64,000 nt of DNA from an uncultured Bacillota bacterium (GCA_963804645.1 CAWDRG010000002.1:138330-202329), one strand, 5' to 3'; positions 1-64,000 are shown, counted from the stretch's first letter. The notes: generated from the sequence alone by a model not told the origin. Translations and numbers: made by a program.

Positions 1-104
1 CCCGTGCTCGCGGTCGCGCCCCTCGCGCGGCAGCGTGCAGAAGATGCATCCCTCGGTCCGCGCCGCCTTAATGTACTGCAACCTCCAGGGCGCCCACAGG
101 TGCT

Positions 105-827
105 TCACCCGGCCTGGCTGCGCCGGAGCTGCACGAGCGCCTCCTGCGCGGCCGCCTGCTCGGCCTCCTTCTTGCTGCGGCCCCGTCCCTCGCCCAGCAC
201 CCGCCCGCTCACCTCTACGACCGCGACGAACATCCGGCTGTGATCCGGACCTTCCTGGCCGGTGATGCGGTACCGCGGCAGCCGCCGCTCGCGCTGCTGG
301 ACGAGTTCTTGTAATTGGCTCTTGTGGTCGCCCTCGCCGGGCTCCTCGAGCCGGGACAGGTCCTCCGCGAACCAGCGCATCACGCAGTGATGCGCCACCC
401 CATAGCCGGAATCGACGTACACCGCCCCGACCACCGCTTCCAGCACGTCGGCGAGCAGCGACGCGCGCGCCCGCCCGCCGCCTTTCTCTTCGCCGCGGCC
501 GAGGACGAGGTACCGCCCGAGGTCGAGCTGGCGCGCGACGTGCGCGAGCGGGCCTTCGCTGACGACCGAGGCGCGCAGCCGGGCGAGGTCGCCTTCGAGG
601 CGGGTCGGAAACACCCGGTACAGGTGGTCGCTGACCGCGAGGTTGAGGACGGCGTCGCCGAGGAACTCGAGGCGCTCATAGTTGTCGCCGTGTCGGCTCC
701 GGGCCTCGGTACCGACCGAGCCGTGGACGAGGGCCGTGTGCAGGAGCGTGCGGTCGCGGAAGCGGATCTCGAGCCGGGTCTCCAACTCGACGAGTTGGGC
801 CTCGCGCTCCGCCGACACCTCGGGCAC
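105..827 (-). CDS. rnc: Ribonuclease III
   Basis: RNase III signature [20 protein letters not shown] plus a C-terminal dsRBD-like tail. The ORF is trimmed to GTG at 827, just downstream of the fabF stop (830-832). The N-terminal 87 aa of the 330-aa track ORF overlap fabF and are judged spurious. Confidence 0.85.
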
Positions 828-829
828 GA

Positions 830-2068
830 TCAGGACGGCCTCCGCGCAACCAGGATGGCGTTGTGGCCGCCGAACCCGAACGCGTTCGACATGGCGACGT
901 CGATCTTCGCGGCCCGCGGGACGTTGGGGACGTAGTCCAGGTCGCAGGCGGGGTCCGGGACCTCGTAGTTGATCGTTGGCGGGATCGTCCCCCGCTCGAT
1001 CGCGAGCGCGCACGTGATCAGCTCGACGCCGCCCGCGGCCCCGAGCAGGTGCGCCGTCATCGACTTGGTCGAGCTCACCGGGATCCGCGGCGCCCATGAC
1101 CCGAAGGCGCGCTTGATCGCCAGCGTCTCGAACTTGTCGTTGTACGGGGTGCTCGTCCCGTGCGCGTTGATGTAGCCGACCTCGGCCGGCTCGATGCCGG
1201 CGTCCCGCAGCGCCATGTCGATGGCGACCACGGCGCCGTCACCCTCCGGATCCGGCATCGTGATGTGAAACGCGTCGGCGCTCATCCCGTAGCCCGCGAG
1301 CTCCGCGTAAATTCGGGCGCCGCGGCGCTCGGCGTGCTCCCAAGCCTCGAGCACCACGACGCCGGCGCCCTCGCCCATCACGAACCCGTCGCGCCCGAGG
1401 TCGAACGGCCGCGAGGCGCGCGCCGGCGCGTCGTTGCGCAGGCTGAGCGCCTTCATGTTGCAGAATCCGGCGAGGCTGAGCGGCGTGATCGCCGCCTCCG
1501 ACCCGCCGCAGATCATCGCGTCGGCGTCGCCGTGCTGGATGATCCGGGCCGCCTCGCCGACCGCGTGCCCGCCGGTCGCGCACGCGGACACCACGGAAAA
1601 ATTCGGTCCGCGGGCGCCGACTTGGATGCTGACGATGCCCGACGCCATGTCGACGATCATCATCGGGGCGAAGAACGGGCTCACGCGGCTGGGCCCCCGC
1701 GTGCGGAGGATGTCGTACTGCTCTTCCCACGTGTGGGCGCCGCCGATCCCGGACCCGATCACGACCCCGACCCGGTTCCGGTTCTGCGGGGTAATCGCGA
1801 GCTGCGTGTCCTCGAGCGCGAGGCGCGCCGCGGCGACCGCGAGATGCACGAACCGGTCGTTCCGCCGCACTTCCTTCTTGTCCAGGTACGCCGTCGCGTC
1901 GAAGTCCGTGCACTCGGCGCCGATCTTGCAGTCGTAGTCGGTCACGTCAAACGACGAGATCCGGGCCACGCCGCTTCGGCCCTCCATCAGCGCGTTCCAA
2001 AACGGATCCTTGCCGATGCCGATGGGGCTGACCACACCCACACCGGTGATCGCTACGCGTCGCCGCAT
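830..2068 (-). CDS. fabF: 3-oxoacyl-ACP synthase II
   Basis: 412-aa KAS II with characteristic motifs ([39 protein letters not shown]). Sits downstream of acpP. Confidence 0.95.
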
Positions 2069-2116
2069 CGCTGCTCCATCACTGAGGCGTCTCGCGGCGC
2101 GCCGCGCCGCGGGGAC

Positions 2117-2365
2117 CTACGTGGCGGGAGCCTCGGCGTGGCTTTCGATGTAGCTAACCGCTTCGCCGACGGTCGCGATCTTCTCCGCGTCCTCGTCGGG
2201 GATCTCCAGATCGAACTCTTCCTCGAGCGCCATCACGAGTTCGACGACGTCGAGCGAGTCCGCCCCAAGGTCCTCGACGAACTTCGACTGCGGCGTCACC
2301 GCGCTGGCCTCGACGCCCAACTGCTCCACCACGATCGCCTTCACTCGATCGAACACCGGTGCCAT
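2117..2365 (-). CDS. acpP: Acyl carrier protein
   Basis: 82 aa with the DSLD phosphopantetheine-attachment motif ([19 protein letters not shown]). Confidence 0.9.
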
Positions 2366-2441
2366 CCGCGACCACCTCCGTAGTCTTCCGTCCCGCGGGG
2401 CGCGCCGCGCCCCGCGGGGGGGTCCCCCCGCGCCGGCGCCG

Positions 2442-3188
2442 CTACCGCATCACGGTTCCGCCGTCGACGTTCAACACCTGCCCCGTAATGTACGACGCCT
2501 CGTCCGATGCCAGAAACGCCACCGCGGCGGCGATCTCCTCCGGCCGCCCGGTCCGGCCCATCGCGCAGTTCCTGAGCACGCGGGTGCGCTGCTCCTCGGT
2601 CATCCCCGCGGTCAGCCCGGTTTCGATGTACCCGGGCGCGACGGCGTTGACGGTGATGCCGCGCCCCGCGACCTCCCACGCCACCGCCTTGGTGAACCCG
2701 ATCACCCCGGCCTTTGCCGCGATGTAGTTCGCCTGCCCGGGGTTTCCTACCTCTGCGACGATCGACGTGATGTTGATGATCCGGCCGCGGCGCTGCCGCA
2801 CCATCTCGCGCAGCACGGCGCGCGTGCAGTAAAAGGTGCCGTGCAGGTTGATCGCGACGATCTCGTGCCAGTCCTCGTCCTTCATCCGGAGCGCGAGCCC
2901 GTCCTTGGTCAGGCCGGCGTTGTTAACCAGCACGTCCAGCCGGCCCCGCCACTCCAGCGCCTCGGCGCACATCGCCCGGCAGGACTCGGAGGATTCGATC
3001 TCGGCCTGCACCATGTGGCCCTCGGATCCGGCCGCTTCGATCTGCCGCAGCGTCTCCTCCACCCCGGGCACGTTGCGGTGGTAGTGGGCGACCACCGCGG
3101 CGCCGTCCCGGGCGAGCCGGACGGCGATCGCGCGGCCGATGCCGCTCGAGGCGCCGGTCACCAGCGCCACACGGGCGTCGGCGCTCAT
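2442..3188 (-). CDS. fabG: 3-oxoacyl-ACP reductase
   Basis: SDR with [12 protein letters not shown] and an NNAG-containing catalytic region. Real start is the internal ATG at 3188, which overlaps the fabD stop as ATGA. The first 169 aa of the track ORF are an Arg/Gly-rich artefact. Confidence 0.9.
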
Positions 3189-4117
3189 CCGACGGCCTCC
3201 GCCGCGAGCGCGGCCGCGGTGGCATCGCGCGACTCGAGGTCCTCGACGTGGTACACGTCCGCGTCGACCGTCCGGCGGATCATGCCGCCGAGCGTCCGGC
3301 CCGGTCCCATCTCGACGAACCGGCGCACCCCGGCGGCGTACATCGCCCGCACGGACTGCTCCCACAGCACCGGCGAGGCCACCTGCGCGAGGAGGGACGC
3401 CCGGATGTCTTCCGGCGATTGGACCGGGAGGGCGGACGCGTTCGCAAACACGGGGATGCGTGCCCGGCGGACCGGCAGCGCGGCCAGGGCCGGCGCGAGC
3501 CGATCGGCCGCCGGGCGCATCAGGCGTGTATGAAACGGCGCGCTCACGTCGAGCGACAGCGCCCGGCGCGCGCCCAGCCCGCGCGCCGTCTCGAGCGCCG
3601 CGCGCACCGCGGGCACCTCGCCGCCGATTACGACCTGTCCCGGACTGTTGAAGTTCGACGGCTCCACGACGCCCAGGTGCGCGTGCGGCGCGCACGCCTC
3701 GGCGACCTGCTCAAACGTCAGCCCCATCACGACCGCCATCATAGTCTCGCGCCCCGCGCACGCCTCCTGCATGTACATCCCCCGCAGCCGAACCAGCCGC
3801 ACGGCGTCCTCGAGGTCGATCGCCCCCGCGCACACACACGCGGAGTACTCTCCAAGGCTCAACCCGGCGGCGCACGCCGGTTCAAACGGAATCGCAGCCA
3901 GACACGCGAGGCTCGTGACGAGGATCGCCGGTTGGGTATTCGCGGTCGCGCGAAGGGCTTCCTTCGGTCCGTCGCTGCAGAGGGCCAGCAGGTCGATGCC
4001 GAGCGCCGCGCTCGCCCGGGTGAAGACGTCCCGCGAGGCGGCGCAGTGGTCCGCGAGTTCCCGTCCCATGCCGACGTACTGGGCCCCTTGACCGGGAAAG
4101 ACCGCGGCGGTGCGCAC
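3185..4117 (-). CDS. fabD: Malonyl-CoA:ACP transacylase
   Basis: AFLFPGQGAQ-type N-terminus ([14 protein letters not shown]) and the GLSLGEYSA active-site serine motif. Confidence 0.9.
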
Positions 4118-4121
4118 CGAC

Positions 4122-5168
4122 TCAGTCAGCGGAACTGCCTTCGGAAGACGTCGCCGGCACCGCCAGGCGTCCGACCTCCTCGCGGATCGCCGCGACCATC
4201 CCCGCGCGGACCGTGTCCACGGCCAGCGCCACGGCGGCGCGCATCGCCTTCGCCCTCGAGCTGCCGTGTCCGATGATGCACACCCCGTTGACGCCGAGGA
4301 GCGGCGCCCCGCCGTATTCGGTATAGTCCATCCGCCGCCGGACCGCGTGCAGTCCCGGCAGGGCCAGGGCCGCGCCCAGCTTGACGCGCACCGTGCGCCG
4401 CAGCTCTTCCCGCAGCAGTGCGAAGATGCCGAGCGCCAGTCCCTCCCCGAACTTCAGCACGACGTTGCCGACGAACCCGTCGCAGACCACCACGTCCGCG
4501 CTGTGATCGAAGAACTCGCGGCCCTCGACGTTGCCGATAAACCGCAGGCCCGACGCCCGCAGGAGTTCCGCGGCGCGAATCACGAGCTCGTTCCCTTTCG
4601 TCTCCTCGGCGCCGTTGCTGAGCACGCCGACCCGAGGAGACGCTACGCCGAGCACGCGCGCCGCGTACACGCTCCCCATTACCGCGAACTGCAGCAGGTG
4701 TTTCGGCCGGCAGTCGACGTTCGCGCCGACATCCACGAGGATGGCCCGGCCGCGGGTGGTCGGGAGCACCGCCGCGATCGCGGGCCGATCGATCCCTTCG
4801 ATCCGTCCGAGGCCCAGGAGCGCGGCCGCCATCGCGGCGCCAGTGTTCCCGGCGCTGACCATCGCGTCGGCCTCGCCCCGCCGGACGAGTTCCACCGCGA
4901 CCGGGATCGACGCCCGCCGCTTGCGGCGCAGCGCCATCGCCGGGGCTTCGGCCATGTCGATGACGTCGGGGGCTTCTTCGATCCGGACGTCCCGCTCGGC
5001 TTCGAGCGCGCGGACCTCCGCCTCGAGGATGCGCGTCGGTCCGACCAGGATCACCTCGACGTCAAGGTCCCGGGCCGCCTGCACCGCGCCCTGGACCACC
5101 TCCCGCGGGGCGTGATCGCCGCCCATCGCGTCGACCGCCACGCGCGGCCTGCTCCGCTCGGTGTCCAT
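4122..5168 (-). CDS. plsX: Phosphate acyltransferase PlsX
   Basis: RVAVDAMGGDHAP start motif and GNVEGREF motif. Trimmed to the internal ATG (track aa 76) at 5168, downstream of the rpmF stop at 5189. Confidence 0.9.
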   Translation of the reverse strand: MDTERSRPRVAVDAMGGDHAPREVVQGAVQAARDLDVEVILVGPTRILEAEVRALEAERDVRIEEAPDVIDMAEAPAMALRRKRRASIPVAVELVRRGEADAMVSAGNTGAAMAAALLGLGRIEGIDRPAIAAVLPTTRGRAILVDVGANVDCRPKHLLQFAVMGSVYAARVLGVASPRVGVLSNGAEETKGNELVIRAAELLRASGLRFIGNVEGREFFDHSADVVVCDGFVGNVVLKFGEGLALGIFALLREELRRTVRVKLGAALALPGLHAVRRRMDYTEYGGAPLLGVNGVCIIGHGSSRAKAMRAAVALAVDTVRAGMVAAIREEVGRLAVPATSSEGSSAD

Positions 5169-5188
5169 CCCGCAGCGGGTCCCGCTCG

Positions 5189-5386
5189 TCAGGCGCCGGA
5201 CCGTTCCTCGGTCCGCACGTCGATCACCTGGCGGCCCGCATACGAGCCGCACGTCGGGCACACGCGGTGGGGCCGCATCGGCGCGTGACACTTCGGGCAG
5301 TTCACGAGCGTCACGGGGTGCACCTTGAAGTTCGCCCGCCGCTTCGCCGTCCGTGCCTTGCTGAACCGCCGCTTGGTGAGTCCCAT
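5189..5386 (-). CDS. rpmF: 50S ribosomal protein L32
   Basis: 65 aa with CPKCHAPMRPHRVCPTCGSY, the zinc-ribbon L32 signature. Confidence 0.9.
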   Translation of the reverse strand: MGLTKRRFSKARTAKRRANFKVHPVTLVNCPKCHAPMRPHRVCPTCGSYAGRQVIDVRTEERSGA

Positions 5387-5400
5387 CGGTCACGCTCCTT

Positions 5401-6015
5401 TTATCGGTCCGCGCCGCGCCGCCGCGCGCCGGACTTGCCCGCGCGGTCGCCGCTCCGTCCGCTCCATCCTTCGAGCGCCTGCAGCCGGGGATCGATCCCC
5501 ACGGTGTCGCAGCCGCACGTCCCCGCGTTCCGGTCCGCGCCGCATCGCGGGCACAGACCCCGACAGTCCGATGAACAGCGCGGGGCGATCGGTAAGGCGA
5601 GGACGAGGTGCTGCCGCACGACCTCGGTCAGATCGATCATGTCGCCCGGCTCGATCGGCATCAGAAAGGCCTCGGGGCCGAGCGGCTCGCCCGACGGCGT
5701 GTGCTCGCCGGGGCCGCCGCGGGAGAACTCCTCATCGATGGTGACCTCGAGCGGCTGCTCAAACGGCCGCAGGCACGCCCCGCACACCAGCGCCACCCGC
5801 GTCGCGACGCGCCCGTCGACCCGGATCATCGGACCGGCGCGGCTCAGCACCAGTTCACCGCTCACCGGCTCGCTGGCCGCCGCGTCCTCGGCGAGCGTTC
5901 CCAGCCGCTCGGAGAACGCCACCGCCCGCGCCGTTTCTCGGCCCGCGAGCAGATCCCCGACATACGCGCGCACGTCCCACCTCACGCCGCGTGCCCGGGC
6001 AGACACCCCGGGCAC
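5401..6015 (-). CDS. yceD: DUF177 / YceD-family protein (large-subunit rRNA accumulation factor)
   Basis: Lies directly upstream of rpmF, as in most bacteria, and has the C-terminal Cys cluster (CSSDCRGLCPRCG...CGC). Start codon uncertain. Confidence 0.7.
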   Translation of the reverse strand: MPGVSARARGVRWDVRAYVGDLLAGRETARAVAFSERLGTLAEDAAASEPVSGELVLSRAGPMIRVDGRVATRVALVCGACLRPFEQPLEVTIDEEFSRGGPGEHTPSGEPLGPEAFLMPIEPGDMIDLTEVVRQHLVLALPIAPRCSSDCRGLCPRCGADRNAGTCGCDTVGIDPRLQALEGWSGRSGDRAGKSGARRRGADR

Positions 6016-6024
6016 ACCGGTTCA

Positions 6025-6546
6025 TTATACGGAGGCCATTTTCTCGTTGTCAAGGCGCGTCGACGTGCTGCCGCCGCCTGTGCGCTCGCCGAGAATCGCT
6101 TTGCCCCGCCGGACCGTCGTCACGACCCGCGAGACCTCGGCGTCGAGCCGCTCGAACACGCCAAGCGCGTAGACGTCCGCCGACCGGCGCATTTCGTCCG
6201 CTTCCCGATTCGCGACCGCGCGGATGTCCCGCGCCTCGCGCTCAGCCTCGCGGACGACGTCCGCGTCGGCGTTGGCGCGCGTGCGCTCCTGGGCGTCCGC
6301 CGTGAGGCGCCGCGCCTCCTCCTGCGCGCGCCGCAGCACCGCGTCGGCCTCCGCCTGCGCCTGGGCGAGCCGGCCCACCTCCTTGGCCAGCAGCGCGCGC
6401 GCTTCGTGCAGGACCTGGCGGGCTTCATCGCGCCGGCCCGAGCCGCCAAGGCCGAACCACGACCCGCGCGAGTCGAGTAGCGCCTCGAGCCGATCGAGGC
6501 AGTGGTCGACGGACGGGGTCGCCGGTCGATCAGTACGTAGGGGCAT
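6025..6546 (-). CDS. Hypothetical coiled-coil protein (Ala/Arg/Glu-rich)
   Basis: 173-aa ORF filling the gap between coaD and yceD, with a long predicted coiled coil (LAQAQAEADAVLRRAQEEARRLTADAQER...). No family confidently recognised. Codon usage is consistent with its neighbours. Confidence 0.4.
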   Translation of the reverse strand: MPLRTDRPATPSVDHCLDRLEALLDSRGSWFGLGGSGRRDEARQVLHEARALLAKEVGRLAQAQAEADAVLRRAQEEARRLTADAQERTRANADADVVREAEREARDIRAVANREADEMRRSADVYALGVFERLDAEVSRVVTTVRRGKAILGERTGGGSTSTRLDNEKMASV

Positions 6547-6552
6547 CCACGC

Positions 6553-7050
6553 TCACCTCGCCTGTGGGTGTGTCATGCGGTGCAAACGCCTGGCCACGCC
6601 GTCGGGCACGAGGCCCGCGACGGAACCGCCAAATCCCGACACCTCGCGAATCAGGGTAGAGCTGAGGTACGCGAACTCCGGGCTCGTCATCATGAACACC
6701 GTCTCGATCTCCGGACGCAGCCGCTTGTTCATCGCCGCCATCTTGAGCTCGAACTCGAAATCCATCATCGCCCGGAGGCCCTTGACGATGACGCGGGCGC
6801 CGATCTGGTACGCAAACTCCACGGTCAGCCCGTCGAACCGCCGCACCTCTACGCGCGCGCGCCGGCCGACCGCCGCCCGCAGCATCGCGATGCGGTCCTC
6901 GACGGGAAACAGCGCCTGCTTCTCCACGTTCGTCGCGACCCCGATCACGACCTGACGGAACATCTCGCGGGCCCGGAAGATGATGTCGAGATGGCCGTTG
7001 TGCACGGGGTCGAAGCTCCCGGGGTACAGCACCGCCCCCGTTCGGATCAT
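6553..7050 (-). CDS. coaD: Phosphopantetheine adenylyltransferase
   Basis: MIRTGAVLYPGSFDPVHNGHLDII is the classic CoaD N-terminus. It is the C-terminal 165 aa of the 462-aa track ORF; the upstream part overlaps rsmD in another frame. Its ATG shares one base with the rsmD stop. Confidence 0.9.
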   Translation of the reverse strand: MIRTGAVLYPGSFDPVHNGHLDIIFRAREMFRQVVIGVATNVEKQALFPVEDRIAMLRAAVGRRARVEVRRFDGLTVEFAYQIGARVIVKGLRAMMDFEFELKMAAMNKRLRPEIETVFMMTSPEFAYLSSTLIREVSGFGGSVAGLVPDGVARRLHRMTHPQAR

Positions 7051-7607
7051 CACGACCCCTCGGCGGTCTCGTAGTACCAGACGGCGGTCTCTCCATAGCG
7101 GGCCGTCCGGGTGCGGCGGAGCCCCTCGATCTCGCCCGGGTCGTCGCGCCAATGGCCCTCCGCGACCGCGACGCCGCCCGGGGCCAGCGCCCCCGACGCA
7201 GCGATCGCGCGCAGGGTCCGGCCGCCGAGTTCTTGGCCGTACGGCGGATCGAGCACGATCACATCGAACCGCGCGCCCGCGGCCGCGAGCGACGCCACCT
7301 CCGTCACCGCGTTGGCCCGGCGTACCTGGCCGCGCCCCTCGAGCCGCGCGGCGCGGAGGTTGTCCCGGATCGCCGCCGCGCTGCGCGCGTCGCGCTCCAC
7401 GAACACCGCGGTGTCGGCGCCGCGGCTCAGCGCCTCGATGCCGAGCCCACCCGCCCCGGCGAACAGGTCTAGGACGCGCGCCCGCTCGAGGCGAGGCGCC
7501 AGGGCGTTGAACACGGCTTCCTTCACCATATCGGAGGTGGGACGGGTCGCGGCGCGCGACGCGGTCTTGAGGCGCGTGCCCTTCGCGAGACCGGCGGTGA
7601 CGCGCAT
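7050..7607 (-). CDS. rsmD: 16S rRNA (guanine966-N2)-methyltransferase RsmD
   Basis: Small N6-adenine-methylase-like methyltransferase with LDLFAGAGGLGIEALSRG and DPPY motifs. Lies upstream of coaD, as ylbH does in Bacillus. Confidence 0.85.
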   Translation of the reverse strand: MRVTAGLAKGTRLKTASRAATRPTSDMVKEAVFNALAPRLERARVLDLFAGAGGLGIEALSRGADTAVFVERDARSAAAIRDNLRAARLEGRGQVRRANAVTEVASLAAAGARFDVIVLDPPYGQELGGRTLRAIAASGALAPGGVAVAEGHWRDDPGEIEGLRRTRTARYGETAVWYYETAEGS

Positions 7608-7610
7608 CGG

Positions 7611-9791
7611 CTACCCCACCCTCGCGTTTTCGGGCTGCGCCGCCCCGAATCGGATGCCCAGCGCCCACGCGACGCCCCGGTGCTCCGGGTCCCGCAGCTC
7701 CGGGTCCGCGGCGAGCAACTCCGCCCCGTCGTGGCGGGCCCGCTCCAGCCAGACCCGGTCCCGGACGAGGTTGGCCACCCGCAGGTCGGACATCCCGTGC
7801 TGGCGGCGATCGCCGAGCAGCTCGCCGATGCCGCGGAGCTCCAGGTCGCGCTCGGCGATCCGGAAGCCGTCGGTGGTCTCCAGCATCGCGTCCAGCCGGG
7901 CCTGCCCGTCCTCGGTCTTCGGATCGCTGACGAGGATGCACGACGACTGCGCCGTGCCCCGTCCGACGCGGCCGCGGAGCTGGTGCAGCTGCGAGAGCCC
8001 GAAGCGGTCCGCGTCTTCGATCACCATCAGCGTTGCGTTCGGGACATCGATCCCGACCTCGATGACGGTGGTCGCGACGAGCACCTGCGTGCGCCCCTCC
8101 CGGAGCGCCTCCATCGCGCGCTCGCGCTCGTCCACCCTCATCCGCCCGTGCAGCACGTCGACGCGCACCCCGCGGAGGATCGTGGCGCCGAGGCGCGCCG
8201 CGAGCTCGGTCGCCGCCTCGGCCTGGAGGTTGTCCGACTCCTCGATCAGCGGGCAGACCACGTACGCCTGCCGGCCCTGGGTCACCTGGTCGCGCACGTA
8301 CTCGTAGATCCGGGGCCGCTGCGCGGTGGGACGCGCGTGCGTACGGACCGGCGAGCGCCCCGGGGGCAGCTCGTCCAGCACGGACACGTCGAGGTCACCG
8401 TACAGCGTGAGGGCGAGCGTGCGCGGGATCGGGGTCGCGGTCATCACGAGCACGTCCGGCCGCTCCCCTTTGTAGCGCAGCGCGGCACGCTGGGTCACGC
8501 CGAACCGGTGCTGCTCGTCGACGACCACGAGCCCCAGGCGTTGAAACGCCACGGCGTCCTCGATGAGCGCGTGGGTGCCGATGACGATGTCGGCCGCGCC
8601 GTCGCGCACCTGCTCGAGCGCCTCCTGCCGCGCCGCCCGGCTGAGCCCGCCGATCAGCAGCACGACGGTGACCCCGAGGGGTTCCAGCAGCCGGCGGAGC
8701 GTGAGGTAGTGCTGCCCCGCCAGGATCTCGGTGGGCGCCATCAGCGCCCCCTGCGCCCCGCCGCCGACGCAGCGCAGCAGCGCCGAGGCGGCGACCACGG
8801 TCTTGCCGGACCCGACGTCGCCCTGCAGCAGGCGGTTCATGGGATGCCGGCGGTCGAGATCGTGCAGAATCTCCGTCGTGACCCGGTACTGGGCACCCGT
8901 CAGCGTGTACGGGAGGCTGCGCCGGAACCGTTCGACGAGTTCGCGGGCGTCGCCGTAGACCACGCCCCGCGGCTCCGCCTCCCGCGCCGCCTTCTGCCGC
9001 AGGAGCAGGATCTGGAACAGCAGGAGCTCCTCGTACACCAACCGGCGGCGCGCGGCCTGGTAGGCGTCGTCGCTCTCCGGAAAATGCGCCTGCCGGATCG
9101 ACGCCGCGAGCTCGGGAAGCGCGTGGCGCGCCCGGAGTGCCGGCGGCAGCCACTCCGGCAGCGCGTCAGCGTGGTCGTCGAGGGCGCGCGACACGATCGT
9201 CCGGAGCGCCCGCTGCGTGAGGCCTTCGGTGCTGGCGTAGACGGGCACGATCCGCCCGACGTGCAGCGTCTCCTCGCCGGGTTCGATCACCTCGAACTCT
9301 GGCGCGGCGATCTGCACCTCGCCGCCCTGCCGCTGTACCCGGCCGTGCAGCACGACGCGCGCGCCCGCCGGGAGCTGGCGCACGATGTACGGCTGGTTGT
9401 ACCACACGGCGTGGAGGATGCCCGATCCGTCCTGCAGGACCGCTTTAATGATGACGAGGCGGCGTCCCCGCGGACGGAACTGCCGGACCTGGACGACGGT
9501 CGCCTCGACCGTTTCCACCTGGCCGTGCTGGAGATCGTAGATGCGCCGGAGGTGGCTGCGGTCTTCCACGCGGCGCGGCAGGCGGAAGAGCAGGTCGGTG
9601 ACGGTCAGGATACCGAGGCGCTTGAGGAGCTCGGCGCGCGCCGGCCCGACGCCGCGAGCGTACTGCACGGGAGACCCGGGGCCGATCGCCGGCGCGGAGG
9701 ATGCCGGTTCGCGGGGACGCACCGGCGCGGGAGACGCGGGGGCCGCCTGGCGGGGTGCTGCCAGGGCCCTGCCCCTGCGTGCGTTCGCCAT
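7611..9791 (-). CDS. recG: ATP-dependent DNA helicase RecG
   Basis: Helicase motifs GDVGSGKTVVA, DEQHRFGV and QLRGRVGRG. The N-terminal wedge region (VQYARGVGPARAELLKRLGI) fits a start at the ATG at 9791. The track ORF extends a further 40 aa to 9911. Confidence 0.9.
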   Translation of the reverse strand: MANARRGRALAAPRQAAPASPAPVRPREPASSAPAIGPGSPVQYARGVGPARAELLKRLGILTVTDLLFRLPRRVEDRSHLRRIYDLQHGQVETVEATVVQVRQFRPRGRRLVIIKAVLQDGSGILHAVWYNQPYIVRQLPAGARVVLHGRVQRQGGEVQIAAPEFEVIEPGEETLHVGRIVPVYASTEGLTQRALRTIVSRALDDHADALPEWLPPALRARHALPELAASIRQAHFPESDDAYQAARRRLVYEELLLFQILLLRQKAAREAEPRGVVYGDARELVERFRRSLPYTLTGAQYRVTTEILHDLDRRHPMNRLLQGDVGSGKTVVAASALLRCVGGGAQGALMAPTEILAGQHYLTLRRLLEPLGVTVVLLIGGLSRAARQEALEQVRDGAADIVIGTHALIEDAVAFQRLGLVVVDEQHRFGVTQRAALRYKGERPDVLVMTATPIPRTLALTLYGDLDVSVLDELPPGRSPVRTHARPTAQRPRIYEYVRDQVTQGRQAYVVCPLIEESDNLQAEAATELAARLGATILRGVRVDVLHGRMRVDERERAMEALREGRTQVLVATTVIEVGIDVPNATLMVIEDADRFGLSQLHQLRGRVGRGTAQSSCILVSDPKTEDGQARLDAMLETTDGFRIAERDLELRGIGELLGDRRQHGMSDLRVANLVRDRVWLERARHDGAELLAADPELRDPEHRGVAWALGIRFGAAQPENARVG

Positions 9792-9945
9792 GCCGCCCGC
9801 CTCCTGCGTCGAAGTGCGCCGTCTCTCCGGGGCGTGCCTGGCCGGATGCGCCTTATCGAAAGACAGTTCTACACCGCCACCGTTGCCCCTGCTCGCGGTC
9901 CTGTGGTACACTCATCTTCGGCATACTTAAACGGAGGACACCCTG

Positions 9946-10137
9946 ATGGCCCGTCGTTGCGCCGTGTGCGGCAAAGAGCCCGTCACCGGCAATCGCGTCA
10001 GTCACTCGCACCACAAGACGAAGCGGCGCTTCCTGCCCAACCTGCAGCGCGTCCGGGTGCTCCTGGACGGGTCGCCCAAGCGGACGCTCGTCTGCACCGC
10101 GTGTCTCAAAGCGGGCAAGGTCAAGCGCGTCGCCTGA
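9946..10137 (+). CDS. rpmB: 50S ribosomal protein L28
   Basis: 63-aa [10 protein letters not shown]...[13 protein letters not shown], the L28 signature. Divergent from recG, as in Firmicutes. Confidence 0.9.
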
Positions 10138-10140
10138 GCG

Positions 10141-11040
10141 CTACATCACCCGCGGCGTTCCGGTCCTGAGCTCGGCGATCAGCGCCTCGACCTCGGGCCG
10201 GGCCAGCACGTAGCGGTCCCCGCAGAACCGGCACGTGATTTCGGCCTGCCCTTCCTGCGCGAGCAGCGCCTCGAGCTCGTCCGGCCCGAGCCCCAGCAGC
10301 ATCCCCTCCACCCGCTGGCGGGTGCACCGGCAGTGGAACTCCACCGGGCTGACTTCCCCGAACGACGGGGTCAGCTCGCCGAGCGCGGCGCTGAGAATCT
10401 CCTCGGGCGTCCGGCCGTCGGCGATCAGCTGCGTGATCGGCGGCATCCGCCGGGCGCGCGCCTCGAGGTCGGCCACGACGTCCTCGGAGGCCCCCGGAAG
10501 CACCTGCACACAGAGCCCGCCCGCGGCGAGCACCCGGAGATCCGGAGCCACGAGCACCCCCAGCGAGACGACCGACGGGAGCTGCTCGGATTTGACGAAG
10601 TAGCTCGCCAGATCCTCCGCGATCTCCCCGGACACGAGCGGCGCGGACCCGTGGTAGGGACTCTTGAGCCCGACGTCCCGGGTCACGTGCAGGGTGCCCT
10701 GCCGTCCGACGAGCCCGCCGACGTCGAGCTTGCGGGCGGGCGTCTCCGGCAGATCGGCCTGCGGGTTCACGGCGTAGCCGCGCACGCGCCCCCGCGCGTC
10801 GGCCTGCGCGACGATGGCCCCGATCGGGCCGTCGCCGAGCACGCGCAGCAGCACGGAGTGTCCGTCTTTGAGCCCGGCCCCGAGCAGCGCGGCCGCGGTC
10901 AGGCTGCGCCCGAGCGCCGCGGTGGCCGTGGCCGATGCCGCGTGGCGGATCCGTGCGTCCTCGACGGTCTGCGTCGTCACGGTCGCGAGCGCCCGGACCT
11001 GCTCGCCAGCGGCCGTCCCTCGAATCATATAGTCACCCAT
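10141..11040 (-). CDS. hslO: Redox-regulated chaperone Hsp33
   Basis: C-terminal zinc centre CRCTRQRV...CRFCGDRY, typical of Hsp33. Trimmed to the internal ATG (MGDYMIRGTAAGE) at 11040, downstream of the thiD stop at 11051. Confidence 0.85.
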   Translation of the reverse strand: MGDYMIRGTAAGEQVRALATVTTQTVEDARIRHAASATATAALGRSLTAAALLGAGLKDGHSVLLRVLGDGPIGAIVAQADARGRVRGYAVNPQADLPETPARKLDVGGLVGRQGTLHVTRDVGLKSPYHGSAPLVSGEIAEDLASYFVKSEQLPSVVSLGVLVAPDLRVLAAGGLCVQVLPGASEDVVADLEARARRMPPITQLIADGRTPEEILSAALGELTPSFGEVSPVEFHCRCTRQRVEGMLLGLGPDELEALLAQEGQAEITCRFCGDRYVLARPEVEALIAELRTGTPRVM

Positions 11041-11050
11041 CGCGTGCCTC

Positions 11051-11851
11051 CTACGTGTCCACCGCGCCGGCGCCGTGCATCGGGTTCGCGGGCCCGTGCC
11101 CGCGGCCGAGCGGCAGCGCCGCCTCGATGGCTTTCGTAATAAACGCCTTTGCCGCGCGCACAGCGTCGGGCACCTCGCTCCCCCGGGCGAGATAGGCCGT
11201 GATCGCCGCCGAGAACACACAGCCGGTTCCGTGCGTGTTCGCCGTCCAGACGCGCGCGGCGTGCAGCCACGTGATCGTGCCGCCGTCGTAGAGCACATCC
11301 AGCGGCGCGCCCTCGAGGTGCCCGCCCTTCACCACGACCGCGCGCGGTCCCATCGCGGCGATCGCGCGCGCCGCGTCCTCCATCTCCGCCGCCGTCCGAA
11401 TCGTCCGGCCGGTGAGGGCTGCGGCCTCGTGGAGGTTCGGCGTGACGACGCGCGCGAGCGGCAGCAGATCCCGCCGCAGCGTCTCGATCGCGTCCTGCCG
11501 GAGGAGCGGCACGCCCGCCTTCGAGATCATGACCGGGTCGACGACCAGGGGGTCGATTCGATTCCGGACGATCGCGGCCACGACCGCGTCGATGATCGGC
11601 ACGCTGCTCAGCATGCCCGTCTTCGCCGCGTCGACGCCGATGTCGGACACGACCGCGTCGATCTGCGCCGCGACGACGTCTGGCGCGATCTCAGCGATCG
11701 CGGTCACCTGCGCCGTGTTCTGCGCCGTGACCGCCGTCACCGCGGTCATGCCGAATACTCCCAAGGCAGAGAACGTCTTGAGATCGGCCTGTATGCCCGC
11801 GCCGCCCCCGGAGTCGGACCCCGCGATCGACAGCGCGCGTGGAATCGGCAT
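11051..11851 (-). CDS. thiD: Hydroxymethylpyrimidine/phosphomethylpyrimidine kinase
   Basis: ALSIAGSDSGGGAGIQADLKT start and GTGC motif, ribokinase-like fold typical of ThiD. Confidence 0.9.
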   Translation of the reverse strand: MPIPRALSIAGSDSGGGAGIQADLKTFSALGVFGMTAVTAVTAQNTAQVTAIAEIAPDVVAAQIDAVVSDIGVDAAKTGMLSSVPIIDAVVAAIVRNRIDPLVVDPVMISKAGVPLLRQDAIETLRRDLLPLARVVTPNLHEAAALTGRTIRTAAEMEDAARAIAAMGPRAVVVKGGHLEGAPLDVLYDGGTITWLHAARVWTANTHGTGCVFSAAITAYLARGSEVPDAVRAAKAFITKAIEAALPLGRGHGPANPMHGAGAVDT

Positions 11852-11890
11852 CGATGTCCCCTCTTCGACGGTCAGCCGGCCGCCGCCCGT

Positions 11891-12937
11891 TTATCTCGAT
11901 CGCGCGAGGTGATCCCACCCGGCAGCCGCGAGCGGTCGGCGCCGCCCGCCGGCCCCGAGAATCCACCGCCCCGCGTCCAGGGGTACGATGTCGCCGATCC
12001 GGGTGACGGGGATGCCCGCGGTCCGCGCGACACTGGAGGCGAGCCGGGCAAACGCGGGGCGGGCCGTGAACAACAGCTCGTAGTCCTCGCCCCCGCCGAG
12101 CGCCCACGCGAGCGGGTCGCGCCCCGCCGCGTGCGCGGCCGCCGCGAGGCCGTCGGGGAGCGGCAGGCGCGTTTCGTCGAGCAGCACGCCGACCCCCGAG
12201 GCGTCGGCCAGGTGCAGCGCGTCGGCGGCGGTGCCATCGCTCGTGTCGAGCGCCGCCGTCACGGCGCGGAGCTTCGCGAGCGCCCGGCCCGCCGCGAGCC
12301 GCGGACTGGGCCGCCGGTACGCGGCCCTCAGCGCGGCCGCGCCGCGCGTGCGCAGCGCCGGGCGGGACGCCAGAAACAGCCCGGCCGCGGCCTTGCCGGC
12401 CGTCCCGGTCATCCAGAGGCCGTCGCCCGGCCTCGCGCCGTCCCGTTCGAGGACCCGTCCCGCCTCCCCGAGGAGCGTCACGTCCACCACGACGCCGCCG
12501 GGGCTGCGGGAAACGTTGCCGCCCACCACCGACACCCGGTGCGCGCGGGCGGCCGCCGCGAGCCCGCGGTAGATCCCGTCGACGACGCGCACCGGCGTCT
12601 CGGGACGCACGAGGAGCGAGACGAGCGCGTAGCGCGGCGTGCCGCCCATCGCCGCGACGTCGCTGAGGTTCACCGCGAGGGCGCGCCATCCAACGTCCGC
12701 GGGACGCGCGAGGTCGAAGCGGAAGTGCACGCCCTCCACCTGGACGTCGCACGTCGCCACGGCGCGGCCGTGAAACTCCAGCACCGCGGCGTCGTCGCCG
12801 ATTCCGAGCACCACGCCGGGGCCCGTCGTCGGCACGAGCGTCGTCAGGCGCGCGATCAGCCCGAACTCTCCGAGCTCCGCGACTGTCCGCGTCCGGCCGC
12901 CGCGCCCCGCGCGGCTACCGCGCGAGCGCGGCATCAA
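11891..12937 (-). CDS. thiL: Thiamine-monophosphate kinase
   Basis: GEFGLI...IGDDAAV N-terminal motif and PurM-like fold. Its 5' end overlaps the thiE 3' end by about 23 bp. Confidence 0.85.
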   Translation of the reverse strand: MMPRSRGSRAGRGGRTRTVAELGEFGLIARLTTLVPTTGPGVVLGIGDDAAVLEFHGRAVATCDVQVEGVHFRFDLARPADVGWRALAVNLSDVAAMGGTPRYALVSLLVRPETPVRVVDGIYRGLAAAARAHRVSVVGGNVSRSPGGVVVDVTLLGEAGRVLERDGARPGDGLWMTGTAGKAAAGLFLASRPALRTRGAAALRAAYRRPSPRLAAGRALAKLRAVTAALDTSDGTAADALHLADASGVGVLLDETRLPLPDGLAAAAHAAGRDPLAWALGGGEDYELLFTARPAFARLASSVARTAGIPVTRIGDIVPLDAGRWILGAGGRRRPLAAAGWDHLARSR

Positions 12938-13565
12938 CCTCGTCCCGCAGCCGTCGCGTCGCCGCGACCATGTCGTCGGCGAGCGTCACCGCGGTGATCA
13001 CGGCCACCCCCGCCGCCCCGGCGCGGATGGTCGCCGCGGCGGTGTCGCGCGTGATGCCCCCGATCGCGACGATCGGCAGCGCCGACGCGCGGCGCACGGC
13101 ACCGATCCGCTCGAGCCCGACTGGCGCCCCCGCGTCCGCCTTCGTCGCCGTGGCGTAGATGGCCCCGACGCCGAGATAGTCGGCCCCGTCGCGCTCCGCC
13201 GCGGCGGCCTCCTCCGGGGTCGCGGCGGAGACGCCGAGCAGCGGTCCCGGCCCCAGGATCGCGCGCGCGGCCGCCGCCGGCAGATCGTCCTGCCCGACGT
13301 GCACGCCGTCCGCGCCACAGGCGAGCGCAAGATCCACGCGGTCGTTGAGCATCAGCGCCACGCCCGCGGCCCGGCAGGTCGCGGCGAGCGCGCGCGCGGT
13401 CTCCGCGATCACCCGCGCCGTCTCGTGCTTCATCCGGAGCTGGACCGCCGTGGCACCGCCGCGGACGGCGGCCTCCGCGATCTCGAGATGCGAGCGGCCG
13501 CGGGACCGTGCCGCGTCGGTAATCACGACCACGCGCCAGTCGCCGCGCCCGCGCGTGACCGTCAT
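12915..13565 (-). CDS. thiE: Thiamine-phosphate synthase
   Basis: TMP-TENI fold ([30 protein letters not shown]). Trimmed to the ATG at 13565, forming an ATGA overlap with the thiG stop. Its position after thiG, and the separate tenI next to thiO, support the ThiE role. Confidence 0.85.
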
Positions 13566-14395
13566 GAGTGCCGCGCCGGGTCCGTCGGCGGTGTCGCGGC
13601 GCCCTCGATCCGGCCGGCCATCGGGCTCGTCGGCTCGGCCAGCATGCGGCGCGGCATCCGGCCGGCCAGAAACGCGTCGCGGCCGGCGTACGCCGCATGG
13701 CAGACCGCGCGGGCCATCCGCACCGGATCCTGCGCGCGCGCGATCGCCGAGTTCAGCAGCACCGCGTCGCAGCCCAGTTCGAAGACGATCGCCACATCCG
13801 ACGCGGTCCCCACGCCCGCGTCCACCACGACCGGGACGCGCACGCGGCTGCGGATCAACTGGATGTTGTGCGGGTTGCGGATGCCGAGCCCGGACCCGAT
13901 CGGCGCGGCCAGCGGCATGATCGCGGCACACCCGGCGTCTTCGAGCTTCTGCGCGGTGACCGGGTCGTCGTTCGTGTACGGCAGCACGACGAAGCCCGCG
14001 CGCACGAGGGTCCTCGCGGCGTCGAGCAGCTGCACCACATCCGGCAGCAGCGTCTCATCGTCGGCGATCAGTTCCAGCTTGATCAGGGACGTGCCGAGCG
14101 CCTCCCGGGCGAGCTCGGCCGTCAGCACGGCGTCCTTGACCGTGTAGCAGCCCGCGGTGTTCGGCAAGATGCGGTAGCCGCGGTCCGCGAGGACCCGGTA
14201 CAGGTTTTCCTGGCCGGGCCCGGGGCTGACCCGCCGCAGCGCGACCGTGACCATCTCGGTGCCGGACGCGGCGAGTGCGTCGAGCATCACCTGCACGCTC
14301 GGATACCGTGCGGTCCCGACGAGCAGACGGGATCGCAACGTGATCCCCCCAAGATCCCACCGGTCCGCTTCCAGCTCCATCCGCCTCTCCTCCAT
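13562..14395 (-). CDS. thiG: Thiazole synthase
   Basis: ThiG TIM-barrel motifs ([47 protein letters not shown]). Confidence 0.9.
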
Positions 14396-14398
14396 AGG

Positions 14399-14656
14399 TC
14401 AGCCCCCCTGCATCGGGCGCACAATCTCGACGCGGTCACCCGACGCGAGCCGAACGGCCGGCCACTCGACTTTCGGGACCACGTGCTCGTTGACGGCAAC
14501 CGCCACCGCCGTCTCCCGATCCACCTGCAGCGCGTCGAGCACCTCGACCAGCGTGGCACGGGCCGGCAGCGGCCGCACCTCGCCGTTGACGGCGATCCAG
14601 GCGTCGTGCGGAGGCGTCGACCCGCTCATGGAATGCGTCCCGGCTCCCCCGCTCAT
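14399..14656 (-). CDS. thiS: Sulfur carrier protein ThiS
   Basis: Small ubiquitin-like ORF ending in GG (IVRPMQGG). The ATG at 14656 overlaps the thiO stop as ATGA. An alternative ATG at 14629 would give the shorter 76-aa form. Confidence 0.7.
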   Translation of the reverse strand: MSGGAGTHSMSGSTPPHDAWIAVNGEVRPLPARATLVEVLDALQVDRETAVAVAVNEHVVPKVEWPAVRLASGDRVEIVRPMQGG

Positions 14657-15918
14657 GCCGGGGCGCCCCGGTGTCCCGCGGCGGGCTCGACCGACGGACC
14701 CGGGCCGCCGGCGTGCGCGCGCGCCGCGCTCGGCCGGAACGCCGTGAGGAGGGGGCTTTCGCGCCCCTCGACGAGCAGATCCGCCACGAGCAGGGCCGTC
14801 GCGGGCGCCAGCAGCACCCCGTGCCGGAAATGGCCCGTGGCCACGTACAGGCCGGGCACCTCGGTCTCTCCGATCAGCGGGAGATGGTCGCGGGTCGCCG
14901 GGCGGAACCCGACGTTCATCTCGACGAGTTCCAAGTCGTACGTCGCCGGCACGGCCAGGCGCGCGCGCCACAAGAGATCCATTGCCGCGCCCGCGGTCGC
15001 GGCGGCATCGAAGCCCTGCTCTTCCATCGTCGCCCCCACCACGAGCTCGCCGCCGCGCCGCGGCACGAGATACGCCTCGGGGGCGCGCACGACGTGCCGC
15101 AGCAGCACCGGGCCGCGCAGACGCACGACCTGCCCTTTGACCGGGCGGACCGCGATCGGCGAGGCGGGCCACGCGATGTCGCTGGCGCTCCACGCGCCCG
15201 CGGCCAGCACGGCACGCTCGCACCGGACGGCGAACTCGGCACCGTCCGCGATCCGGCCCGCCGTGCCGTCCGCGTCGGGGACGGCGGGTCCCTCGAAGTG
15301 TCCGCGCACCCCGACGAGCCGGCCCGCCTGGGCCTCAACGCCGCCGACGCGCGCGTGCGTGACCACGCGGCCGCCGAGTGCCCGGACGCCGCCCGCCAGC
15401 GCGCGCAGCATGGCCCGTGGGTTCACCTGGTGATCTCCGGGCGCGAAAAGCGCCGCTGTTACCCGCGGGCTGAGCAGCGGCTCGCGCTCCCTCGCCTGGT
15501 CCCCATCCAACCAGCGACACGAGAGGCCGAGCCGCGACTGGAACCCCCGCACGCGCTGGAGTTCCTCCTCGTCGTCCCGCCCGAGCGCCACGGTCAGCGT
15601 CCCGTCCGCGAGCAGCTCGCAGCCGAGGCCGCTCGCGGCCTCGACGTTCCGCACGAACTCCGGATACCGGCGCTGGCTCTCGAGACCGAGGTCCGCAAGC
15701 TCGGGGGTCTCGTACTCGGCCTCCCCGGTCACCGCGAGCATGCCAGCCGCGACGCCCGCGGCCCCCGCGCCGACACGCGACCGTTCGAGGACCAGGACGT
15801 CGACCCCGCGGCGCGCGAGCGCGAAGGCGCAGCTGAGCCCGATGATGCCCGCGCCCACCACGACCACGGCCGCCGAGGGCGGGAGCGGCTCGCGCGGCGC
15901 CGGTCCGGCCTCAGCCAC
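14653..15918 (-). CDS. thiO: Glycine oxidase ThiO (FAD-dependent)
   Basis: FAD dinucleotide fold AAVVVVGAGIIGLSCAFALARRG. Trimmed to GTG at 15918, just after the tenI stop (15911-15913). The upstream 160 aa of the track ORF are a different-frame overlap with tenI. Confidence 0.85.
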   Translation of the reverse strand: MAEAGPAPREPLPPSAAVVVVGAGIIGLSCAFALARRGVDVLVLERSRVGAGAAGVAAGMLAVTGEAEYETPELADLGLESQRRYPEFVRNVEAASGLGCELLADGTLTVALGRDDEEELQRVRGFQSRLGLSCRWLDGDQAREREPLLSPRVTAALFAPGDHQVNPRAMLRALAGGVRALGGRVVTHARVGGVEAQAGRLVGVRGHFEGPAVPDADGTAGRIADGAEFAVRCERAVLAAGAWSASDIAWPASPIAVRPVKGQVVRLRGPVLLRHVVRAPEAYLVPRRGGELVVGATMEEQGFDAAATAGAAMDLLWRARLAVPATYDLELVEMNVGFRPATRDHLPLIGETEVPGLYVATGHFRHGVLLAPATALLVADLLVEGRESPLLTAFRPSAARAHAGGPGPSVEPAAGHRGAPA

Positions 15919-16693
15919 GAGGATCCTCCCCGGCGCGGACGGCGGGCTGCGGCGCGGGGCCGCGTGCCGGGCCCGCGGGAAATGGGCGATGGGGCCGCGG
16001 CCAGCCCGCCAGCGCTCGCCGGAATTCGCGCGCCGCCTCGGCGGGATCGGGAGCGCCCAAGATCGCTCCGACCACCGCGATGCCCGCGCACCCGGTCGCG
16101 GCCAGTGCACCGGCGCGGTCCGGCGTGATGCCGCCGACGGCCAGGACGGGCACCGCAACCCGCTCGACGACGCGCCGCAGCGCGGCGGTGCCGCGTGGGG
16201 GCACACCCGGATGCGAGGCCGTCGCGAAGACGTGTCCGAAGGTGACGTAGTCCGCGCCGTCCCGCGCGGCCGCCGACGCGTCGCCAAGCGCGTGCACGGA
16301 GCAGCCGATGATCCGCCGCGGGCCCACGAGCGCGCGCACCACCGCGGGGGCCAGGCTCGCCGCCGCGAGGTGCACGCCGTCCGCGCCGACCGCGAGCGCC
16401 ACATCGACGCGGTCGTTGATGAGGAGGCCGGCGCCGCGCTCTCGGCAGCGCGGCGCGATCTCGCGCGCCAGCGCGTAGAGGTCGGCGGCGGAAACCGTGC
16501 GGGCGCGGATCTGCACCCAGTCCACGCCGCCCTCGAGCGCGCGGGCCGCCGCGCCGACGAGATCGTGCGGGAACCGTGCCCAGTCGAGGATCAGGTGGAG
16601 CTGCGCGCGTGCCGCGGGCTCGCTCCGCGGCGTCCCGACCCCCTCTCCCCGAAGCGCCGGGTCCGCGCCTGCGCGGCCGGGGTCCACCGTCAT
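15911..16693 (-). CDS. tenI: Thiazole tautomerase / thiamine-phosphate synthase paralog (TenI-like)
   Basis: Second TMP-TENI fold protein (LINDRVDVALAVGADGVHL). Located between tenA and thiO exactly as B. subtilis tenI. The ATG at 16693 overlaps the tenA stop (ATGA). Confidence 0.75.
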   Translation of the reverse strand: MTVDPGRAGADPALRGEGVGTPRSEPAARAQLHLILDWARFPHDLVGAAARALEGGVDWVQIRARTVSAADLYALAREIAPRCRERGAGLLINDRVDVALAVGADGVHLAAASLAPAVVRALVGPRRIIGCSVHALGDASAAARDGADYVTFGHVFATASHPGVPPRGTAALRRVVERVAVPVLAVGGITPDRAGALAATGCAGIAVVGAILGAPDPAEAAREFRRALAGWPRPHRPFPAGPARGPAPQPAVRAGEDPRG

Positions 16694-17358
16694 AGCGGCC
16701 AGCCCACCATCCGCCACGCCATCTCCCAGAAGAGATACTCGTAGCGCTGGCTCGCGAGGAAGATGTCCGCGAGCGCCGCTTCCCGCGACGGCGGGACGTC
16801 CGCGCCGATCCGGTCGAGCTGTGCCGCCATCCACTGCGCCATCGCCGCGTACTCGTCGGACGTGTACATCCGGATCCAGTTGGCGTAGAGCGGCGCCTCT
16901 TCCGGCAGCCCCGACCGGCGCAGGTGCACCGCGATCTCGTAGTAGCCGTGCGCGCACGGCAGCACGGCGGCCAGGATCGCGGCGAGATCGCCGGTCTCCG
17001 CGACCAGGCGCAGATGGTTGGTGTAGGCCGCGGTGGCCTGCGCCGGCACGGTGTCCTCCAGGGCCTCCGGCGAGATGCCGGCCGCCCAGCACACCTCGCG
17101 GTGCAGGTCCATCTCGACGTTCAGGGTCGCGTTGAGCACGTCGGCGAGGCGCGAGGCGGTCGCGAGCTCGTCCGCGCGCGCCACCGCGAGCGCGAGCACC
17201 CGGCAGTACTCGATGAGGAAGAGGTAGTCCTGGCGCAGGTAGAACTGGTAGCGGTCGCCTGGCAGGGTGCCGTCGCCGAGGCCCCGCACGAACGGGTGCC
17301 CCAGGATCCGCTCCCGGGTCGGCGCGGCGGCGTCCTGCAGCCGCTCAAACAACGTCAC
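16690..17358 (-). CDS. tenA: Aminopyrimidine aminohydrolase (thiaminase II)
   Basis: TenA/THI-4 family (HPFVRGLGDGTLPGDRYQFYLRQDYLFL; catalytic Cys in VLPCAHGYYEI). Start is GTG at 17358, overlapping the upstream stop (GTGA). Confidence 0.85.
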   Translation of the reverse strand: MTLFERLQDAAAPTRERILGHPFVRGLGDGTLPGDRYQFYLRQDYLFLIEYCRVLALAVARADELATASRLADVLNATLNVEMDLHREVCWAAGISPEALEDTVPAQATAAYTNHLRLVAETGDLAAILAAVLPCAHGYYEIAVHLRRSGLPEEAPLYANWIRMYTSDEYAAMAQWMAAQLDRIGADVPPSREAALADIFLASQRYEYLFWEMAWRMVGWPL

Positions 17359-18647
17359 GCGCGGTCCCCCCCGTCCGTCCCGCACCACGCCGCGATCGTC
17401 CGCGCGTAGACGCGCGCACACCGCACGAGGTCGTCGACCGCGACGTACTCGTCCACCGCGTGCGCCTGCCCGAGCGGCCCCGGACCGTACACGGCGGTGG
17501 GAATGCCGCGGGCGGCGATCCAGCCGGCGTCCGACACGCCTGCCGACATCCGGCGCCGGGGCGCGGCGCCCCAGACCGCGGCGTGCGCCGCGGAGAGCAC
17601 CGCGACGCCGGGATGGTCGGCCGCGGTCTCGAACGCGGGAAACACCTCCCCGCGATCCTCGATCATCGAGCGGCCGCCCCACCGGAACGCCGGCGGGTTC
17701 GCGCGGAGCCACGGGTCGGCGTCGGCGGCCGCGCGGACGGTGCGCTCGATCTCCGCCGTTACCGCCTCCTGCGTCTCGCCCGGGTAGAAATGCACCGTCA
17801 CCCACAGCGCGCACCGGTCGGCGACGAAAGCGGGGTGCCGTCCGCCCTCGATCGCGGCGGGATTGATCGTGGTCGTGCCCGGCTCGAATCCCGGATGCGA
17901 CTTCGTGACCGCCCAATGACGCTCGAGGCGTTCCAGCACCTGCAGCACCGGTACCATCTTCTCGATCGCGCTCGCCCCGAACACACCGCCGCCCGCGTGG
18001 ATCATGCGCCGGCGCTGCGCGTCGTGAAACGTGACGGGGCTCTGGATCGTGATCCACCCCGTGACCACGCCGCCCTGCCCGAGCGACACCTCCCCGGCGG
18101 TCGGCTCGGGCACGAGCGCGAACTCCGCCGCGGGCGAGTGGTCGAGCGCCGTCGGCGTGCCCGCCTCGCCCATCTCCTCACCGGTCACCGTCTGCACGAT
18201 CACGTCCCCGCGCGGACGGCCGAGGGTCCGCACGACGGCCTCCAGGGCCGAGAGCATACACGCGAGCCCGCCCTTCATGTCGGCGGCGCCGCGGCCCGAC
18301 AGGCGGCCGTCCCGGACGACCGGGGCGAACGGCGGGGTCGTCCACCGCTCCGCGCCGCCCGTCGTGGCGACGTCGACGTGGCCGTTGAGCAGCAGCGTGC
18401 GCCCGCCCCCCCGTCCCCGCAGCACCGCGACCACCTGCGGATCGCCCGGGTACAGCGCGACCGTCCGCACCTCCGCGCCGAGCGCCTCGAGCCGGGCGGC
18501 GACGAACGCTTGGACCGCCTCGGTGTTGCGTCCGGGCGGGCACGGGGTCTCGAAGCGGACGAGCGCCTCGGCGAGCTGCACGACCTCCCGTGCGCGGCCG
18601 TCGAGGTGGGCGTCGAGCGCCTGCGCGGCGACGTCGGTCCCGATCAC
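17355..18647 (-). CDS. M20-family amidohydrolase, probable formylaminopyrimidine deformylase (YlmB-like)
   Basis: ArgE/DapE/M20 fold (LLNGHVDVATTG...GRGAADMKGGLA). Embedded in the thiamin operon between thiY and tenA with GTGA overlaps on both sides. B. subtilis YlmB, the N-formyl-4-amino-5-aminomethyl-2-methylpyrimidine deformylase, belongs to this family. Confidence 0.75.
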   Translation of the reverse strand: MIGTDVAAQALDAHLDGRAREVVQLAEALVRFETPCPPGRNTEAVQAFVAARLEALGAEVRTVALYPGDPQVVAVLRGRGGGRTLLLNGHVDVATTGGAERWTTPPFAPVVRDGRLSGRGAADMKGGLACMLSALEAVVRTLGRPRGDVIVQTVTGEEMGEAGTPTALDHSPAAEFALVPEPTAGEVSLGQGGVVTGWITIQSPVTFHDAQRRRMIHAGGGVFGASAIEKMVPVLQVLERLERHWAVTKSHPGFEPGTTTINPAAIEGGRHPAFVADRCALWVTVHFYPGETQEAVTAEIERTVRAAADADPWLRANPPAFRWGGRSMIEDRGEVFPAFETAADHPGVAVLSAAHAAVWGAAPRRRMSAGVSDAGWIAARGIPTAVYGPGPLGQAHAVDEYVAVDDLVRCARVYARTIAAWCGTDGGDRA

Positions 18648-19618
18648 GGCAGCAGGTTCACGTAGAGGTCGTCGACCGGGACCGGCGCGGGGATGACCTT
18701 GTGCGCGGCCATCCAGTGGTCGAACGCGGTCCACCGCGCGGCGCTCTCGGTCTGGGTGCGCGCGTACGTCGGGAGCGTCGCCAGGAACGAGGCGCGGTTG
18801 AACGCGTCGTTGAGCGACGGGTTCAGGCGCACGTACTGCTGAAACGCGTCCTGCGGGTGCGCCTCGGTGAACGCGATCCCGCGCGCCACCGCTCCGACGA
18901 ATCGCCGCAGGACGGCCGGCCGGGTCGCGATCTGACGGTCGCCCGCGATCAGGACGAGTTCATAGAACGTCGGGACCCCGTACCGCTCGGGCTCGAACAT
19001 CCCGACCGCCTGTCCCTGCTGTTCGATCTGGATCCGCTCGACGTTGCGGTAGGCGCCGACCACGGCGTCGATCTTGTGCGAGAGCAGCGCCGGCACGAGG
19101 TCGAAGCCCACGTTGATCATCGTCAGGTTCGACTCCGAGGCGCCGTCGCTGCGGACGATCTGATCCAGCAGGGCGTCCTCGTACCCGTTCACGGCAAACC
19201 CGACGCGCCGACCGACCAGATCCTTCGGCGTCCGGATCCCCGAGCTCTTGAGAAACATGATCGTCGTGAGCGGCTGCCCGATGAGCACGCCGATGCTCTT
19301 CACCGGCAGGGTCTGGGCACGCGCCATGATCACGCTCGGCTCATAGTTGACGCCGACGTCCGCGCGGCCGACAGCGACGAGCTTCAGCGGATCGTCGGCG
19401 TTCGCGGGCACCTGGAGGTTCACGTGCAGCCCCGCCTGGGTGAAGTAGCCCAGGCCGACGGCCGCGTACAGCGGCACGTGGTCAGGGTTCGGGAACCAAT
19501 CCAGCATGAACGTCACCGTATCGGGCGCCGCCGCGACGGTCGCGCCCGGCGCGCACAACAGTGCGATCGCGACCAGCGCCCCGAGCGCCGCCCCCCACCG
19601 CCGTCTCCTCTGTCTCAT
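18644..19618 (-). CDS. thiY: NMT1/THI5-like periplasmic binding protein (thiamin-precursor ABC transporter SBP)
   Basis: Signal peptide MRQRRRRWGAALGALVAIALLCAPG followed by an NMT1/THI5 fold (FMLDWFPNPDHVPLY). Trimmed to the ATG at 19618. Confidence 0.8.
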   Translation of the reverse strand: MRQRRRRWGAALGALVAIALLCAPGATVAAAPDTVTFMLDWFPNPDHVPLYAAVGLGYFTQAGLHVNLQVPANADDPLKLVAVGRADVGVNYEPSVIMARAQTLPVKSIGVLIGQPLTTIMFLKSSGIRTPKDLVGRRVGFAVNGYEDALLDQIVRSDGASESNLTMINVGFDLVPALLSHKIDAVVGAYRNVERIQIEQQGQAVGMFEPERYGVPTFYELVLIAGDRQIATRPAVLRRFVGAVARGIAFTEAHPQDAFQQYVRLNPSLNDAFNRASFLATLPTYARTQTESAARWTAFDHWMAAHKVIPAPVPVDDLYVNLLP

Positions 19619-19641
19619 CCGTTCCCCCTTTGCATCTCGAT

Positions 19642-20487
19642 CTACCGGCTTCCCGGCCCGGCCGCGCGGCGCCACGGCAGCGCGAGCCACTCCGCGGCGG
19701 AAACCGCCACGAAGAGCCCGAGCGCCATCACGCTCAGGTAGACGATCGCGGCAAAGACCACATCCACGTGCAGCTGTGCGTTCGCGTGGATCATCGTGAA
19801 TCCAAGCCCGCGCGCCGCGCCGACCCACTCGCCGATCACGGCGCCGATGACGCTCGTCGCGACCGCGATGCGCGTTCCGGAGAACACGAACGGGAGGGCG
19901 GCGGGAATCCGGATCTTCGTGAGGATCTGCCGGGGTCGGGCGCCGAGGATGCGCAGCAGGTTGACCATGTCGGGGTCGGCCGCGCGGAGCCCGTCCACCG
20001 TGTTGACGACGATCGGGAAGAACACGATCAGCGCCGCCATGACCACCTTCGAGGCCATGCCGTAGCCGAACCATACGATCAGGAGCGGGGCGATCGCGAA
20101 CACCGGGACCGTCTGGCTGGCGATGATCAGCGGGTAGACGGCGCGCTCCACCGTCCGCGACGAGAAGATCGCGAGCGCGAGGCCGATGCCGACGACGAAG
20201 GCCACCGCGAACCCGGCGAACACCTCCTGCAGCGTCACCCCGGCGTCCGCGAGCAGCATCGCGTGGTCCGCGATCACAACGCCGGCGATCCGGCTCGGGG
20301 CCGGCAGGATGTAGAACGGCACCCCGAACGCTCGCACCGCCCACTCCCACAGGGCGAGCACCACGAGCAGGAGCGCCGCGGGCGGCCCCGCCCGCCCGGC
20401 CCACCGCGTCCACCGGTCGGCCCAGCGGGCCGTGCCGGCGGGGCGTGGCTCGGCCGCGGGCAGCGCGTGGTGGTCGATGGTGCTCAT
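19642..20487 (-). CDS. thiX: ABC transporter permease (NitT/TauT family)
   Basis: Six predicted TM segments and an EAA-like loop. The ATG at 20487 overlaps the thiZ stop (ATGA). Confidence 0.8.
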   Translation of the reverse strand: MSTIDHHALPAAEPRPAGTARWADRWTRWAGRAGPPAALLLVVLALWEWAVRAFGVPFYILPAPSRIAGVVIADHAMLLADAGVTLQEVFAGFAVAFVVGIGLALAIFSSRTVERAVYPLIIASQTVPVFAIAPLLIVWFGYGMASKVVMAALIVFFPIVVNTVDGLRAADPDMVNLLRILGARPRQILTKIRIPAALPFVFSGTRIAVATSVIGAVIGEWVGAARGLGFTMIHANAQLHVDVVFAAIVYLSVMALGLFVAVSAAEWLALPWRRAAGPGSR

Positions 20488-21269
20488 CGGGACGCCTCGA
20501 GTAGTTCCGGCTGCAGCCACGCGAGGATCTGCGCCTTGCGCTCGACCACGCCCGCGTCCGTCGGACGGCGCGGACGCTCGAGCGGTACCGCCAGTTCGGC
20601 GCGCACCCGCCCGGGGCGCGCGGTCATGACGTAGATGCGGTCGGACAGCAGCACGGCCTCCTCGACGTCGTGGGTGATGAACAGCACCGTGCGGCCGAAC
20701 TCCTCCCGCAGCCGGAGGAGGTAGTCCTGCATCGTCGAGCGCGTCATCGCGTCGAGCGCGCCGAACGGCTCGTCGAGCACCAGCAGGTCCCGGCGGCACA
20801 GCAGCGTCCGCACCAGCGCCACGCGCTGGCGCATGCCGCCCGACAGCGTGGCGGGATACGCGCGCTCGAACCCCTCGAGTCCGAACGTCCGCAGCCACCC
20901 GAGCGCCTCCTCGCGCGCCTCGGCGCGGTCGACTCCCTGCACCTCGAGCCCGAGCGCGGCGTTGTCGACCACCGTGCGCCACGGCAGCAGGAGGTCCTTC
21001 TGCTGCATGTAGGCCACGCGGCTGCCGGTGGCCCCGAGCGGGGTCCCGTCGATCGTGACGGTCCCCTCGTCGGCGGGCACGAGGCCGGCGACGATGTTGC
21101 ACACCGTGCTCTTCCCGCACCCGCTCGGGCCGAGCAGCGTCACGAACTCGTGCTCCTCGACGTGCAGCGATACGCCGGTCAGCGCGTCCACCGACGCGGC
21201 CCCCCTGCCCCGCGCGGCCGATGCGGGAAAACGCTTCGTGACCCGTTCGATCCGGAGTTTCGTGGTCAT
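20484..21269 (-). CDS. thiZ: ABC transporter ATP-binding protein
   Basis: Walker A GPSGCGKST, signature LSGGMRQRV, Walker B LLVLDEPFGALD. A GGGAGG Shine-Dalgarno sits 4 nt upstream of the ATG at 21269. The track start at 21296 adds 9 aa. Confidence 0.85.
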   Translation of the reverse strand: MTTKLRIERVTKRFPASAARGRGAASVDALTGVSLHVEEHEFVTLLGPSGCGKSTVCNIVAGLVPADEGTVTIDGTPLGATGSRVAYMQQKDLLLPWRTVVDNAALGLEVQGVDRAEAREEALGWLRTFGLEGFERAYPATLSGGMRQRVALVRTLLCRRDLLVLDEPFGALDAMTRSTMQDYLLRLREEFGRTVLFITHDVEEAVLLSDRIYVMTARPGRVRAELAVPLERPRRPTDAGVVERKAQILAWLQPELLEASR

Positions 21270-21345
21270 CGGGCCTCCCGTGTGCCCCGCGCGCATCCGC
21301 CGCGCAACGACAACGCGCCGCTCCCGGAACCGGGGCGGCGCGCCT

Positions 21346-21440
21346 CATACTCCCTCCGCTGGCATTACCCAGATCAGGTTCCGGGGTCGATGGCAGGCAG
21401 CCATCCTCTCAGCCTGGTATACCCAAGCTCCCCCACGCTA
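21346..21440 (-). promoter_or_regulatory. TPP (thiamine pyrophosphate) riboswitch
   Basis: Minus-strand RNA reads ...GCGUGGGGGAGC...CAGGCUGAGAGG...CGACCCCGGAACCUGAUCUGGGUAAUGCCAGCGGAGGGAGU... The CUGAGA box, the ACCUGAUCUGG-UAAUGCCAGCG pyrimidine-sensing helix and the AGGGA closing are all present. It lies about 75 nt upstream of thiZ. Confidence 0.85.
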
Positions 21441-21459
21441 TTCAGTTGTTGGCCCATTC

Positions 21460-21487
21460 AGTATACCACACAGCCGTGCGCCCGCAA
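21460..21487 (-). promoter_or_regulatory. Putative sigma-70-like promoter of the thi operon (TTGCGG-N16-TATACT)
   Basis: On the minus strand, TTGCGG (21487-21482) is followed 16 nt later by TATACT (21465-21460). This is about 20 nt upstream of the riboswitch 5' end. Read by eye only. Confidence 0.3.
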
Positions 21488-21559
21488 CCGCGGCGCCGGG
21501 CCGGGCAGCGATTTCGCAAATGGACAGGGGGAAGCCAGACGCCTGCTGGTCTCGGGGCG

Positions 21560-23360
21560 GCATACAAGCTGTCGAACAGTCTTGCGGTAGATTCGCAGGC
21601 GGCACGAGTGCGCGAACGGGAACGGTGGGACGTGATGACGGGGGGAGGACCTGAAGAGTCCGAGTCGCGACTCCGGACCTGGGCATCCCGGCGCTGCCGG
21701 TCAGCTCGAGTCGCGGGTGCACCTGGGCGAACGCTGGGACGACTTGGCGCGCAACCTGGCAGAGCGTCGGCGGCGTGTGGCGGGCGTGACTCAGCACCTG
21801 GCGATGAAAGAACACCAGCAGCAGCGTATAGGCCAGGATGCGAATCATGGTGAGCACCACGAAGGCTTGATCGTGCTGCTGGTGCACCGCCGGATGCTTG
21901 AGCTGGCACTCTTTCGTCAGCGTCTGGAAGACTTCCGTATCAATGCGCCACCGCGAGCGCCCCAGCGCCGCGAGCCCCACTGGGGAACAGGCCAGCCGTC
22001 GAGGCTGCTGGCGTAGAGGTTCGTGCTCTCTTCCCACACCACCGTTTTGTGCCGCGTCCGGTGGCCCCCCTCGCGCTGCGACGCACACGCGCGTCTGCGC
22101 GTCCCGCCGCACCTCCTTGACGCACCGCACGGACCGGTCTCCCGCCGCCCAGTGCACGTCGGGCACATGCCAGCAGGTGCGTCGCGACGTCGAGGCGTAC
22201 CGTCTCCGCCGGCGTCACCTCACTCGTCCTGCGCGCCAGTTCCGCCACCAACTCGGCCTGATTGTCCTTGATGGTGCACACCCAATCGAGGCCGAGCGCT
22301 TCGATGCGCGTCGATGAACGGCTTGCCGAAATAGAGCGCATCCGCCACCAGGACGTCCACGAACCGCCGCCCCAACTGGCCCACGAGCTCCTCCAGCAGG
22401 GCCTGCGCACACGGCGACTTCGCCTTCGCCCGGCGCCTGAAAGCGCAAGCCCCAGCGGAATCGGAAACGGCGTGCTCACAACGGCGACCGCCACGATGCG
22501 GTGATAGTATTGGACGGCGGTCTGCTGGACGCCGTCGACCATCCGCTCCACCGTCCGCTCCAGACAGGTGTCGCAGCAGCGGACGTAGGACTGGCAAATC
22601 TCGATCCCGTCCACCGCGGCCACGATCAAGCCTTGCGCGGCATCCGTGCGCAGCACCCCATTGCGCTTCAGCCGGCGCGCCACCTCGCAGCCCAGCGTCA
22701 ACACCGCCTCAGGCGCCAGGCGCTCGAGGGTGTAGCGCAGCGTGTCCTCACTGAGCGGCCCGATGCGATGGCGCAGCCCGCCGGCCCGGCACTCATACTC
22801 CAACTGATGGAAGCTCGGGATCCGCCCAACCGCGCCCCAGAACACGGCGGCGAAGACCTTCTGGCACGAGTGCTGCGGGTGCTGCCGCCCCTCCGGCAGG
22901 CGGGCCAGCAGCGCCGACCAATCGAAGATTTTCTCCAAATACGCCTCGATCTCGTGCCGCCCCACCGCTACGGGGCCTTCCGCCGTTGCTGGCGCGCCAG
23001 GACGAGCAACTGCACGTTCGCCGTCCAGCACCTCGCGCACCGCGTCCTGAAACGCCCGCCCCGCGTCCACCCGCTGGCGGATCGCGTCGGCCCAGCCCGC
23101 AGGAATATGGATCACCCGCGGGCGCCCCGTCTACGCGCACCTGAGGTGCCAGGCCGGATGGCCCACGCCGGTCGCACAGTGGCACGTCGGTTTCCCGCAC
23201 CGGACATGGCTGAGCGACAGCGACCCCGGCAACATCTCGTCGACGGTCTCCGGCAGGTGCCACTGCCGCTCGAGCCCCGCCTTCCGCTGCCGCAGCCGCG
23301 CGGCCTCCGGACCTCGCGGCGCCGTGAAATCGACTCGCAACTTCGGTTTGCTCATCTTGC
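21560..23360 (-). mobile_element. Degenerate IS4/IS701-like insertion sequence (copy A; transposase split over at least 3 frames)
   Basis: N-terminal Zn-finger segment (23131-23355: RCGKPTCHCATGVGHPAWHL). Middle segment 21940-23115, DDE-region segment 22220-22597 (VLVADALYFGKPFID). C-terminal RWRIDTEVF...LAYTL segment in ORF 21438-22166. All on the minus strand but in different frames. Confidence 0.6.
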
Positions 23361-23589
23361 ATCCGAGTATAATATAAGATACGTAGAATGCAAGCCCGTC
23401 CGCAAATGCAAAAATGCTCCTTCAAGGGTGCCTACCGAAAACCCCGCTGCAGCGGGGCCTAGCCGTCACTCCAGCCCGCCGTTTACGAAATCACTGCCGG
23501 GCCGCGCAGGCATTTCGGAATACGGTCTGGGTCACAAGGAGCCCAGGATCCGACGCCTCCCCGAAGGGACAGGATTGAGCAAGCGGCTG

Positions 23590-25250
23590 GCCTACGAACG
23601 TCGGTACGGGTGCTGGAGGGGCGAATTTCGGGGGGTGCAGAGAGGTTGGCGACGCTGGCGGAGGGTCGGCAGAGCAGAGCCGAGTGGCGCTATGGCTGAA
23701 CCGCTGTTGGCAACGGCCGGGGATAAGCCGAGATTGATCCGCAGCGCGCGCACGAACTGAATCGCTGTCCGCACACCGTGGCTGCCGCGATGCAGATGGC
23801 GCAGCCGATACAACCGCTCGATCGTCAACGCGAGGAACAGCAGGAGCCAGTTGGCAACGATGCTCGTGGCGTGATGGTGGCAGAGGTGTTCCATCCCATG
23901 CAGCGTCTTGGCCACGTTGAAGCCTTCGTTTTCAATCGCCCACCGGCTCTTCGCCATGAGGAACAGCGCCTGGCTCGGGACCTGCGCCATCGGCCAGTCG
24001 GTGAGCCACATCGCTTCGATGACCTTGCCCGTAGGTTTCGTCTGCCGATACAGGAGCACGCGCACCCGGGCCCAGCGCAGAGTCCCCCAGGGCGCGAAGT
24101 TCTCCGCATCCCACACCTCCACGACATCGCCGCGGTAGGTGAACCGGTGCGTGGGGGCATGCCCGCATAGCGTTGTCGCGCCGCCGCGTAGAGGTTCGGC
24201 AAGTTCTTCTTAAGGCGGACCACGGCATGCAGCCCCAGATCGCCGACCGTGTGCAGGAACGGCACCTTCGCAAAGTTGCCGTCCGCCACGACGTAATCGG
24301 CGAACCGCCGGCCCAGGGCCGCGATCCCCCGCGTCAGCACACGCAGCGCCGCCGCGTACTCACTATCGCGCGGCCCGTACAGCTCCACATCGCACGGCAA
24401 GGGCAGCGTGCTGCCCACAACGCTCAGCAGCACTACGTGATGCCGGTACCCAAGAAGCGGCAGCGCTGTTTCGTGTAACCCGACGTCGTCGTCCCGTCCA
24501 CGGCCAGGCCGATCCACGGCGTGCCCGCGAAGGCCTTCGTGCGCTTGGCCCACCGCAGGACGCCGGCCAGACCGCCCGAGTGCGCCCCGGATCCATGCGG
24601 GCCGTGAAATAGGCGAGAGCGTCATTCCCAAACGCGCGGCACACCGCCAGCGCGCGCCGCGCCCGTGACCGCACCAACGCTTCCACGCCCGCGAAAGAAT
24701 CTTCCCGCAGCACATGGCCGACCACCAAGCCCCACACCAATGCGCGCGCAGGAATCCGCGGGCGGAGCCGGCCATCGCCCGGCCGCTCAAAAAAGTCGCC
24801 CAAACGAAGGATATGCGTGACGTACTTCCAGAGCCGACGGGGCGTCGGCCCGCTCACCGCCGCCGCTTCCGCGCCAACACGAACTGCTCCGCGTTGGCCG
24901 TGAGCACGTCGCGCACCGCCTCCTGTAGCGCTCGCCCGGCCGCGACGCGCTGCGCCACTTCTTCCGCCCATTCCTGCGGCACGCGCTCTGTGCGCTTCCG
25001 TCCCTTCACCGTGAAGCTCAATGTCCAGGCGGGATGCCCCGGGCCTGTCGCACAATGACACCCCGGCTGTCCGCACCGCGTCTCGCTCCGTGTGAGCGAC
25101 CCGGGCAACATCGCCGTCACGCTCGCTGGCAGCTGAAAGCGGCGGATCAGCGCATGGCTACGCTGCCGCAGCTTTGCGGCCTCATCTCCGGTCAGCTCGC
25201 GTGGACTCATCGCGTCTCGCATCTTGTAGGTATACTCCTACAAGATTCCC
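23590..25250 (-). mobile_element. Degenerate IS4/IS701-like insertion sequence (copy B, diverged paralog of copy A; frameshifted transposase)
   Basis: 24854-25222 N-terminus (RCGQPGCHCATGPGHPAWTL; IPQEWAEEVAQRVAAGRALQEAV, parallel to copy A). 23825-24790 DDE core (YVVADGNFAKVPFL...VVRLKKN). 23592-24122 C-terminus (SRWAIENEGFNVAKTL). The 5' leader shares blocks with copy A (CCGCAAATGC-AAAAT). An 8-bp perfect inverted repeat CTTGTAGG-TATACT-CCTACAAG lies at 25223-25244. Confidence 0.6.
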
Positions 25251-25476
25251 GCAAAGTCAAGGGGTCCTTACCAAATGCGAAAATAGAACCCCCGATGTCT
25301 CTACACCGGGGGGTGGCTCAAATCCGCTCTGAAGACGTGCGCCTTACTTATGACCCTCGACTATTCCGAAACTACGCGGGCCGCGGTAGTGTCAAGAGTT
25401 ATGTGTAGATTCCCTTGAGAGAGAGCGCCTCGCCTGCCGGACGTTCAGGGCATAGACGATCGCATAAATAATCCGA

Positions 25477-26111
25477 TCACAGCTGGCTACGTTCGTGAAG
25501 CACGTATGGGGCGCGTGCGCCGGCGGACTTCGCGAAACACGCGTTCAATCGCATTTGTGGTGCGGACCCGGCGCCAGTCCGCCTCGGCGACGGATAGAAG
25601 CTGAGCAGGGCGTCCTCCTCGCGCGTCAGACAGGCGACCGCGGCGGGGGCGGTGGCCTGCCAGGCCTGGACCCACTGGCGCAGGAGGCGGCGCGCGGCGT
25701 GGGTGGTCGGTGCCTGATAGATCCGGCGCGCCATGCGCAAACACGCCTCCCGGTCCTTGACCCGCAGCCGATTGGCCACGTTGCGGAGGACATGGACCCA
25801 GCACGCTTGGCGCGGGATGACCGAATAGACCAAATCGAGGGCGGCATGGAGGCCCCGATGACCGTCCGTGGTAATCAGCTGCAACTGCTTCCCCACTAAC
25901 CCCCGGCAGGCCAGCGTCGTGAGAAAGGCTTCCAGGTGGCTTGGGTCTCGTAGCGAGCCAGCCGGAAATCGATCAGGTCCCGCTGCCCGGTGGGCCGAAT
26001 GCCGTAGGCCACGAGAATCAAGCGGCGCTTGCTTCCGCGAGCCCTTTCACCCGGAGGCTGACGGCGTCGAGGAACAGATATTGATTCGGATAACCCACTC
26101 GCTATAAACAC
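25477..26111 (-). mobile_element. IS256-family transposase, 3' portion (fragment, frameshifted)
   Basis: ITTDGHRGLHAALDLVYSVIPRQACWVHVLRNV (DDE, Mutator/IS256 type). WRRVRTTNAIERVFREVRRRTR in a second frame. KRRLILVAYGI in ORF 25896-26111. Confidence 0.65.
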
Positions 26112-26359
26112 GAGCTTTGACCACTAGCGACGAATCTCGAACGTGGTTGGCTTATGGCGAACCGATGACACCGATTGCCTGCGCGTAACTGAGGTGGACA
26201 CATTCGCCCGGCGAGCAGGCTGGCCCGCCCACGCCGCGCGGAATCGGCCGTGGGTCCAAGTAGCGTGCATCCACCTGTGCGTCTCCGTCAGAGATGAGGT
26301 AGTGACCCATGCGCGGATCGGGACCAGGAGCGCTGTAACCGTAGCGTGCGCCGGTGGGA

Positions 26360-26652
26360 CTACCCGGTAACGACCGGCACCTTCTTTAGATAGGTCGGAG
26401 TGAGTGCGTCGAGCGTCTTTGGATACGCGTTTTTGTGGTCGACAGCGTACTCTTCGAGCGCCGTCGCGATCGTCTTGAGAAACGCGAGATCGACGATCGT
26501 GTAGATGGCGCGCGGGTCGCGGCTGGGGTTCATGGCGCCGCGATCTGCACGTCGAGCAGGGGGACAGATAACATAGACCCTGCGGCACGCGCCCCATCCG
26601 ACAAGCACACAAGCGCGGCAATCGAGAGAACCGCGAATAGGCGTCGTCTCAT
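26360..26652 (-). CDS. Two translationally coupled mini-ORFs in a low-GC pocket: a 41-aa signal-peptide-like ORF and a 57-aa type II secretion pseudopilin-like fragment
   Basis: ORF1 26527-26652 is MRRRLFAVLSIAALVCLSDGARAAGS... ORF2 26360-26533 is MNPSRDPRAIYTIVDLAFLKTIATALEEYAVDHKNAYPKTLDALTPTYLKKVPVVTG, resembling the GspG-type pilin globular domain. The two are joined by an ATGA overlap. Local GC is clearly lower than the flanks. Possibly one gene with a frameshift. Confidence 0.3.
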
Positions 26653-26836
26653 GATGCTCTCCTTTATGTCGAACACAGTCTAAACCGGGATTTCCATTGT
26701 CTGTGTCTGAACACCTTGTGTTGAAGGAGTCCATCTGGCTCTTCAGGGACGAGTGTGACCGACGGCCCCATGAAAGGCTGTTCGGGCCCGTCCGAAACCC
26801 CCAATCCCGGGCATGGTCGCGCTGGCCACCGATTTC

Positions 26837-28293
26837 TCAGACACGTCCCCCTCGGCCTCCTTCTCGTCCTTGTTGGCCGCGACGATCGCCGGCTGCTATC
26901 CCGCCGGCACCGACAGCGTCGTAAGCCGCTGCACGATCGCCCCGAACAGTTGCCGCGTGAGGTGCCCCTCCGCCAGCAGCAGCCAGTAGTATCGGGCGTG
27001 TTTCACGAGCCGGCCACCCGTCTTCATCAGCCGCTGCTGCAGACTCGTCAGCGACCAGCGTGTCGATCCGCTTCGGCAGCCCGAGCCGCCGCCAGAGGTT
27101 CCCCAGATTGTACGCAATGATGCTCAGCCACAACCGCACCTCATTCGCCCGGAACCGGTGGCAACTCAATCGCGTCATCTTCACTGCCTGTTTGCCCTCC
27201 TTGATCCACTGCTCCGCCGTCCCGCGTTTATTGTAGAACCGCACCACCGCCCGGCTGTCTGTCGCCAGGGTCGTCACGATGAAGCCCACTCGAGGAAACA
27301 GTTCCCCGCAGTGGAACTCGATCTTCGCCACCACGCGCCGCGCGATCTTCCAACTCGCGGCCTGGTACCGGAAGCTCGTGTACCGCACCACCGGCTTGTG
27401 ACTGGGTCGCCCGACCGGCCGCGTGAGCAGCTCCGCGATGGCCCGCTCCAAGATGTCGTTGGAGGGGATGCGAATGGCGTACGTTGCGTTCCGCGTCTCC
27501 AGGGCTTCGTAGAGCTCCGGCTTGGCAAAACCGGCATCGGCCCGGACGACCACGTCCTTGCCCTGCCGCTGCTGCCGCTCGAGCTCGGGCAGCAGCACCT
27601 GGTCCCACTCCTCGGCGCTGTGGACGTTGCCCGGTCGCAGCTTTGCCGCCAGACAGTCGCCCTCCCGATTGAACAGCAGCAGCGGATGGTAGCAGGTCGA
27701 CGCAAAGTGCCCGTTGTAGGCGCTCTGCTCCTGCTGGCCGTAGACAGGGATCTCGGTACTATCGAGATCGAGCACCACCCGCTGCGGGGTGTCCACGGGG
27801 TCCACCCGTGCGATCAGCTCCCGATTGATCGCGGCCAGCCCGGCGAGGTTCTCATCTTGGGTCAGCAACTCCGTCTCGAAGGAGTGCGCCCGGGACGTCA
27901 GGGCGGCCCCGCGCTCCCAGACGCTGCTCCGACCCGATCAGCCGGAAGGTCGGATCCTGGGAGAGGCGTTCAGCATCATTCACGTCCTCGTACCCCGCCA
28001 ATCGGCGGTAGACCGATTGCCGGACCAGGTCGGCGAGCGGGAACTGCGTGTTCGTGCCCCGCGGATCGGTCAAGTGCTGTGCGATGAGGGTCGCTGAAGC
28101 CCAACCGCTCGTCCAGTTCGCGGACGAGGATCAGGCCGCCATCGGAGGTGACCCGCGCCCCCTGGAACTCGATCTTCAACGCGGTGTTGAACGAGAGCTG
28201 AAAGGGCTGATCGACTAGCGTCCGGTGGTGGAAGGCCGCTGCGGCTTGATCCAAGGTCTGGGTGATCGTCGAGACGGTCGTGGGACTGACCAC
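26837..28293 (-). mobile_element. IS1380-family insertion sequence (transposase in 3 frames), nested inside the IS256 element
   Basis: 27976-28293 (KIEFQGARVTSDGGLILVRELDERLGF). 27852-28073 (VRQSVYRRLAGYEDVNDAERLSQDP). 26837-27868 (DLDSTEIPVYGQQEQSAYNGHF...KRGTAEQWIKEGK...WLSIIAYNL). Confidence 0.7.
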
Positions 28294-28660
28294 GTCGTCG
28301 AGGAAATTGGCGAGGACGGGCCGACCTGGCGGGTGGAGAGGCCGCAGAGGAAGACGGCGCGGACGAGTGCGTTGACGTCACTGGTGCGGCGCTGGTAGCG
28401 GCCGAGCACCGAGGGCTGGACCCCGCTCTGGGGGCCCGGGGAATATGGAGATCGGGGATGGTGCCCCACGTCGTCACCAAACGGCGGCGGTAGACGCCAT
28501 TCCGATACCCCGGCCGGTCCGGATTCCGAGTATACCGGCCAGCATTCAGATGGTTGATCAACTCGTCATGCATCCGGTTCTCCAGCAAGAGCTTGACCGT
28601 GCCGAGCGTCTCCCGCGAGACGTCCCCCACAAGGTTCCTTCGTCCTTGACCTCTTTCCAC
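28215..28660 (-). mobile_element. IS256-family transposase, 5' portion (fragment), separated from its 3' portion by the IS1380 insertion
   Basis: LLENRMHDELINHLNAGRYTRNPDRPGYRNGVYRRRLVTTWGTIPDLHIPR, plus a second frame with RYQRRTSDVNALVRAVFLCGLSTRQV. Both are hallmark IS256 N-terminal blocks. Confidence 0.6.
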
Positions 28661-28984
28661 AGATCGGTGACCGTGAGATCGGTCAGTGGTCGCACACTGG
28701 CCATGGGCGTATCCCTCCTTTTCGTTGGTCAGGTCTGGGGTACGCTCTCTCCCTTGGGGTCCCTGCTTTTACACACAACACCGTACACTGCCGGCCGCGG
28801 GCGCACGGATCACCCCGTCGCTGGCGCGGCCCGGCAGGCGGCGCCGATGCGGCACAGGAAAATGCGTCCGGCGCCATGAACTCAGACAGCGCCGAAGACG
28901 TTTCTGTACGCGATCTCACCATGCTGGGTGTGGACGGCGGGGACGGCTGCGGCTGGCCTGGACGCATGCGGGGAGGACGGCGAC

Positions 28985-29455
28985 ATGCTATCGCGATTCA
29001 CCGAGTGGCGTGGACAGAAGGATAGTCGGGCGATCCGCGCCAGGTTCAAGCTTGCGCTCGTGGGACGGGTCTCGTTGTTCGCGGGGCTGAGCAAACGGGA
29101 AGTCGGCCTGATCGCCAATCTGATCAACGAGGCGGAGTTTCCGGCGGGGACCCAGCTGGTGAAAGCGGGAGAGCCCGGCACGGAGATGTTTATCATCGTC
29201 AGCGGCGACGCCGTCGTCAGGACGAAAGCGGGACGAACCATCCGGTTGAAGGCCGGAGATTTCTTTGGGGAGATGAGCGTGATCGACGGGGCCCCGCGGG
29301 CCGCGACCGTGGACGCCAGCACCCCGATTCGGGTGTTGGTGCTGGGGCAGCGCGACTTTTGGCGCGTGCTGGACGGGTCGAAAGCGATCGTGCGCAAGAT
29401 CATGCACACGCTCTGCGAGCGCCTCCGGGAGACCGACAAATCGGCCTCGGAGTGA
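28985..29455 (+). CDS. Stand-alone cyclic-nucleotide-binding (CNB/cNMP) domain protein
   Basis: About 156 aa with the CAP-effector-domain signature (FFGEMSVIDGAPRAATV; phosphate-binding cassette). No output domain. ATG at 28985. Confidence 0.8.
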   Translation: MLSRFTEWRGQKDSRAIRARFKLALVGRVSLFAGLSKREVGLIANLINEAEFPAGTQLVKAGEPGTEMFIIVSGDAVVRTKAGRTIRLKAGDFFGEMSVIDGAPRAATVDASTPIRVLVLGQRDFWRVLDGSKAIVRKIMHTLCERLRETDKSASE

Positions 29456-29558
29456 GCGGCGGCCCGCGACCGGCCGCCCGCCTGGTGATGCGCGGCCACC
29501 GCCGTCGAGAGCCCCGCGGGCGGTGTCGCACCGCTTCGCAGCGGAGCTAGTGGTTCGG

Positions 29559-32500
29559 ATGCAGTGCCCCGCCTGCGGTTTCGAAAGCCCCCCGGGCATG
29601 CGCTTCTGCGGTCAGTGCGGAGCGATGCTCGCTCCGCCCGCGCCGTCCGCCGAAGAACGCAAGCTGGTGACCGTCCTGTTTGCCGACGTGGTCGGGTCCA
29701 CCGCGCGCTCGGGCGCGGTCGATCCAGAGCAGGTGCGGCGGCAGATGTCGCGCTTCTTCGAAATCGCCAATGAGGAGATCCGCCGGTACGGCGGGACCGT
29801 GGAGAAATTCATCGGGGACGCGGTCATGGCCGTCTTCGGGCTCCCCCTGATCCACGAGGACGATCCCGAGCGGGCGGTACGCACCGCGGCGGCACTCAAA
29901 TCGCGGGTGGCCGCCGAGGTCGAGGCCGCGACGCTCCCCGAGATTCGGATCGGCATGAACACCGGGGAGGTCGTGGCCGATCCGCAGGCGACCGACAAGG
30001 GTGAGTTCCTGGTGACCGGTGAGGTGGTGAACCTTGCGGCCCGACTCCAGCAGCACGCCCAGCCGGGCCAGGTCCTCTTAGGCGAACGCACCGTGCGTGC
30101 GCTCGGCGACATCGCCTACGTGCGTCCGGTGACGCCGCTGACGGTGAAAGGCGCATCCGCTCCCCTCTTGGCCTGGGAACTGCTCGGGGTCGCCCCTCCG
30201 CGGGAACGCACGGTGCGAGCGACACCGTTTGTGGGTCGGGCCGAGGAACTCGACATGCTGCTGGGTCATGCCCGGCGGATACGGCGCGGGCGCCGGGGAT
30301 TCATGATCAGCATCCTGGGACCGGCCGGGGTGGGCAAAACGCGCCTGGTGAGGGAGTTGTGTGCCCGGATTGAGGGCGTCCGCGTCCTCCGCGGTCGGGC
30401 GCTGCCCTACGGGACCGGGGTGCCGTTCTGGGCGCTCGGGGAAGTGATCCGCGAGGAATCCGGCATTTTGATGGGAGACCCGCTGAGCCGCGCGCGCCGG
30501 AAGCTCCAGGACACGACCGACCGCCTGGGGATCCCGGACGCCGCCCCCGCGCTGCTGGCGGTCTTGGGGCTCGGTCCGGACGGACACGGATTGCCTCGGG
30601 ACGCGCTCTTTTCCGGCGTGCGCGCGTTCTTCCAGGCCGTGGCCCGAACTGGACCGCTCCTGATGATTGTCGAGGACGTGCACTCCGCCGAGGACGTCAC
30701 GTTAGACTTTTTCGAGCAGATGACGCTTTGGGTCCGCGAGACGCCGGTGCTGCTGCTGGTGCTCGCGCGGCCCGAGCTGCTCGAGCGGCGCCCGATGTGG
30801 GTGGTCGGCACGCGCACCTCCACGACGCTCTTTCTTGATCCCCTGCTTGGCGAGGAGAGCCGCGCGCTGGTGCAGGGGATCCTGGACGGCAAGCCGGCAC
30901 CCGGTCCGCTCGTGGAACGGCTGCTGGAGCGGTCGGAGGGCAACGTGCTCTTCGTGGAAGAGATGCTGCGGTCGCTGCTCGACCGCGGGGCCCTGACGAA
31001 AGAGGCCGATCGGTGGGTCCTCACGGTGCCGCTCGACGAGATGGCGATCCCCGATACCGTCCACGCGGTGATCGCGGCGCGCATCGATGCCCTGCCGGGG
31101 TCGGAGAAGCTCGTCCTGCAGACGGCGTCCGTCATGGGGCAGGTCTTCTGGCTCGGGGCCGTGCGTGTCATCGCCGGCGAGACCCAGGTGGACGATGCGC
31201 TCTGGGCGCTGGTCGTGAAGAACCTGTTGGTCCTCAATCAGCGGTCCGCCCTCGAAGGCGAGGACGAGTTCAGCTTCCGAAACATTCTGATCCGTGACGT
31301 CGCCTATGCGATGCAGCCCAAATCTGTGCGGTGGCCCAAACACCGACGCGCGGCGGAATGGATGCAGGAGATCGGCGGGGACCGCCAGGACGAACTGGCC
31401 GACGTGATCGCCTATCACTGGCTGCAGGTGATGGCGCTGCGCGAGGACTTGGGGCTGCCGCCCGAGGCGCGGGCACGCGAGCACGCGATCGCGAACCTGC
31501 TGCTGGCGGGAGACCGGGCGGCGGCGCTGTACGCGAATACGACGGCGCTCGACCACTTTACGCGCGCGCTGGAGCTGGAGCCCCCGCCCACCGCGCGCCT
31601 GCGGGTCCTGCTCGGCCGCGGGGAGGTCCGGATGCTGCTCGGACAGCACGAGCCGGCGCGCGACGACTTTGCCGCGGTGCGCGCCCTCGCGCGGGAGGCG
31701 GACGCGCCGCGGTGGGAAGCGATCGCGCTCGATCGCCTGGGCTACTCGTACGGGCGGCAGGACCAGATCACCCAAGCGCTGGAGCACCTCGAGCCGGCCC
31801 TGACGCTGAGCCGCGCGGTGAACGATCCGTCCCTCACCGGGCGCGTGCTCAACCATATGGGGTTTGCGTACTTCCACCAGTCCAAGCACGGCGAAGCGTT
31901 CACCATGCACGAAGAGGCCCGCCGGCTCCTCGACGCATGCGGAGACACGGCCGGCCTCGCCGAGAGCCTGCACGGATTGGGGGACACCTGCGGCTTCTTG
32001 GGCCGGTTCCAGGAAGCGATCGAGTGGTACCAGCAGGCGGTCGACGTGAGCGAGCGGATCGGGCAACGCTCGCTCGCCGGCGAGAGCCGGTACATGATCG
32101 CCTGGCTTCGCAAGAAGCAGGGCGCCTACGCGGACGCCCAGGCGGAGGCCCAGCGCAGCGTCGCCGAGCTGACGGAGATCGGCGACGTGTGGAACACGTC
32201 CTTCGCGCTCACGCGCCTCGCGGAGATCGCGAATACCCTGGGCCAGTTTGGCGACGCGCTGAAGCTCACCGCGCAGTCGCTGGGCCTCGCGCGGGAGATC
32301 GACGCCGGCCGGCAGGCGGTGTCCAGCCTGCTGGAGAGCGGCACGACACGTCGCGAGCTGGAAGACCACCGGGGGGCCTGGGCGGCCGATCGCGAGGCGA
32401 TTGAACTCGCGCACGCGGGTGAAGTCGCCGCGTATTGGATGCCGCTCGTCCTATCCTCGCTGGCCCTGGACAGCGCGGGGCTCGGCCGAGCGAGCGCGGC

Positions 32501-32993
32501 GCGGTCGTACATCGAGTACGCTCGGCGCGCCCTCGCCGAAGGGCCGAACCGCGCGGACTATCGACAGCAAGTGACCTATGCGCAGGGACGGGTGCAGTTG
32601 ACACTGGAGCAACCCGCCGACGCGCGAGCCACAGCGGACCAGCTCCTGGCCATGGCGGTGACCACCGAGACGTTGCACTGGCGCGTGCCCGCGATGCTGC
32701 TCGCGGCCGACGCGACCGCCGCGCTCGGGGACCCGTCGGCCGCGCGGGTCACGTACGAGTTGACGGCCGCAGACGCGGAGCGCCTGGGCCTCGCGCCGGC
32801 CCTCTGGCGGGCGCTCGCCGGGCTGGCCGAGGTGCAGCGGGCGTTGGGGCAGGCGCAGGCGTCAGTCGGGAGCGCGACGCGGGCCCGAGAGATCATCGAT
32901 CGCCTGGCCGCGACCGTGGCCGATCCTGAGCTGCGCGCAACGTTCCTGCACTCGGCGAAGGTCCAGCGGGTCACGGCGCTCGCGGGCGCCTGA
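29559..32993 (+). CDS. Zinc-ribbon / class III nucleotidyl (adenylyl/guanylyl) cyclase / P-loop STAND NTPase / TPR multidomain protein
   Basis: N-terminal CPACGF...RFCGQCG zinc ribbon. CHD cyclase core (KLVTVLFADVVGST...KFIGDAVMAVFG...RIGMNTGEVV). Walker A ILGPAGVGKTRL and NB-ARC-like region. About 500 aa of TPR-like helical repeats follow. No HTH output. An alternative GTG start at 29523 adds 12 aa. Confidence 0.85.
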   Translation: MQCPACGFESPPGMRFCGQCGAMLAPPAPSAEERKLVTVLFADVVGSTARSGAVDPEQVRRQMSRFFEIANEEIRRYGGTVEKFIGDAVMAVFGLPLIHEDDPERAVRTAAALKSRVAAEVEAATLPEIRIGMNTGEVVADPQATDKGEFLVTGEVVNLAARLQQHAQPGQVLLGERTVRALGDIAYVRPVTPLTVKGASAPLLAWELLGVAPPRERTVRATPFVGRAEELDMLLGHARRIRRGRRGFMISILGPAGVGKTRLVRELCARIEGVRVLRGRALPYGTGVPFWALGEVIREESGILMGDPLSRARRKLQDTTDRLGIPDAAPALLAVLGLGPDGHGLPRDALFSGVRAFFQAVARTGPLLMIVEDVHSAEDVTLDFFEQMTLWVRETPVLLLVLARPELLERRPMWVVGTRTSTTLFLDPLLGEESRALVQGILDGKPAPGPLVERLLERSEGNVLFVEEMLRSLLDRGALTKEADRWVLTVPLDEMAIPDTVHAVIAARIDALPGSEKLVLQTASVMGQVFWLGAVRVIAGETQVDDALWALVVKNLLVLNQRSALEGEDEFSFRNILIRDVAYAMQPKSVRWPKHRRAAEWMQEIGGDRQDELADVIAYHWLQVMALREDLGLPPEARAREHAIANLLLAGDRAAALYANTTALDHFTRALELEPPPTARLRVLLGRGEVRMLLGQHEPARDDFAAVRALAREADAPRWEAIALDRLGYSYGRQDQITQALEHLEPALTLSRAVNDPSLTGRVLNHMGFAYFHQSKHGEAFTMHEEARRLLDACGDTAGLAESLHGLGDTCGFLGRFQEAIEWYQQAVDVSERIGQRSLAGESRYMIAWLRKKQGAYADAQAEAQRSVAELTEIGDVWNTSFALTRLAEIANTLGQFGDALKLTAQSLGLAREIDAGRQAVSSLLESGTTRRELEDHRGAWAADREAIELAHAGEVAAYWMPLVLSSLALDSAGLGRASAARSYIEYARRALAEGPNRADYRQQVTYAQGRVQLTLEQPADARATADQLLAMAVTTETLHWRVPAMLLAADATAALGDPSAARVTYELTAADAERLGLAPALWRALAGLAEVQRALGQAQASVGSATRAREIIDRLAATVADPELRATFLHSAKVQRVTALAGA

Positions 32994-33178
32994 GCGAGTC
33001 GCCCCGCGCGCAGCGTCACGGCGTCCTGCTCGGCATGGCGGGACGCGGTTCCAGGGTGGCCGCGACACTCCGGGCCACGCGCACGCGACGGTGCGTCCAC
33101 CTCGGGTCCCGGGTTCGCGTGCGACCGAGAGTGTATAATACGGTCCATCAGCCCCAACCCAGTGGTGGAGGCGACCTC

Positions 33179-33607
33179 ATGGTGTTCGGCCCGTCGAGCA
33201 AGGTGCAGATGCTCGAAAAAGTGCCGCTGTTCAGCGGTCTCTCGCGAAAACAGCTCCAGCAGGTCGCCCGGGTCGTCGACGAAGTCGACGTCCCGGCGGG
33301 CAGGCGATTGGCAACCGCCGGCGAGAGCGGTGACGAGCTGTTCGTGATCGTGGAAGGGACCGCCACGGTGCGGACGCCGCGGGGGCGCGCGGTGCGCCTC
33401 GGCCCCGGAGAGTTTTTCGGCGAGATGAGCCTCGTCGACGGTGGTCCCCGATCGGCCGACGTCGACGCGGGCACCGCAATGCGGCTCCTCGTGGTCGACC
33501 GACGCGCCTTCTGGGGGCTGCTGGCCGCGGCGCCCCCGCTCGTTCCCAAAATCATGAGCACGCTGTCGCGCCGACTGCGCGACGCGCAGGGTTCGATCTC
33601 GTCCTGA
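33179..33607 (+). CDS. Stand-alone cyclic-nucleotide-binding domain protein (paralog of 28985-29455)
   Basis: FFGEMSLVDGGPRSADV cassette. Alignable along its full length with the upstream CNB protein. GGTGGAGG Shine-Dalgarno 7 nt before the ATG at 33179. Confidence 0.8.
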   Translation: MVFGPSSKVQMLEKVPLFSGLSRKQLQQVARVVDEVDVPAGRRLATAGESGDELFVIVEGTATVRTPRGRAVRLGPGEFFGEMSLVDGGPRSADVDAGTAMRLLVVDRRAFWGLLAAAPPLVPKIMSTLSRRLRDAQGSISS

Positions 33608-33664
33608 TGCCGGAGTCACGGCGCACGACCCGACCGGCCGACGCCGGCCGGTCGCGAGGAGGGT

Positions 33665-33949
33665 GTGGTGAACGCGGTGTGGCGCGGTCAGGTGATTGCG
33701 GCGAGCGATCGAACGCTCGAGGTCGGCGGCTACCGGTACTTCCCGCGCGAGGACGTCCGCATGGACCTGCTGCGGCCGACCCCGAAGACCCAGCGTGATC
33801 TCGCCTGCCCGCACGGGGTGCAGTTCTTCGACGTCGTCGAGGGCACGGCGCGCAGCCCACGGGCTGCATGGTCGTACGAAGCGCCCCGTCCGTCGATGAC
33901 GCAGGTCGATCGGTGGATCGGCTTCTGGGAGGACGTGCAGTTCGAATGA
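33665..33949 (+). CDS. DUF427 domain protein
   Basis: 94 aa. GGYRYFPREDV...CPHGVQFFDV...AWSYEAP matches the conserved DUF427 blocks. Confidence 0.75.
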   Translation: MVNAVWRGQVIAASDRTLEVGGYRYFPREDVRMDLLRPTPKTQRDLACPHGVQFFDVVEGTARSPRAAWSYEAPRPSMTQVDRWIGFWEDVQFE

Positions 33950-34117
33950 AGGCGTCCCGCGGCGCGGCGCGCGTCCGACTCGTCGCACGACCCCGCGTGT
34001 AACCGCGTGCGGGCGGCCTGCGGGGCTCGGATGGCCCGCACGGAGCTCGCGCCGGCGTCCCGCAGGCCGCCCGCGGCGCCGGCCGCGTGTGGGTCCCGAC
34101 GATAACGTACATCCGAC

Positions 34118-35053
34118 GTGATGCCGATGGAGATGCTCCTCGAGGTGCACGACCTCGTCAAGGTATTCGGACGCGCCCGGGCCGTGGACGGCGTGTCGTT
34201 CACCATTCCGAAAGGCCGCATCGTGGGCCTCCTCGGGCCGAACGGCGCCGGGAAGACCACCACGATCCACATGCTGCTCGGCCTCATCACGCCGACGGCG
34301 GGGCGCATCGTGTACTTCGGGCGGGAGTTTCCCCGACACCGATCCGCGTGCCTTCAGCGGATCAACTTTGCGTCCTCGTTCAACACGCTCCAGGGCCGGA
34401 TCTCCGTGTGGGAAAACCTCGCGGTGTTCGCCCGGCTGTACGGACTCCGCGCGCCGCGCGCGAAGATCGAGTCGCTGGCCGCGTACTTCGGGGTGACCGC
34501 GCTGCTGCATGCGCGGTATTGGGACCTCTCGGCGGGTGAGCGCACCCGCGTCAACCTCATCAAGGCGCTGCTGAACGACCCCGAGCTCATTCTGATGGAC
34601 GAGCCGACGGCGGCGCTCGATCCGGACATCGCCGACAAGACGCTCGCGCTGATCGAGGAGATCCGCCGCGTGTCCGGGGTCTCGATTCTGTACACCAGCC
34701 ACGACATGCACGAGGTCACCCGGATCTGCGACGACGTCATCTTTCTCGACCGCGGCCGGATCTTCGCCCACGACACGCCGCTCGGGCTGACGAAGCGCAT
34801 TCGCACGGCGACGCTCGCGCTCACGTTCGACGGCGACCGGGCCGTCGTCGAACGCTTCCTCACCGAGCGCGGGGCGCGGTTCCGGTTCACGCACCCGTTC
34901 TCGGTGTCGATCGAGACGACCGAGCAGGCGCTCCCGAGTCTCATTTTTGACGTCGCCACGACCGGCGTGTGGATCACCGACGTCGACGTCAAGAAGCCCA
35001 CCCTGGAGGACGTGTTTCTCACGATCGCGCGGGGGCCGCGCCGTGTCGACTGA
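34118..35053 (+). CDS. ABC transporter ATP-binding protein (ABC-2/DrrA-like)
   Basis: Walker [10 protein letters not shown], signature LSAGERTRV, Walker B ILMDEPTAALD. Confidence 0.85.
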   Translation: MMPMEMLLEVHDLVKVFGRARAVDGVSFTIPKGRIVGLLGPNGAGKTTTIHMLLGLITPTAGRIVYFGREFPRHRSACLQRINFASSFNTLQGRISVWENLAVFARLYGLRAPRAKIESLAAYFGVTALLHARYWDLSAGERTRVNLIKALLNDPELILMDEPTAALDPDIADKTLALIEEIRRVSGVSILYTSHDMHEVTRICDDVIFLDRGRIFAHDTPLGLTKRIRTATLALTFDGDRAVVERFLTERGARFRFTHPFSVSIETTEQALPSLIFDVATTGVWITDVDVKKPTLEDVFLTIARGPRRVD

Positions 35054-35831
35054 CCGAATCGCCGGGGTGCTGCTGCAGGAGGTCTACATCACGCGGCGGT
35101 CGCTCGAAGTGATCGTGGACCTATTCTACACGTCCGCGGTCACCGTCGTGGTTTTCGGCTTCGTCTCGCGGTTCCTCGTCGGCGTCACGCATCAGAACGC
35201 GGGCTCGTACCTGATCCTGGGCCTGCTCCTGTGGGAGGTCATCCGCGTCAATCAATACTCCCTGACCGTCGGCAGCCTGTGGAACATCTGGTCGCACAAC
35301 CTGAGCAACATGTTTGTGGCGCCGCTCACCGTCACCGAATACATCGTGGCCCACCTGCTGTCGGCGCTCCTCAAGACGTTCGTGATCTTCTGCGGGATCT
35401 CGGCCGTCGCGGCCTGGGGATTTCACTTCGACATCTTGCGGCTGGGCGTCCTCAACGTGGCCCTGTTCTTCGCGAACCTGACCGTGTTCGCGTGGTCGGT
35501 CGGGCTCGTGCTGCTGGGCGTGATCTTCCAGGTGGGCACTCGCATCCAGGCGCTGGCGTGGGGCATGATCTTCCTGTTCCAGCCGCTGACCGCGGCGTTT
35601 TTCCCGGTCACGGCGCTGCCGCCGGTGGTCCGCGCGGTCGCCTATGCCCTGCCCCCGACGTACGTGTTCGAGGCCGCGCGGCGCGCGCTCGACGTGCCCG
35701 GGGTGAACTGGACGTCGATCGGCATCGCGAGCGCCGAGAATCTCGTCTACCTGGTCGCGGCCGTCGGGACGTTTTCGTGGATGGTGGCCCGGTCGCGCAG
35801 CAGCGGCCGGCTCGCCCGCGCCGAGGGCTGA
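35043..35831 (+). CDS. ABC-2 family transporter permease
   Basis: Six TM helices and a hydrophobic composition typical of the ABC-2 type. GTG at 35043 overlaps the ATPase stop by 11 nt. The track ATG at 34947 would overlap by about 100 nt. Confidence 0.7.
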   Translation: MSTDRIAGVLLQEVYITRRSLEVIVDLFYTSAVTVVVFGFVSRFLVGVTHQNAGSYLILGLLLWEVIRVNQYSLTVGSLWNIWSHNLSNMFVAPLTVTEYIVAHLLSALLKTFVIFCGISAVAAWGFHFDILRLGVLNVALFFANLTVFAWSVGLVLLGVIFQVGTRIQALAWGMIFLFQPLTAAFFPVTALPPVVRAVAYALPPTYVFEAARRALDVPGVNWTSIGIASAENLVYLVAAVGTFSWMVARSRSSGRLARAEG

Positions 35832-35841
35832 CGGCGCCCGG

Positions 35842-36849
35842 TTAGTCCGGCGCCTCCTCGAGGACTCGCCAGAGCTCGTCGCGGGCGGCCGGGACGAGCG
35901 GGGACGTCCGTCCGGCGTGCTGGACCACCGGGGGCGCGCCCGCGCCGAGGAACTCGCCGATCTCCGCGACCGGCGCCCCGGTCGCGCGCACCGCCTCGGC
36001 GGTGCGCGCCGGGTCCGGCGTGGCGATCAGCAGCGCCCCGCTGCCGATCAGCGCGAGCGGATTCGCGCCCAGCACCCGGCAGATCGCCGCGGTCTCGTCC
36101 GGGACGGGGATGCGGTCCGCGTCCACGCGGACCCCCACGCCCGAGGCGGTCGCGATCTCGTGCGCGGCGGTCAGGACGCCCCCCTCGGTCACGTCGTGCA
36201 TCGCACGGGCCCCCGCCCCGGCCGCGGCGCGTCCCTCCGGGAGCACGCTCAGGCGATCCCGGAACGCCTGCGCGCGGGCGAGCAGCGCATCCCCCAGCGC
36301 CGGCCGCAGCCGTGCCGCGAGGTCGGTGGCGAGGATCGCGGTGCCCTCGATGCCGGCGCCCTTCGTCACGAGCAGCCGGTCTCCCGGTTGGGCCCCGCCG
36401 CTGCGCACCAGACGCGCGCGCGGCGCCCGCCCAACCGCGGTCATCACCACGATGGTCCGGTCGATTCCCCGGGTAACCTCGCTGTGTCCGCCGACGATCT
36501 CCACGCCGATCGACGACGCCGCGGCGCCGGCATCGTGCATCACGCGGGCCATGTCGCCGCCGGGATCGTCTTCGCTGAGCAGCAGCGTCAGCATAAGCGC
36601 GACCGGTTCCGCGCCCGCGGCCGCGAGGTCGTTCGTCGCGACGAACACCGCGTACCAGCCAGCGTGATGCCCGGCGCCCGTGATGGGGTCGGTCGTCAGC
36701 ACCGCCGCCTCGTCGCCGAACGCGATCGCCGCGCAGTCCTCTCCCACGGCGGCGTGAACCAGCACGTCCGGCCGGCGCGTGCCGAGGTGCGCGTACGCGA
36801 GCGTGCGCAGGAGCTCGGGCGGCACCTTGCCGACGGGCAGCCGCGTCAC
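35842..36849 (-). CDS. AIR synthase-related (PurM-like) protein
   Basis: PurM N- and C-domain motifs (VLVHAAVGEDCAAIAF, GVEIVGGHSEV, DVTEGGVLTAAHE). Same fold family as HypE/ThiL/SelD. Confidence 0.75.
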   Translation of the reverse strand: MTRLPVGKVPPELLRTLAYAHLGTRRPDVLVHAAVGEDCAAIAFGDEAAVLTTDPITGAGHHAGWYAVFVATNDLAAAGAEPVALMLTLLLSEDDPGGDMARVMHDAGAAASSIGVEIVGGHSEVTRGIDRTIVVMTAVGRAPRARLVRSGGAQPGDRLLVTKGAGIEGTAILATDLAARLRPALGDALLARAQAFRDRLSVLPEGRAAAGAGARAMHDVTEGGVLTAAHEIATASGVGVRVDADRIPVPDETAAICRVLGANPLALIGSGALLIATPDPARTAEAVRATGAPVAEIGEFLGAGAPPVVQHAGRTSPLVPAARDELWRVLEEAPD

Positions 36850-36914
36850 GACGGATCCCCGGGGCGGGGCGCCGAGTAGGAGTTCGCGGGACCGTGGAGA
36901 ATCACGACGGCGGG

Positions 36915-37151
36915 ATGCCCGAAACCGCGTTTCTGCTGATCAAGATCGATCACAACACGCCGGCCGAAGTCACCCGATTGCTGCGCGCATTGCCCGGCAT
37001 CGATGAGGCGCACGCGATCATGGGGGAGTTCGACGTGCTCGCCGTGGTCCGCACGAACGCGACGCGCGAAGTCACCGCGCTGGTCGACGCGCACGTCCGC
37101 ACGATCCACGGGGTCTCGCGGGTCGTGACCTGCATCACGGTGCCGGTGTAG
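36915..37151 (+). CDS. Lrp/AsnC ligand-binding-domain (RAM) only protein
   Basis: About 78 aa, betaalphabetabetaalphabeta-like (FLLIKIDHN...AHAIMGEFDVLAVVRT). No HTH. Confidence 0.55.
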   Translation: MPETAFLLIKIDHNTPAEVTRLLRALPGIDEAHAIMGEFDVLAVVRTNATREVTALVDAHVRTIHGVSRVVTCITVPV

Positions 37152-37200
37152 GCGCGGCCCGGCCCACCCGCCCGAGCCGCCGCGGGGGCTCCGCGGCCGG

Positions 37201-38130
37201 CTAGACGGCAACGCGGGGCGTGATCATCGTCATGCGCCCCAGGATCTGCTGGGCGACCTCGAGGGCGCGGAGTCCGTGCTCGCCGGGGACCAGCGGCCGC
37301 GCCTCGCCCCGCACGCAGTCCAGAAAGTGCGCGAGTTCCGCCCGGAGCGGCTCCTCGCCCTTGAGCAGCGTCTTCCGCTCGACGCCGCGGCGCACCACGG
37401 TCATCTGCTGGGTCAGATAGTTCAGGTGCACCAGCCCGTCGTGCAGCGTGATCTCGAGCTCGGCCGCTTTGACCGGCGAGACCCGGCTCGCCACGAAGCT
37501 CGCGAGACATCCGTTCTCCAGACTGAGATGCGCGACCGCGAGGTCCTCGTCGTCCCCGTGAATCGCCGCGCCGATCGCGCTGACGCGGGACACGGGCGAC
37601 CGCATGAGCGTGAGGATGATGTCGAGGTCGTGGATCATCAAGTCGAGCACGACGCCGACATCCATGACCCGCCGCGGATTCCAGGGACGCACGCGGCGGA
37701 CCTGCACGAACAGCGGCTCGGTCACGTATTCCCGCAGCGCCTGCACCGACGGCTTGAAGCGCTCGACGTGCCCCACGAGCAGCGTCACGCCCTGACGCGC
37801 CGCAATCTCGATCAGGTCGGCCGCCTGGTCCACCGTGGTCGTGATCGGCTTCTCCACGAGCAAGTGCACGCCGTGCTGCAGGAACTCACGCGCAACCTCG
37901 TAGTGCAGCGCCGTCGGGACCACGAGGCTGACCGCGTCCACCTTGCCGAACAACTCGCGGTAGTCCTGGTAGCCCGCGGTTTGGTAGCGCCGCGCAAACG
38001 CGCTCGTCTCCCGCGCGGCGGTGTCCACAACGCCCACGAGGTCGACGCCCGGCATGTGCTTGTAGATCCGCACGTGATGCTGCCCCCACTGACCGAGGCC
38101 CACCACGCCGACGCGGATGCGGGTGTTCAT
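37201..38130 (-). CDS. Gfo/Idh/MocA family NAD(P)-dependent sugar oxidoreductase
   Basis: N-terminal Rossmann fold IRVGVVGLGQWGQHH and EKP motif (LLVEKP). Its start is 11 nt downstream of the aminotransferase stop. Confidence 0.85.
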   Translation of the reverse strand: MNTRIRVGVVGLGQWGQHHVRIYKHMPGVDLVGVVDTAARETSAFARRYQTAGYQDYRELFGKVDAVSLVVPTALHYEVAREFLQHGVHLLVEKPITTTVDQAADLIEIAARQGVTLLVGHVERFKPSVQALREYVTEPLFVQVRRVRPWNPRRVMDVGVVLDLMIHDLDIILTLMRSPVSRVSAIGAAIHGDDEDLAVAHLSLENGCLASFVASRVSPVKAAELEITLHDGLVHLNYLTQQMTVVRRGVERKTLLKGEEPLRAELAHFLDCVRGEARPLVPGEHGLRALEVAQQILGRMTMITPRVAV

Positions 38131-38140
38131 CGGCCCCCCC

Positions 38141-39259
38141 TCACCCGCGTGCGTCGAAGCTGCGCACCGCGCGGATGACCCGTTCCACCGCGTCGTCGGT
38201 GAGCGCCGGATGCACCGGAATGCTCACGACCTCGTCGGCGGCGCGCTCGGCCTCGGGGCACCGGACCGTCCCGTAGCCCTCGCGCTCGTACAGCGGGCTC
38301 TTGTGAATCGGCGTCGGATAGTAGACACGCGTGCCGATCCCGTGCGCGTCGAGGTGGCGGACCAGGCGGTCGCGCACGCGCGGCACGCGGAGCGTGTATT
38401 GATGGTAGACGTGCAGGCATCCGGGGGGCTCGTAGGGCAGTACCAGCCAGTCCAGATCCCCGAGCCCCGCGGACAGCCGGGCGGCGTGCTCGCGCCGGCG
38501 GGCGTTCCGGCCTTCGAGCAGGGGGAGCTGCGTCGCGCCGAGCGCGCCCTCAATCTCGTTCATCCGGAAGTTGTACCCGAGCGTCTCGTAGACATAGCGC
38601 TCCCGGGTACCGCAGTCGATCAGCAGCCGGGCGCGATCGGCCACGGCCGCGTCGTTCGTCGTGAGCATGCCGCCTTCGCCGGTCATCAGATTCTTCGTCG
38701 GATAGAAGCTGAACATGGCGGCCGCGCCGAACGTGCCGACGCGACGGCCCCCAAACGCCGCCCCGTGGGCCTGGGCGGCATCCTCGATCACGGTCAGGCC
38801 GTGGGTCCGCGCGATGCGGTCCAGCGCGTCCATCTGACACGGCAGGCCGTACAGATGCACCGGCAGGATTCCCTGCACGTCCGGCGTCCGACGCACGGCC
38901 TCATCGACCGCGTCGGGATCGAGATTGTAGGTGCGCGGATCGATGTCGACGAACACGGGACGGGCGCCCCGATGGAGCAGCGCGTTCGCGGTCGCCCCGA
39001 ACGAGAACGGCGTGGTGATGACCCGCGCGCCCGGCCGAATCCCGACGGCCTCGACCGCCACCATCAACGCCGTCGTGCCGGACGAGGCCGCGACGGCGTG
39101 CGCCGCCCCCAGGTACTCGGCGAACGCCCGCTCAAACTCTCGCACCCAGCGCCCGGCAACAAGGTGGCCCGATTCGAGCACCTCGAGGACCCGGCGCTTC
39201 TCCTCCTCGGTGATTTGGGGTTGAGCGATCGGTACGGTCTGCTGCGATGTGGTAGGCAT
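38141..39259 (-). CDS. DegT/DnrJ/EryC1/StrS-family PLP-dependent sugar aminotransferase
   Basis: Conserved blocks AVAASSGTTALMVA, SFYPTKNL (PLP lysine) and YNFRMNEI. Start taken at MPTTSQQTVPIAQPQITEEEK (39259). Confidence 0.85.
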   Translation of the reverse strand: MPTTSQQTVPIAQPQITEEEKRRVLEVLESGHLVAGRWVREFERAFAEYLGAAHAVAASSGTTALMVAVEAVGIRPGARVITTPFSFGATANALLHRGARPVFVDIDPRTYNLDPDAVDEAVRRTPDVQGILPVHLYGLPCQMDALDRIARTHGLTVIEDAAQAHGAAFGGRRVGTFGAAAMFSFYPTKNLMTGEGGMLTTNDAAVADRARLLIDCGTRERYVYETLGYNFRMNEIEGALGATQLPLLEGRNARRREHAARLSAGLGDLDWLVLPYEPPGCLHVYHQYTLRVPRVRDRLVRHLDAHGIGTRVYYPTPIHKSPLYEREGYGTVRCPEAERAADEVVSIPVHPALTDDAVERVIRAVRSFDARG

Positions 39260-39457
39260 GCGCACCTTTAGGTGTGTCGTCCCCGGGCCGTCGCGGCAAA
39301 CATTCTGCACCCCGGGGGGATTTCCTCTCGCGCCGCCGGGCGCTCGGGCCTCTCTGCGTATCGGATCTCTCTGCTTAATCGTTGCCGGCGTCTCGGGGGT
39401 TCCGCGGCGTCCCGCCTGCGCGGCCGCGCGCGCCGGCCGATCGGCGCGCGGCGGACG

Positions 39458-39931
39458 TCAGCGCGGGGCTTCGAGCTCTCCCCGCAGCGCGGTGAGCATG
39501 CCGTCCAGGTTTTCCTTCATCTTGATGCGCAGCAGCTGGCTCAAGAGCCCGCCGATGAGGGGAATGCCGAACTCGAACTCCACCACGATCGCGGTGCGCG
39601 TGCCGTCGCCCTCGGGAAGAAACGACCACTCGCCCTCGTAGCGTTCGAAGTCCCCGTCGCGCTGCCGGAACCGGCAGACGTGCCGGGCGTCGTCCCACGC
39701 GTCCTCCTCGATCCAGTGGATCCGGCGTCCCTCTACCAGGCCGACCCACTCGGTGGCCGTGGGGACATCGCCCGCGCGCTCAAGCACGGTCACCCGCTCG
39801 AGGTCAGGCATGAACCGCGGAAAATCCTCGACCCGCTTGGCCACCGCGTACACCGCGTCGAGCGGTGCGCGGATGACCGTGGACGCCTCAACGCGTGCCA
39901 TCCGTGTGTGTCCCCCCGCTGCGCGGCTCAC
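39458..39931 (-). CDS. SRPBCC (polyketide_cyc2 / START-like) domain protein
   Basis: VIRAPLDAVYAVAKRVEDFPRFMPDL start typical of the Polyketide_cyc2 family. ATGA overlap with the upstream GTPase stop. Confidence 0.65.
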   Translation of the reverse strand: MSRAAGGHTRMARVEASTVIRAPLDAVYAVAKRVEDFPRFMPDLERVTVLERAGDVPTATEWVGLVEGRRIHWIEEDAWDDARHVCRFRQRDGDFERYEGEWSFLPEGDGTRTAIVVEFEFGIPLIGGLLSQLLRIKMKENLDGMLTALRGELEAPR

Positions 39932-40962
39932 GTATGCAGCTCGAGAATGTCGCCGTCCGAGAGCACGTGCTCGCGCTGGACCATCTGGCCCTCAAACGTC
40001 TGCGCGCCCCAGATGCGCGCGTACTTCAGCCGCTCCGCAAAGTCCTTGTGGACGGCGGCCGACGCGTCCTGCACCGTGGCACCCTGCGGCAGGACGAACG
40101 GGACCGCGCGGTCCGCGCGTCGTCCCGGCGCCTTCGTGTACACTCGGATGACGCGGAGGAGTTCGAACAGCGCGCGCGGCAGCGCGTCCACCCCCTCGCC
40201 AGTCTCGGCCGAGACCGCGAGGATCGGGAACCGTTCCCCGTAGACCTCACGCACGATCTCGAGGCGACCGGCCGCCCCCTCGGCGTCGGCCTTGGTCGCG
40301 ACCAGAATCGTGGGCACGATGCCCTCCCCCGCCCCGAGCTGTCCGAGCTGCACGCGGGACCGGGCCGTGATCTCGAGCGTCGCCTCGAGCGCGGAGAGCA
40401 CGTCGTCGTCGCCCAGGTCGGCGATCAGGAGCGCTCCGTTCGCCTGGCGGATCAACGCGAACAGCCAGGGTTCCTCGGTCTCCGGGGCGATCGGGGGCAG
40501 GTCGAGCAGCTGGACCTGGACGTCCTCGAACGGCACCATGCCGGGCAGCGGGGCGCGCGTGGAGAATGGATACGCGGCGACGACCGGGCTCGCATGGGTG
40601 AGGGCCGCGAGCAGGCGCGACTTCCCGGTGTTGGGCGCCCCGACCAGCACGACCTGGCCCGCGCCCTCGCGCGGGACGTGATGCCACGTCGGCCCCTTCG
40701 CGCTCGCGGTCTTCTGGCGGGCGGCCTCCGTGCGCACCTTCGCCATGCGGCGGCGGATGTCGGCCCGCATGTGCTCGGTGCCCTTGTGCTTGGGGATCGT
40801 GGCCATCATCTCCTCGAGGGCCGCGAGCTGCTCCTCGGGGGTGGTGGCCTGCCGGTACCGGCGGTCGGCCTCGAGATACTGGGGTGTCAGGTTTGCTGGC
40901 ATAGGGTACGCGCCTATTGTAACAGAGCCCGCCGATGCAGGAAACGGCGCGTGTTGGTCCAA
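39928..40962 (-). CDS. DRG/Obg-family GTPase with C-terminal TGS domain
   Basis: G1 GAPNTGKS; G3/G4 region TILVATKAD; C-terminal TGS (IRVYTKAPGRRADRAVPFVLPQGATVQD). Start uncertain; candidates are the ATG at 40962 or 40902. Confidence 0.75.
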   Translation of the reverse strand: MDQHAPFPASAGSVTIGAYPMPANLTPQYLEADRRYRQATTPEEQLAALEEMMATIPKHKGTEHMRADIRRRMAKVRTEAARQKTASAKGPTWHHVPREGAGQVVLVGAPNTGKSRLLAALTHASPVVAAYPFSTRAPLPGMVPFEDVQVQLLDLPPIAPETEEPWLFALIRQANGALLIADLGDDDVLSALEATLEITARSRVQLGQLGAGEGIVPTILVATKADAEGAAGRLEIVREVYGERFPILAVSAETGEGVDALPRALFELLRVIRVYTKAPGRRADRAVPFVLPQGATVQDASAAVHKDFAERLKYARIWGAQTFEGQMVQREHVLSDGDILELHT

Positions 40963-41047
40963 GTAGGGTCGGACAGCCGGGACGGTGAGCGTGGGGGGAC
41001 GCCGCCCGGCGAGCAGGCCTCACCATGCAGTGAGGGAGGGATCATCG

Positions 41048-42277
41048 ATGAAGCGATGGGCAGGACGATGTGCAGTGGTGGCGACGGCGCTCCTCCTGAT
41101 CACGGCGGGGATCCAAGGGACCGCCGCCCCGCAGGACACGAGCCACGTGATCCGGCTCGGAGCGGCGATCTCCAATACCGGCAGCCTGGCGGGGGCCGGC
41201 AAGCTTACGGTGGACGGCTACAACTTCGCCGTCGACTGGATCAACGCGCACGGCGGGGTGAAGATCAACGGCGTAGTCTACACGATCGCCCCGATCAAGT
41301 ACTACGACGACGAGAGCAAGCCCGCCGAGTCCGCCGCGCTGGTCGAGAAGCTCGTGACCCAGGACCACATCAACCTGATCCTCGGGCCGTACTCGTCCGA
41401 CAACACGATCGCGGCGGCGGCGATCAGCAGCAAGCTCGGCGCGGTCATGATGGCCGACGAGGGCGTCGCGAAGGTCATCTGGACGTCCGGCAACAAGGGC
41501 GTGATCGGCCCGATCATGTACGACTACCAGTACATGTATCCAATCATCGACGCGCTGCTCGCGAAGCAGACCGGCATCAAGACCGTGGTCGTGACGCACG
41601 CCGACGACTCGTTCAGCGTCGGCGTGGCCGAGGGCGTCGTCGCGTACATGAAGGAGAGGGGCATCCAGGTGCTCGGGGACTTCCAGTACCCGTCCGCGAC
41701 GACGGACGTCTCCTCGATCATCGCCCAGGTCAAGCCGCTGAACGCGGATGTCCTGCTGAGCTCCGGCCACATCACTGACGCGATCCTGATCACCAAGCAG
41801 GCGAAGCAGAACGGCCTCAACTTCAAGGCGCTGGCCTTCACGGTGGCGCCGCCCACGCCCGACTTTGTCAAAGCGCTCGGCAAGGACGCCGAGTACGTGA
41901 TCGGCCCTGCGCCGTGGGTCCCGCAGGAAAACTTCACGGACCCGTACTTCGGGAATACCGCGAAGTATGTGGCCGGGTTCAAGGAGAAGTACAAGTACGA
42001 CCCGGACTACCATGTGGGGGACGCCTCGGAAGGCGTCGAGCTGCTGATCGAAGGGATCGCGAAGGCCGGCAGCACCGATCCCGCCAAGGTCGGCCCGGCC
42101 TTCCTCAACACCACCTACGCGACCATCGCCGGGTTTGTCGCCTTCGATAACAACTGGCACGAGAACAATCAGCTCGGCTCCGCGATCCAGATCCAGAACG
42201 GCGTGCCCGTGCCGATCTGGCCGATCAAGTACCTCAACAACTTCAAGTTCCCCACGCCCAGCTGGGCGCAGCGCTGA
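41048..42277 (+). CDS. livK: Branched-chain amino acid ABC transporter substrate-binding protein
   Basis: Signal peptide followed by a Peripla_BP_6 fold. Followed by livHMGF. Confidence 0.85.
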   Translation: MKRWAGRCAVVATALLLITAGIQGTAAPQDTSHVIRLGAAISNTGSLAGAGKLTVDGYNFAVDWINAHGGVKINGVVYTIAPIKYYDDESKPAESAALVEKLVTQDHINLILGPYSSDNTIAAAAISSKLGAVMMADEGVAKVIWTSGNKGVIGPIMYDYQYMYPIIDALLAKQTGIKTVVVTHADDSFSVGVAEGVVAYMKERGIQVLGDFQYPSATTDVSSIIAQVKPLNADVLLSSGHITDAILITKQAKQNGLNFKALAFTVAPPTPDFVKALGKDAEYVIGPAPWVPQENFTDPYFGNTAKYVAGFKEKYKYDPDYHVGDASEGVELLIEGIAKAGSTDPAKVGPAFLNTTYATIAGFVAFDNNWHENNQLGSAIQIQNGVPVPIWPIKYLNNFKFPTPSWAQR

Positions 42278-42391
42278 TTCGGCGCCGAGACTTGAGCGTC
42301 CGGCTTCCGGGGCGTTCGCCGCACGACGGCGGCGGACGCCCCCGGGCCGGGCGCGTGCGCGGTGCGCGGCAGGGCCCGTAGCACACGGACG

Positions 42392-43261
42392 ATGGGGATC
42401 TGGCCTCAGATCGTCATCAACGGCCTCCTGCTCGGGGGGGTGTACGCCCTCAGCGCGCTCGCGTTCTCGCTGGAGTGGGGGATCCTCAACATCGTCAACC
42501 TGGCGCACGGGTCGTTCATCATGCTCGGCGCCTACATCACCTGGATGCTGCTGACGTCCCCGCTGCACCTCGACCCGCTGCTCAGCATTCCGATCGACTT
42601 CGCGATCCTCGCCGTCCTCGGGTTCCTGATGCAGCGGTACCTGCTCAACCGGGTGATGCGCGGCCCGTTCTTCCTGACGCTGCTCCTGACGTTCGGCATC
42701 GACTACGTCCTCGTCAACATCGGGATCCTCTTGTGGACCGCGGACCCGCAGTCCGTCAGCGTGTCGTACAGCGCGGTGAGCCTCGCGATCGGCGCGCTGA
42801 CGATCCCGTACACGCGGATCGCCGTGGTCGCGGCGGCCGTCATTCTGACCGTGGCGCTCGCGCGGTTCATGCACCGCACCCGGTTGGGCCGCGCGATCAA
42901 CGCCACGGGCATGGATCTGGACGCGGCCAGCCTCATGGGCGTCCGGCTCCCGATCGTGTTCGCGCTGACGATGGGCCTCGGCTGCGGCCTCGCGGGGATC
43001 GCCGGCGCACTATACAGCATCAACTTCCCCTTCGATCCCCAGATCGGCGGGAGCCTGACGCTCCGGGCGTTTGTCGTGACGTGCCTCGGCGGCCTCGGCA
43101 ACGTGTACGGCCCCCTTCTCGGCGGGCTCGTCCTCGGCATGGTGGAGTCGGTCGCGTCCGTGCTCATCGGTTCCGGGGCCGTCGACGCCGCCGCCTTCGT
43201 CATGCTCGTGCTCATCTTGGCGCTCCGCCCGCGCGGGATCGGGGGCCGCGCGACCGCGTGA
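42392..43261 (+). CDS. livH: Branched-chain amino acid ABC transporter permease LivH
   Basis: BPD_transp_2 fold (IVINGLLLGGVYALSALAFSLEWG). Start taken at the ATG at 42392. Confidence 0.85.
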   Translation: MGIWPQIVINGLLLGGVYALSALAFSLEWGILNIVNLAHGSFIMLGAYITWMLLTSPLHLDPLLSIPIDFAILAVLGFLMQRYLLNRVMRGPFFLTLLLTFGIDYVLVNIGILLWTADPQSVSVSYSAVSLAIGALTIPYTRIAVVAAAVILTVALARFMHRTRLGRAINATGMDLDAASLMGVRLPIVFALTMGLGCGLAGIAGALYSINFPFDPQIGGSLTLRAFVVTCLGGLGNVYGPLLGGLVLGMVESVASVLIGSGAVDAAAFVMLVLILALRPRGIGGRATA

Positions 43262-44277
43262 GCCTGCCCGCGAGATCGCCCGCGGACGTGCTGGCTCCGG
43301 CGGCCGGCACGGTGAGCCGGGCTCGGCGCTCGGGCGCGCTGCGCGTCGCGCTGCCGCTCGTGTTCGGGATCGCGGTCCTCGCGACCCCGCTCGCCGCCTC
43401 CGGCTATCCCCTTCGGGAAGCCACCACCATCCTGATGTACATGGCGCTCGCGCTGTCCTGGAACCTGATCGGCGGGCTGTGCGGCTACCCGTCCGTCGGG
43501 CAGGTGGCGTTTTTCGGCATCGGGGCGTACGTGACGGCCGCGATGGTGGTGCACCTACACTGGACGTTTTTCGCGGCGCTCGGGGCTTCGGCGCTCGCCG
43601 CGTTCGCGTTCGCCGCGATCATCGGGCCGATCATCCTGCGGCTGAACGGGCACTACTTCGCGATCGCCACGCTCGGGACGGCGCAGGCGCTCGGCCAGAT
43701 CGTCATCATGGTCCCGTTCGTCGGCGGCCCGAACGGCATCATTCTCCAGTTGCCGTTCACGGACGTCCATATTTACTATCTGATGGCCGGCGCGGTGGGG
43801 CTGGGGCTCCTCATCACCTACGTGATCCTCCGGGGCTCATGGGGCTATGCCTGCCGGATGATCAGGCAGGACGAGCACGCCGCGGCGGCGTGCGGCGTCA
43901 ACGCCACGTTCTACAAGACCGCCTGCTGGGGGCTGTCCGCCGTCGTGGCCGCCGTCGTCGGCAGCGTGTACGCGGTGTGGATCACCTTCCTCAATCCCCC
44001 GTCCGTGTTCGACCCGCTGTTCAGCCTCACGATGGTGGTGCTCACGATGGTCGGCGGTGCGGGGTCCCTGTGGGGACCGGTCATCGGCGCGTTTCTCGTC
44101 GAGATCGTCGATCAGTATCTGTGGGCGAATCTCCTGACCGCGCACACCATGTTTCTCGGCCTCGTCATCGTCGTGATTGTCTTGTTCCTGCCGCGCGGCA
44201 TCTGGCCGTACCTGACGGGACAGCAGGGGCTGTCATGGCGCTCGCTGTTCGCGGGCACCCGGCAGTACCGCATATGA
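43258..44277 (+). CDS. livM: Branched-chain amino acid ABC transporter permease LivM
   Basis: Second BPD_transp_2 permease. GTG at 43258 overlaps the livH stop (GTGA). Stop overlaps the livG ATG (ATGA). Confidence 0.8.
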
Positions 44278-45077
44278 GCGCGGCGCTGCGGCTCGAGAGC
44301 GTGTCCAAGTCCTTCGGCGGCCTGCGGGCCGTCCACGAGGTGTCGCTGGAACTCAATGACGGCGAGATCCTCGGGCTGATCGGCCCGAACGGCGCGGGGA
44401 AGACCACGCTGATGAACCTGATCGCCGGTGCGTACCGGCCAACGGCCGGACGCATCTTCTTGGGCGACCGCGAAGTCACCGGCCGGCCGCCGTTCGTGAT
44501 CGTGCACATGGGGATCGCCCGGACGTTTCAGATCGTGCGCGTCTTCAAGGAAATGACCGTACGCGAGAACGTGCTCGTGGGCGCGCTGTTCGGCGGGCGC
44601 ACCGACCGCGGCGCCGCCTCGGAGCGGGCCGACGAGGTGCTGGAGTTCGTCGGGCTGCGCGGACTCGCGCACCGGACGACCGGCGACATCGGTCTGGCGG
44701 AGCAGAAGCGCGTCCAGCTCGCGCGCGCGCTCGCAATCCGGCCGTCCGTGCTGCTGCTGGACGAGGCGATGGCGGGCCTGAATCCCGGCGAGATCGAGGC
44801 GGCGCTCGAGCTCGTGCGCGCCGTGCACCGTAGCGGAGTCTCCCTCATCGTCATCGAGCACCTGATGAAGGTCGTGATGGGCCTCTCGCACCGGATCGTC
44901 GTCATGCACCACGGACGGCTCCTCGCGCAGGGCAGCCCGGCGGACGTGGTGAACGACCGGCAGGTCGTCGCCGCGTACTTTGGGGAGCACTACTCGCGCC
45001 GCCGGGAGGCGGGGGTCTCGCGGGCGGCGCGGGCGCCCGAACCGTCCGCCGGGAGGGACGGCGATCGCCCTTCTTGA
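44274..45077 (+). CDS. livG: Branched-chain amino acid ABC transporter ATP-binding protein LivG
   Basis: Walker [33 protein letters not shown]. Has an unusual 30-aa C-terminal extension that overlaps livF. Confidence 0.85.
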
Positions 45078-45771
45078 GATCCGGGACCTCACGGCCGGCT
45101 ACGGGGCGATCCAGGTCCTGTGGGACGTGACCATGGATGTCGACCGCGGCGAAATCGTGACGCTGCTCGGCAACAACGGGGCCGGCAAGACCACGACGAT
45201 GCTCGCGCTCACCGGCTTGGTGCCACGCTGGGGCGGTACGATCTCGCTTGCCGGCCAAGCCATTGGAGGACTCCAGCCCCCGGACGTCACCGGACGCGGG
45301 CTGACGCTCGTCCCGCAGGGACGGCGGCTGTTCGGTTCGATGACCGTGGAAGAGAATCTGCTGATGGGTGCGTACCTCCGGCGCGACGACGGCATCCCGG
45401 CGACGCTCGCGCACATCTACGAGATCCTGCCCCGGCTGCAGGAGCGGCGGCGGCAGCTGGCCGGCACCCTCTCCGGGGGCGAGCAGCAGATGTGCGCGAT
45501 CGGACGGGCGTTGATGTCCCAGCCGAAAGTGCTCTGCATCGACGAGCTGTCGTTTGGGCTCTCTCCGCTCGTCACTGCGGCGATGCTGGATGTGCTGGTG
45601 CAGATCCGCGGCGAGGGCGTGAGCGTGCTGCTGGTCGAACAGGACGTCGAGAACGCCCTTGCCGTCGCGGACCGGGCGTACGTGATGGACGGCGGCCGCA
45701 TCGCGCTGTCCGGGACGGCGGAGGCCGTCTACGACGACCCGGGCGTGCGCGCCGCCTACATGGGGCTGTAG
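44980..45771 (+). CDS. livF: Branched-chain amino acid ABC transporter ATP-binding protein LivF
   Basis: [12 protein letters not shown]...GNNGAGKTT...LSGGEQQM. The only canonical start in frame is the ATG at 44980, which overlaps livG by 98 nt. The true start may be a non-canonical codon near 45058. Confidence 0.75.
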   Translation: MGSTTRAAGRRGSRGRRGRPNRPPGGTAIALLEIRDLTAGYGAIQVLWDVTMDVDRGEIVTLLGNNGAGKTTTMLALTGLVPRWGGTISLAGQAIGGLQPPDVTGRGLTLVPQGRRLFGSMTVEENLLMGAYLRRDDGIPATLAHIYEILPRLQERRRQLAGTLSGGEQQMCAIGRALMSQPKVLCIDELSFGLSPLVTAAMLDVLVQIRGEGVSVLLVEQDVENALAVADRAYVMDGGRIALSGTAEAVYDDPGVRAAYMGL

Positions 45772-45805
45772 GCACGGCCGACCGTCTCGTCAAGAAGGGA
45801 TCCGC

Positions 45806-46564
45806 ATGAACGACGACACCCGTCGCCTCAATCGGGCGCGCTTCACCGACACCGCGTCGGACTACGCGGCCAGCCGCGCGGCCGCGCGCGCCGCGCAGGT
45901 GCAGGCCCTCTGGGATCTCGCGTCTCCGCTGCCGGACGACCGGGTCCTGGATGTCGCGTGCGGGCCCGGGGCGCTGCTCGCCACGCTCGCGCCCCGCGTG
46001 CGGCACGCGGCAGGCTTGGATCTCACCCCCGCGATGCTCGCGCTCGCGCGGAGCGCCGCGCCCGGCGCGTGGCTCGTGTGCGGGGCCGCCGAGCGGCTGC
46101 CGTTCGACGATGACGCGTTCTCGCTGGTCGTGTGCACCTGGGCGTTTCATCATTTCGCCGCCCCGCCGCGGGTCCTGTCGGAGATGGCGCGCGTCTGCGT
46201 ACCGGGCGGCCGGGTGGCGGTTGGGGATCTGATCGGGTCCGAGGATGACGCCGTGCGGGCACGCCAAAATGAGATTGAGCGGCTTCGGGACCCCGCGCAC
46301 GTGGCGCTCAACAGCGCCAGCGGCCTGGCCGGCCTGCTGGGGAGCGTCGGGATCTCCGTGAGCGCCAAGACCGACGGGGACGAGTTGCGGGACCTCGACG
46401 AATGGTGCCGCATGTCCAGGACACCGCCGGATGTGACGGCCCGCGTCCGCGCGATGCTCACGGACACGATCCCCGGGGACCTCGCGGGCATGACCCCGAC
46501 CCTCGCCGGCGGGCGGCTCCGGTTCGTGCACCGCTGGGTGATGCTGATCGGCCGCAAGGTCTGA
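45806..46564 (+). CDS. Class I SAM-dependent methyltransferase
   Basis: Motif I VLDVACGPGAL and a motif post-I/II pattern (Methyltransf_11/25-like). Confidence 0.75.
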   Translation: MNDDTRRLNRARFTDTASDYAASRAAARAAQVQALWDLASPLPDDRVLDVACGPGALLATLAPRVRHAAGLDLTPAMLALARSAAPGAWLVCGAAERLPFDDDAFSLVVCTWAFHHFAAPPRVLSEMARVCVPGGRVAVGDLIGSEDDAVRARQNEIERLRDPAHVALNSASGLAGLLGSVGISVSAKTDGDELRDLDEWCRMSRTPPDVTARVRAMLTDTIPGDLAGMTPTLAGGRLRFVHRWVMLIGRKV

Positions 46565-46648
46565 CGGTCCCGCCCCGCGACCAGCGCCCTCGCGAGGGAC
46601 CGGGACCGATTCGACCGACTCGCCAGCTCTCCGCCGCGCCCCGCCGCG

Positions 46649-48520
46649 TTATCGGTGGGCGCCGTCTCCGTCGCGCTGCGGCGTGCCGCGGGAGCGCAAT
46701 CCCACGTCTCCCCCCTCCGCCTCGTCGTCGGCCCAGACGACCACCGCCTCGGGCGGGATCGTGAGCCGCAGCCGGGCGCCCGCCGCCACAGCCGCCGTGG
46801 TCCGCAGCCTCAGGTCGATCCCCGCGTTCAGCGACACGAGCGCTTCCCGGATGCCGCCGAGTTCGACGACGTCCTGCACGACGGCCGGTACGGTCCCGTC
46901 GGCGGTGATCTGGACGTCCTCCGGGCGGACGCACCAGGTCACCCGCTGTCCCGGGCGGAGCGCGCCGCGCGACACCGCGAGCACGACCGAGGACGTCTCG
47001 ATGAGGCCGGGCGCGAGCGCGCGCCCCGCGTGCACGTTCGGGATGCCGAGGAGCCGTGCGATCTCGGGCGAGGCGGGGTGGCCGAACACCGTGGCGACCG
47101 GCCCGGCCTGCAGAAACCTCCCGTTCGCGATGACCAGGATCTCGTCCGCCAGAAACGCCGCATCCGACGGATCGTGGGTGACCAGCAGCGACGCCAGGCC
47201 CGTATCGCGCTGCAGCGCGCGGACATCCCGGAGCACCGCGTGACGGGTCGGGGCGTCCAGCGAGGAGAACGGCTCGTCGAGCAGGACCCACCGCGGGTTC
47301 ACGGCCAGCGCCCGCCCGAGCGCGACCCGCTGCCGCTGCCCGGTGGAAAGACGCGACGGCAGGCGGTGCTCGAGCCCCTCGAGCCCCAGACGATCGAGCC
47401 AGTACCGCGCGACCCCGGGGTCGGTGCCGACGCCGAACGTGAGATGCTGCCACACGGTGAGGTGGGGAAACAACCCATGCTCCTGCGGTGCGTATCCGAG
47501 GTGCCGCGCCTCCGCGGGCACGGCGTCGAGCGCCTTCCCGTCAAACTGGATCGTGCCGCCGTCCGGGCGGTCGAGCCCGGCCAGCAGCCTGAGCGTGACG
47601 GTCTTCCCCGACCCGGAGGGACCGACGATCGCGATGCGCCGCACGGCGGCCGTGTACGCCACGTCCAGGGAAAAACTTCCGAGGCGCTTGCGGAGCTCAA
47701 ACCGGAGCGGCGGCGCGGCGGGCGCGGCAGGGTGCGCCGCGGGCCTGCGCGACGCCGGCAGCGGATGCGCCTGGAGCCGGGGCCGGGGGCGCCACTGGTT
47801 CAGCAGCAGAAAGAGGAGCGCGACGAGAACCGCCAGCAGCACCGGCGCGAGGGTGGTCGCGAGGCCGGTGCTGCCAAACTGCACGTACGTGAACACGGGC
47901 AGCGAGTACGGGTGGTAGGCGACCATCGCGGTCGCGCCGAACTCGCCGAACGCACGGACCCACGCGAGCAGGAGGCCCGAGCGAATGCCGGGCCACGCGA
48001 CCGGCAGGCTGATCCGCCAGAAGCGCGCCCACCGGCCGTGTCCGAGCGTGGCGGCGACGCCCTCAAGCGCACGGTCCACGCCGGCGAAGGACGAGCGCCC
48101 GGCGACCACCAAAAACGGCGACGCGACGAACGTCTGGGCCAGGACGATGCCGGCCAGCGAGTCGGTCAGATGCCCGCCCGCCAGCCGCCCGATCAGCGTG
48201 TAGGGGCCGACGAGAAATAGAAGCAGAATGCCCGCGGCGAGCGGCGGCATCGCGAGCGGCAGTTGGACGACCGCGCCGAGGAGCCCGATCGCACGGCCCT
48301 GGCCGTGCGCGAGCACGTACGCGAGCGGGATCCCCGCGATCGCGATGAGCGCACACGAGATCGTGGCCGCGCCCGCCGACACCTCCAGCGCGCCGAACAG
48401 CCCGGGCGATTGGAGGCCCCCCACCCCGGAGATCCCGAGCTGCACGACGAGCGCGCACAGCGGCGCCACCAAGTACAGCGCCAGCAGGCCGCCGAGCCAC
48501 GGCAGCGGGCTCCGGCTCAT
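46649..48520 (-). CDS. modBC: Fused molybdate ABC transporter permease (ModB) / ATP-binding (ModC) protein with C-terminal TOBE domain
   Basis: N-terminal half has 5-6 TM helices (CysTW/ModB-like). The C-terminal half has GPSGSGKT, LSTGQRQRVALGRAL and VLLDEPFSSLD, plus a molybdate-binding TOBE-like tail. Confidence 0.8.
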   Translation of the reverse strand: MSRSPLPWLGGLLALYLVAPLCALVVQLGISGVGGLQSPGLFGALEVSAGAATISCALIAIAGIPLAYVLAHGQGRAIGLLGAVVQLPLAMPPLAAGILLLFLVGPYTLIGRLAGGHLTDSLAGIVLAQTFVASPFLVVAGRSSFAGVDRALEGVAATLGHGRWARFWRISLPVAWPGIRSGLLLAWVRAFGEFGATAMVAYHPYSLPVFTYVQFGSTGLATTLAPVLLAVLVALLFLLLNQWRPRPRLQAHPLPASRRPAAHPAAPAAPPLRFELRKRLGSFSLDVAYTAAVRRIAIVGPSGSGKTVTLRLLAGLDRPDGGTIQFDGKALDAVPAEARHLGYAPQEHGLFPHLTVWQHLTFGVGTDPGVARYWLDRLGLEGLEHRLPSRLSTGQRQRVALGRALAVNPRWVLLDEPFSSLDAPTRHAVLRDVRALQRDTGLASLLVTHDPSDAAFLADEILVIANGRFLQAGPVATVFGHPASPEIARLLGIPNVHAGRALAPGLIETSSVVLAVSRGALRPGQRVTWCVRPEDVQITADGTVPAVVQDVVELGGIREALVSLNAGIDLRLRTTAAVAAGARLRLTIPPEAVVVWADDEAEGGDVGLRSRGTPQRDGDGAHR

Positions 48521-48521
48521 G

Positions 48522-49412
48522 CTACTGAACGAGCTTCCGGAGCGCCGCGGGGATCGCGGAGGAATCGCCCGCGAGCTTCGGGATGAGCACCGTCAGCCCG
48601 CTCTGCGCCAGGAGGCGCTTCCCCTGCGGGCCGAGCAGAAACTGGACGAACGCGGCCGCGCCGTCCGGATTCGGCGCGTTCTGCAGCACGGTCACCGTAA
48701 ACTCGGCGTTGAGATCGATCGCCGCGGGCGGTACGATCACCGGGATGTGAGTCTGGACCGCTTCCATCGAATAGAAGAATCCGGCATCGAGCTGTCCCGC
48801 TTCCAGGCGTCCGACCAGGGTCTCCTCGGGGAACACCTGTGCCGGGTTGTCGTCCGGCCCGAGGACCCGCATCGCCAGGTCCGGCTGATGATAGTAGGCC
48901 GCCGCCTTCTGCATGAACTGGATCGTGAGCGCCCCCTTCGGGTCGAGCTTCGGGTCGGTCCGGCCGAGCCGGAAGCCCGGTCGGGTCATGACCCCGTACC
49001 ACGCGCTGGACTTGAGGTCGGCCGCGAACGCACTCTGTGGATTATAGCCGATCACAAGCGGCGCCGTGGCGAAGCTCGTGTACCAGCGGACCCAGTCGCC
49101 GTTCGCCTGCCCCATGAGGGTGTCGTTCACGGATGGGACCGCGCTGATGAAGACGTCGCCCTGCCTGAGCTTCCCTTTGATCTGATTCGCGACGGCACCC
49201 GACCCCGCGCCGTACCCCTGGTACTGATAGCCGCTCGCGGATGAGAACGCCGGTCCCATCGCGTGCTCCATGATATTCACCAGCGACCCGGCGTAGAGGA
49301 CCGAGACCGGCCCCCCCGTGGCGCCCGCGGGCGCCTCGGCGATCCCGTCCCCGGCCGCCAGCCCCAGCACCAGCACGAGCGCCCACACCCGAATGACCCG
49401 AGACCACTGCAT
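48522..49412 (-). CDS. modA: Molybdate/tungstate ABC transporter substrate-binding protein
   Basis: Signal peptide MQWSRVIRVWALVLVLGLAAG, then a PBP type-2 fold (VLYAGSLVNIMEHAMGPAF). Sits immediately upstream of modBC. Confidence 0.75.
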   Translation of the reverse strand: MQWSRVIRVWALVLVLGLAAGDGIAEAPAGATGGPVSVLYAGSLVNIMEHAMGPAFSSASGYQYQGYGAGSGAVANQIKGKLRQGDVFISAVPSVNDTLMGQANGDWVRWYTSFATAPLVIGYNPQSAFAADLKSSAWYGVMTRPGFRLGRTDPKLDPKGALTIQFMQKAAAYYHQPDLAMRVLGPDDNPAQVFPEETLVGRLEAGQLDAGFFYSMEAVQTHIPVIVPPAAIDLNAEFTVTVLQNAPNPDGAAAFVQFLLGPQGKRLLAQSGLTVLIPKLAGDSSAIPAALRKLVQ

Positions 49413-49450
49413 CGCTGCTCCCTCCGTCTGCGAGGTGCCGCGCACGCCGC

Positions 49451-50584
49451 TCAGGACAGGAGCGGCTGCGGCGCACCGACCTCGCTGGTGTCGTACCCGC
49501 CCGCCGCCTCGAGATCACGCCGGACGGCCTGGCGCTGCACCGTGTCCAAGAAGGCCTCGATCGGCGGGTATCCGACGAGCGCCCGCGGGATCACGAGGTC
49601 GTAGTGCTCGCGCTGCAGCGGCACGAACGCGAGGTCGTGCGCCCGTGCGGCCGCCCCGATCCCGATGCCCGCGTCGACGAACCCGAGCGCCACCGCCTGC
49701 GCCACGTCCAGGTGGGTGGAGGCCTCGCGCTCGTAGCCGCGCACGTCCGCCGGGGACACGCCGCAGCGGGCGAGCTCCGCGTCAAGGAGCGCGCGGGCCC
49801 CGCTGCCCCGCTCCCGGTTCACGATGCGCACGCCGCGCCGTGCGAGGTCCGCGACCTCGTGGATGCCCCGCGGATTGCGCGGTGCCACGATGAGACCCTG
49901 CTCCCACGTGACGAACCGAACGGCGACCGCGTCGCTGCCCCGCAGCGCGCGGCGGACTCCCGCCATGCCCTCCGGCCCCATCCGGTCGCCGCGCAGGTGC
50001 ATCCCGGCTATGTGCGCCGCACCGCTGCGCAGCCATCGGAGTGCCTGCAGGCTCCCGGCCGGAAGCCACCGCAACCCGAACGCGGGATACGCGCGCCGCA
50101 GGTGCCCGGCCACGACGGGGATGGTCGGGTCGCACCCCGCGATGACCAGCGTCTGACCGGCGCGGTCGTTCGGCGCCGTCAGCGTGACCCGGACGGCCGA
50201 GCCGCGCCGGCCGGCGACGATCCCGTCCGCTTCGGGCAGGCCCGCCGTGGCCCCGAGCGGCCCCACGAGCGGCACCGCGATCGACCGGCTGCCGATCGTC
50301 GAGAGCTGCACGCGTGTCCCGTCGGCGACCTCCCCGGCCTCGCCGGCGAGGGTCGCGGTCACCTCCACATCCGGCTCCGGGACCTGAAACAGGTCCTCCA
50401 CGCGGCACGAAAGGACGGCCGCCAGCCGCAGCGCTAGAACCGTGGCGGGCGCCGTCCGTCCGGCCTCGATCGCGTTCACGGTTTGCCGTGAGGCCGCGAT
50501 CCGCAGCGCGAGCGTCTGCTGTGACCATCCCCGCCGTTCCCGCCACTCCCGCACGCGATTCGTGAGCGGACACCGTTGCCTCAC
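49451..50584 (-). CDS. XRE-family HTH regulator fused to a periplasmic-binding-protein-like (ModA-like) domain
   Basis: N-terminal HTH_XRE (WSQQTLALRIAASRQTVNAIEAGRTAP) and a C-terminal PBP-like domain. Located inside the mod cluster. Confidence 0.65.
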   Translation of the reverse strand: MRQRCPLTNRVREWRERRGWSQQTLALRIAASRQTVNAIEAGRTAPATVLALRLAAVLSCRVEDLFQVPEPDVEVTATLAGEAGEVADGTRVQLSTIGSRSIAVPLVGPLGATAGLPEADGIVAGRRGSAVRVTLTAPNDRAGQTLVIAGCDPTIPVVAGHLRRAYPAFGLRWLPAGSLQALRWLRSGAAHIAGMHLRGDRMGPEGMAGVRRALRGSDAVAVRFVTWEQGLIVAPRNPRGIHEVADLARRGVRIVNRERGSGARALLDAELARCGVSPADVRGYEREASTHLDVAQAVALGFVDAGIGIGAAARAHDLAFVPLQREHYDLVIPRALVGYPPIEAFLDTVQRQAVRRDLEAAGGYDTSEVGAPQPLLS

Positions 50585-50623
50585 CGGCAGAACCCCCAGG
50601 GCGAGCGTACGTGATACGTGCTG

Positions 50624-51199
50624 TTACGTGCCCGCCGTGCGCATTTCGATGCGGACGATGTTATCGACATACCGGCCCCCGCGCTTGTCCTGGGGCACGA
50701 CGAGCCGGGCCATGCCTTCGTCCGCTCCCAGCGGGGCGGCGTCAGTTTGATATGCCACAAGGATCTGTTGATGTCCGTAGTCCGGCAGGATCTCCGCCAG
50801 GGCGATCACCGCCTGATACCCGTCGCTCCCGGTGACCACGACGTACTTGCTGAGGATGTCGTTCTTCCGGCGTGTGTTGGTCTGCACTCCGGCCGCGTTG
50901 AGGAGCGTCCACAACAAGACCCCGGTGTACGTGGCGTGCATTGACGCCTTTCCGGCGAGAAAGGTCACGTGCACCGTCGAGGGAGGGTACCGCTGCAAGT
51001 CGGGACGGGTCAGATGTGCCGGGTGATCGACGAGACCACGCACATCGAACCCCGGGGCGTAGCCTCCCGATTGGGCTCCTGCGAGGGGCGTGCCTCCGGT
51101 CCCGACCGCGCCCAGGAGCAGCGAGGCGCAGATGATCGCGAGCTGCCGAAGCCGACGCGAACGTGCATGGTGACGGACGGAGTGCGCGACGGTGGTCAC
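50624..51199 (-). CDS. Small secreted protein with molybdopterin-binding (sulfite-oxidase-type Oxidored_molyb) domain
   Basis: Signal/TM segment LRQLAIICASLLLGAV, then a sulfite-oxidase-family Moco-domain-like segment (KYVVVTGSDGYQAVIALAEI...LVAYQTDAAPL). Confidence 0.55.
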   Translation of the reverse strand: MTTVAHSVRHHARSRRLRQLAIICASLLLGAVGTGGTPLAGAQSGGYAPGFDVRGLVDHPAHLTRPDLQRYPPSTVHVTFLAGKASMHATYTGVLLWTLLNAAGVQTNTRRKNDILSKYVVVTGSDGYQAVIALAEILPDYGHQQILVAYQTDAAPLGADEGMARLVVPQDKRGGRYVDNIVRIEMRTAGT

Positions 51200-51213
51200 G
51201 AGGTCCCCGCCGC

Positions 51214-51420
51214 TCAGGGCCGGCCGACCATGACTTCGGTCGCCTTGATGACCGCGACCACGTTATCTCCGACCTGAATGTTCAGCCGCTGGACGGACTC
51301 CTTGGTGACCGCGGCGACGAGTTCCTGATCGCCCACCGTCATCCGCACCTCGGCCATGATGTTGCCGAGTGACACGCCCGTGACCTTGGCGCGAAGCTGA
51401 TTGCGTGCGCTGAGTTGCAT
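51214..51420 (-). CDS. mop: Molybdopterin/molybdate-binding TOBE-domain protein (Mop)
   Basis: 68-aa MQLSARNQLRAKVTGVS...VKATEVMV, the classic single-TOBE Mop protein. The 5' part of the 280-aa track ORF is an artefact. Confidence 0.75.
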   Translation of the reverse strand: MQLSARNQLRAKVTGVSLGNIMAEVRMTVGDQELVAAVTKESVQRLNIQVGDNVVAVIKATEVMVGRP

Positions 51421-51482
51421 CGTGTGCCCCCCGATCTCGTATCGTCTGTGAGCGAGCCGCGCCCACCGTATAGCAACACTAT

Positions 51483-51496
51483 TTGTCAAATGACAA
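51483..51496. promoter_or_regulatory. Perfect palindrome TTGTCA-AA-TGACAA in AT-rich divergent intergenic region (candidate operator)
   Basis: Read directly at 51483-51496 inside the only AT-rich stretch (tagcaacactatttgtcaaatgacaagattcctttcc). It lies between the minus-strand mop-mod operon and the plus-strand decarboxylase gene. A TATACG -10-like hexamer sits 18 nt downstream on the minus strand. Confidence 0.35.
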
Positions 51497-51735
51497 GATT
51501 CCTTTCCTCCACGCGAAATCCCTCCTGACGCCGCGAGTTCGGCGAACCCCCTCACGTGTCCGGGAGGTCCCTCGGCATCCCGGCCAAGCAGGACGAACCT
51601 GTGGGCGCCGCGTAGTGTAGGCGCAGATCCGCACGATGGGCTCGAGCCGGGGCCGCGACGCCTCCCACAGATCGGATGGGAGGCGTTGTGTGTTTCCCGA
51701 CCGCCGGGTCGAGCCGGCAGGGAGGCCGTGCCGAC

Positions 51736-53286
51736 ATGGACACGCATCACCCCACCTCGGAAGATGAGATGCGCCGCTCGGGCGGCGCCCCCGCCGACCG
51801 GCTCGAGTTTTCGCCCGGGACGCGCGCCCGGTGGGAGTGGTCGGCCGAGGAGATCCGCCGCGTCGGGCACCGGGTCGTGGACCTGATCGCCGAGTACCTC
51901 ACCACGCTCCCGGACCGCCCGGTGTTCCGCCCGTACCCGCGGGCGGAGGCCGACGCGATGCTCGAGGCGCCGATGCCGACCGGCGGCGCCGATTCGACCG
52001 CGATCCTCGATGAGTTTGCCGCCGCGATCGCCCCCTATCCGTTTGGCAACGGGCATCCGCGGTTTTACGGATGGGTGAACTCACCGCCCACGGTGATCGG
52101 CGTGTTCGCCGAGGCGCTGGCCGCGGCGATGAACCCGAGCTGCGCCGGCGGCAATCACGCCGCCGTGTACGTCGAGCACCAGGTGCTGCGCTGGATCGCG
52201 GCGATGCTCGGATTCCCGGCAGGCTGCGGCGGGCTCCTCGTGAGCGGGACCTCCATGGCGACCGTGACGGCGCTCGCGGTCGCGCGGCACGCGGCGACCG
52301 GCGGGACCGTGCGGGCGCGCGGACTGCAGGGGACGGACGCGCCGCTTGTCGTGTACACGAGCCGCGAAGGCCACGGCTGCGTCCAGAAGGCGGTCGAGCT
52401 CCTCGGGATCGGCTCCGACCACCTACGCACGATCGCGTGCGACGGCGCGTTCCGGCTTGACGTCCCCGACCTTGAGCGCGCGATTGCGCGCGACCGCGCC
52501 GCGGGGCTGCGGCCGATGGCCGTGGCCGCGAGCGCGGGGACCGTGAACACCGGCGCGATCGACCCGCTCGCCGAGATCGCCGCGGTGTGCCGCCGCTGCG
52601 GGCTCTGGCTGCACGTCGACGGCGCGTACGGCGCTCCCGCGATCCTCACCGCCGGGTACCGCGACCCCCTCGAGGCGATCGGGCTCGCCGACAGCGTCGC
52701 GGTCGATCCCCACAAGTGGCTGTACGTGCCCGTGGAGGCCGGGGTCGTGCTCGTGCGAGACGCGGCCGCGATGCGCGACGCGTTCAGCCTGGTCCCGCCC
52801 TACCTCCGCACCGACGGCCTCGCAGCGGGCGTCGGCGGGCCGCCGTGGTTCAGCGAGTTCGGAGTGCAGCAGACGCGCGGGTTCCGCGCCCTCAAGATCT
52901 GGATGGCGCTCAAGCATCACGGCCGGGCGGGCTATGCGGAGGCGATCACGCGGGACACGGCGTTGGCGCGCTACCTGGCGTCGCGCGTCGAGGCGGCGGA
53001 CGATCTGGAGCTCGCGGCGCCGCAGAGCCTGAGTATTGTCTGTTTTCGGTATGCGCCGCCGGCCCTGCGGGATAATCCCGAGCGGGTCGACGCCGTCAAC
53101 CGTGCGGTGCTGGAAACGCTCCAACTCGGCGGCCGCGCGTTTCTGTCGAGCACGACCCTGCACGGACGGTTTGTGCTGCGCGCCTGCATCGTCAACCCCC
53201 GCGCCTCCCGCGCGGACCTCGACCTTCTGGTGGACATGGTCCGAACGATCGGGCGGCGAGTCCTCGACCCCGATGGCACACCATAA
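51736..53286 (+). CDS. PLP-dependent group II decarboxylase (aromatic-L-amino-acid / 2,4-diaminobutyrate decarboxylase family)
   Basis: Pyridoxal_deC fold (VVYTSREGHGCVQKA; PLP-lysine region SVAVDPHKWLYVP). Start taken at MDTHHPTSEDE (51736). Confidence 0.8.
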   Translation: MDTHHPTSEDEMRRSGGAPADRLEFSPGTRARWEWSAEEIRRVGHRVVDLIAEYLTTLPDRPVFRPYPRAEADAMLEAPMPTGGADSTAILDEFAAAIAPYPFGNGHPRFYGWVNSPPTVIGVFAEALAAAMNPSCAGGNHAAVYVEHQVLRWIAAMLGFPAGCGGLLVSGTSMATVTALAVARHAATGGTVRARGLQGTDAPLVVYTSREGHGCVQKAVELLGIGSDHLRTIACDGAFRLDVPDLERAIARDRAAGLRPMAVAASAGTVNTGAIDPLAEIAAVCRRCGLWLHVDGAYGAPAILTAGYRDPLEAIGLADSVAVDPHKWLYVPVEAGVVLVRDAAAMRDAFSLVPPYLRTDGLAAGVGGPPWFSEFGVQQTRGFRALKIWMALKHHGRAGYAEAITRDTALARYLASRVEAADDLELAAPQSLSIVCFRYAPPALRDNPERVDAVNRAVLETLQLGGRAFLSSTTLHGRFVLRACIVNPRASRADLDLLVDMVRTIGRRVLDPDGTP

Positions 53287-53310
53287 CGTCGGCGCTCCCG
53301 GGCCCGACCG

Positions 53311-53640
53311 CTAGTGCGAGCCCTGGATCTCCGTCGTCATGATGACCTGGGCGTATGGATTCCAGGTCGCCATCGTGTAAAACGAATAGCCGAGATCGGC
53401 GGCCACCAACCCGTATCGCGTCGCCGTTTGGTTGACGGTCGGCTTCGGAGGACGGAACGATCGATCCATCTCGCCGGTCACTTGGCAGATCTTCCGCGTG
53501 GAGCCGGCGACATACGTGATGCCGCCGGCCGGCGGCGCGGGGGCGGCGCTTGCGCCGTTCGCCGGTACCCCGCCTGACGGCACCAGGGCGCTGACGGCGA
53601 ACAACGAGACCGCGACCGCAGTTGTGAGTGGTGTTTTCAT
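53311..53640 (-). CDS. Small secreted hypothetical protein
   Basis: Signal peptide MKTPLTTAVAVSLFAVSALV. No recognisable domain. Located between convergent genes. Confidence 0.4.
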   Translation of the reverse strand: MKTPLTTAVAVSLFAVSALVPSGGVPANGASAAPAPPAGGITYVAGSTRKICQVTGEMDRSFRPPKPTVNQTATRYGLVAADLGYSFYTMATWNPYAQVIMTTEIQGSH

Positions 53641-53739
53641 GGGCATCCCTCCCGAGACCGGATCCACACATCCCTCTCCCGCGCCGCCGTCACCGCCCCG
53701 CCGTCGTGCGGAGACCCCGGCAGCGTGGGCGGGCGCGCG

Positions 53740-54672
53740 TCACGCGGGGGGCGGCCCCGCCACGAGGTAGTGCGACGCAAGCGGGTGGCCGAGCAGGGAC
53801 GCAAGCGGACGCGACGCCTCGGCGAGGCGGTCGAGGTCCACCCCGGTCTGGATCCCGAGCCCGTCCAGCATGTACACGAGGTCTTCCGTGGCCAAGTTGC
53901 CGGACGCGCCGGGTGCGTATGGGCAGCCGCCGAGGCCGCCCGCCGAGGCGTCGACGACGGTCACCCCGGAGAGAAGCGCCGCCAGGACGTTCGCTAGCGC
54001 CGTGCCCCGCGTATCGTGGAAGTGCACGGCCACCGCGCTCATCGGCAGGTCCCGGGACAGCTGCCGGAGCAGCGAGGCTACCTCCCCCGGAGTCGCCGCC
54101 CCAATCGTGTCTCCGAGCGAGATCTCCGCGCACCCCATCTCGACGAGCCGTCCGGCCACCTGCCGGACCGCCTCCGGCGCGACGCGCCCGGCGTAGGGAC
54201 ACCACCACGCCGTCGACACGTACGCGCGAACGCGAACGCCGTGGTCCGTCGCGAGCGTGACCACCTGGCGGAACTCCGTCAGCGACTCTTCGACCGTCAT
54301 GTTGATATTGCGTCTCGCGAATGCGTCGGAGGCGGCGGTGAACACCGCGACCTCGCGCAGCCCGCACGCGAGCGCGCGCTCCATCCCGCGGCGGTTCGGC
54401 ACCAGTGCCGAGAGCGCGGGGCCCCGGAGATCGGAAAGGCGCTCAAGGAGGGCGTCGGTGTCCGCCATCTGCGGAACGCGGTCCGGACGGACGAACGCGC
54501 CGACCTCAATCGCCGGGAGCCCCGCGGCGGCGAGCCGCCGGACGAACCCGACCTTCTCGGCGAGCAAGAGCGACACGGCCTCGTTTTGGAGCCCGTCGCG
54601 AGGCCCGACCTCCACGATTCGCACGCGCGGCGGCAGCCCGGTGAGCGGGCCAGCGTCCCGGGCGCCGGTCAC
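53740..54672 (-). CDS. Hydroxymethylglutaryl-CoA lyase
   Basis: VRIVEVGPRDGLQNE start and a DRE_TIM aldolase fold. GTG at 54672 overlaps the BCCP stop (GTGA). The upstream 159 aa of the track ORF are spurious. Confidence 0.85.
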   Translation of the reverse strand: MTGARDAGPLTGLPPRVRIVEVGPRDGLQNEAVSLLLAEKVGFVRRLAAAGLPAIEVGAFVRPDRVPQMADTDALLERLSDLRGPALSALVPNRRGMERALACGLREVAVFTAASDAFARRNINMTVEESLTEFRQVVTLATDHGVRVRAYVSTAWWCPYAGRVAPEAVRQVAGRLVEMGCAEISLGDTIGAATPGEVASLLRQLSRDLPMSAVAVHFHDTRGTALANVLAALLSGVTVVDASAGGLGGCPYAPGASGNLATEDLVYMLDGLGIQTGVDLDRLAEASRPLASLLGHPLASHYLVAGPPPA

Positions 54673-55190
54673 GGATGCTCTGCCGCATGTTCGCCCGGCG
54701 CGCCGAGTTCCGCCACGACCATGCCGCCCTCGACCCGCTGCCCAACGCGGACATGCACGGCGCGGACCGTGGCCGCGCGCGGCGCCCGGATCACGTGCTC
54801 CATCTTCATCGCCTCGACCACCAGGAGCGGTTGCCCGACCTTGACCGTCTCGCCGGCGTTCACGTACACCTCCGTCACGCCCCCCGGCATCGGCGCCCGA
54901 AGCGCGTCGGCGTCGGGGCCGCTCCCGCCGCCCCGGCGCGCACCCCCACCCGGATCGATCTCGTAGATCGCGGTCACGCCGTCGACGTGGAGGAACGTCC
55001 GCGTTCCCGCCGCGGCCCACCGGACGAGGTGCGTCCGGCCGCCGAACTCGACCGCGGCGACGCCCGGCTCGAGCACGGAGAGGCGCAGGCGAACCGGGCG
55101 GCCCCCAACCCGCACCGCCCACTCGTCGCCGGCCCGCGACACCTCGCACGGGACGTCGCGCCCCTCGAGACGCAGCACCAGATCACTCAC
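54669..55190 (-). CDS. Biotin carboxyl carrier (biotinyl) domain protein
   Basis: C-terminal biotinyl domain with EAMKME. N-terminal region resembles the MCC-alpha BC-to-BCCP linker. Overlaps the mccA stop by 8 nt. Confidence 0.75.
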   Translation of the reverse strand: MSDLVLRLEGRDVPCEVSRAGDEWAVRVGGRPVRLRLSVLEPGVAAVEFGGRTHLVRWAAAGTRTFLHVDGVTAIYEIDPGGGARRGGGSGPDADALRAPMPGGVTEVYVNAGETVKVGQPLLVVEAMKMEHVIRAPRAATVRAVHVRVGQRVEGGMVVAELGAPGEHAAEHP

Positions 55191-56694
55191 GGGCGCCCCC
55201 CAGCCGCCACGGCCCGAGGTCGTCCCACGGGTCTGCCCCGCGCTGCCGGCCAGCCGGCCCCCCCGCCGGCGGATGGGCGCGTCCGTCTCCCGTTTGGAGC
55301 ACCGCGAGCACGGCCCCGATCGCGAGCGCCGCGTCGCTCCCGTCCCCGCTCCATGCCTGGAAATGCCGCTCGAGAAACCTCGTGGTCGTCTCGCCCCGGC
55401 GGAACGCGTCGTGACGGACGATCGCCCGCAGGAACTCGAGATTCGTGCGGCACCCGAGGATCACGTAGCTCCCGAGCGCCTCGTCCATCCGCGCGATCGC
55501 GGCCTCGCGGGTCTCGCCGTGCGCGATCACCTTGGAGAGCATCGGGTCGTATTCGACCGGTACGCGCCATCCGGCGCGGAGACCCGAGTCCACCCGCACG
55601 CCGGGGCCGCGGGGCTCGACGAGCGTGAGGATCGGACCGGGGGTCGGCCGAAACTCGTGGGCGGGGTCCTCGGCGCTGACCCGGCACTCGATCGCGCAGC
55701 CCCGGATCTCGTGCGCCTGGGGCTGCGACGCCGGCAAGCGGTCCCCGCCGGCGATCCGCAGCTGCCACGCGACCAGATCGAGTCCCGTCACCGCCTCCGT
55801 CACCGGGTGCTCGACCTGTAGCCGCGTGTTGACCTCGAGGAAGTAGAATCGCCGCTCTGTGTCGACCAGGAACTCCACCGTACCGGCGTTGACGTAGCCG
55901 GCCGCGCGCGCCACCGCCACCGCCGCACGCTTGAGGTGGGCACGGAGTTCAGGGGTGACAAACGGAGACGGCGACTCCTCCAGGAGCTTCTGGTGCCGGC
56001 GCTGGATGCTGCACTCACGCTCGCCGAGCGCCCAGACGCCGCCCGCGCCGTCTGCGAGCACCTGCACCTCGATGTGCCTGGCCTCGTCGATGTGGCGCTC
56101 GAGGAGCAGCGCGTCACGCCCGAAGGCCGCGTGTGCTTCGCGGCGGGCGGACCGGAGGGCGTCCGGCAGTTCGTCGGGCGATTCCACCCGCCGCATCCCG
56201 CGCCCGCCCCCGCCCGCGGAGGCCTTGATCATGACGGGAAAGCCGAGGCGCGCGGCCGCCTCTGTTAGGGCCCCGTCCGCCGCCTCCGGCGCATCGTAGC
56301 CCGGGACCACCGGCACGCCGCCGGTCTCCGCGAGGCGGCGCGCCTCGCCCTTGTCCCCAAGACGTGCTATCACCTCGGCCGGCGGGCCGACCCACGTGAG
56401 GCCCGCACCGCGCACGGCATCGGCAAACTCGGGAGACTCCGCAAGAAAGCCGTACCCGGGGTGCACCGCGTCGGCGCCCGAGCGGCGGGCCGCGTCGAGC
56501 ATGCGTCCGACGTCGAGGTAGGTCTCCCGCGCGGCGGCGCCGGGCAGCGGCACGCGCGCATCCGCGAGCCGCACGTACAGCGCGTCGCGGTCGGGCTCCG
56601 CGCACACCGCCACTGTCGCGATCCCGAGCTCCCGGCACGCCCGGATGATGCGGACGGCGATCTCCCCGCGGTTCGCGATCAAGACCGTGCGCAT
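55183..56694 (-). CDS. Biotin carboxylase subunit of methylcrotonyl-CoA (acyl-CoA) carboxylase
   Basis: MRTVLIANRGEIAVRIIRA start, ATP-grasp motifs and EMNTRLQVEHPVTE. Trimmed to the ATG at 56694, immediately after the mccB stop. It lacks the usual fused C-terminal biotinyl domain, which is encoded by the next gene. Confidence 0.85.
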   Translation of the reverse strand: MRTVLIANRGEIAVRIIRACRELGIATVAVCAEPDRDALYVRLADARVPLPGAAARETYLDVGRMLDAARRSGADAVHPGYGFLAESPEFADAVRGAGLTWVGPPAEVIARLGDKGEARRLAETGGVPVVPGYDAPEAADGALTEAAARLGFPVMIKASAGGGGRGMRRVESPDELPDALRSARREAHAAFGRDALLLERHIDEARHIEVQVLADGAGGVWALGERECSIQRRHQKLLEESPSPFVTPELRAHLKRAAVAVARAAGYVNAGTVEFLVDTERRFYFLEVNTRLQVEHPVTEAVTGLDLVAWQLRIAGGDRLPASQPQAHEIRGCAIECRVSAEDPAHEFRPTPGPILTLVEPRGPGVRVDSGLRAGWRVPVEYDPMLSKVIAHGETREAAIARMDEALGSYVILGCRTNLEFLRAIVRHDAFRRGETTTRFLERHFQAWSGDGSDAALAIGAVLAVLQTGDGRAHPPAGGPAGRQRGADPWDDLGPWRLGGARE

Positions 56695-56696
56695 GC

Positions 56697-58304
56697 CTAC
56701 ATGCGAAACACGCCGGGGTGCATGCCCTCGATCGGGGCGTTGAGCGCGGCGGACAGCGCCAGCCCGAGCACCGTGCGCGTCTCGGCAGGGTCGATGACGC
56801 CGTCGTCCCACAAACGGGCCGTACTGTGGTAGGCGTTGCCCTCCGCCTCGTACTTGGCCAGGATGGGGGCGACGATCGCCTCCTCCTCGACGGGGGTCAA
56901 CGTGCCGCCCGCGCGGGCCACCTGATCGCGCTTGACGGTCAGCAGCACCATCGCCGCCTGCTCGCCGCCCATCACGGAGATGCGGGCGTTCGGCCACATC
57001 CAGAGGAAGCGGGGCGCGTAGGCGCGCCCGGCCATCGCATAGTTGCCGGCGCCGTAGGACCCGCCGATGACCACGGTGAGCCTCGGCACGCCGCAGGTCG
57101 CGACGGCGTGCACCATCTTCGCGCCGGCCCGGGCGATGCCCGCGGCCTCGTACTCCTTGCCGACGATAAACCCCGTGATGTTCTGGAGGAAGACAAGCGG
57201 CACGCGCCGCTGCCCGCACAGCTCGATGAAGTGCGCGCCCTTCTCCGCGCTCTCCACGAACAGGACGCCATTGTTCGCGATGATGCCGACCGGAATTCCG
57301 TGGAGGTGGGCGAAGCCGGTGACGAGCGTCGTCCCGTACAGCGCCTTGAACTCGTGAAACCGGCTGCCGTCGACGAGCCTGGCGATCACGTCCCGCGCGT
57401 CAAACTGCCGCCGCAGGTCGGTGGGCAGGATCCCGTAGATCTCCCGGGGATCGTAGCGGGGCGGCTCCGGCTCGGCGAGGTCGATCGCGGGCGACTTCAC
57501 GCGGTTCAGGGTCCCGACGATCTCCCGGACGAGCGACATCGCATCGGCGTCGTCCGTGGCGAGGTAATCGGTGACACCGCTGCGGCGGGAGTGCACGTCG
57601 GCGCCGCCTAGTTCCTCGGCGCTGACCTCTTCGCCGGTCGCGGCACGCACGAGCGGCGGTCCGCCGAGAAAGATCGTGCCGGTCCCGCGCACGATCACGG
57701 CCTCGTCCGACATCGCCGGCACATAGGCCCCGCCGGCCGTGCACGAACCGAGCACCGCGGCGATCTGCGGGATGCCGCGGGCGGACATCGTCGCTTGATT
57801 GAACATGATGCGCCCAAAGTGGTCACGGTCGGGGTAGACCTCCGCCTGCAGCGGCAGAAACACCCCGCCGGAATCCACCAGGTACAGGCACGTCAGGTGG
57901 TTGTCGAGGGCGATCTCCTGTGCGCGCAGGTGCTTCTTTACCGTCACGGGGAAATAGGTGCCGCCTTTGACCGTGGCGTCGTTCGCGACGATCATGCACT
58001 CGATCCCGCGCACGCGTCCGATCCCGGTGACGATCCCCGCCCCGGGTGCCTCGTCCCCGTACATGCCCCACGCGGCGAGCGGGGCGATCTCCAGGAACGG
58101 CGAGCCGGGATCAAGCAGGAGGTCGATGCGCTCGCGGGCCGTCCGCTTGCCTTGCGCGCGCAGCCGCTCGTGCGCGCGCGGCCCGCCGCCCTGGCGGACC
58201 TTCGCGAGGCGCTCGGCGAGCATCGCCGCCAAGCCCTCGTGATACGCACGGTTCGCTGCGAACTCCGCAGCGTCCACATCGACATGAGACTCGAGGACAC
58301 TCAT
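56697..58304 (-). CDS. Methylcrotonyl-CoA carboxylase carboxyltransferase (beta) subunit
   Basis: 535-aa Carboxyl_trans fold. Conserved blocks include [11 protein letters not shown] and the C-terminal region of the acyl-CoA carboxylase beta family. Confidence 0.9.
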
Positions 58305-58408
58305 CCGCTGGTGATATTCCCCTCTCCGCGCGACCGCACCTCCACCGGCCGTCGCGGCGACCGTGCGGCGCGTCGGGACCGATCACACGACGTCCGGGGC
58401 GCCGCCCT

Positions 58409-59320
58409 TCAGTCGGCGGACCCGCGGACTTCCTCAGCGGGGCTCGCCGCGGCCCGAAGCGCGTGCCGGACTTCCGCGGTCGCCTCGCGGCCGAGCGCGG
58501 CCACCGGCGGGAGCGGATCGCCGATCTCAAACCCCTGCAGGGCGAGCCCGGTCTTCACGCACGCCGCGAGCGCGTGCCGCTGGAACACCTCGTTGAGCAC
58601 CCAGAGCCGCCGCTGGAGGCGTTCCGCCTCGTCCCACCGTCCCTGCTGCGCGAGGTCGTAGAGGGCGACGCACTGCCTCGGCAGGAGGCACGCGGGTCCC
58701 GCCATCCAGCCGACTCCTCCCAACCGAAACACGACGAGCGGGATGTGGGCGGAGGCGCTGAACACTTTGATCCGGTCGCCGGCGCGGTTCAGGACCGTCA
58801 AGATCTTGCCGGTCTCCCCGGAGGCCTCCTTGAAGTACTGTACATTCGGAATCTCGCTGAGCGCGATGACGTGGTCCGGCGTGAGTTCCGCGCCGAGCAA
58901 TTTCGGGTTCGAATACAGCACGATCGGGCACCGCACCGCCTCGGCGACCGCCGAGAAAAATCCCAGCACGCCGCGGGACGTCAACGGGAAGAAGGTCTGC
59001 AGAATCAGCACCACCCCGTCGATCCCGAGATCGAGCAGCCGCTGCACCTGGTCGATGGCGTCGTGCGTCGCGTACGCCGCGACCCCGGGCACGATCGGGA
59101 CCCGGCCGCGCGCGGCGTCGACTGTGATGCGGACGATCTCGGTCCGCTGTGCGGGCGTGAGATACGGAAACTCCCCGGTGCTGCCGAGCGGGCTGAGGCC
59201 GTGCACCCCGCCCTCGATCAGGTGCTCCACCAGCCGCCGCAGGACGCCCTCACGCACGCGTCCCGACGCGTCGACCGGGGAGACGAGATACGGGAAGATT
59301 CCGTGGAACGACTCGGGCAT
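58409..59320 (-). CDS. Dihydrodipicolinate synthase / N-acetylneuraminate lyase family (DapA-like) lyase
   Basis: GIFPYLVSP...LSPLGSTGEF...Schiff-base lysine region. Start taken at the ATG at 59320 (MPESFHGIFPY). Confidence 0.75.
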   Translation of the reverse strand: MPESFHGIFPYLVSPVDASGRVREGVLRRLVEHLIEGGVHGLSPLGSTGEFPYLTPAQRTEIVRITVDAARGRVPIVPGVAAYATHDAIDQVQRLLDLGIDGVVLILQTFFPLTSRGVLGFFSAVAEAVRCPIVLYSNPKLLGAELTPDHVIALSEIPNVQYFKEASGETGKILTVLNRAGDRIKVFSASAHIPLVVFRLGGVGWMAGPACLLPRQCVALYDLAQQGRWDEAERLQRRLWVLNEVFQRHALAACVKTGLALQGFEIGDPLPPVAALGREATAEVRHALRAAASPAEEVRGSAD

Positions 59321-59551
59321 GGGCGGCCACCGTCCTCGCGAGGCTGCGGTTCCGAGTGGCGTTCTGGCGCCGCGCGAGCAATTCCTCCGATCCGCGCGGG
59401 TCGGTCCGTGGAAGGAGAGCGGAGCGACGCGTGCCAACTAGGTGTGTCAGCGCGCCGCGGGGTGCGATCGCCGGGCACCGGCGGCGCGCGCCGGGCGGTC
59501 CTTCCGGACGCGTCCGAGACGCGGACTTCTTCGGGCGGGTGGTGTCGAGCG

Positions 59552-60667
<1,116 letters not shown>

Positions 60668-60698
60668 TCGGCGCGGGCGGGCTGGAACGCTCCGGCGG

Positions 60699-61160
60699 CT
60701 ACGGCGGAAAGACCAACAGCGCGGGCACGTAGCCCGCGGCACCGTCCGGGGTCCCCACGAGCGCCGCGGTCTCGCGCGTCAACCGCTCGGGAGTCGGAAA
60801 GAGCAGGATCTGCTGCCCCACCGTATCGCCGTGAACGTCATAGAACCCGCGCACCGAGACGATGACCCCCTTCTTCACAAAGGGCAGCTGTGCCAGGTAG
60901 GCCGCCTTCAGCTCGCCCTGCTGCGCGGTGCCCGAGGGACCCAACACCGCGAGGGCGGTTGAGACGTCGCAGCACGGCAGCAGCGGGGACGTGCTCTTGA
61001 TCGCGGTATCGTAGGGCAGCTTGATCGCCGGCTCCCGCAGCGCCCCGGAGGGCGCCAAGCCGATCCTCCAGGGGAGCGAGATCCGGACCCCGCTGAGCCC
61101 CAGCAGCAGCACCACGCAGACCACCACGGAGGTGACGACGAGCGCCACCCGTTCGGTCAT
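60699..61160 (-). CDS. Hypothetical membrane-anchored protein
   Basis: Single N-terminal TM (VALVVTSVVVCVVLLLGL). No recognisable domain. Confidence 0.4.
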   Translation of the reverse strand: MTERVALVVTSVVVCVVLLLGLSGVRISLPWRIGLAPSGALREPAIKLPYDTAIKSTSPLLPCCDVSTALAVLGPSGTAQQGELKAAYLAQLPFVKKGVIVSVRGFYDVHGDTVGQQILLFPTPERLTRETAALVGTPDGAAGYVPALLVFPP

Positions 61161-61217
61161 GCTCTGCGGCTGCACCGCTGCGCCTCCGCCCGCCCTCGCG
61201 TGCGAGTCCCCGGCGTC

Positions 61218-62813
61218 CTACTTCCCCACCGTGATGTTCCACGGAATGATCCAGGCCGAGGGCACGAATCCCGTGAGCCCCTTTCGCGCCAGCACGAGGC
61301 TGTAGAAAACGCCGGGGCGCACGACAGGGGCCTCGCTGTACCAGAGCTGGTGCAGCTTGGACCAGAGCTGCACGCGCTTTCCCTGGTCGGGCTCCGCGTT
61401 GAACGCCGCGAACAACTGGTTCTTGTCCGGCACATCCCACCACCCAGGGTAGGCGCCGGTAAAGATGTTCTGCAGCGCCGGGTCAGGCACGAAGCCGCCG
61501 CCGGTCACGAACATGTCCCAGTCTTCGGGCTTGGAGCGGCGGTCCAGCACGGTGGCCCACTCCGTCACCTGCAGGTCCACCTTCAGCCCGGCCTGCTGAA
61601 GCTGGCTCGACGCGATGACCGTGCTCTTGAACATGTAGTCGTACTCTTGGGTCGACAGCCAGCGGATCGGCTGTCCCGAGTAGCCCGCTTCCTTGGCCAG
61701 CGCCCTCGAGCGGTCGGTGTTGTGCACGTCGTACCACTCCGACCCGGCCGTCGTGTACCACGGCGTCCCCTTCGGGTAGAGGCTCGGATCGAGCGAGTAC
61801 AGCGCGGGGTTGCCGAAGGTGGCCTGCATGATCGGCTGCATGTCGAGGGCAACCAGCACCGCCTGGCGCAGCTTAAGATTGGTCATCATCCCCTGCTTCG
61901 TGTTGAAGACGAACACCAGGTATGCCCCGGGCCGGACGACGCCGACGTCGACGCGCGGATCGGTCTTGAGCTGCGCGTACGCGTCCTGGTTGATCTGGTC
62001 GGCGATCTGGTAATCGCCGCTCTGCACGCCCGCGATCCGCGTGGCGACCTGCGACACCGGATAGTAGTAGACGTCATCCGCCAGCGCGTCCCTGCGGCCA
62101 GCGTACAGACTGGGCGCCTCGGTCCGTCCGACGAACTGATCGAACCTGGTGACGTGCACGTACCGGTCCGGCGCCCATTCCACGAACTTGTACGGTCCCG
62201 TCCCGATGAACTGCTTGAGCGGGCTCGTGCCGGCGCCGTCCGCGATCTCCTTCGGCATGATCGCGGCCGCGCCGTTCGGGAGCGCCAGGAACGCCAAGAG
62301 CGGCGCAAACGGGGTCTTCATCTTCATGACGACCGTGTCGGGGCCGCTCGCGGTCACCGAGTCGACCGCCCGGTACACCGCGACCCCGCGCGGGCTCACC
62401 TTTCCCCAGCGGTTCAGCGACGACACCACGTCCGCGCCGGTGAGATCGGCGCCGTTGTGGAACGTCACGCCCTTGCGTAGGGTGAACGTGTACGTCAGGC
62501 CGTCCTTGCTGACGGTATACCCGGAGACGAGGGACGGCTGCACCCGCCAGCCCGCATCGAACGCGAACAGCTCCTCGAAGATCCCGAGCGTGATCGTGGA
62601 CGTGAGGTCAGCCGTCGAGGCCACCACGTCCAGCGTGAGCGGCTCACCGATCTCCGCGATCTTCAGCGTGCCGCCTCTGCCGGGCGCGACCGCGGCCGCA
62701 GCACCGGACACCGTCCCGAGCCCCAATCCCGCGGCGGCCCCAGCGCCGGCGATCGTGCCGAGAAACGTCCGCCGGGTCACACGTCCCTGACGTACTCGAC
62801 CGTGGCTGCTCAT
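61218..62813 (-). CDS. ABC transporter substrate-binding protein, family 5 (peptide/nickel/opine type), Tat-exported
   Basis: Twin-arginine motif RRTFLGTIAGAGAAAG followed by an SBP_bac_5 fold. Start is the ATG at 62813. Confidence 0.8.
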   Translation of the reverse strand: MSSHGRVRQGRVTRRTFLGTIAGAGAAAGLGLGTVSGAAAAVAPGRGGTLKIAEIGEPLTLDVVASTADLTSTITLGIFEELFAFDAGWRVQPSLVSGYTVSKDGLTYTFTLRKGVTFHNGADLTGADVVSSLNRWGKVSPRGVAVYRAVDSVTASGPDTVVMKMKTPFAPLLAFLALPNGAAAIMPKEIADGAGTSPLKQFIGTGPYKFVEWAPDRYVHVTRFDQFVGRTEAPSLYAGRRDALADDVYYYPVSQVATRIAGVQSGDYQIADQINQDAYAQLKTDPRVDVGVVRPGAYLVFVFNTKQGMMTNLKLRQAVLVALDMQPIMQATFGNPALYSLDPSLYPKGTPWYTTAGSEWYDVHNTDRSRALAKEAGYSGQPIRWLSTQEYDYMFKSTVIASSQLQQAGLKVDLQVTEWATVLDRRSKPEDWDMFVTGGGFVPDPALQNIFTGAYPGWWDVPDKNQLFAAFNAEPDQGKRVQLWSKLHQLWYSEAPVVRPGVFYSLVLARKGLTGFVPSAWIIPWNITVGK

Positions 62814-63141
62814 CGCTCGCCCTCCCGAAGTTGTCATCGGACCGTCGGATCCGCCCGGGTTGCGCCACGGGCGCTCACCCCACCCCACCGGAGATGGGCG
62901 GGTCGCCCGCTTCATCACCACGCCGCGGCCCGCCCCTGGCTTGCCAGCGCATTCCATTTGTCACGATCACCCTCCTGCTCCGGCCCGCGCCCGATCGGTG
63001 CCGGCGCGCCGGACCGGCCCGGGGGACCGCGGCAGATCGCTGACCATGCAGCGGCGGGGGGGTGCCCGTGACGGCGAAGGTCGGTGCCGCTGTCCGTCGA
63101 ATACACAGGCCCGCGTCACCGATGGATTCAGGAGGAACACC

Positions 63142-63534
63142 ATGACATTTTCACCCCCCGCCGGCCTTCTCGACGTCACGGTGCTACTGATGAGAGTGTT
63201 CGTCGCCGTCGTCTTCGCGTGGAGCGGCTGGCACCACCTCCGGAACCCCGACGAACGTAGCAAGAGCATCGAAATGAGCAAGGGGTTTACCATCTTCCTG
63301 GGCGCCGCCGAGGTCTTGGGGGCGGTCGGACTCGCGGTCGGCGTCCTCACTGCGTACGCGGCGCTGGGCGTGGTGCTGATCATGCTGGGGGCGGCGTATA
63401 AGAAGGCGTTTGTCTGGCGCTCCGGGTTCTGGGGCGATAGCGGATCGGACGGCTGGGATTACGAGGTGATGATCATCCTCATGAACCTCGCCATCGTCGC
63501 CACGGACGGCGGGCGATACGTGCTGCTCAGTTAG
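63142..63534 (+). CDS. DoxX-family membrane protein
   Basis: 130 aa with 3-4 TM helices (LMRVFVAVVFAWSGWHHL) and a DoxX-like pattern. Strong GGAGG Shine-Dalgarno 7 nt upstream of the ATG. Confidence 0.75.
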   Translation: MTFSPPAGLLDVTVLLMRVFVAVVFAWSGWHHLRNPDERSKSIEMSKGFTIFLGAAEVLGAVGLAVGVLTAYAALGVVLIMLGAAYKKAFVWRSGFWGDSGSDGWDYEVMIILMNLAIVATDGGRYVLLS

Positions 63535-63550
63535 TGCACGGCCGACCACA

Positions 63551-64000
63551 TCAGGTCGTCGCGGGAAGCACGGCGATGGCGTGGACGCCGAACGCCCCGG
63601 TCCCGGAAGGCCACGGGACGTCCAGTGCCGTCCACGTGCGGCCCGCGTCGCGGGAGCGAAAGACGCCCCGGTTATTCGCCGCGTACATGGTTCGCGAGTC
63701 CGGATCGACAGCGAAGCGGCTCGCCGTCGTGCCGCGCGGCTCGGGGAGCCCTGCCATCGACACCGTCCACGTCGCGCCGCGGGCACGTCGATAGACGAAC
63801 GCGTCGGCGTGCGCCGGACGGTACGCGGTCCCTGGCCCCGCCGCGGCCGACGCCACGACCGTCTCGGGATCCTCCGGGTCGACCGCGATCCCGATGAGGT
63901 AGCGGTGCCGGAGACCGTTCACGCGACGCTGCCACGTCTCTCCCGCGTCACGGCTCTCGAAATAACCGTCGCCGGCCGCCGAATAGACTCGACCGGGCGC
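63551..64000 (-). CDS. BNR/Asp-box repeat (sialidase/Ycf48-like beta-propeller) protein, 5' end beyond window
   Basis: Asp-box motifs SRDAGRTWT, and ESRDAGETWQ in the in-frame extension reaching position 64000. The gene therefore continues upstream, outside the window. Confidence 0.6.
   Translation of the reverse strand, partial: APGRVYSAAGDGYFESRDAGETWQRRVNGLRHRYLIGIAVDPEDPETVVASAAAGPGTAYRPAHADAFVYRRARGATWTVSMAGLPEPRGTTASRFAVDPDSRTMYAANNRGVFRSRDAGRTWTALDVPWPSGTGAFGVHAIAVLPATT

Follow-up and report, generated by a model that had tools for sequence, protein, structure and literature searches.

The window, the 64-kb stretch of DNA analysed here, contains four co-oriented genes on the plus strand. 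They encode, in this order, a small protein with a cyclic-nucleotide-binding domain (CNB1, 28985–29455, 156 aa), a large zinc-ribbon/class III cyclase/AAA_16 STAND ATPase/TPR protein assigned by Pfam (29556–32993, 1145 aa from its ATG), a second small CNB protein (CNB2, 33179–33607, 142 aa), and a DUF427 protein (33665–33949, 94 aa). ORF positions and Pfam matches confirm this arrangement, which an earlier note on the same DNA had described at these coordinates. For the cyclase gene, an alternative GTG start at 29523, upstream of the ATG, would give a protein of 1156 aa. Orthologue lengths match the gene calls in the window, with 156 aa for CNB1, 1141–1146 aa for the cyclase, 141–147 aa for CNB2, and 93 aa for DUF427. 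The genes 3' of DUF427 are ordinary, namely those for an ABC-2 transporter, an AIR-synthase-like protein, a GFO/IDH/MocA oxidoreductase and a DegT aminotransferase, followed further downstream by genes for an SRPBCC protein, a GTPase and a branched-chain amino-acid ABC transporter. On the upstream side lies 7.3 kb of insertion sequence (IS) debris with transposase fragments (~21505–28841), which is real, as the earlier note had it (about 7 kb), and is treated here as context outside the module. Beyond it, a TPP riboswitch on the minus strand (21334–21444) leads a thi/ABC operon.

The 1145-aa protein begins with a Cys4 zinc ribbon (~29565–29630), which gives weak matches to Pfam zinc-ribbon families (DZR, 5e-4). 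It is followed by the cyclase domain (~29652–30152; Guanylate_cyc PF00211, E = 4.3e-20, 72.5 bits, gathering threshold 21.9) and by an AAA_16/MalT-type STAND ATPase (~30225–30725; E = 4.3e-18, 66.8 bits, cutoff 32.6). A helical region connects the ATPase with a C-terminal TPR array (~31470–32990; TPR_12 9e-24, MalT-like TPR 4e-12). The ATPase carries a Walker A motif GPAGVGKT and a Walker B motif IVEDVHSAED, in which E373, D374 and H376 are invariant in the orthologue alignment. With both Walker motifs, a C-terminal repeat sensor and an AAA_16 score above the cutoff, the protein has the features of a STAND NTPase, while no solved structure was matched by sequence to the NTPase core. No HTH or other DNA-binding domain was detected by Pfam at E up to 0.01, and the domain composition without DNA-binding output put forward previously therefore stands. 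Mean pairwise identity among orthologues is 0.49–0.58 in the TPR region and 0.66–0.67 in the enzymatic core. Judged from this alignment, the putative sensor is only moderately less conserved than the core and is not hypervariable. A match to the TOMM kinase/cyclase fusion family (TIGR03903) was rejected, as it scores 206.7 bits where 705.75 are required, covers only profile positions 283–890, and the protein has no kinase domain.

The catalytic residues of the cyclase domain align to those of Cya2 and CyaB, and the solved structures best matched by the cyclase profile are the P. aeruginosa CyaB, Cya2 and CyaC cyclases. Across 32 orthologues, the metal-binding D44 (in FADVVGST) and D88 (IGDAVMA) and the transition-state R163 (VVNLAARL) are invariant, and the transition-state N159 (VVNLAARL), the substrate lysine K84 and the phosphate-binding K198 are nearly so. 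The loss of the metal-binding aspartates, named beforehand as a finding that would speak against the proposal, is thus not observed, and the enzyme is predicted to be catalytically active. K84 aligns with E488 of Cya2, a position occupied by lysine in the engineered adenylate-cyclase variant 6FHT, and argues for a purine rather than a pyrimidine cyclic nucleotide as the product. Of the Lys/Asp pair raised in the earlier note, the lysine is present and the aspartate partner is replaced by Leu152; at this second specificity position canonical adenylate cyclases have Asp, and P. aeruginosa CyaB has Thr. Because of this leucine, cAMP is the likely but not the certain product.

The combination of cyclase, STAND and TPR modules is known from Rv0386, Rv1358 and Rv2488c of M. 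tuberculosis (bioRxiv 10.1101/2024.03.06.583649). Like the window protein, these consist of an N-terminal class III cyclase, an AAA_16/MalT-type STAND ATPase and a TPR-like region; the Rv0386 type and the window protein are both soluble proteins of about 1100 aa from a signalling family with multiple paralogues. The Rv0386 type ends in a LuxR HTH, for which no counterpart was found in the window protein, whereas the latter has an additional N-terminal Cys4 zinc ribbon and a paired single-domain CNB gene, and derives from another phylum (Armatimonadota-like MAGs). The specificity pair also differs, being Lys/Leu in the window protein and reportedly Gln/Asn in Rv0386. The AAA_16 domain, the Walker A motif and the C-terminal TPR sensor are shared with STAND ATPases of the MalT/PH0952 type with TPR or SUPR sensors, as is the Walker B region hhhhED-H-x-x-ED. 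MalT-like TPR families of Pfam match the window protein, together with a weak match to the PH0952 TPR sensor. Activation as in MalT, by ligand-triggered oligomerisation, is presumed to be common to both, but the output is a cyclase domain in the window protein and a DNA-binding domain in the MalT/PH0952 type.

CNB1 and CNB2 match PF00027 at E = 1.9e-18 and 7.6e-18, respectively, with scores for the pair of 66.7 and 64.7 bits (cutoff 27.5), and share 48% identity. In both, the phosphate-binding cassette FGE...R-[STA]-A is intact. The cassette of CNB1 is FGEMSVIDGAPRAATV, as in the PKA regulatory subunit, and that of CNB2 is FGEMSLVDGGPRSADV; these FGE...PRAA and FGE...PRSA cassettes align to PKA RI-alpha and MlotiK1, which (the latter as its CNBD) are also the best solved-structure matches of CNB2. 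The single CNB fold with the signature FGE...R(A/S)A is common to the window proteins, the PKA regulatory subunit, the MlotiK1 CNBD and stand-alone CNBs (PDB 2PQQ, 3GYD), with best E-values of 1e-25 to 1e-14 for these structures. Unlike the known CNB proteins, CNB1 and CNB2 have no kinase-inhibitor segment, channel or HTH, and both end after the B/C helices of the CNB domain. The CNB2 family comprises more than 120 homologue clusters of 132–172 aa, mostly 141–147 aa, that are 62–82% identical; in these clusters PF00027 and a few weak cupin matches were found, and no HTH match in Pfam. The possibility that the CNB proteins are fragments of Crp/FNR regulators was rejected: a C-terminal HTH is absent, and the homologue clusters have the same small size. 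Pfam and the conserved clusters instead uphold the initial description of CNB1 and CNB2 as CNB-only proteins, and they are best regarded as genuine, conserved single-domain proteins.

The conservation of the two CNB genes next to the cyclase differs. In L161, the cyclase is preceded by a CNB1 orthologue of 92% identity, and in L170 by a CNB gene for 156 aa; beyond these two close relatives, no CNB1 was found upstream of the cyclase at the orthologues examined. CNB1 is a recent, lineage-restricted paralogue of CNB2. In contrast, a CNB2 orthologue with 81% protein identity lies directly 3' of the cyclase in L170, and CNB2 orthologues with 60–75% identity are found at the same position in L001, L081, L167/L168, L169 and L173. 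A cyclase gene followed by a CNB gene after a short spacer occurs in at least four flanking contexts (window/L170, L001/L169/L173, L081, and L167), between which the cyclases are 55–60% identical, so that the pairing is deeper than the flanking synteny. A highly conserved family of CNB-only proteins (62–82% identity) is repeatedly encoded just 3' of a STAND-gated cyclase in Armatimonadota-like bacteria.

At least 7980 homologues of the cyclase were found at E below 1e-10, and nearly all of the top 120 combine PF00211, PF13191 and TPR. The architecture is therefore very common and corresponds to that of M. tuberculosis Rv0386 minus its LuxR HTH. Cyclase orthologues are 52–86% identical, derive from uncultured Armatimonadota-like bacteria, and often occur as tandem paralogues. 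Neighbourhoods were compared between eight independent orthologue contexts and 154 more distant loci. CNB2 follows the cyclase in four of the eight contexts, an adjacent CNB gene is absent in the other half (L162–L166), and a CNB gene adjoins the cyclase homologue in 10 of the 154 distant loci (~6%). Close homologues of CNB2 (64–70% identical) are also located away from any cyclase in PALP–ThiS–CNB contexts. Since half of the orthologue contexts have no CNB gene and CNB2 homologues also exist apart from cyclases, the cyclase–CNB2 pairing is facultative. In P0092, zinc ribbon, cyclase, AAA_16, TPR and CNB are fused in a single protein, with the CNB domain at the C-terminus and the domains in the same order as the genes in the window. 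This CNB domain shares no more than 33% identity with CNB2, and the fusion is thus considered independent. L170 and L161, the two close relatives, each have a split or truncated cyclase gene, which suggests either dispensability or assembly errors.

The DUF427 protein, which has a beta-tent fold, is assigned by Pfam and structure matches (PF04248, E = 1.5e-15, 57.2 bits, cutoff 22.1; PDB 3DJM, E = 6e-6). Next to cyclase homologues it was found in 0 of the 154 distant loci, and among the orthologue loci only in L170, a relative with ~83% identity in DNA. DUF427 is judged to be a bystander outside the module. With DUF427 limited to L170 and CNB1 to two close relatives, the four-gene system that had been proposed as a candidate is not supported. 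The concern that homologues usually lack CNB or DUF427 neighbours applies to the wider family and, for CNB2, to half of the contexts in the orthologue clade.

Taken together, the cyclase residues, the CNB cassettes, the recurring cyclase–CNB2 pair and the P0092 fusion support the earlier reading of a cyclic-nucleotide signalling locus. More specifically, the locus is probably (at roughly 0.7) a chromosomal housekeeping-type cAMP signalling module composed of a cyclase and CNB receptors rather than an immune system. We infer cAMP as the product, activation driven by oligomerisation, and an interaction of CNB2 with the cyclase. According to this model, a ligand or partner protein would bind to the TPR array and relieve autoinhibition, leading to ATP-dependent oligomerisation of the STAND core, which would bring two cyclase domains together. 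The active sites of class III cyclases form only at the dimer interface, and oligomerisation would therefore enable cyclase activity. The paired domains would produce cAMP, which the small CNB proteins with their PKA-regulatory-subunit-like cassettes may read, with CNB2 as the cognate partner. CNB2 would most likely serve as a cAMP-dependent switch of protein–protein interactions, or else bind to the cyclase itself and regulate it by feedback. The neighbouring DUF427 and ABC transporter genes, like the IS debris, would be unrelated to the module. The cyclase–CNB2 pair offers a concrete case for studying signalling by single-domain cAMP receptors as well as the regulation of full-length cyclase–STAND–TPR proteins, a question that also concerns M. 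tuberculosis Rv0386.

Alternatively, the cyclase and the CNB proteins may be independent parts of a general cAMP network, with their adjacency being nothing but inherited synteny. The four contexts without an adjacent CNB gene, the CNB2-family genes beside PALP/ThiS genes far from cyclases, and the rarity of CNB neighbours in distant homologues are in line with such a coincidence, yet the conserved gene order with its short spacer, deeper than the flanking synteny, and the independent P0092 fusion make it unlikely. A different product, either cGMP or a pyrimidine cyclic nucleotide, or a role of the cyclase as a regulatory pseudo-enzyme is quite improbable. Leu152, in place of Asp or Thr, would fit a different product, as would the best single-sequence PDB match, Cya2 (2W01), a guanylate cyclase according to published work. 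However, the purine-specifying Lys84 occupies the position of a Glu in Cya2, a Cya2 variant carrying Lys there has been deposited as an adenylate cyclase, and the cassettes of the partner CNB proteins are PKA/Crp-like; the conservation of the metal-binding, transition-state and phosphate-binding residues argues against a pseudo-enzyme. A bolder variant is a dedicated two-protein device, in which the CNB-only 142-aa protein would act as a PKA-R-like regulatory subunit on a STAND/TPR scaffold and exert cAMP feedback on signalosome assembly, or in which the pair would form a messenger-based immune sensor with its effector encoded elsewhere. This variant is speculative and rather improbable, the immune sensor being the less likely of its two versions; if true, either version would provide the first function for a large class of bacterial single-domain CNB proteins.

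The defence reading raised in the earlier note is not supported and is now considered very improbable. Spelled out as an anti-phage or abortive-infection system, the TPR array of an Avs/NLR-like STAND sensor would detect a phage protein and switch on the cyclase as N-terminal effector; the nucleotide signal would be passed on by the CNB proteins, perhaps together with DUF427, as in Pycsar or CBASS. This reading draws on real similarities. Avs and bacterial NLR-like proteins share with the window protein the order of N-terminal enzyme, STAND NTPase and C-terminal repeat sensor, and N-terminal cNMP cyclase domains are on record for NACHT proteins of bacteria as well as for predicted conflict systems (10.1101/2022.07.19.500537; PMC7159879). 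In Pycsar, a class III-type cyclase gene likewise adjoins a gene for a cNMP-binding-domain protein, and the PADLOC profiles PycC and PycTIR match the cyclase and CNB domains (E = 1e-19 and 1e-15). These PADLOC matches, however, extend only over generic domains (cyclase, CNB and TPR), and no profile of Avs or another STAND defence system was matched at E up to 0.01. The CNB effector of Pycsar carries a TIR or transmembrane killing domain, whereas CNB1 and CNB2 match only the CNB portion of the PycTIR profiles (~positions 30–146) and carry no fused effector; Pfam found no toxic effector domain in the four-gene cluster, no defence genes adjoin it, and the linkage of DUF427 to the cyclase is not conserved. 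The window cyclase also differs from PycC in its STAND and TPR modules and its purine-type Lys. The N-terminal domain of Avs is a nuclease, protease or NADase, while that of the window protein is predicted to synthesise a second messenger, and its sensor is moderately conserved rather than hypervariable. A literature search combining STAND NTPase, adenylyl cyclase and anti-phage returned nothing. Unlike Pycsar genes, which are found in defence islands, and unlike Avs, the cyclase is inherited vertically and syntenically among core genes, with tandem paralogues. The gene order mfd–surA–mazG–S4–eno–divIC–S1–cyclase–CNB is kept in three genomes, and other orthologues neighbour dnaG/sigma-70, AdoHcy hydrolase or other metabolic genes; a recurrent location in defence islands or mobile elements was not found in these contexts. 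A plausible-looking but unsupported defence candidate is thereby removed.

The IS debris adjoining the locus had likewise been taken as a sign of a defence island. It consists of Mutator-family transposase fragments, a DDE_Tnp_1_4 transposase and DUF6788 ORFs upstream of CNB1, with a lower G+C of 0.63–0.67. On either side of the debris, L161 aligns colinearly with the window, and at the site itself it has a spacer of only 40 bp, which points to a secondary insertion and takes away the basis for that reading. Compared across these relatives, the debris is a recent, lineage-specific insertion into the single spacer between the thi/ABC operon and CNB1. IS debris near a locus may therefore reflect a recent insertion and does not necessarily mark a defence island. 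In L170, a 1.5 kb IS is located at the same breakpoints as the debris in the window.

In the window, which has a G+C content of approximately 70%, positions 28985-33949 hold four plus-strand genes in the same orientation, separated by short spacers. The first gene (28985-29455) encodes CNB1, a protein of 156 aa with a cyclic nucleotide-binding domain (Pfam cNMP_binding, E = 1.9e-18), and is followed by the gene for a large protein of 1145 aa (29556-32993) with matches to Guanylate_cyc (4.3e-20) and AAA_16 (4.3e-18). The C-terminal repeats of this protein match TPR_12 (9e-24) and TPR_MalT (4e-12), its zinc ribbon is matched weakly, and Pfam detects no DNA-binding domain in it. CNB2 (33179-33607; 142 aa; cNMP_binding, E = 7.6e-18) and a DUF427 protein of 94 aa (33665-33949; PF04248, E = 1.5e-15) complete the set. 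The arrangement of four co-oriented genes described in an earlier note on this DNA is thereby confirmed, and the assigned start codons agree with the lengths of the orthologues. The genes downstream are ordinary transport and metabolic genes. A scan of 28600-34300 revealed no promoter-like sites, and the terminator-like sites there are all intragenic; Rfam and tRNA scans gave no match inside the locus.

The neighbourhood of the large protein was compared at two distances. From genome and metagenome collections, 160 loci encoding homologues of 30-47% identity were fetched, and 154 of them were scored by tblastn with CNB1, CNB2 and the DUF427 protein of the window. A CNB gene lies within 1.5 kb of the cyclase in 10 of the 154 (~6%), and DUF427 in none. 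Collection scans with the orthologue alignment returned mostly paralogues of 30-45% identity, with at least three orthologue loci among the matches listed; orthologue loci were gathered one by one and grouped by flanking synteny into eight independent contexts. The first context, formed by the window and the close-relative loci L170 and L161, has the order CNB1-cyclase-CNB2-DUF427; L170 has the complete set, and in L161 only CNB1 and the cyclase up to codon 686 are shared. The second (L001, L169, L173) reads mfd-surA-mazG-S4-eno-divIC-S1-(cyclase)-cyclase-CNB-...-xanthine dehydrogenase, the third (L081) cyclase-CNB, and the fourth (L167, L168, L015) 149-aa ORF-cyclase-CNB-second cyclase paralogue. 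L015 was excluded as an independent pair, being of the same locus type as L167. The downstream CNB is absent from L162, which has an AdoHcy hydrolase upstream, and from three contexts with no conserved gene order (L163; L164; L165 and L166).

Because the orthologue contexts split in this way, the cyclase and CNB2 form a two-gene unit that is recurrent yet facultative. The downstream CNBs are 60-75% identical to CNB2, and therefore no less conserved than the cyclase, while CNB1 is restricted to the close relatives of the window. The earlier note would have abandoned its proposed system if homologues usually stood without adjacent CNB or DUF427 genes; this is the case among the distant loci, and a CNB follows the cyclase in 4/8 orthologue contexts. 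Within a known kind of system, the conserved pairing of cyclase and CNB-only protein is modestly new. A homologous protein of 1489 aa, P0092, joins zinc ribbon, cyclase, AAA_16, TPR and CNB in one chain, in the same order as in the locus. Its CNB domain is just 33% identical to CNB2, and the fusion is therefore independent. The C-terminal tail of P0092 (residues ~1290-1489, ~200 aa) has no Pfam match.

Two further features were observed at the orthologue loci. The conserved 149-aa ORF immediately precedes one cyclase orthologue (L167 5401-5850, L015 3739-4185); it has no Pfam match and resembles neither CNB1 nor CNB2. The cyclase gene is disrupted in both close relatives: that of L161 (8001-10061) breaks off after 686 aa, with Sigma54_DBD fragments behind it, and that of L170 (3508-6877) is split into 912 and 224 aa. 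These disruptions are either true gene decay or assembly indel errors.

DUF427 is judged not to belong to the unit. Beyond its absence from the distant loci, tblastn found it at no orthologue locus other than L170, which ruled out its candidacy as an effector and leaves the proposed four-gene system unsupported. As the DNA of L170 is ~83% identical to the window, this sharing comes from inherited synteny and carries no functional evidence. Among solved structures the protein matches only 3DJM, which is uncharacterised; the literature assigns DUF427 a beta-tent fold and no known function (PMC4287342). A literature match to 'Menshen' was discarded, as it concerns DUF4276 and arose from the shared prefix.

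CNB1 and CNB2 are paralogues with 48% identity. The cassettes with which they bind phosphate, FGEMSVIDGAPRAATV and FGEMSLVDGGPRSADV, can be aligned with those of PKA RI-alpha, which is the top solved-structure match together with the MlotiK1 CNBD. The CNB2 family is large and well conserved, with over 120 clusters whose members are 141-147 aa long and 62-82% identical. This family-wide conservation of length rules out truncated Crp/FNR regulators, and the two proteins are genuine CNB-only proteins that, unlike Crp/FNR, carry no HTH. Family members of 64-70% identity also occur without a nearby cyclase (L171 419-2450, L172 5707-7435), where a PALP enzyme and then a small ORF immediately precede them; the small ORF is ThiS-like in L171 and unannotated in L172. 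PALP-small ORF-CNB is a second recurrent context of the CNB-only family.

The locus is best grouped with multidomain class III adenylate cyclases of the MalT-type STAND family, and probably works in the same manner. Judged by their residues, the cyclase, STAND ATPase and CNB cassettes are intact, with a TPR array present. Across 32 aligned orthologues (52-69% identity to the large protein of the window), the metal-binding residues D44 (FADVVGST) and D88 (IGDAVMA), the N159/R163 pair of the transition state (VVNLAARL), K198 for phosphate binding and the substrate lysine K84 are invariant or nearly so. In a phmmer alignment K84 stands opposite a glutamate of Cya2 (2W01), which is replaced by lysine in 6FHT, a variant deposited as an adenylate cyclase. 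Leu152 occupies the second specificity position, where P. aeruginosa CyaB has Thr and Cya2 has Gly. On these two positions, cAMP is the most likely product, though not a certain one. In the STAND core, the Walker A motif reads GPAGVGKT, and the ED-x-H of the Walker B region is invariant. Searches of the PDB by sequence and by profile with the STAND/TPR part gave generic TPR proteins and a weak match to the PH0952 sensor, with no solved homologue of the NTPase core.

At least 7980 homologues of the large protein were found at E < 1e-10, among 8000 candidates scored, and of the matches listed nearly all carry PF00211, PF13191 and TPR. The tight orthologue clade comprises about 75 clusters, mostly 52-69% identical; two closer relatives reach 86% and 98%, and beyond the clade identity falls to 40% or less. 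Where a source is named, it is an uncultured 'bacterium' or an Armatimonadota MAG, and the window probably derives from a similar organism. NCBIfam matches are sub-threshold only, such as the AfsR TPR region; the TOMM kinase/cyclase fusion match scores 206 bits where 706 are needed, and the large protein fails the defining test of TIGR03903. Among named proteins, those most closely related to it are Rv0386, Rv1358 and Rv2488c of M. tuberculosis, consisting of cyclase, MalT ATPase, TPR and LuxR HTH (10.1101/2024.03.06.583649). Such LuxR regulators carry an HTH, whereas the large protein does not. Tandem pairs of cyclase-STAND-TPR paralogues are frequent (L001 4569-11423, L167 6001-13476, L169 6001-12879; also L085, L087, L093, L119 and L126), suggesting that local duplication has recurred in this sensor family.

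STAND proteins of the MalT/PH0952 type are autoinhibited until the sensor binds its ligand, upon which they oligomerise in an ATP-dependent manner, and class III cyclase active sites arise only at a dimer interface. Thus, a ligand or partner bound to the TPR array would license cyclase activation. By analogy, binding would permit oligomerisation, which would bring the cyclase domains together and start cAMP production. The cAMP would be bound by CNB2, and in the lineage of the window also by CNB1. The CNB proteins could then relay the signal via altered protein-protein interactions, or exert feedback on the cyclase scaffold, as the P0092 fusion hints.

A role in phage defence, along Avs or Pycsar lines, had been considered for the locus. 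Cyclic nucleotide cyclase domains are indeed recorded on NACHT proteins of bacteria, as well as in predicted conflict systems (10.1101/2022.07.19.500537; PMC7159879). However, the PADLOC matches fall on generic parts only: PycC hits the cyclase domain, PycTIR the CNB domain, and one further model the TPRs. No Avs or other STAND defence profile is matched. Pfam reveals no plausible killing domain anywhere in the cluster, in contrast to Pycsar with its toxic effector fusion. The neighbours of the orthologues are core genes rather than a defence context, tandem paralogues are frequent, and the TPR sensor is moderately conserved (mean pairwise identity 0.49-0.58, against 0.66-0.67 for the enzymatic core). 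A literature search found no report of a defence role for cyclase-STAND proteins of the AAA_16/MalT type. A phage-defence system is therefore very unlikely, and a cAMP signalling unit of the MalT-type STAND family is preferred. At L163, an MBL-fold hydrolase (3727-4563, minus strand) is convergent with the cyclase orthologue and might be a cNMP phosphodiesterase; its match to the anti-Pycsar Apyc1 profile is weak (18 bits, cutoff 50) and, being sub-threshold, was given no weight.

The IS debris reported beside the locus is present on its upstream side (~21.5-28.8 kb), yet does not mark an accessory or defence island. It consists of 7.3 kb of nested IS fragments (21505-28841), with Mutator-family and DDE_Tnp_1_4 transposase fragments and DUF6788 ORFs, and its G+C content falls to 0.63-0.67. 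L161 is colinear with window positions 14168-21505 and then 28841-31613, with 40 bp between the blocks (L161 7216-7257). In L170 the breakpoints are the same, and one 1.5 kb HTH-transposase IS (1206-2697) lies between them. The debris has thus accumulated, in this lineage, through repeated insertion into one divergent intergenic spacer, which is a local hotspot for IS elements; the chromosome is otherwise syntenic. To its left lies a minus-strand ABC/NMT1/TenA/ThiE/ThiO/ThiS/ThiG operon, syntenic with L161 and headed by a TPP riboswitch (RF00059; 21334-21444, minus strand; 54.5 bits, gathering score 54.3). Within the debris, a 396-aa ORF without Pfam match (21940-23130) adjoins two DUF6788 ORFs (23131-23421 and 24854-25237), all on the minus strand, and these may belong to an uncharacterised mobile element.
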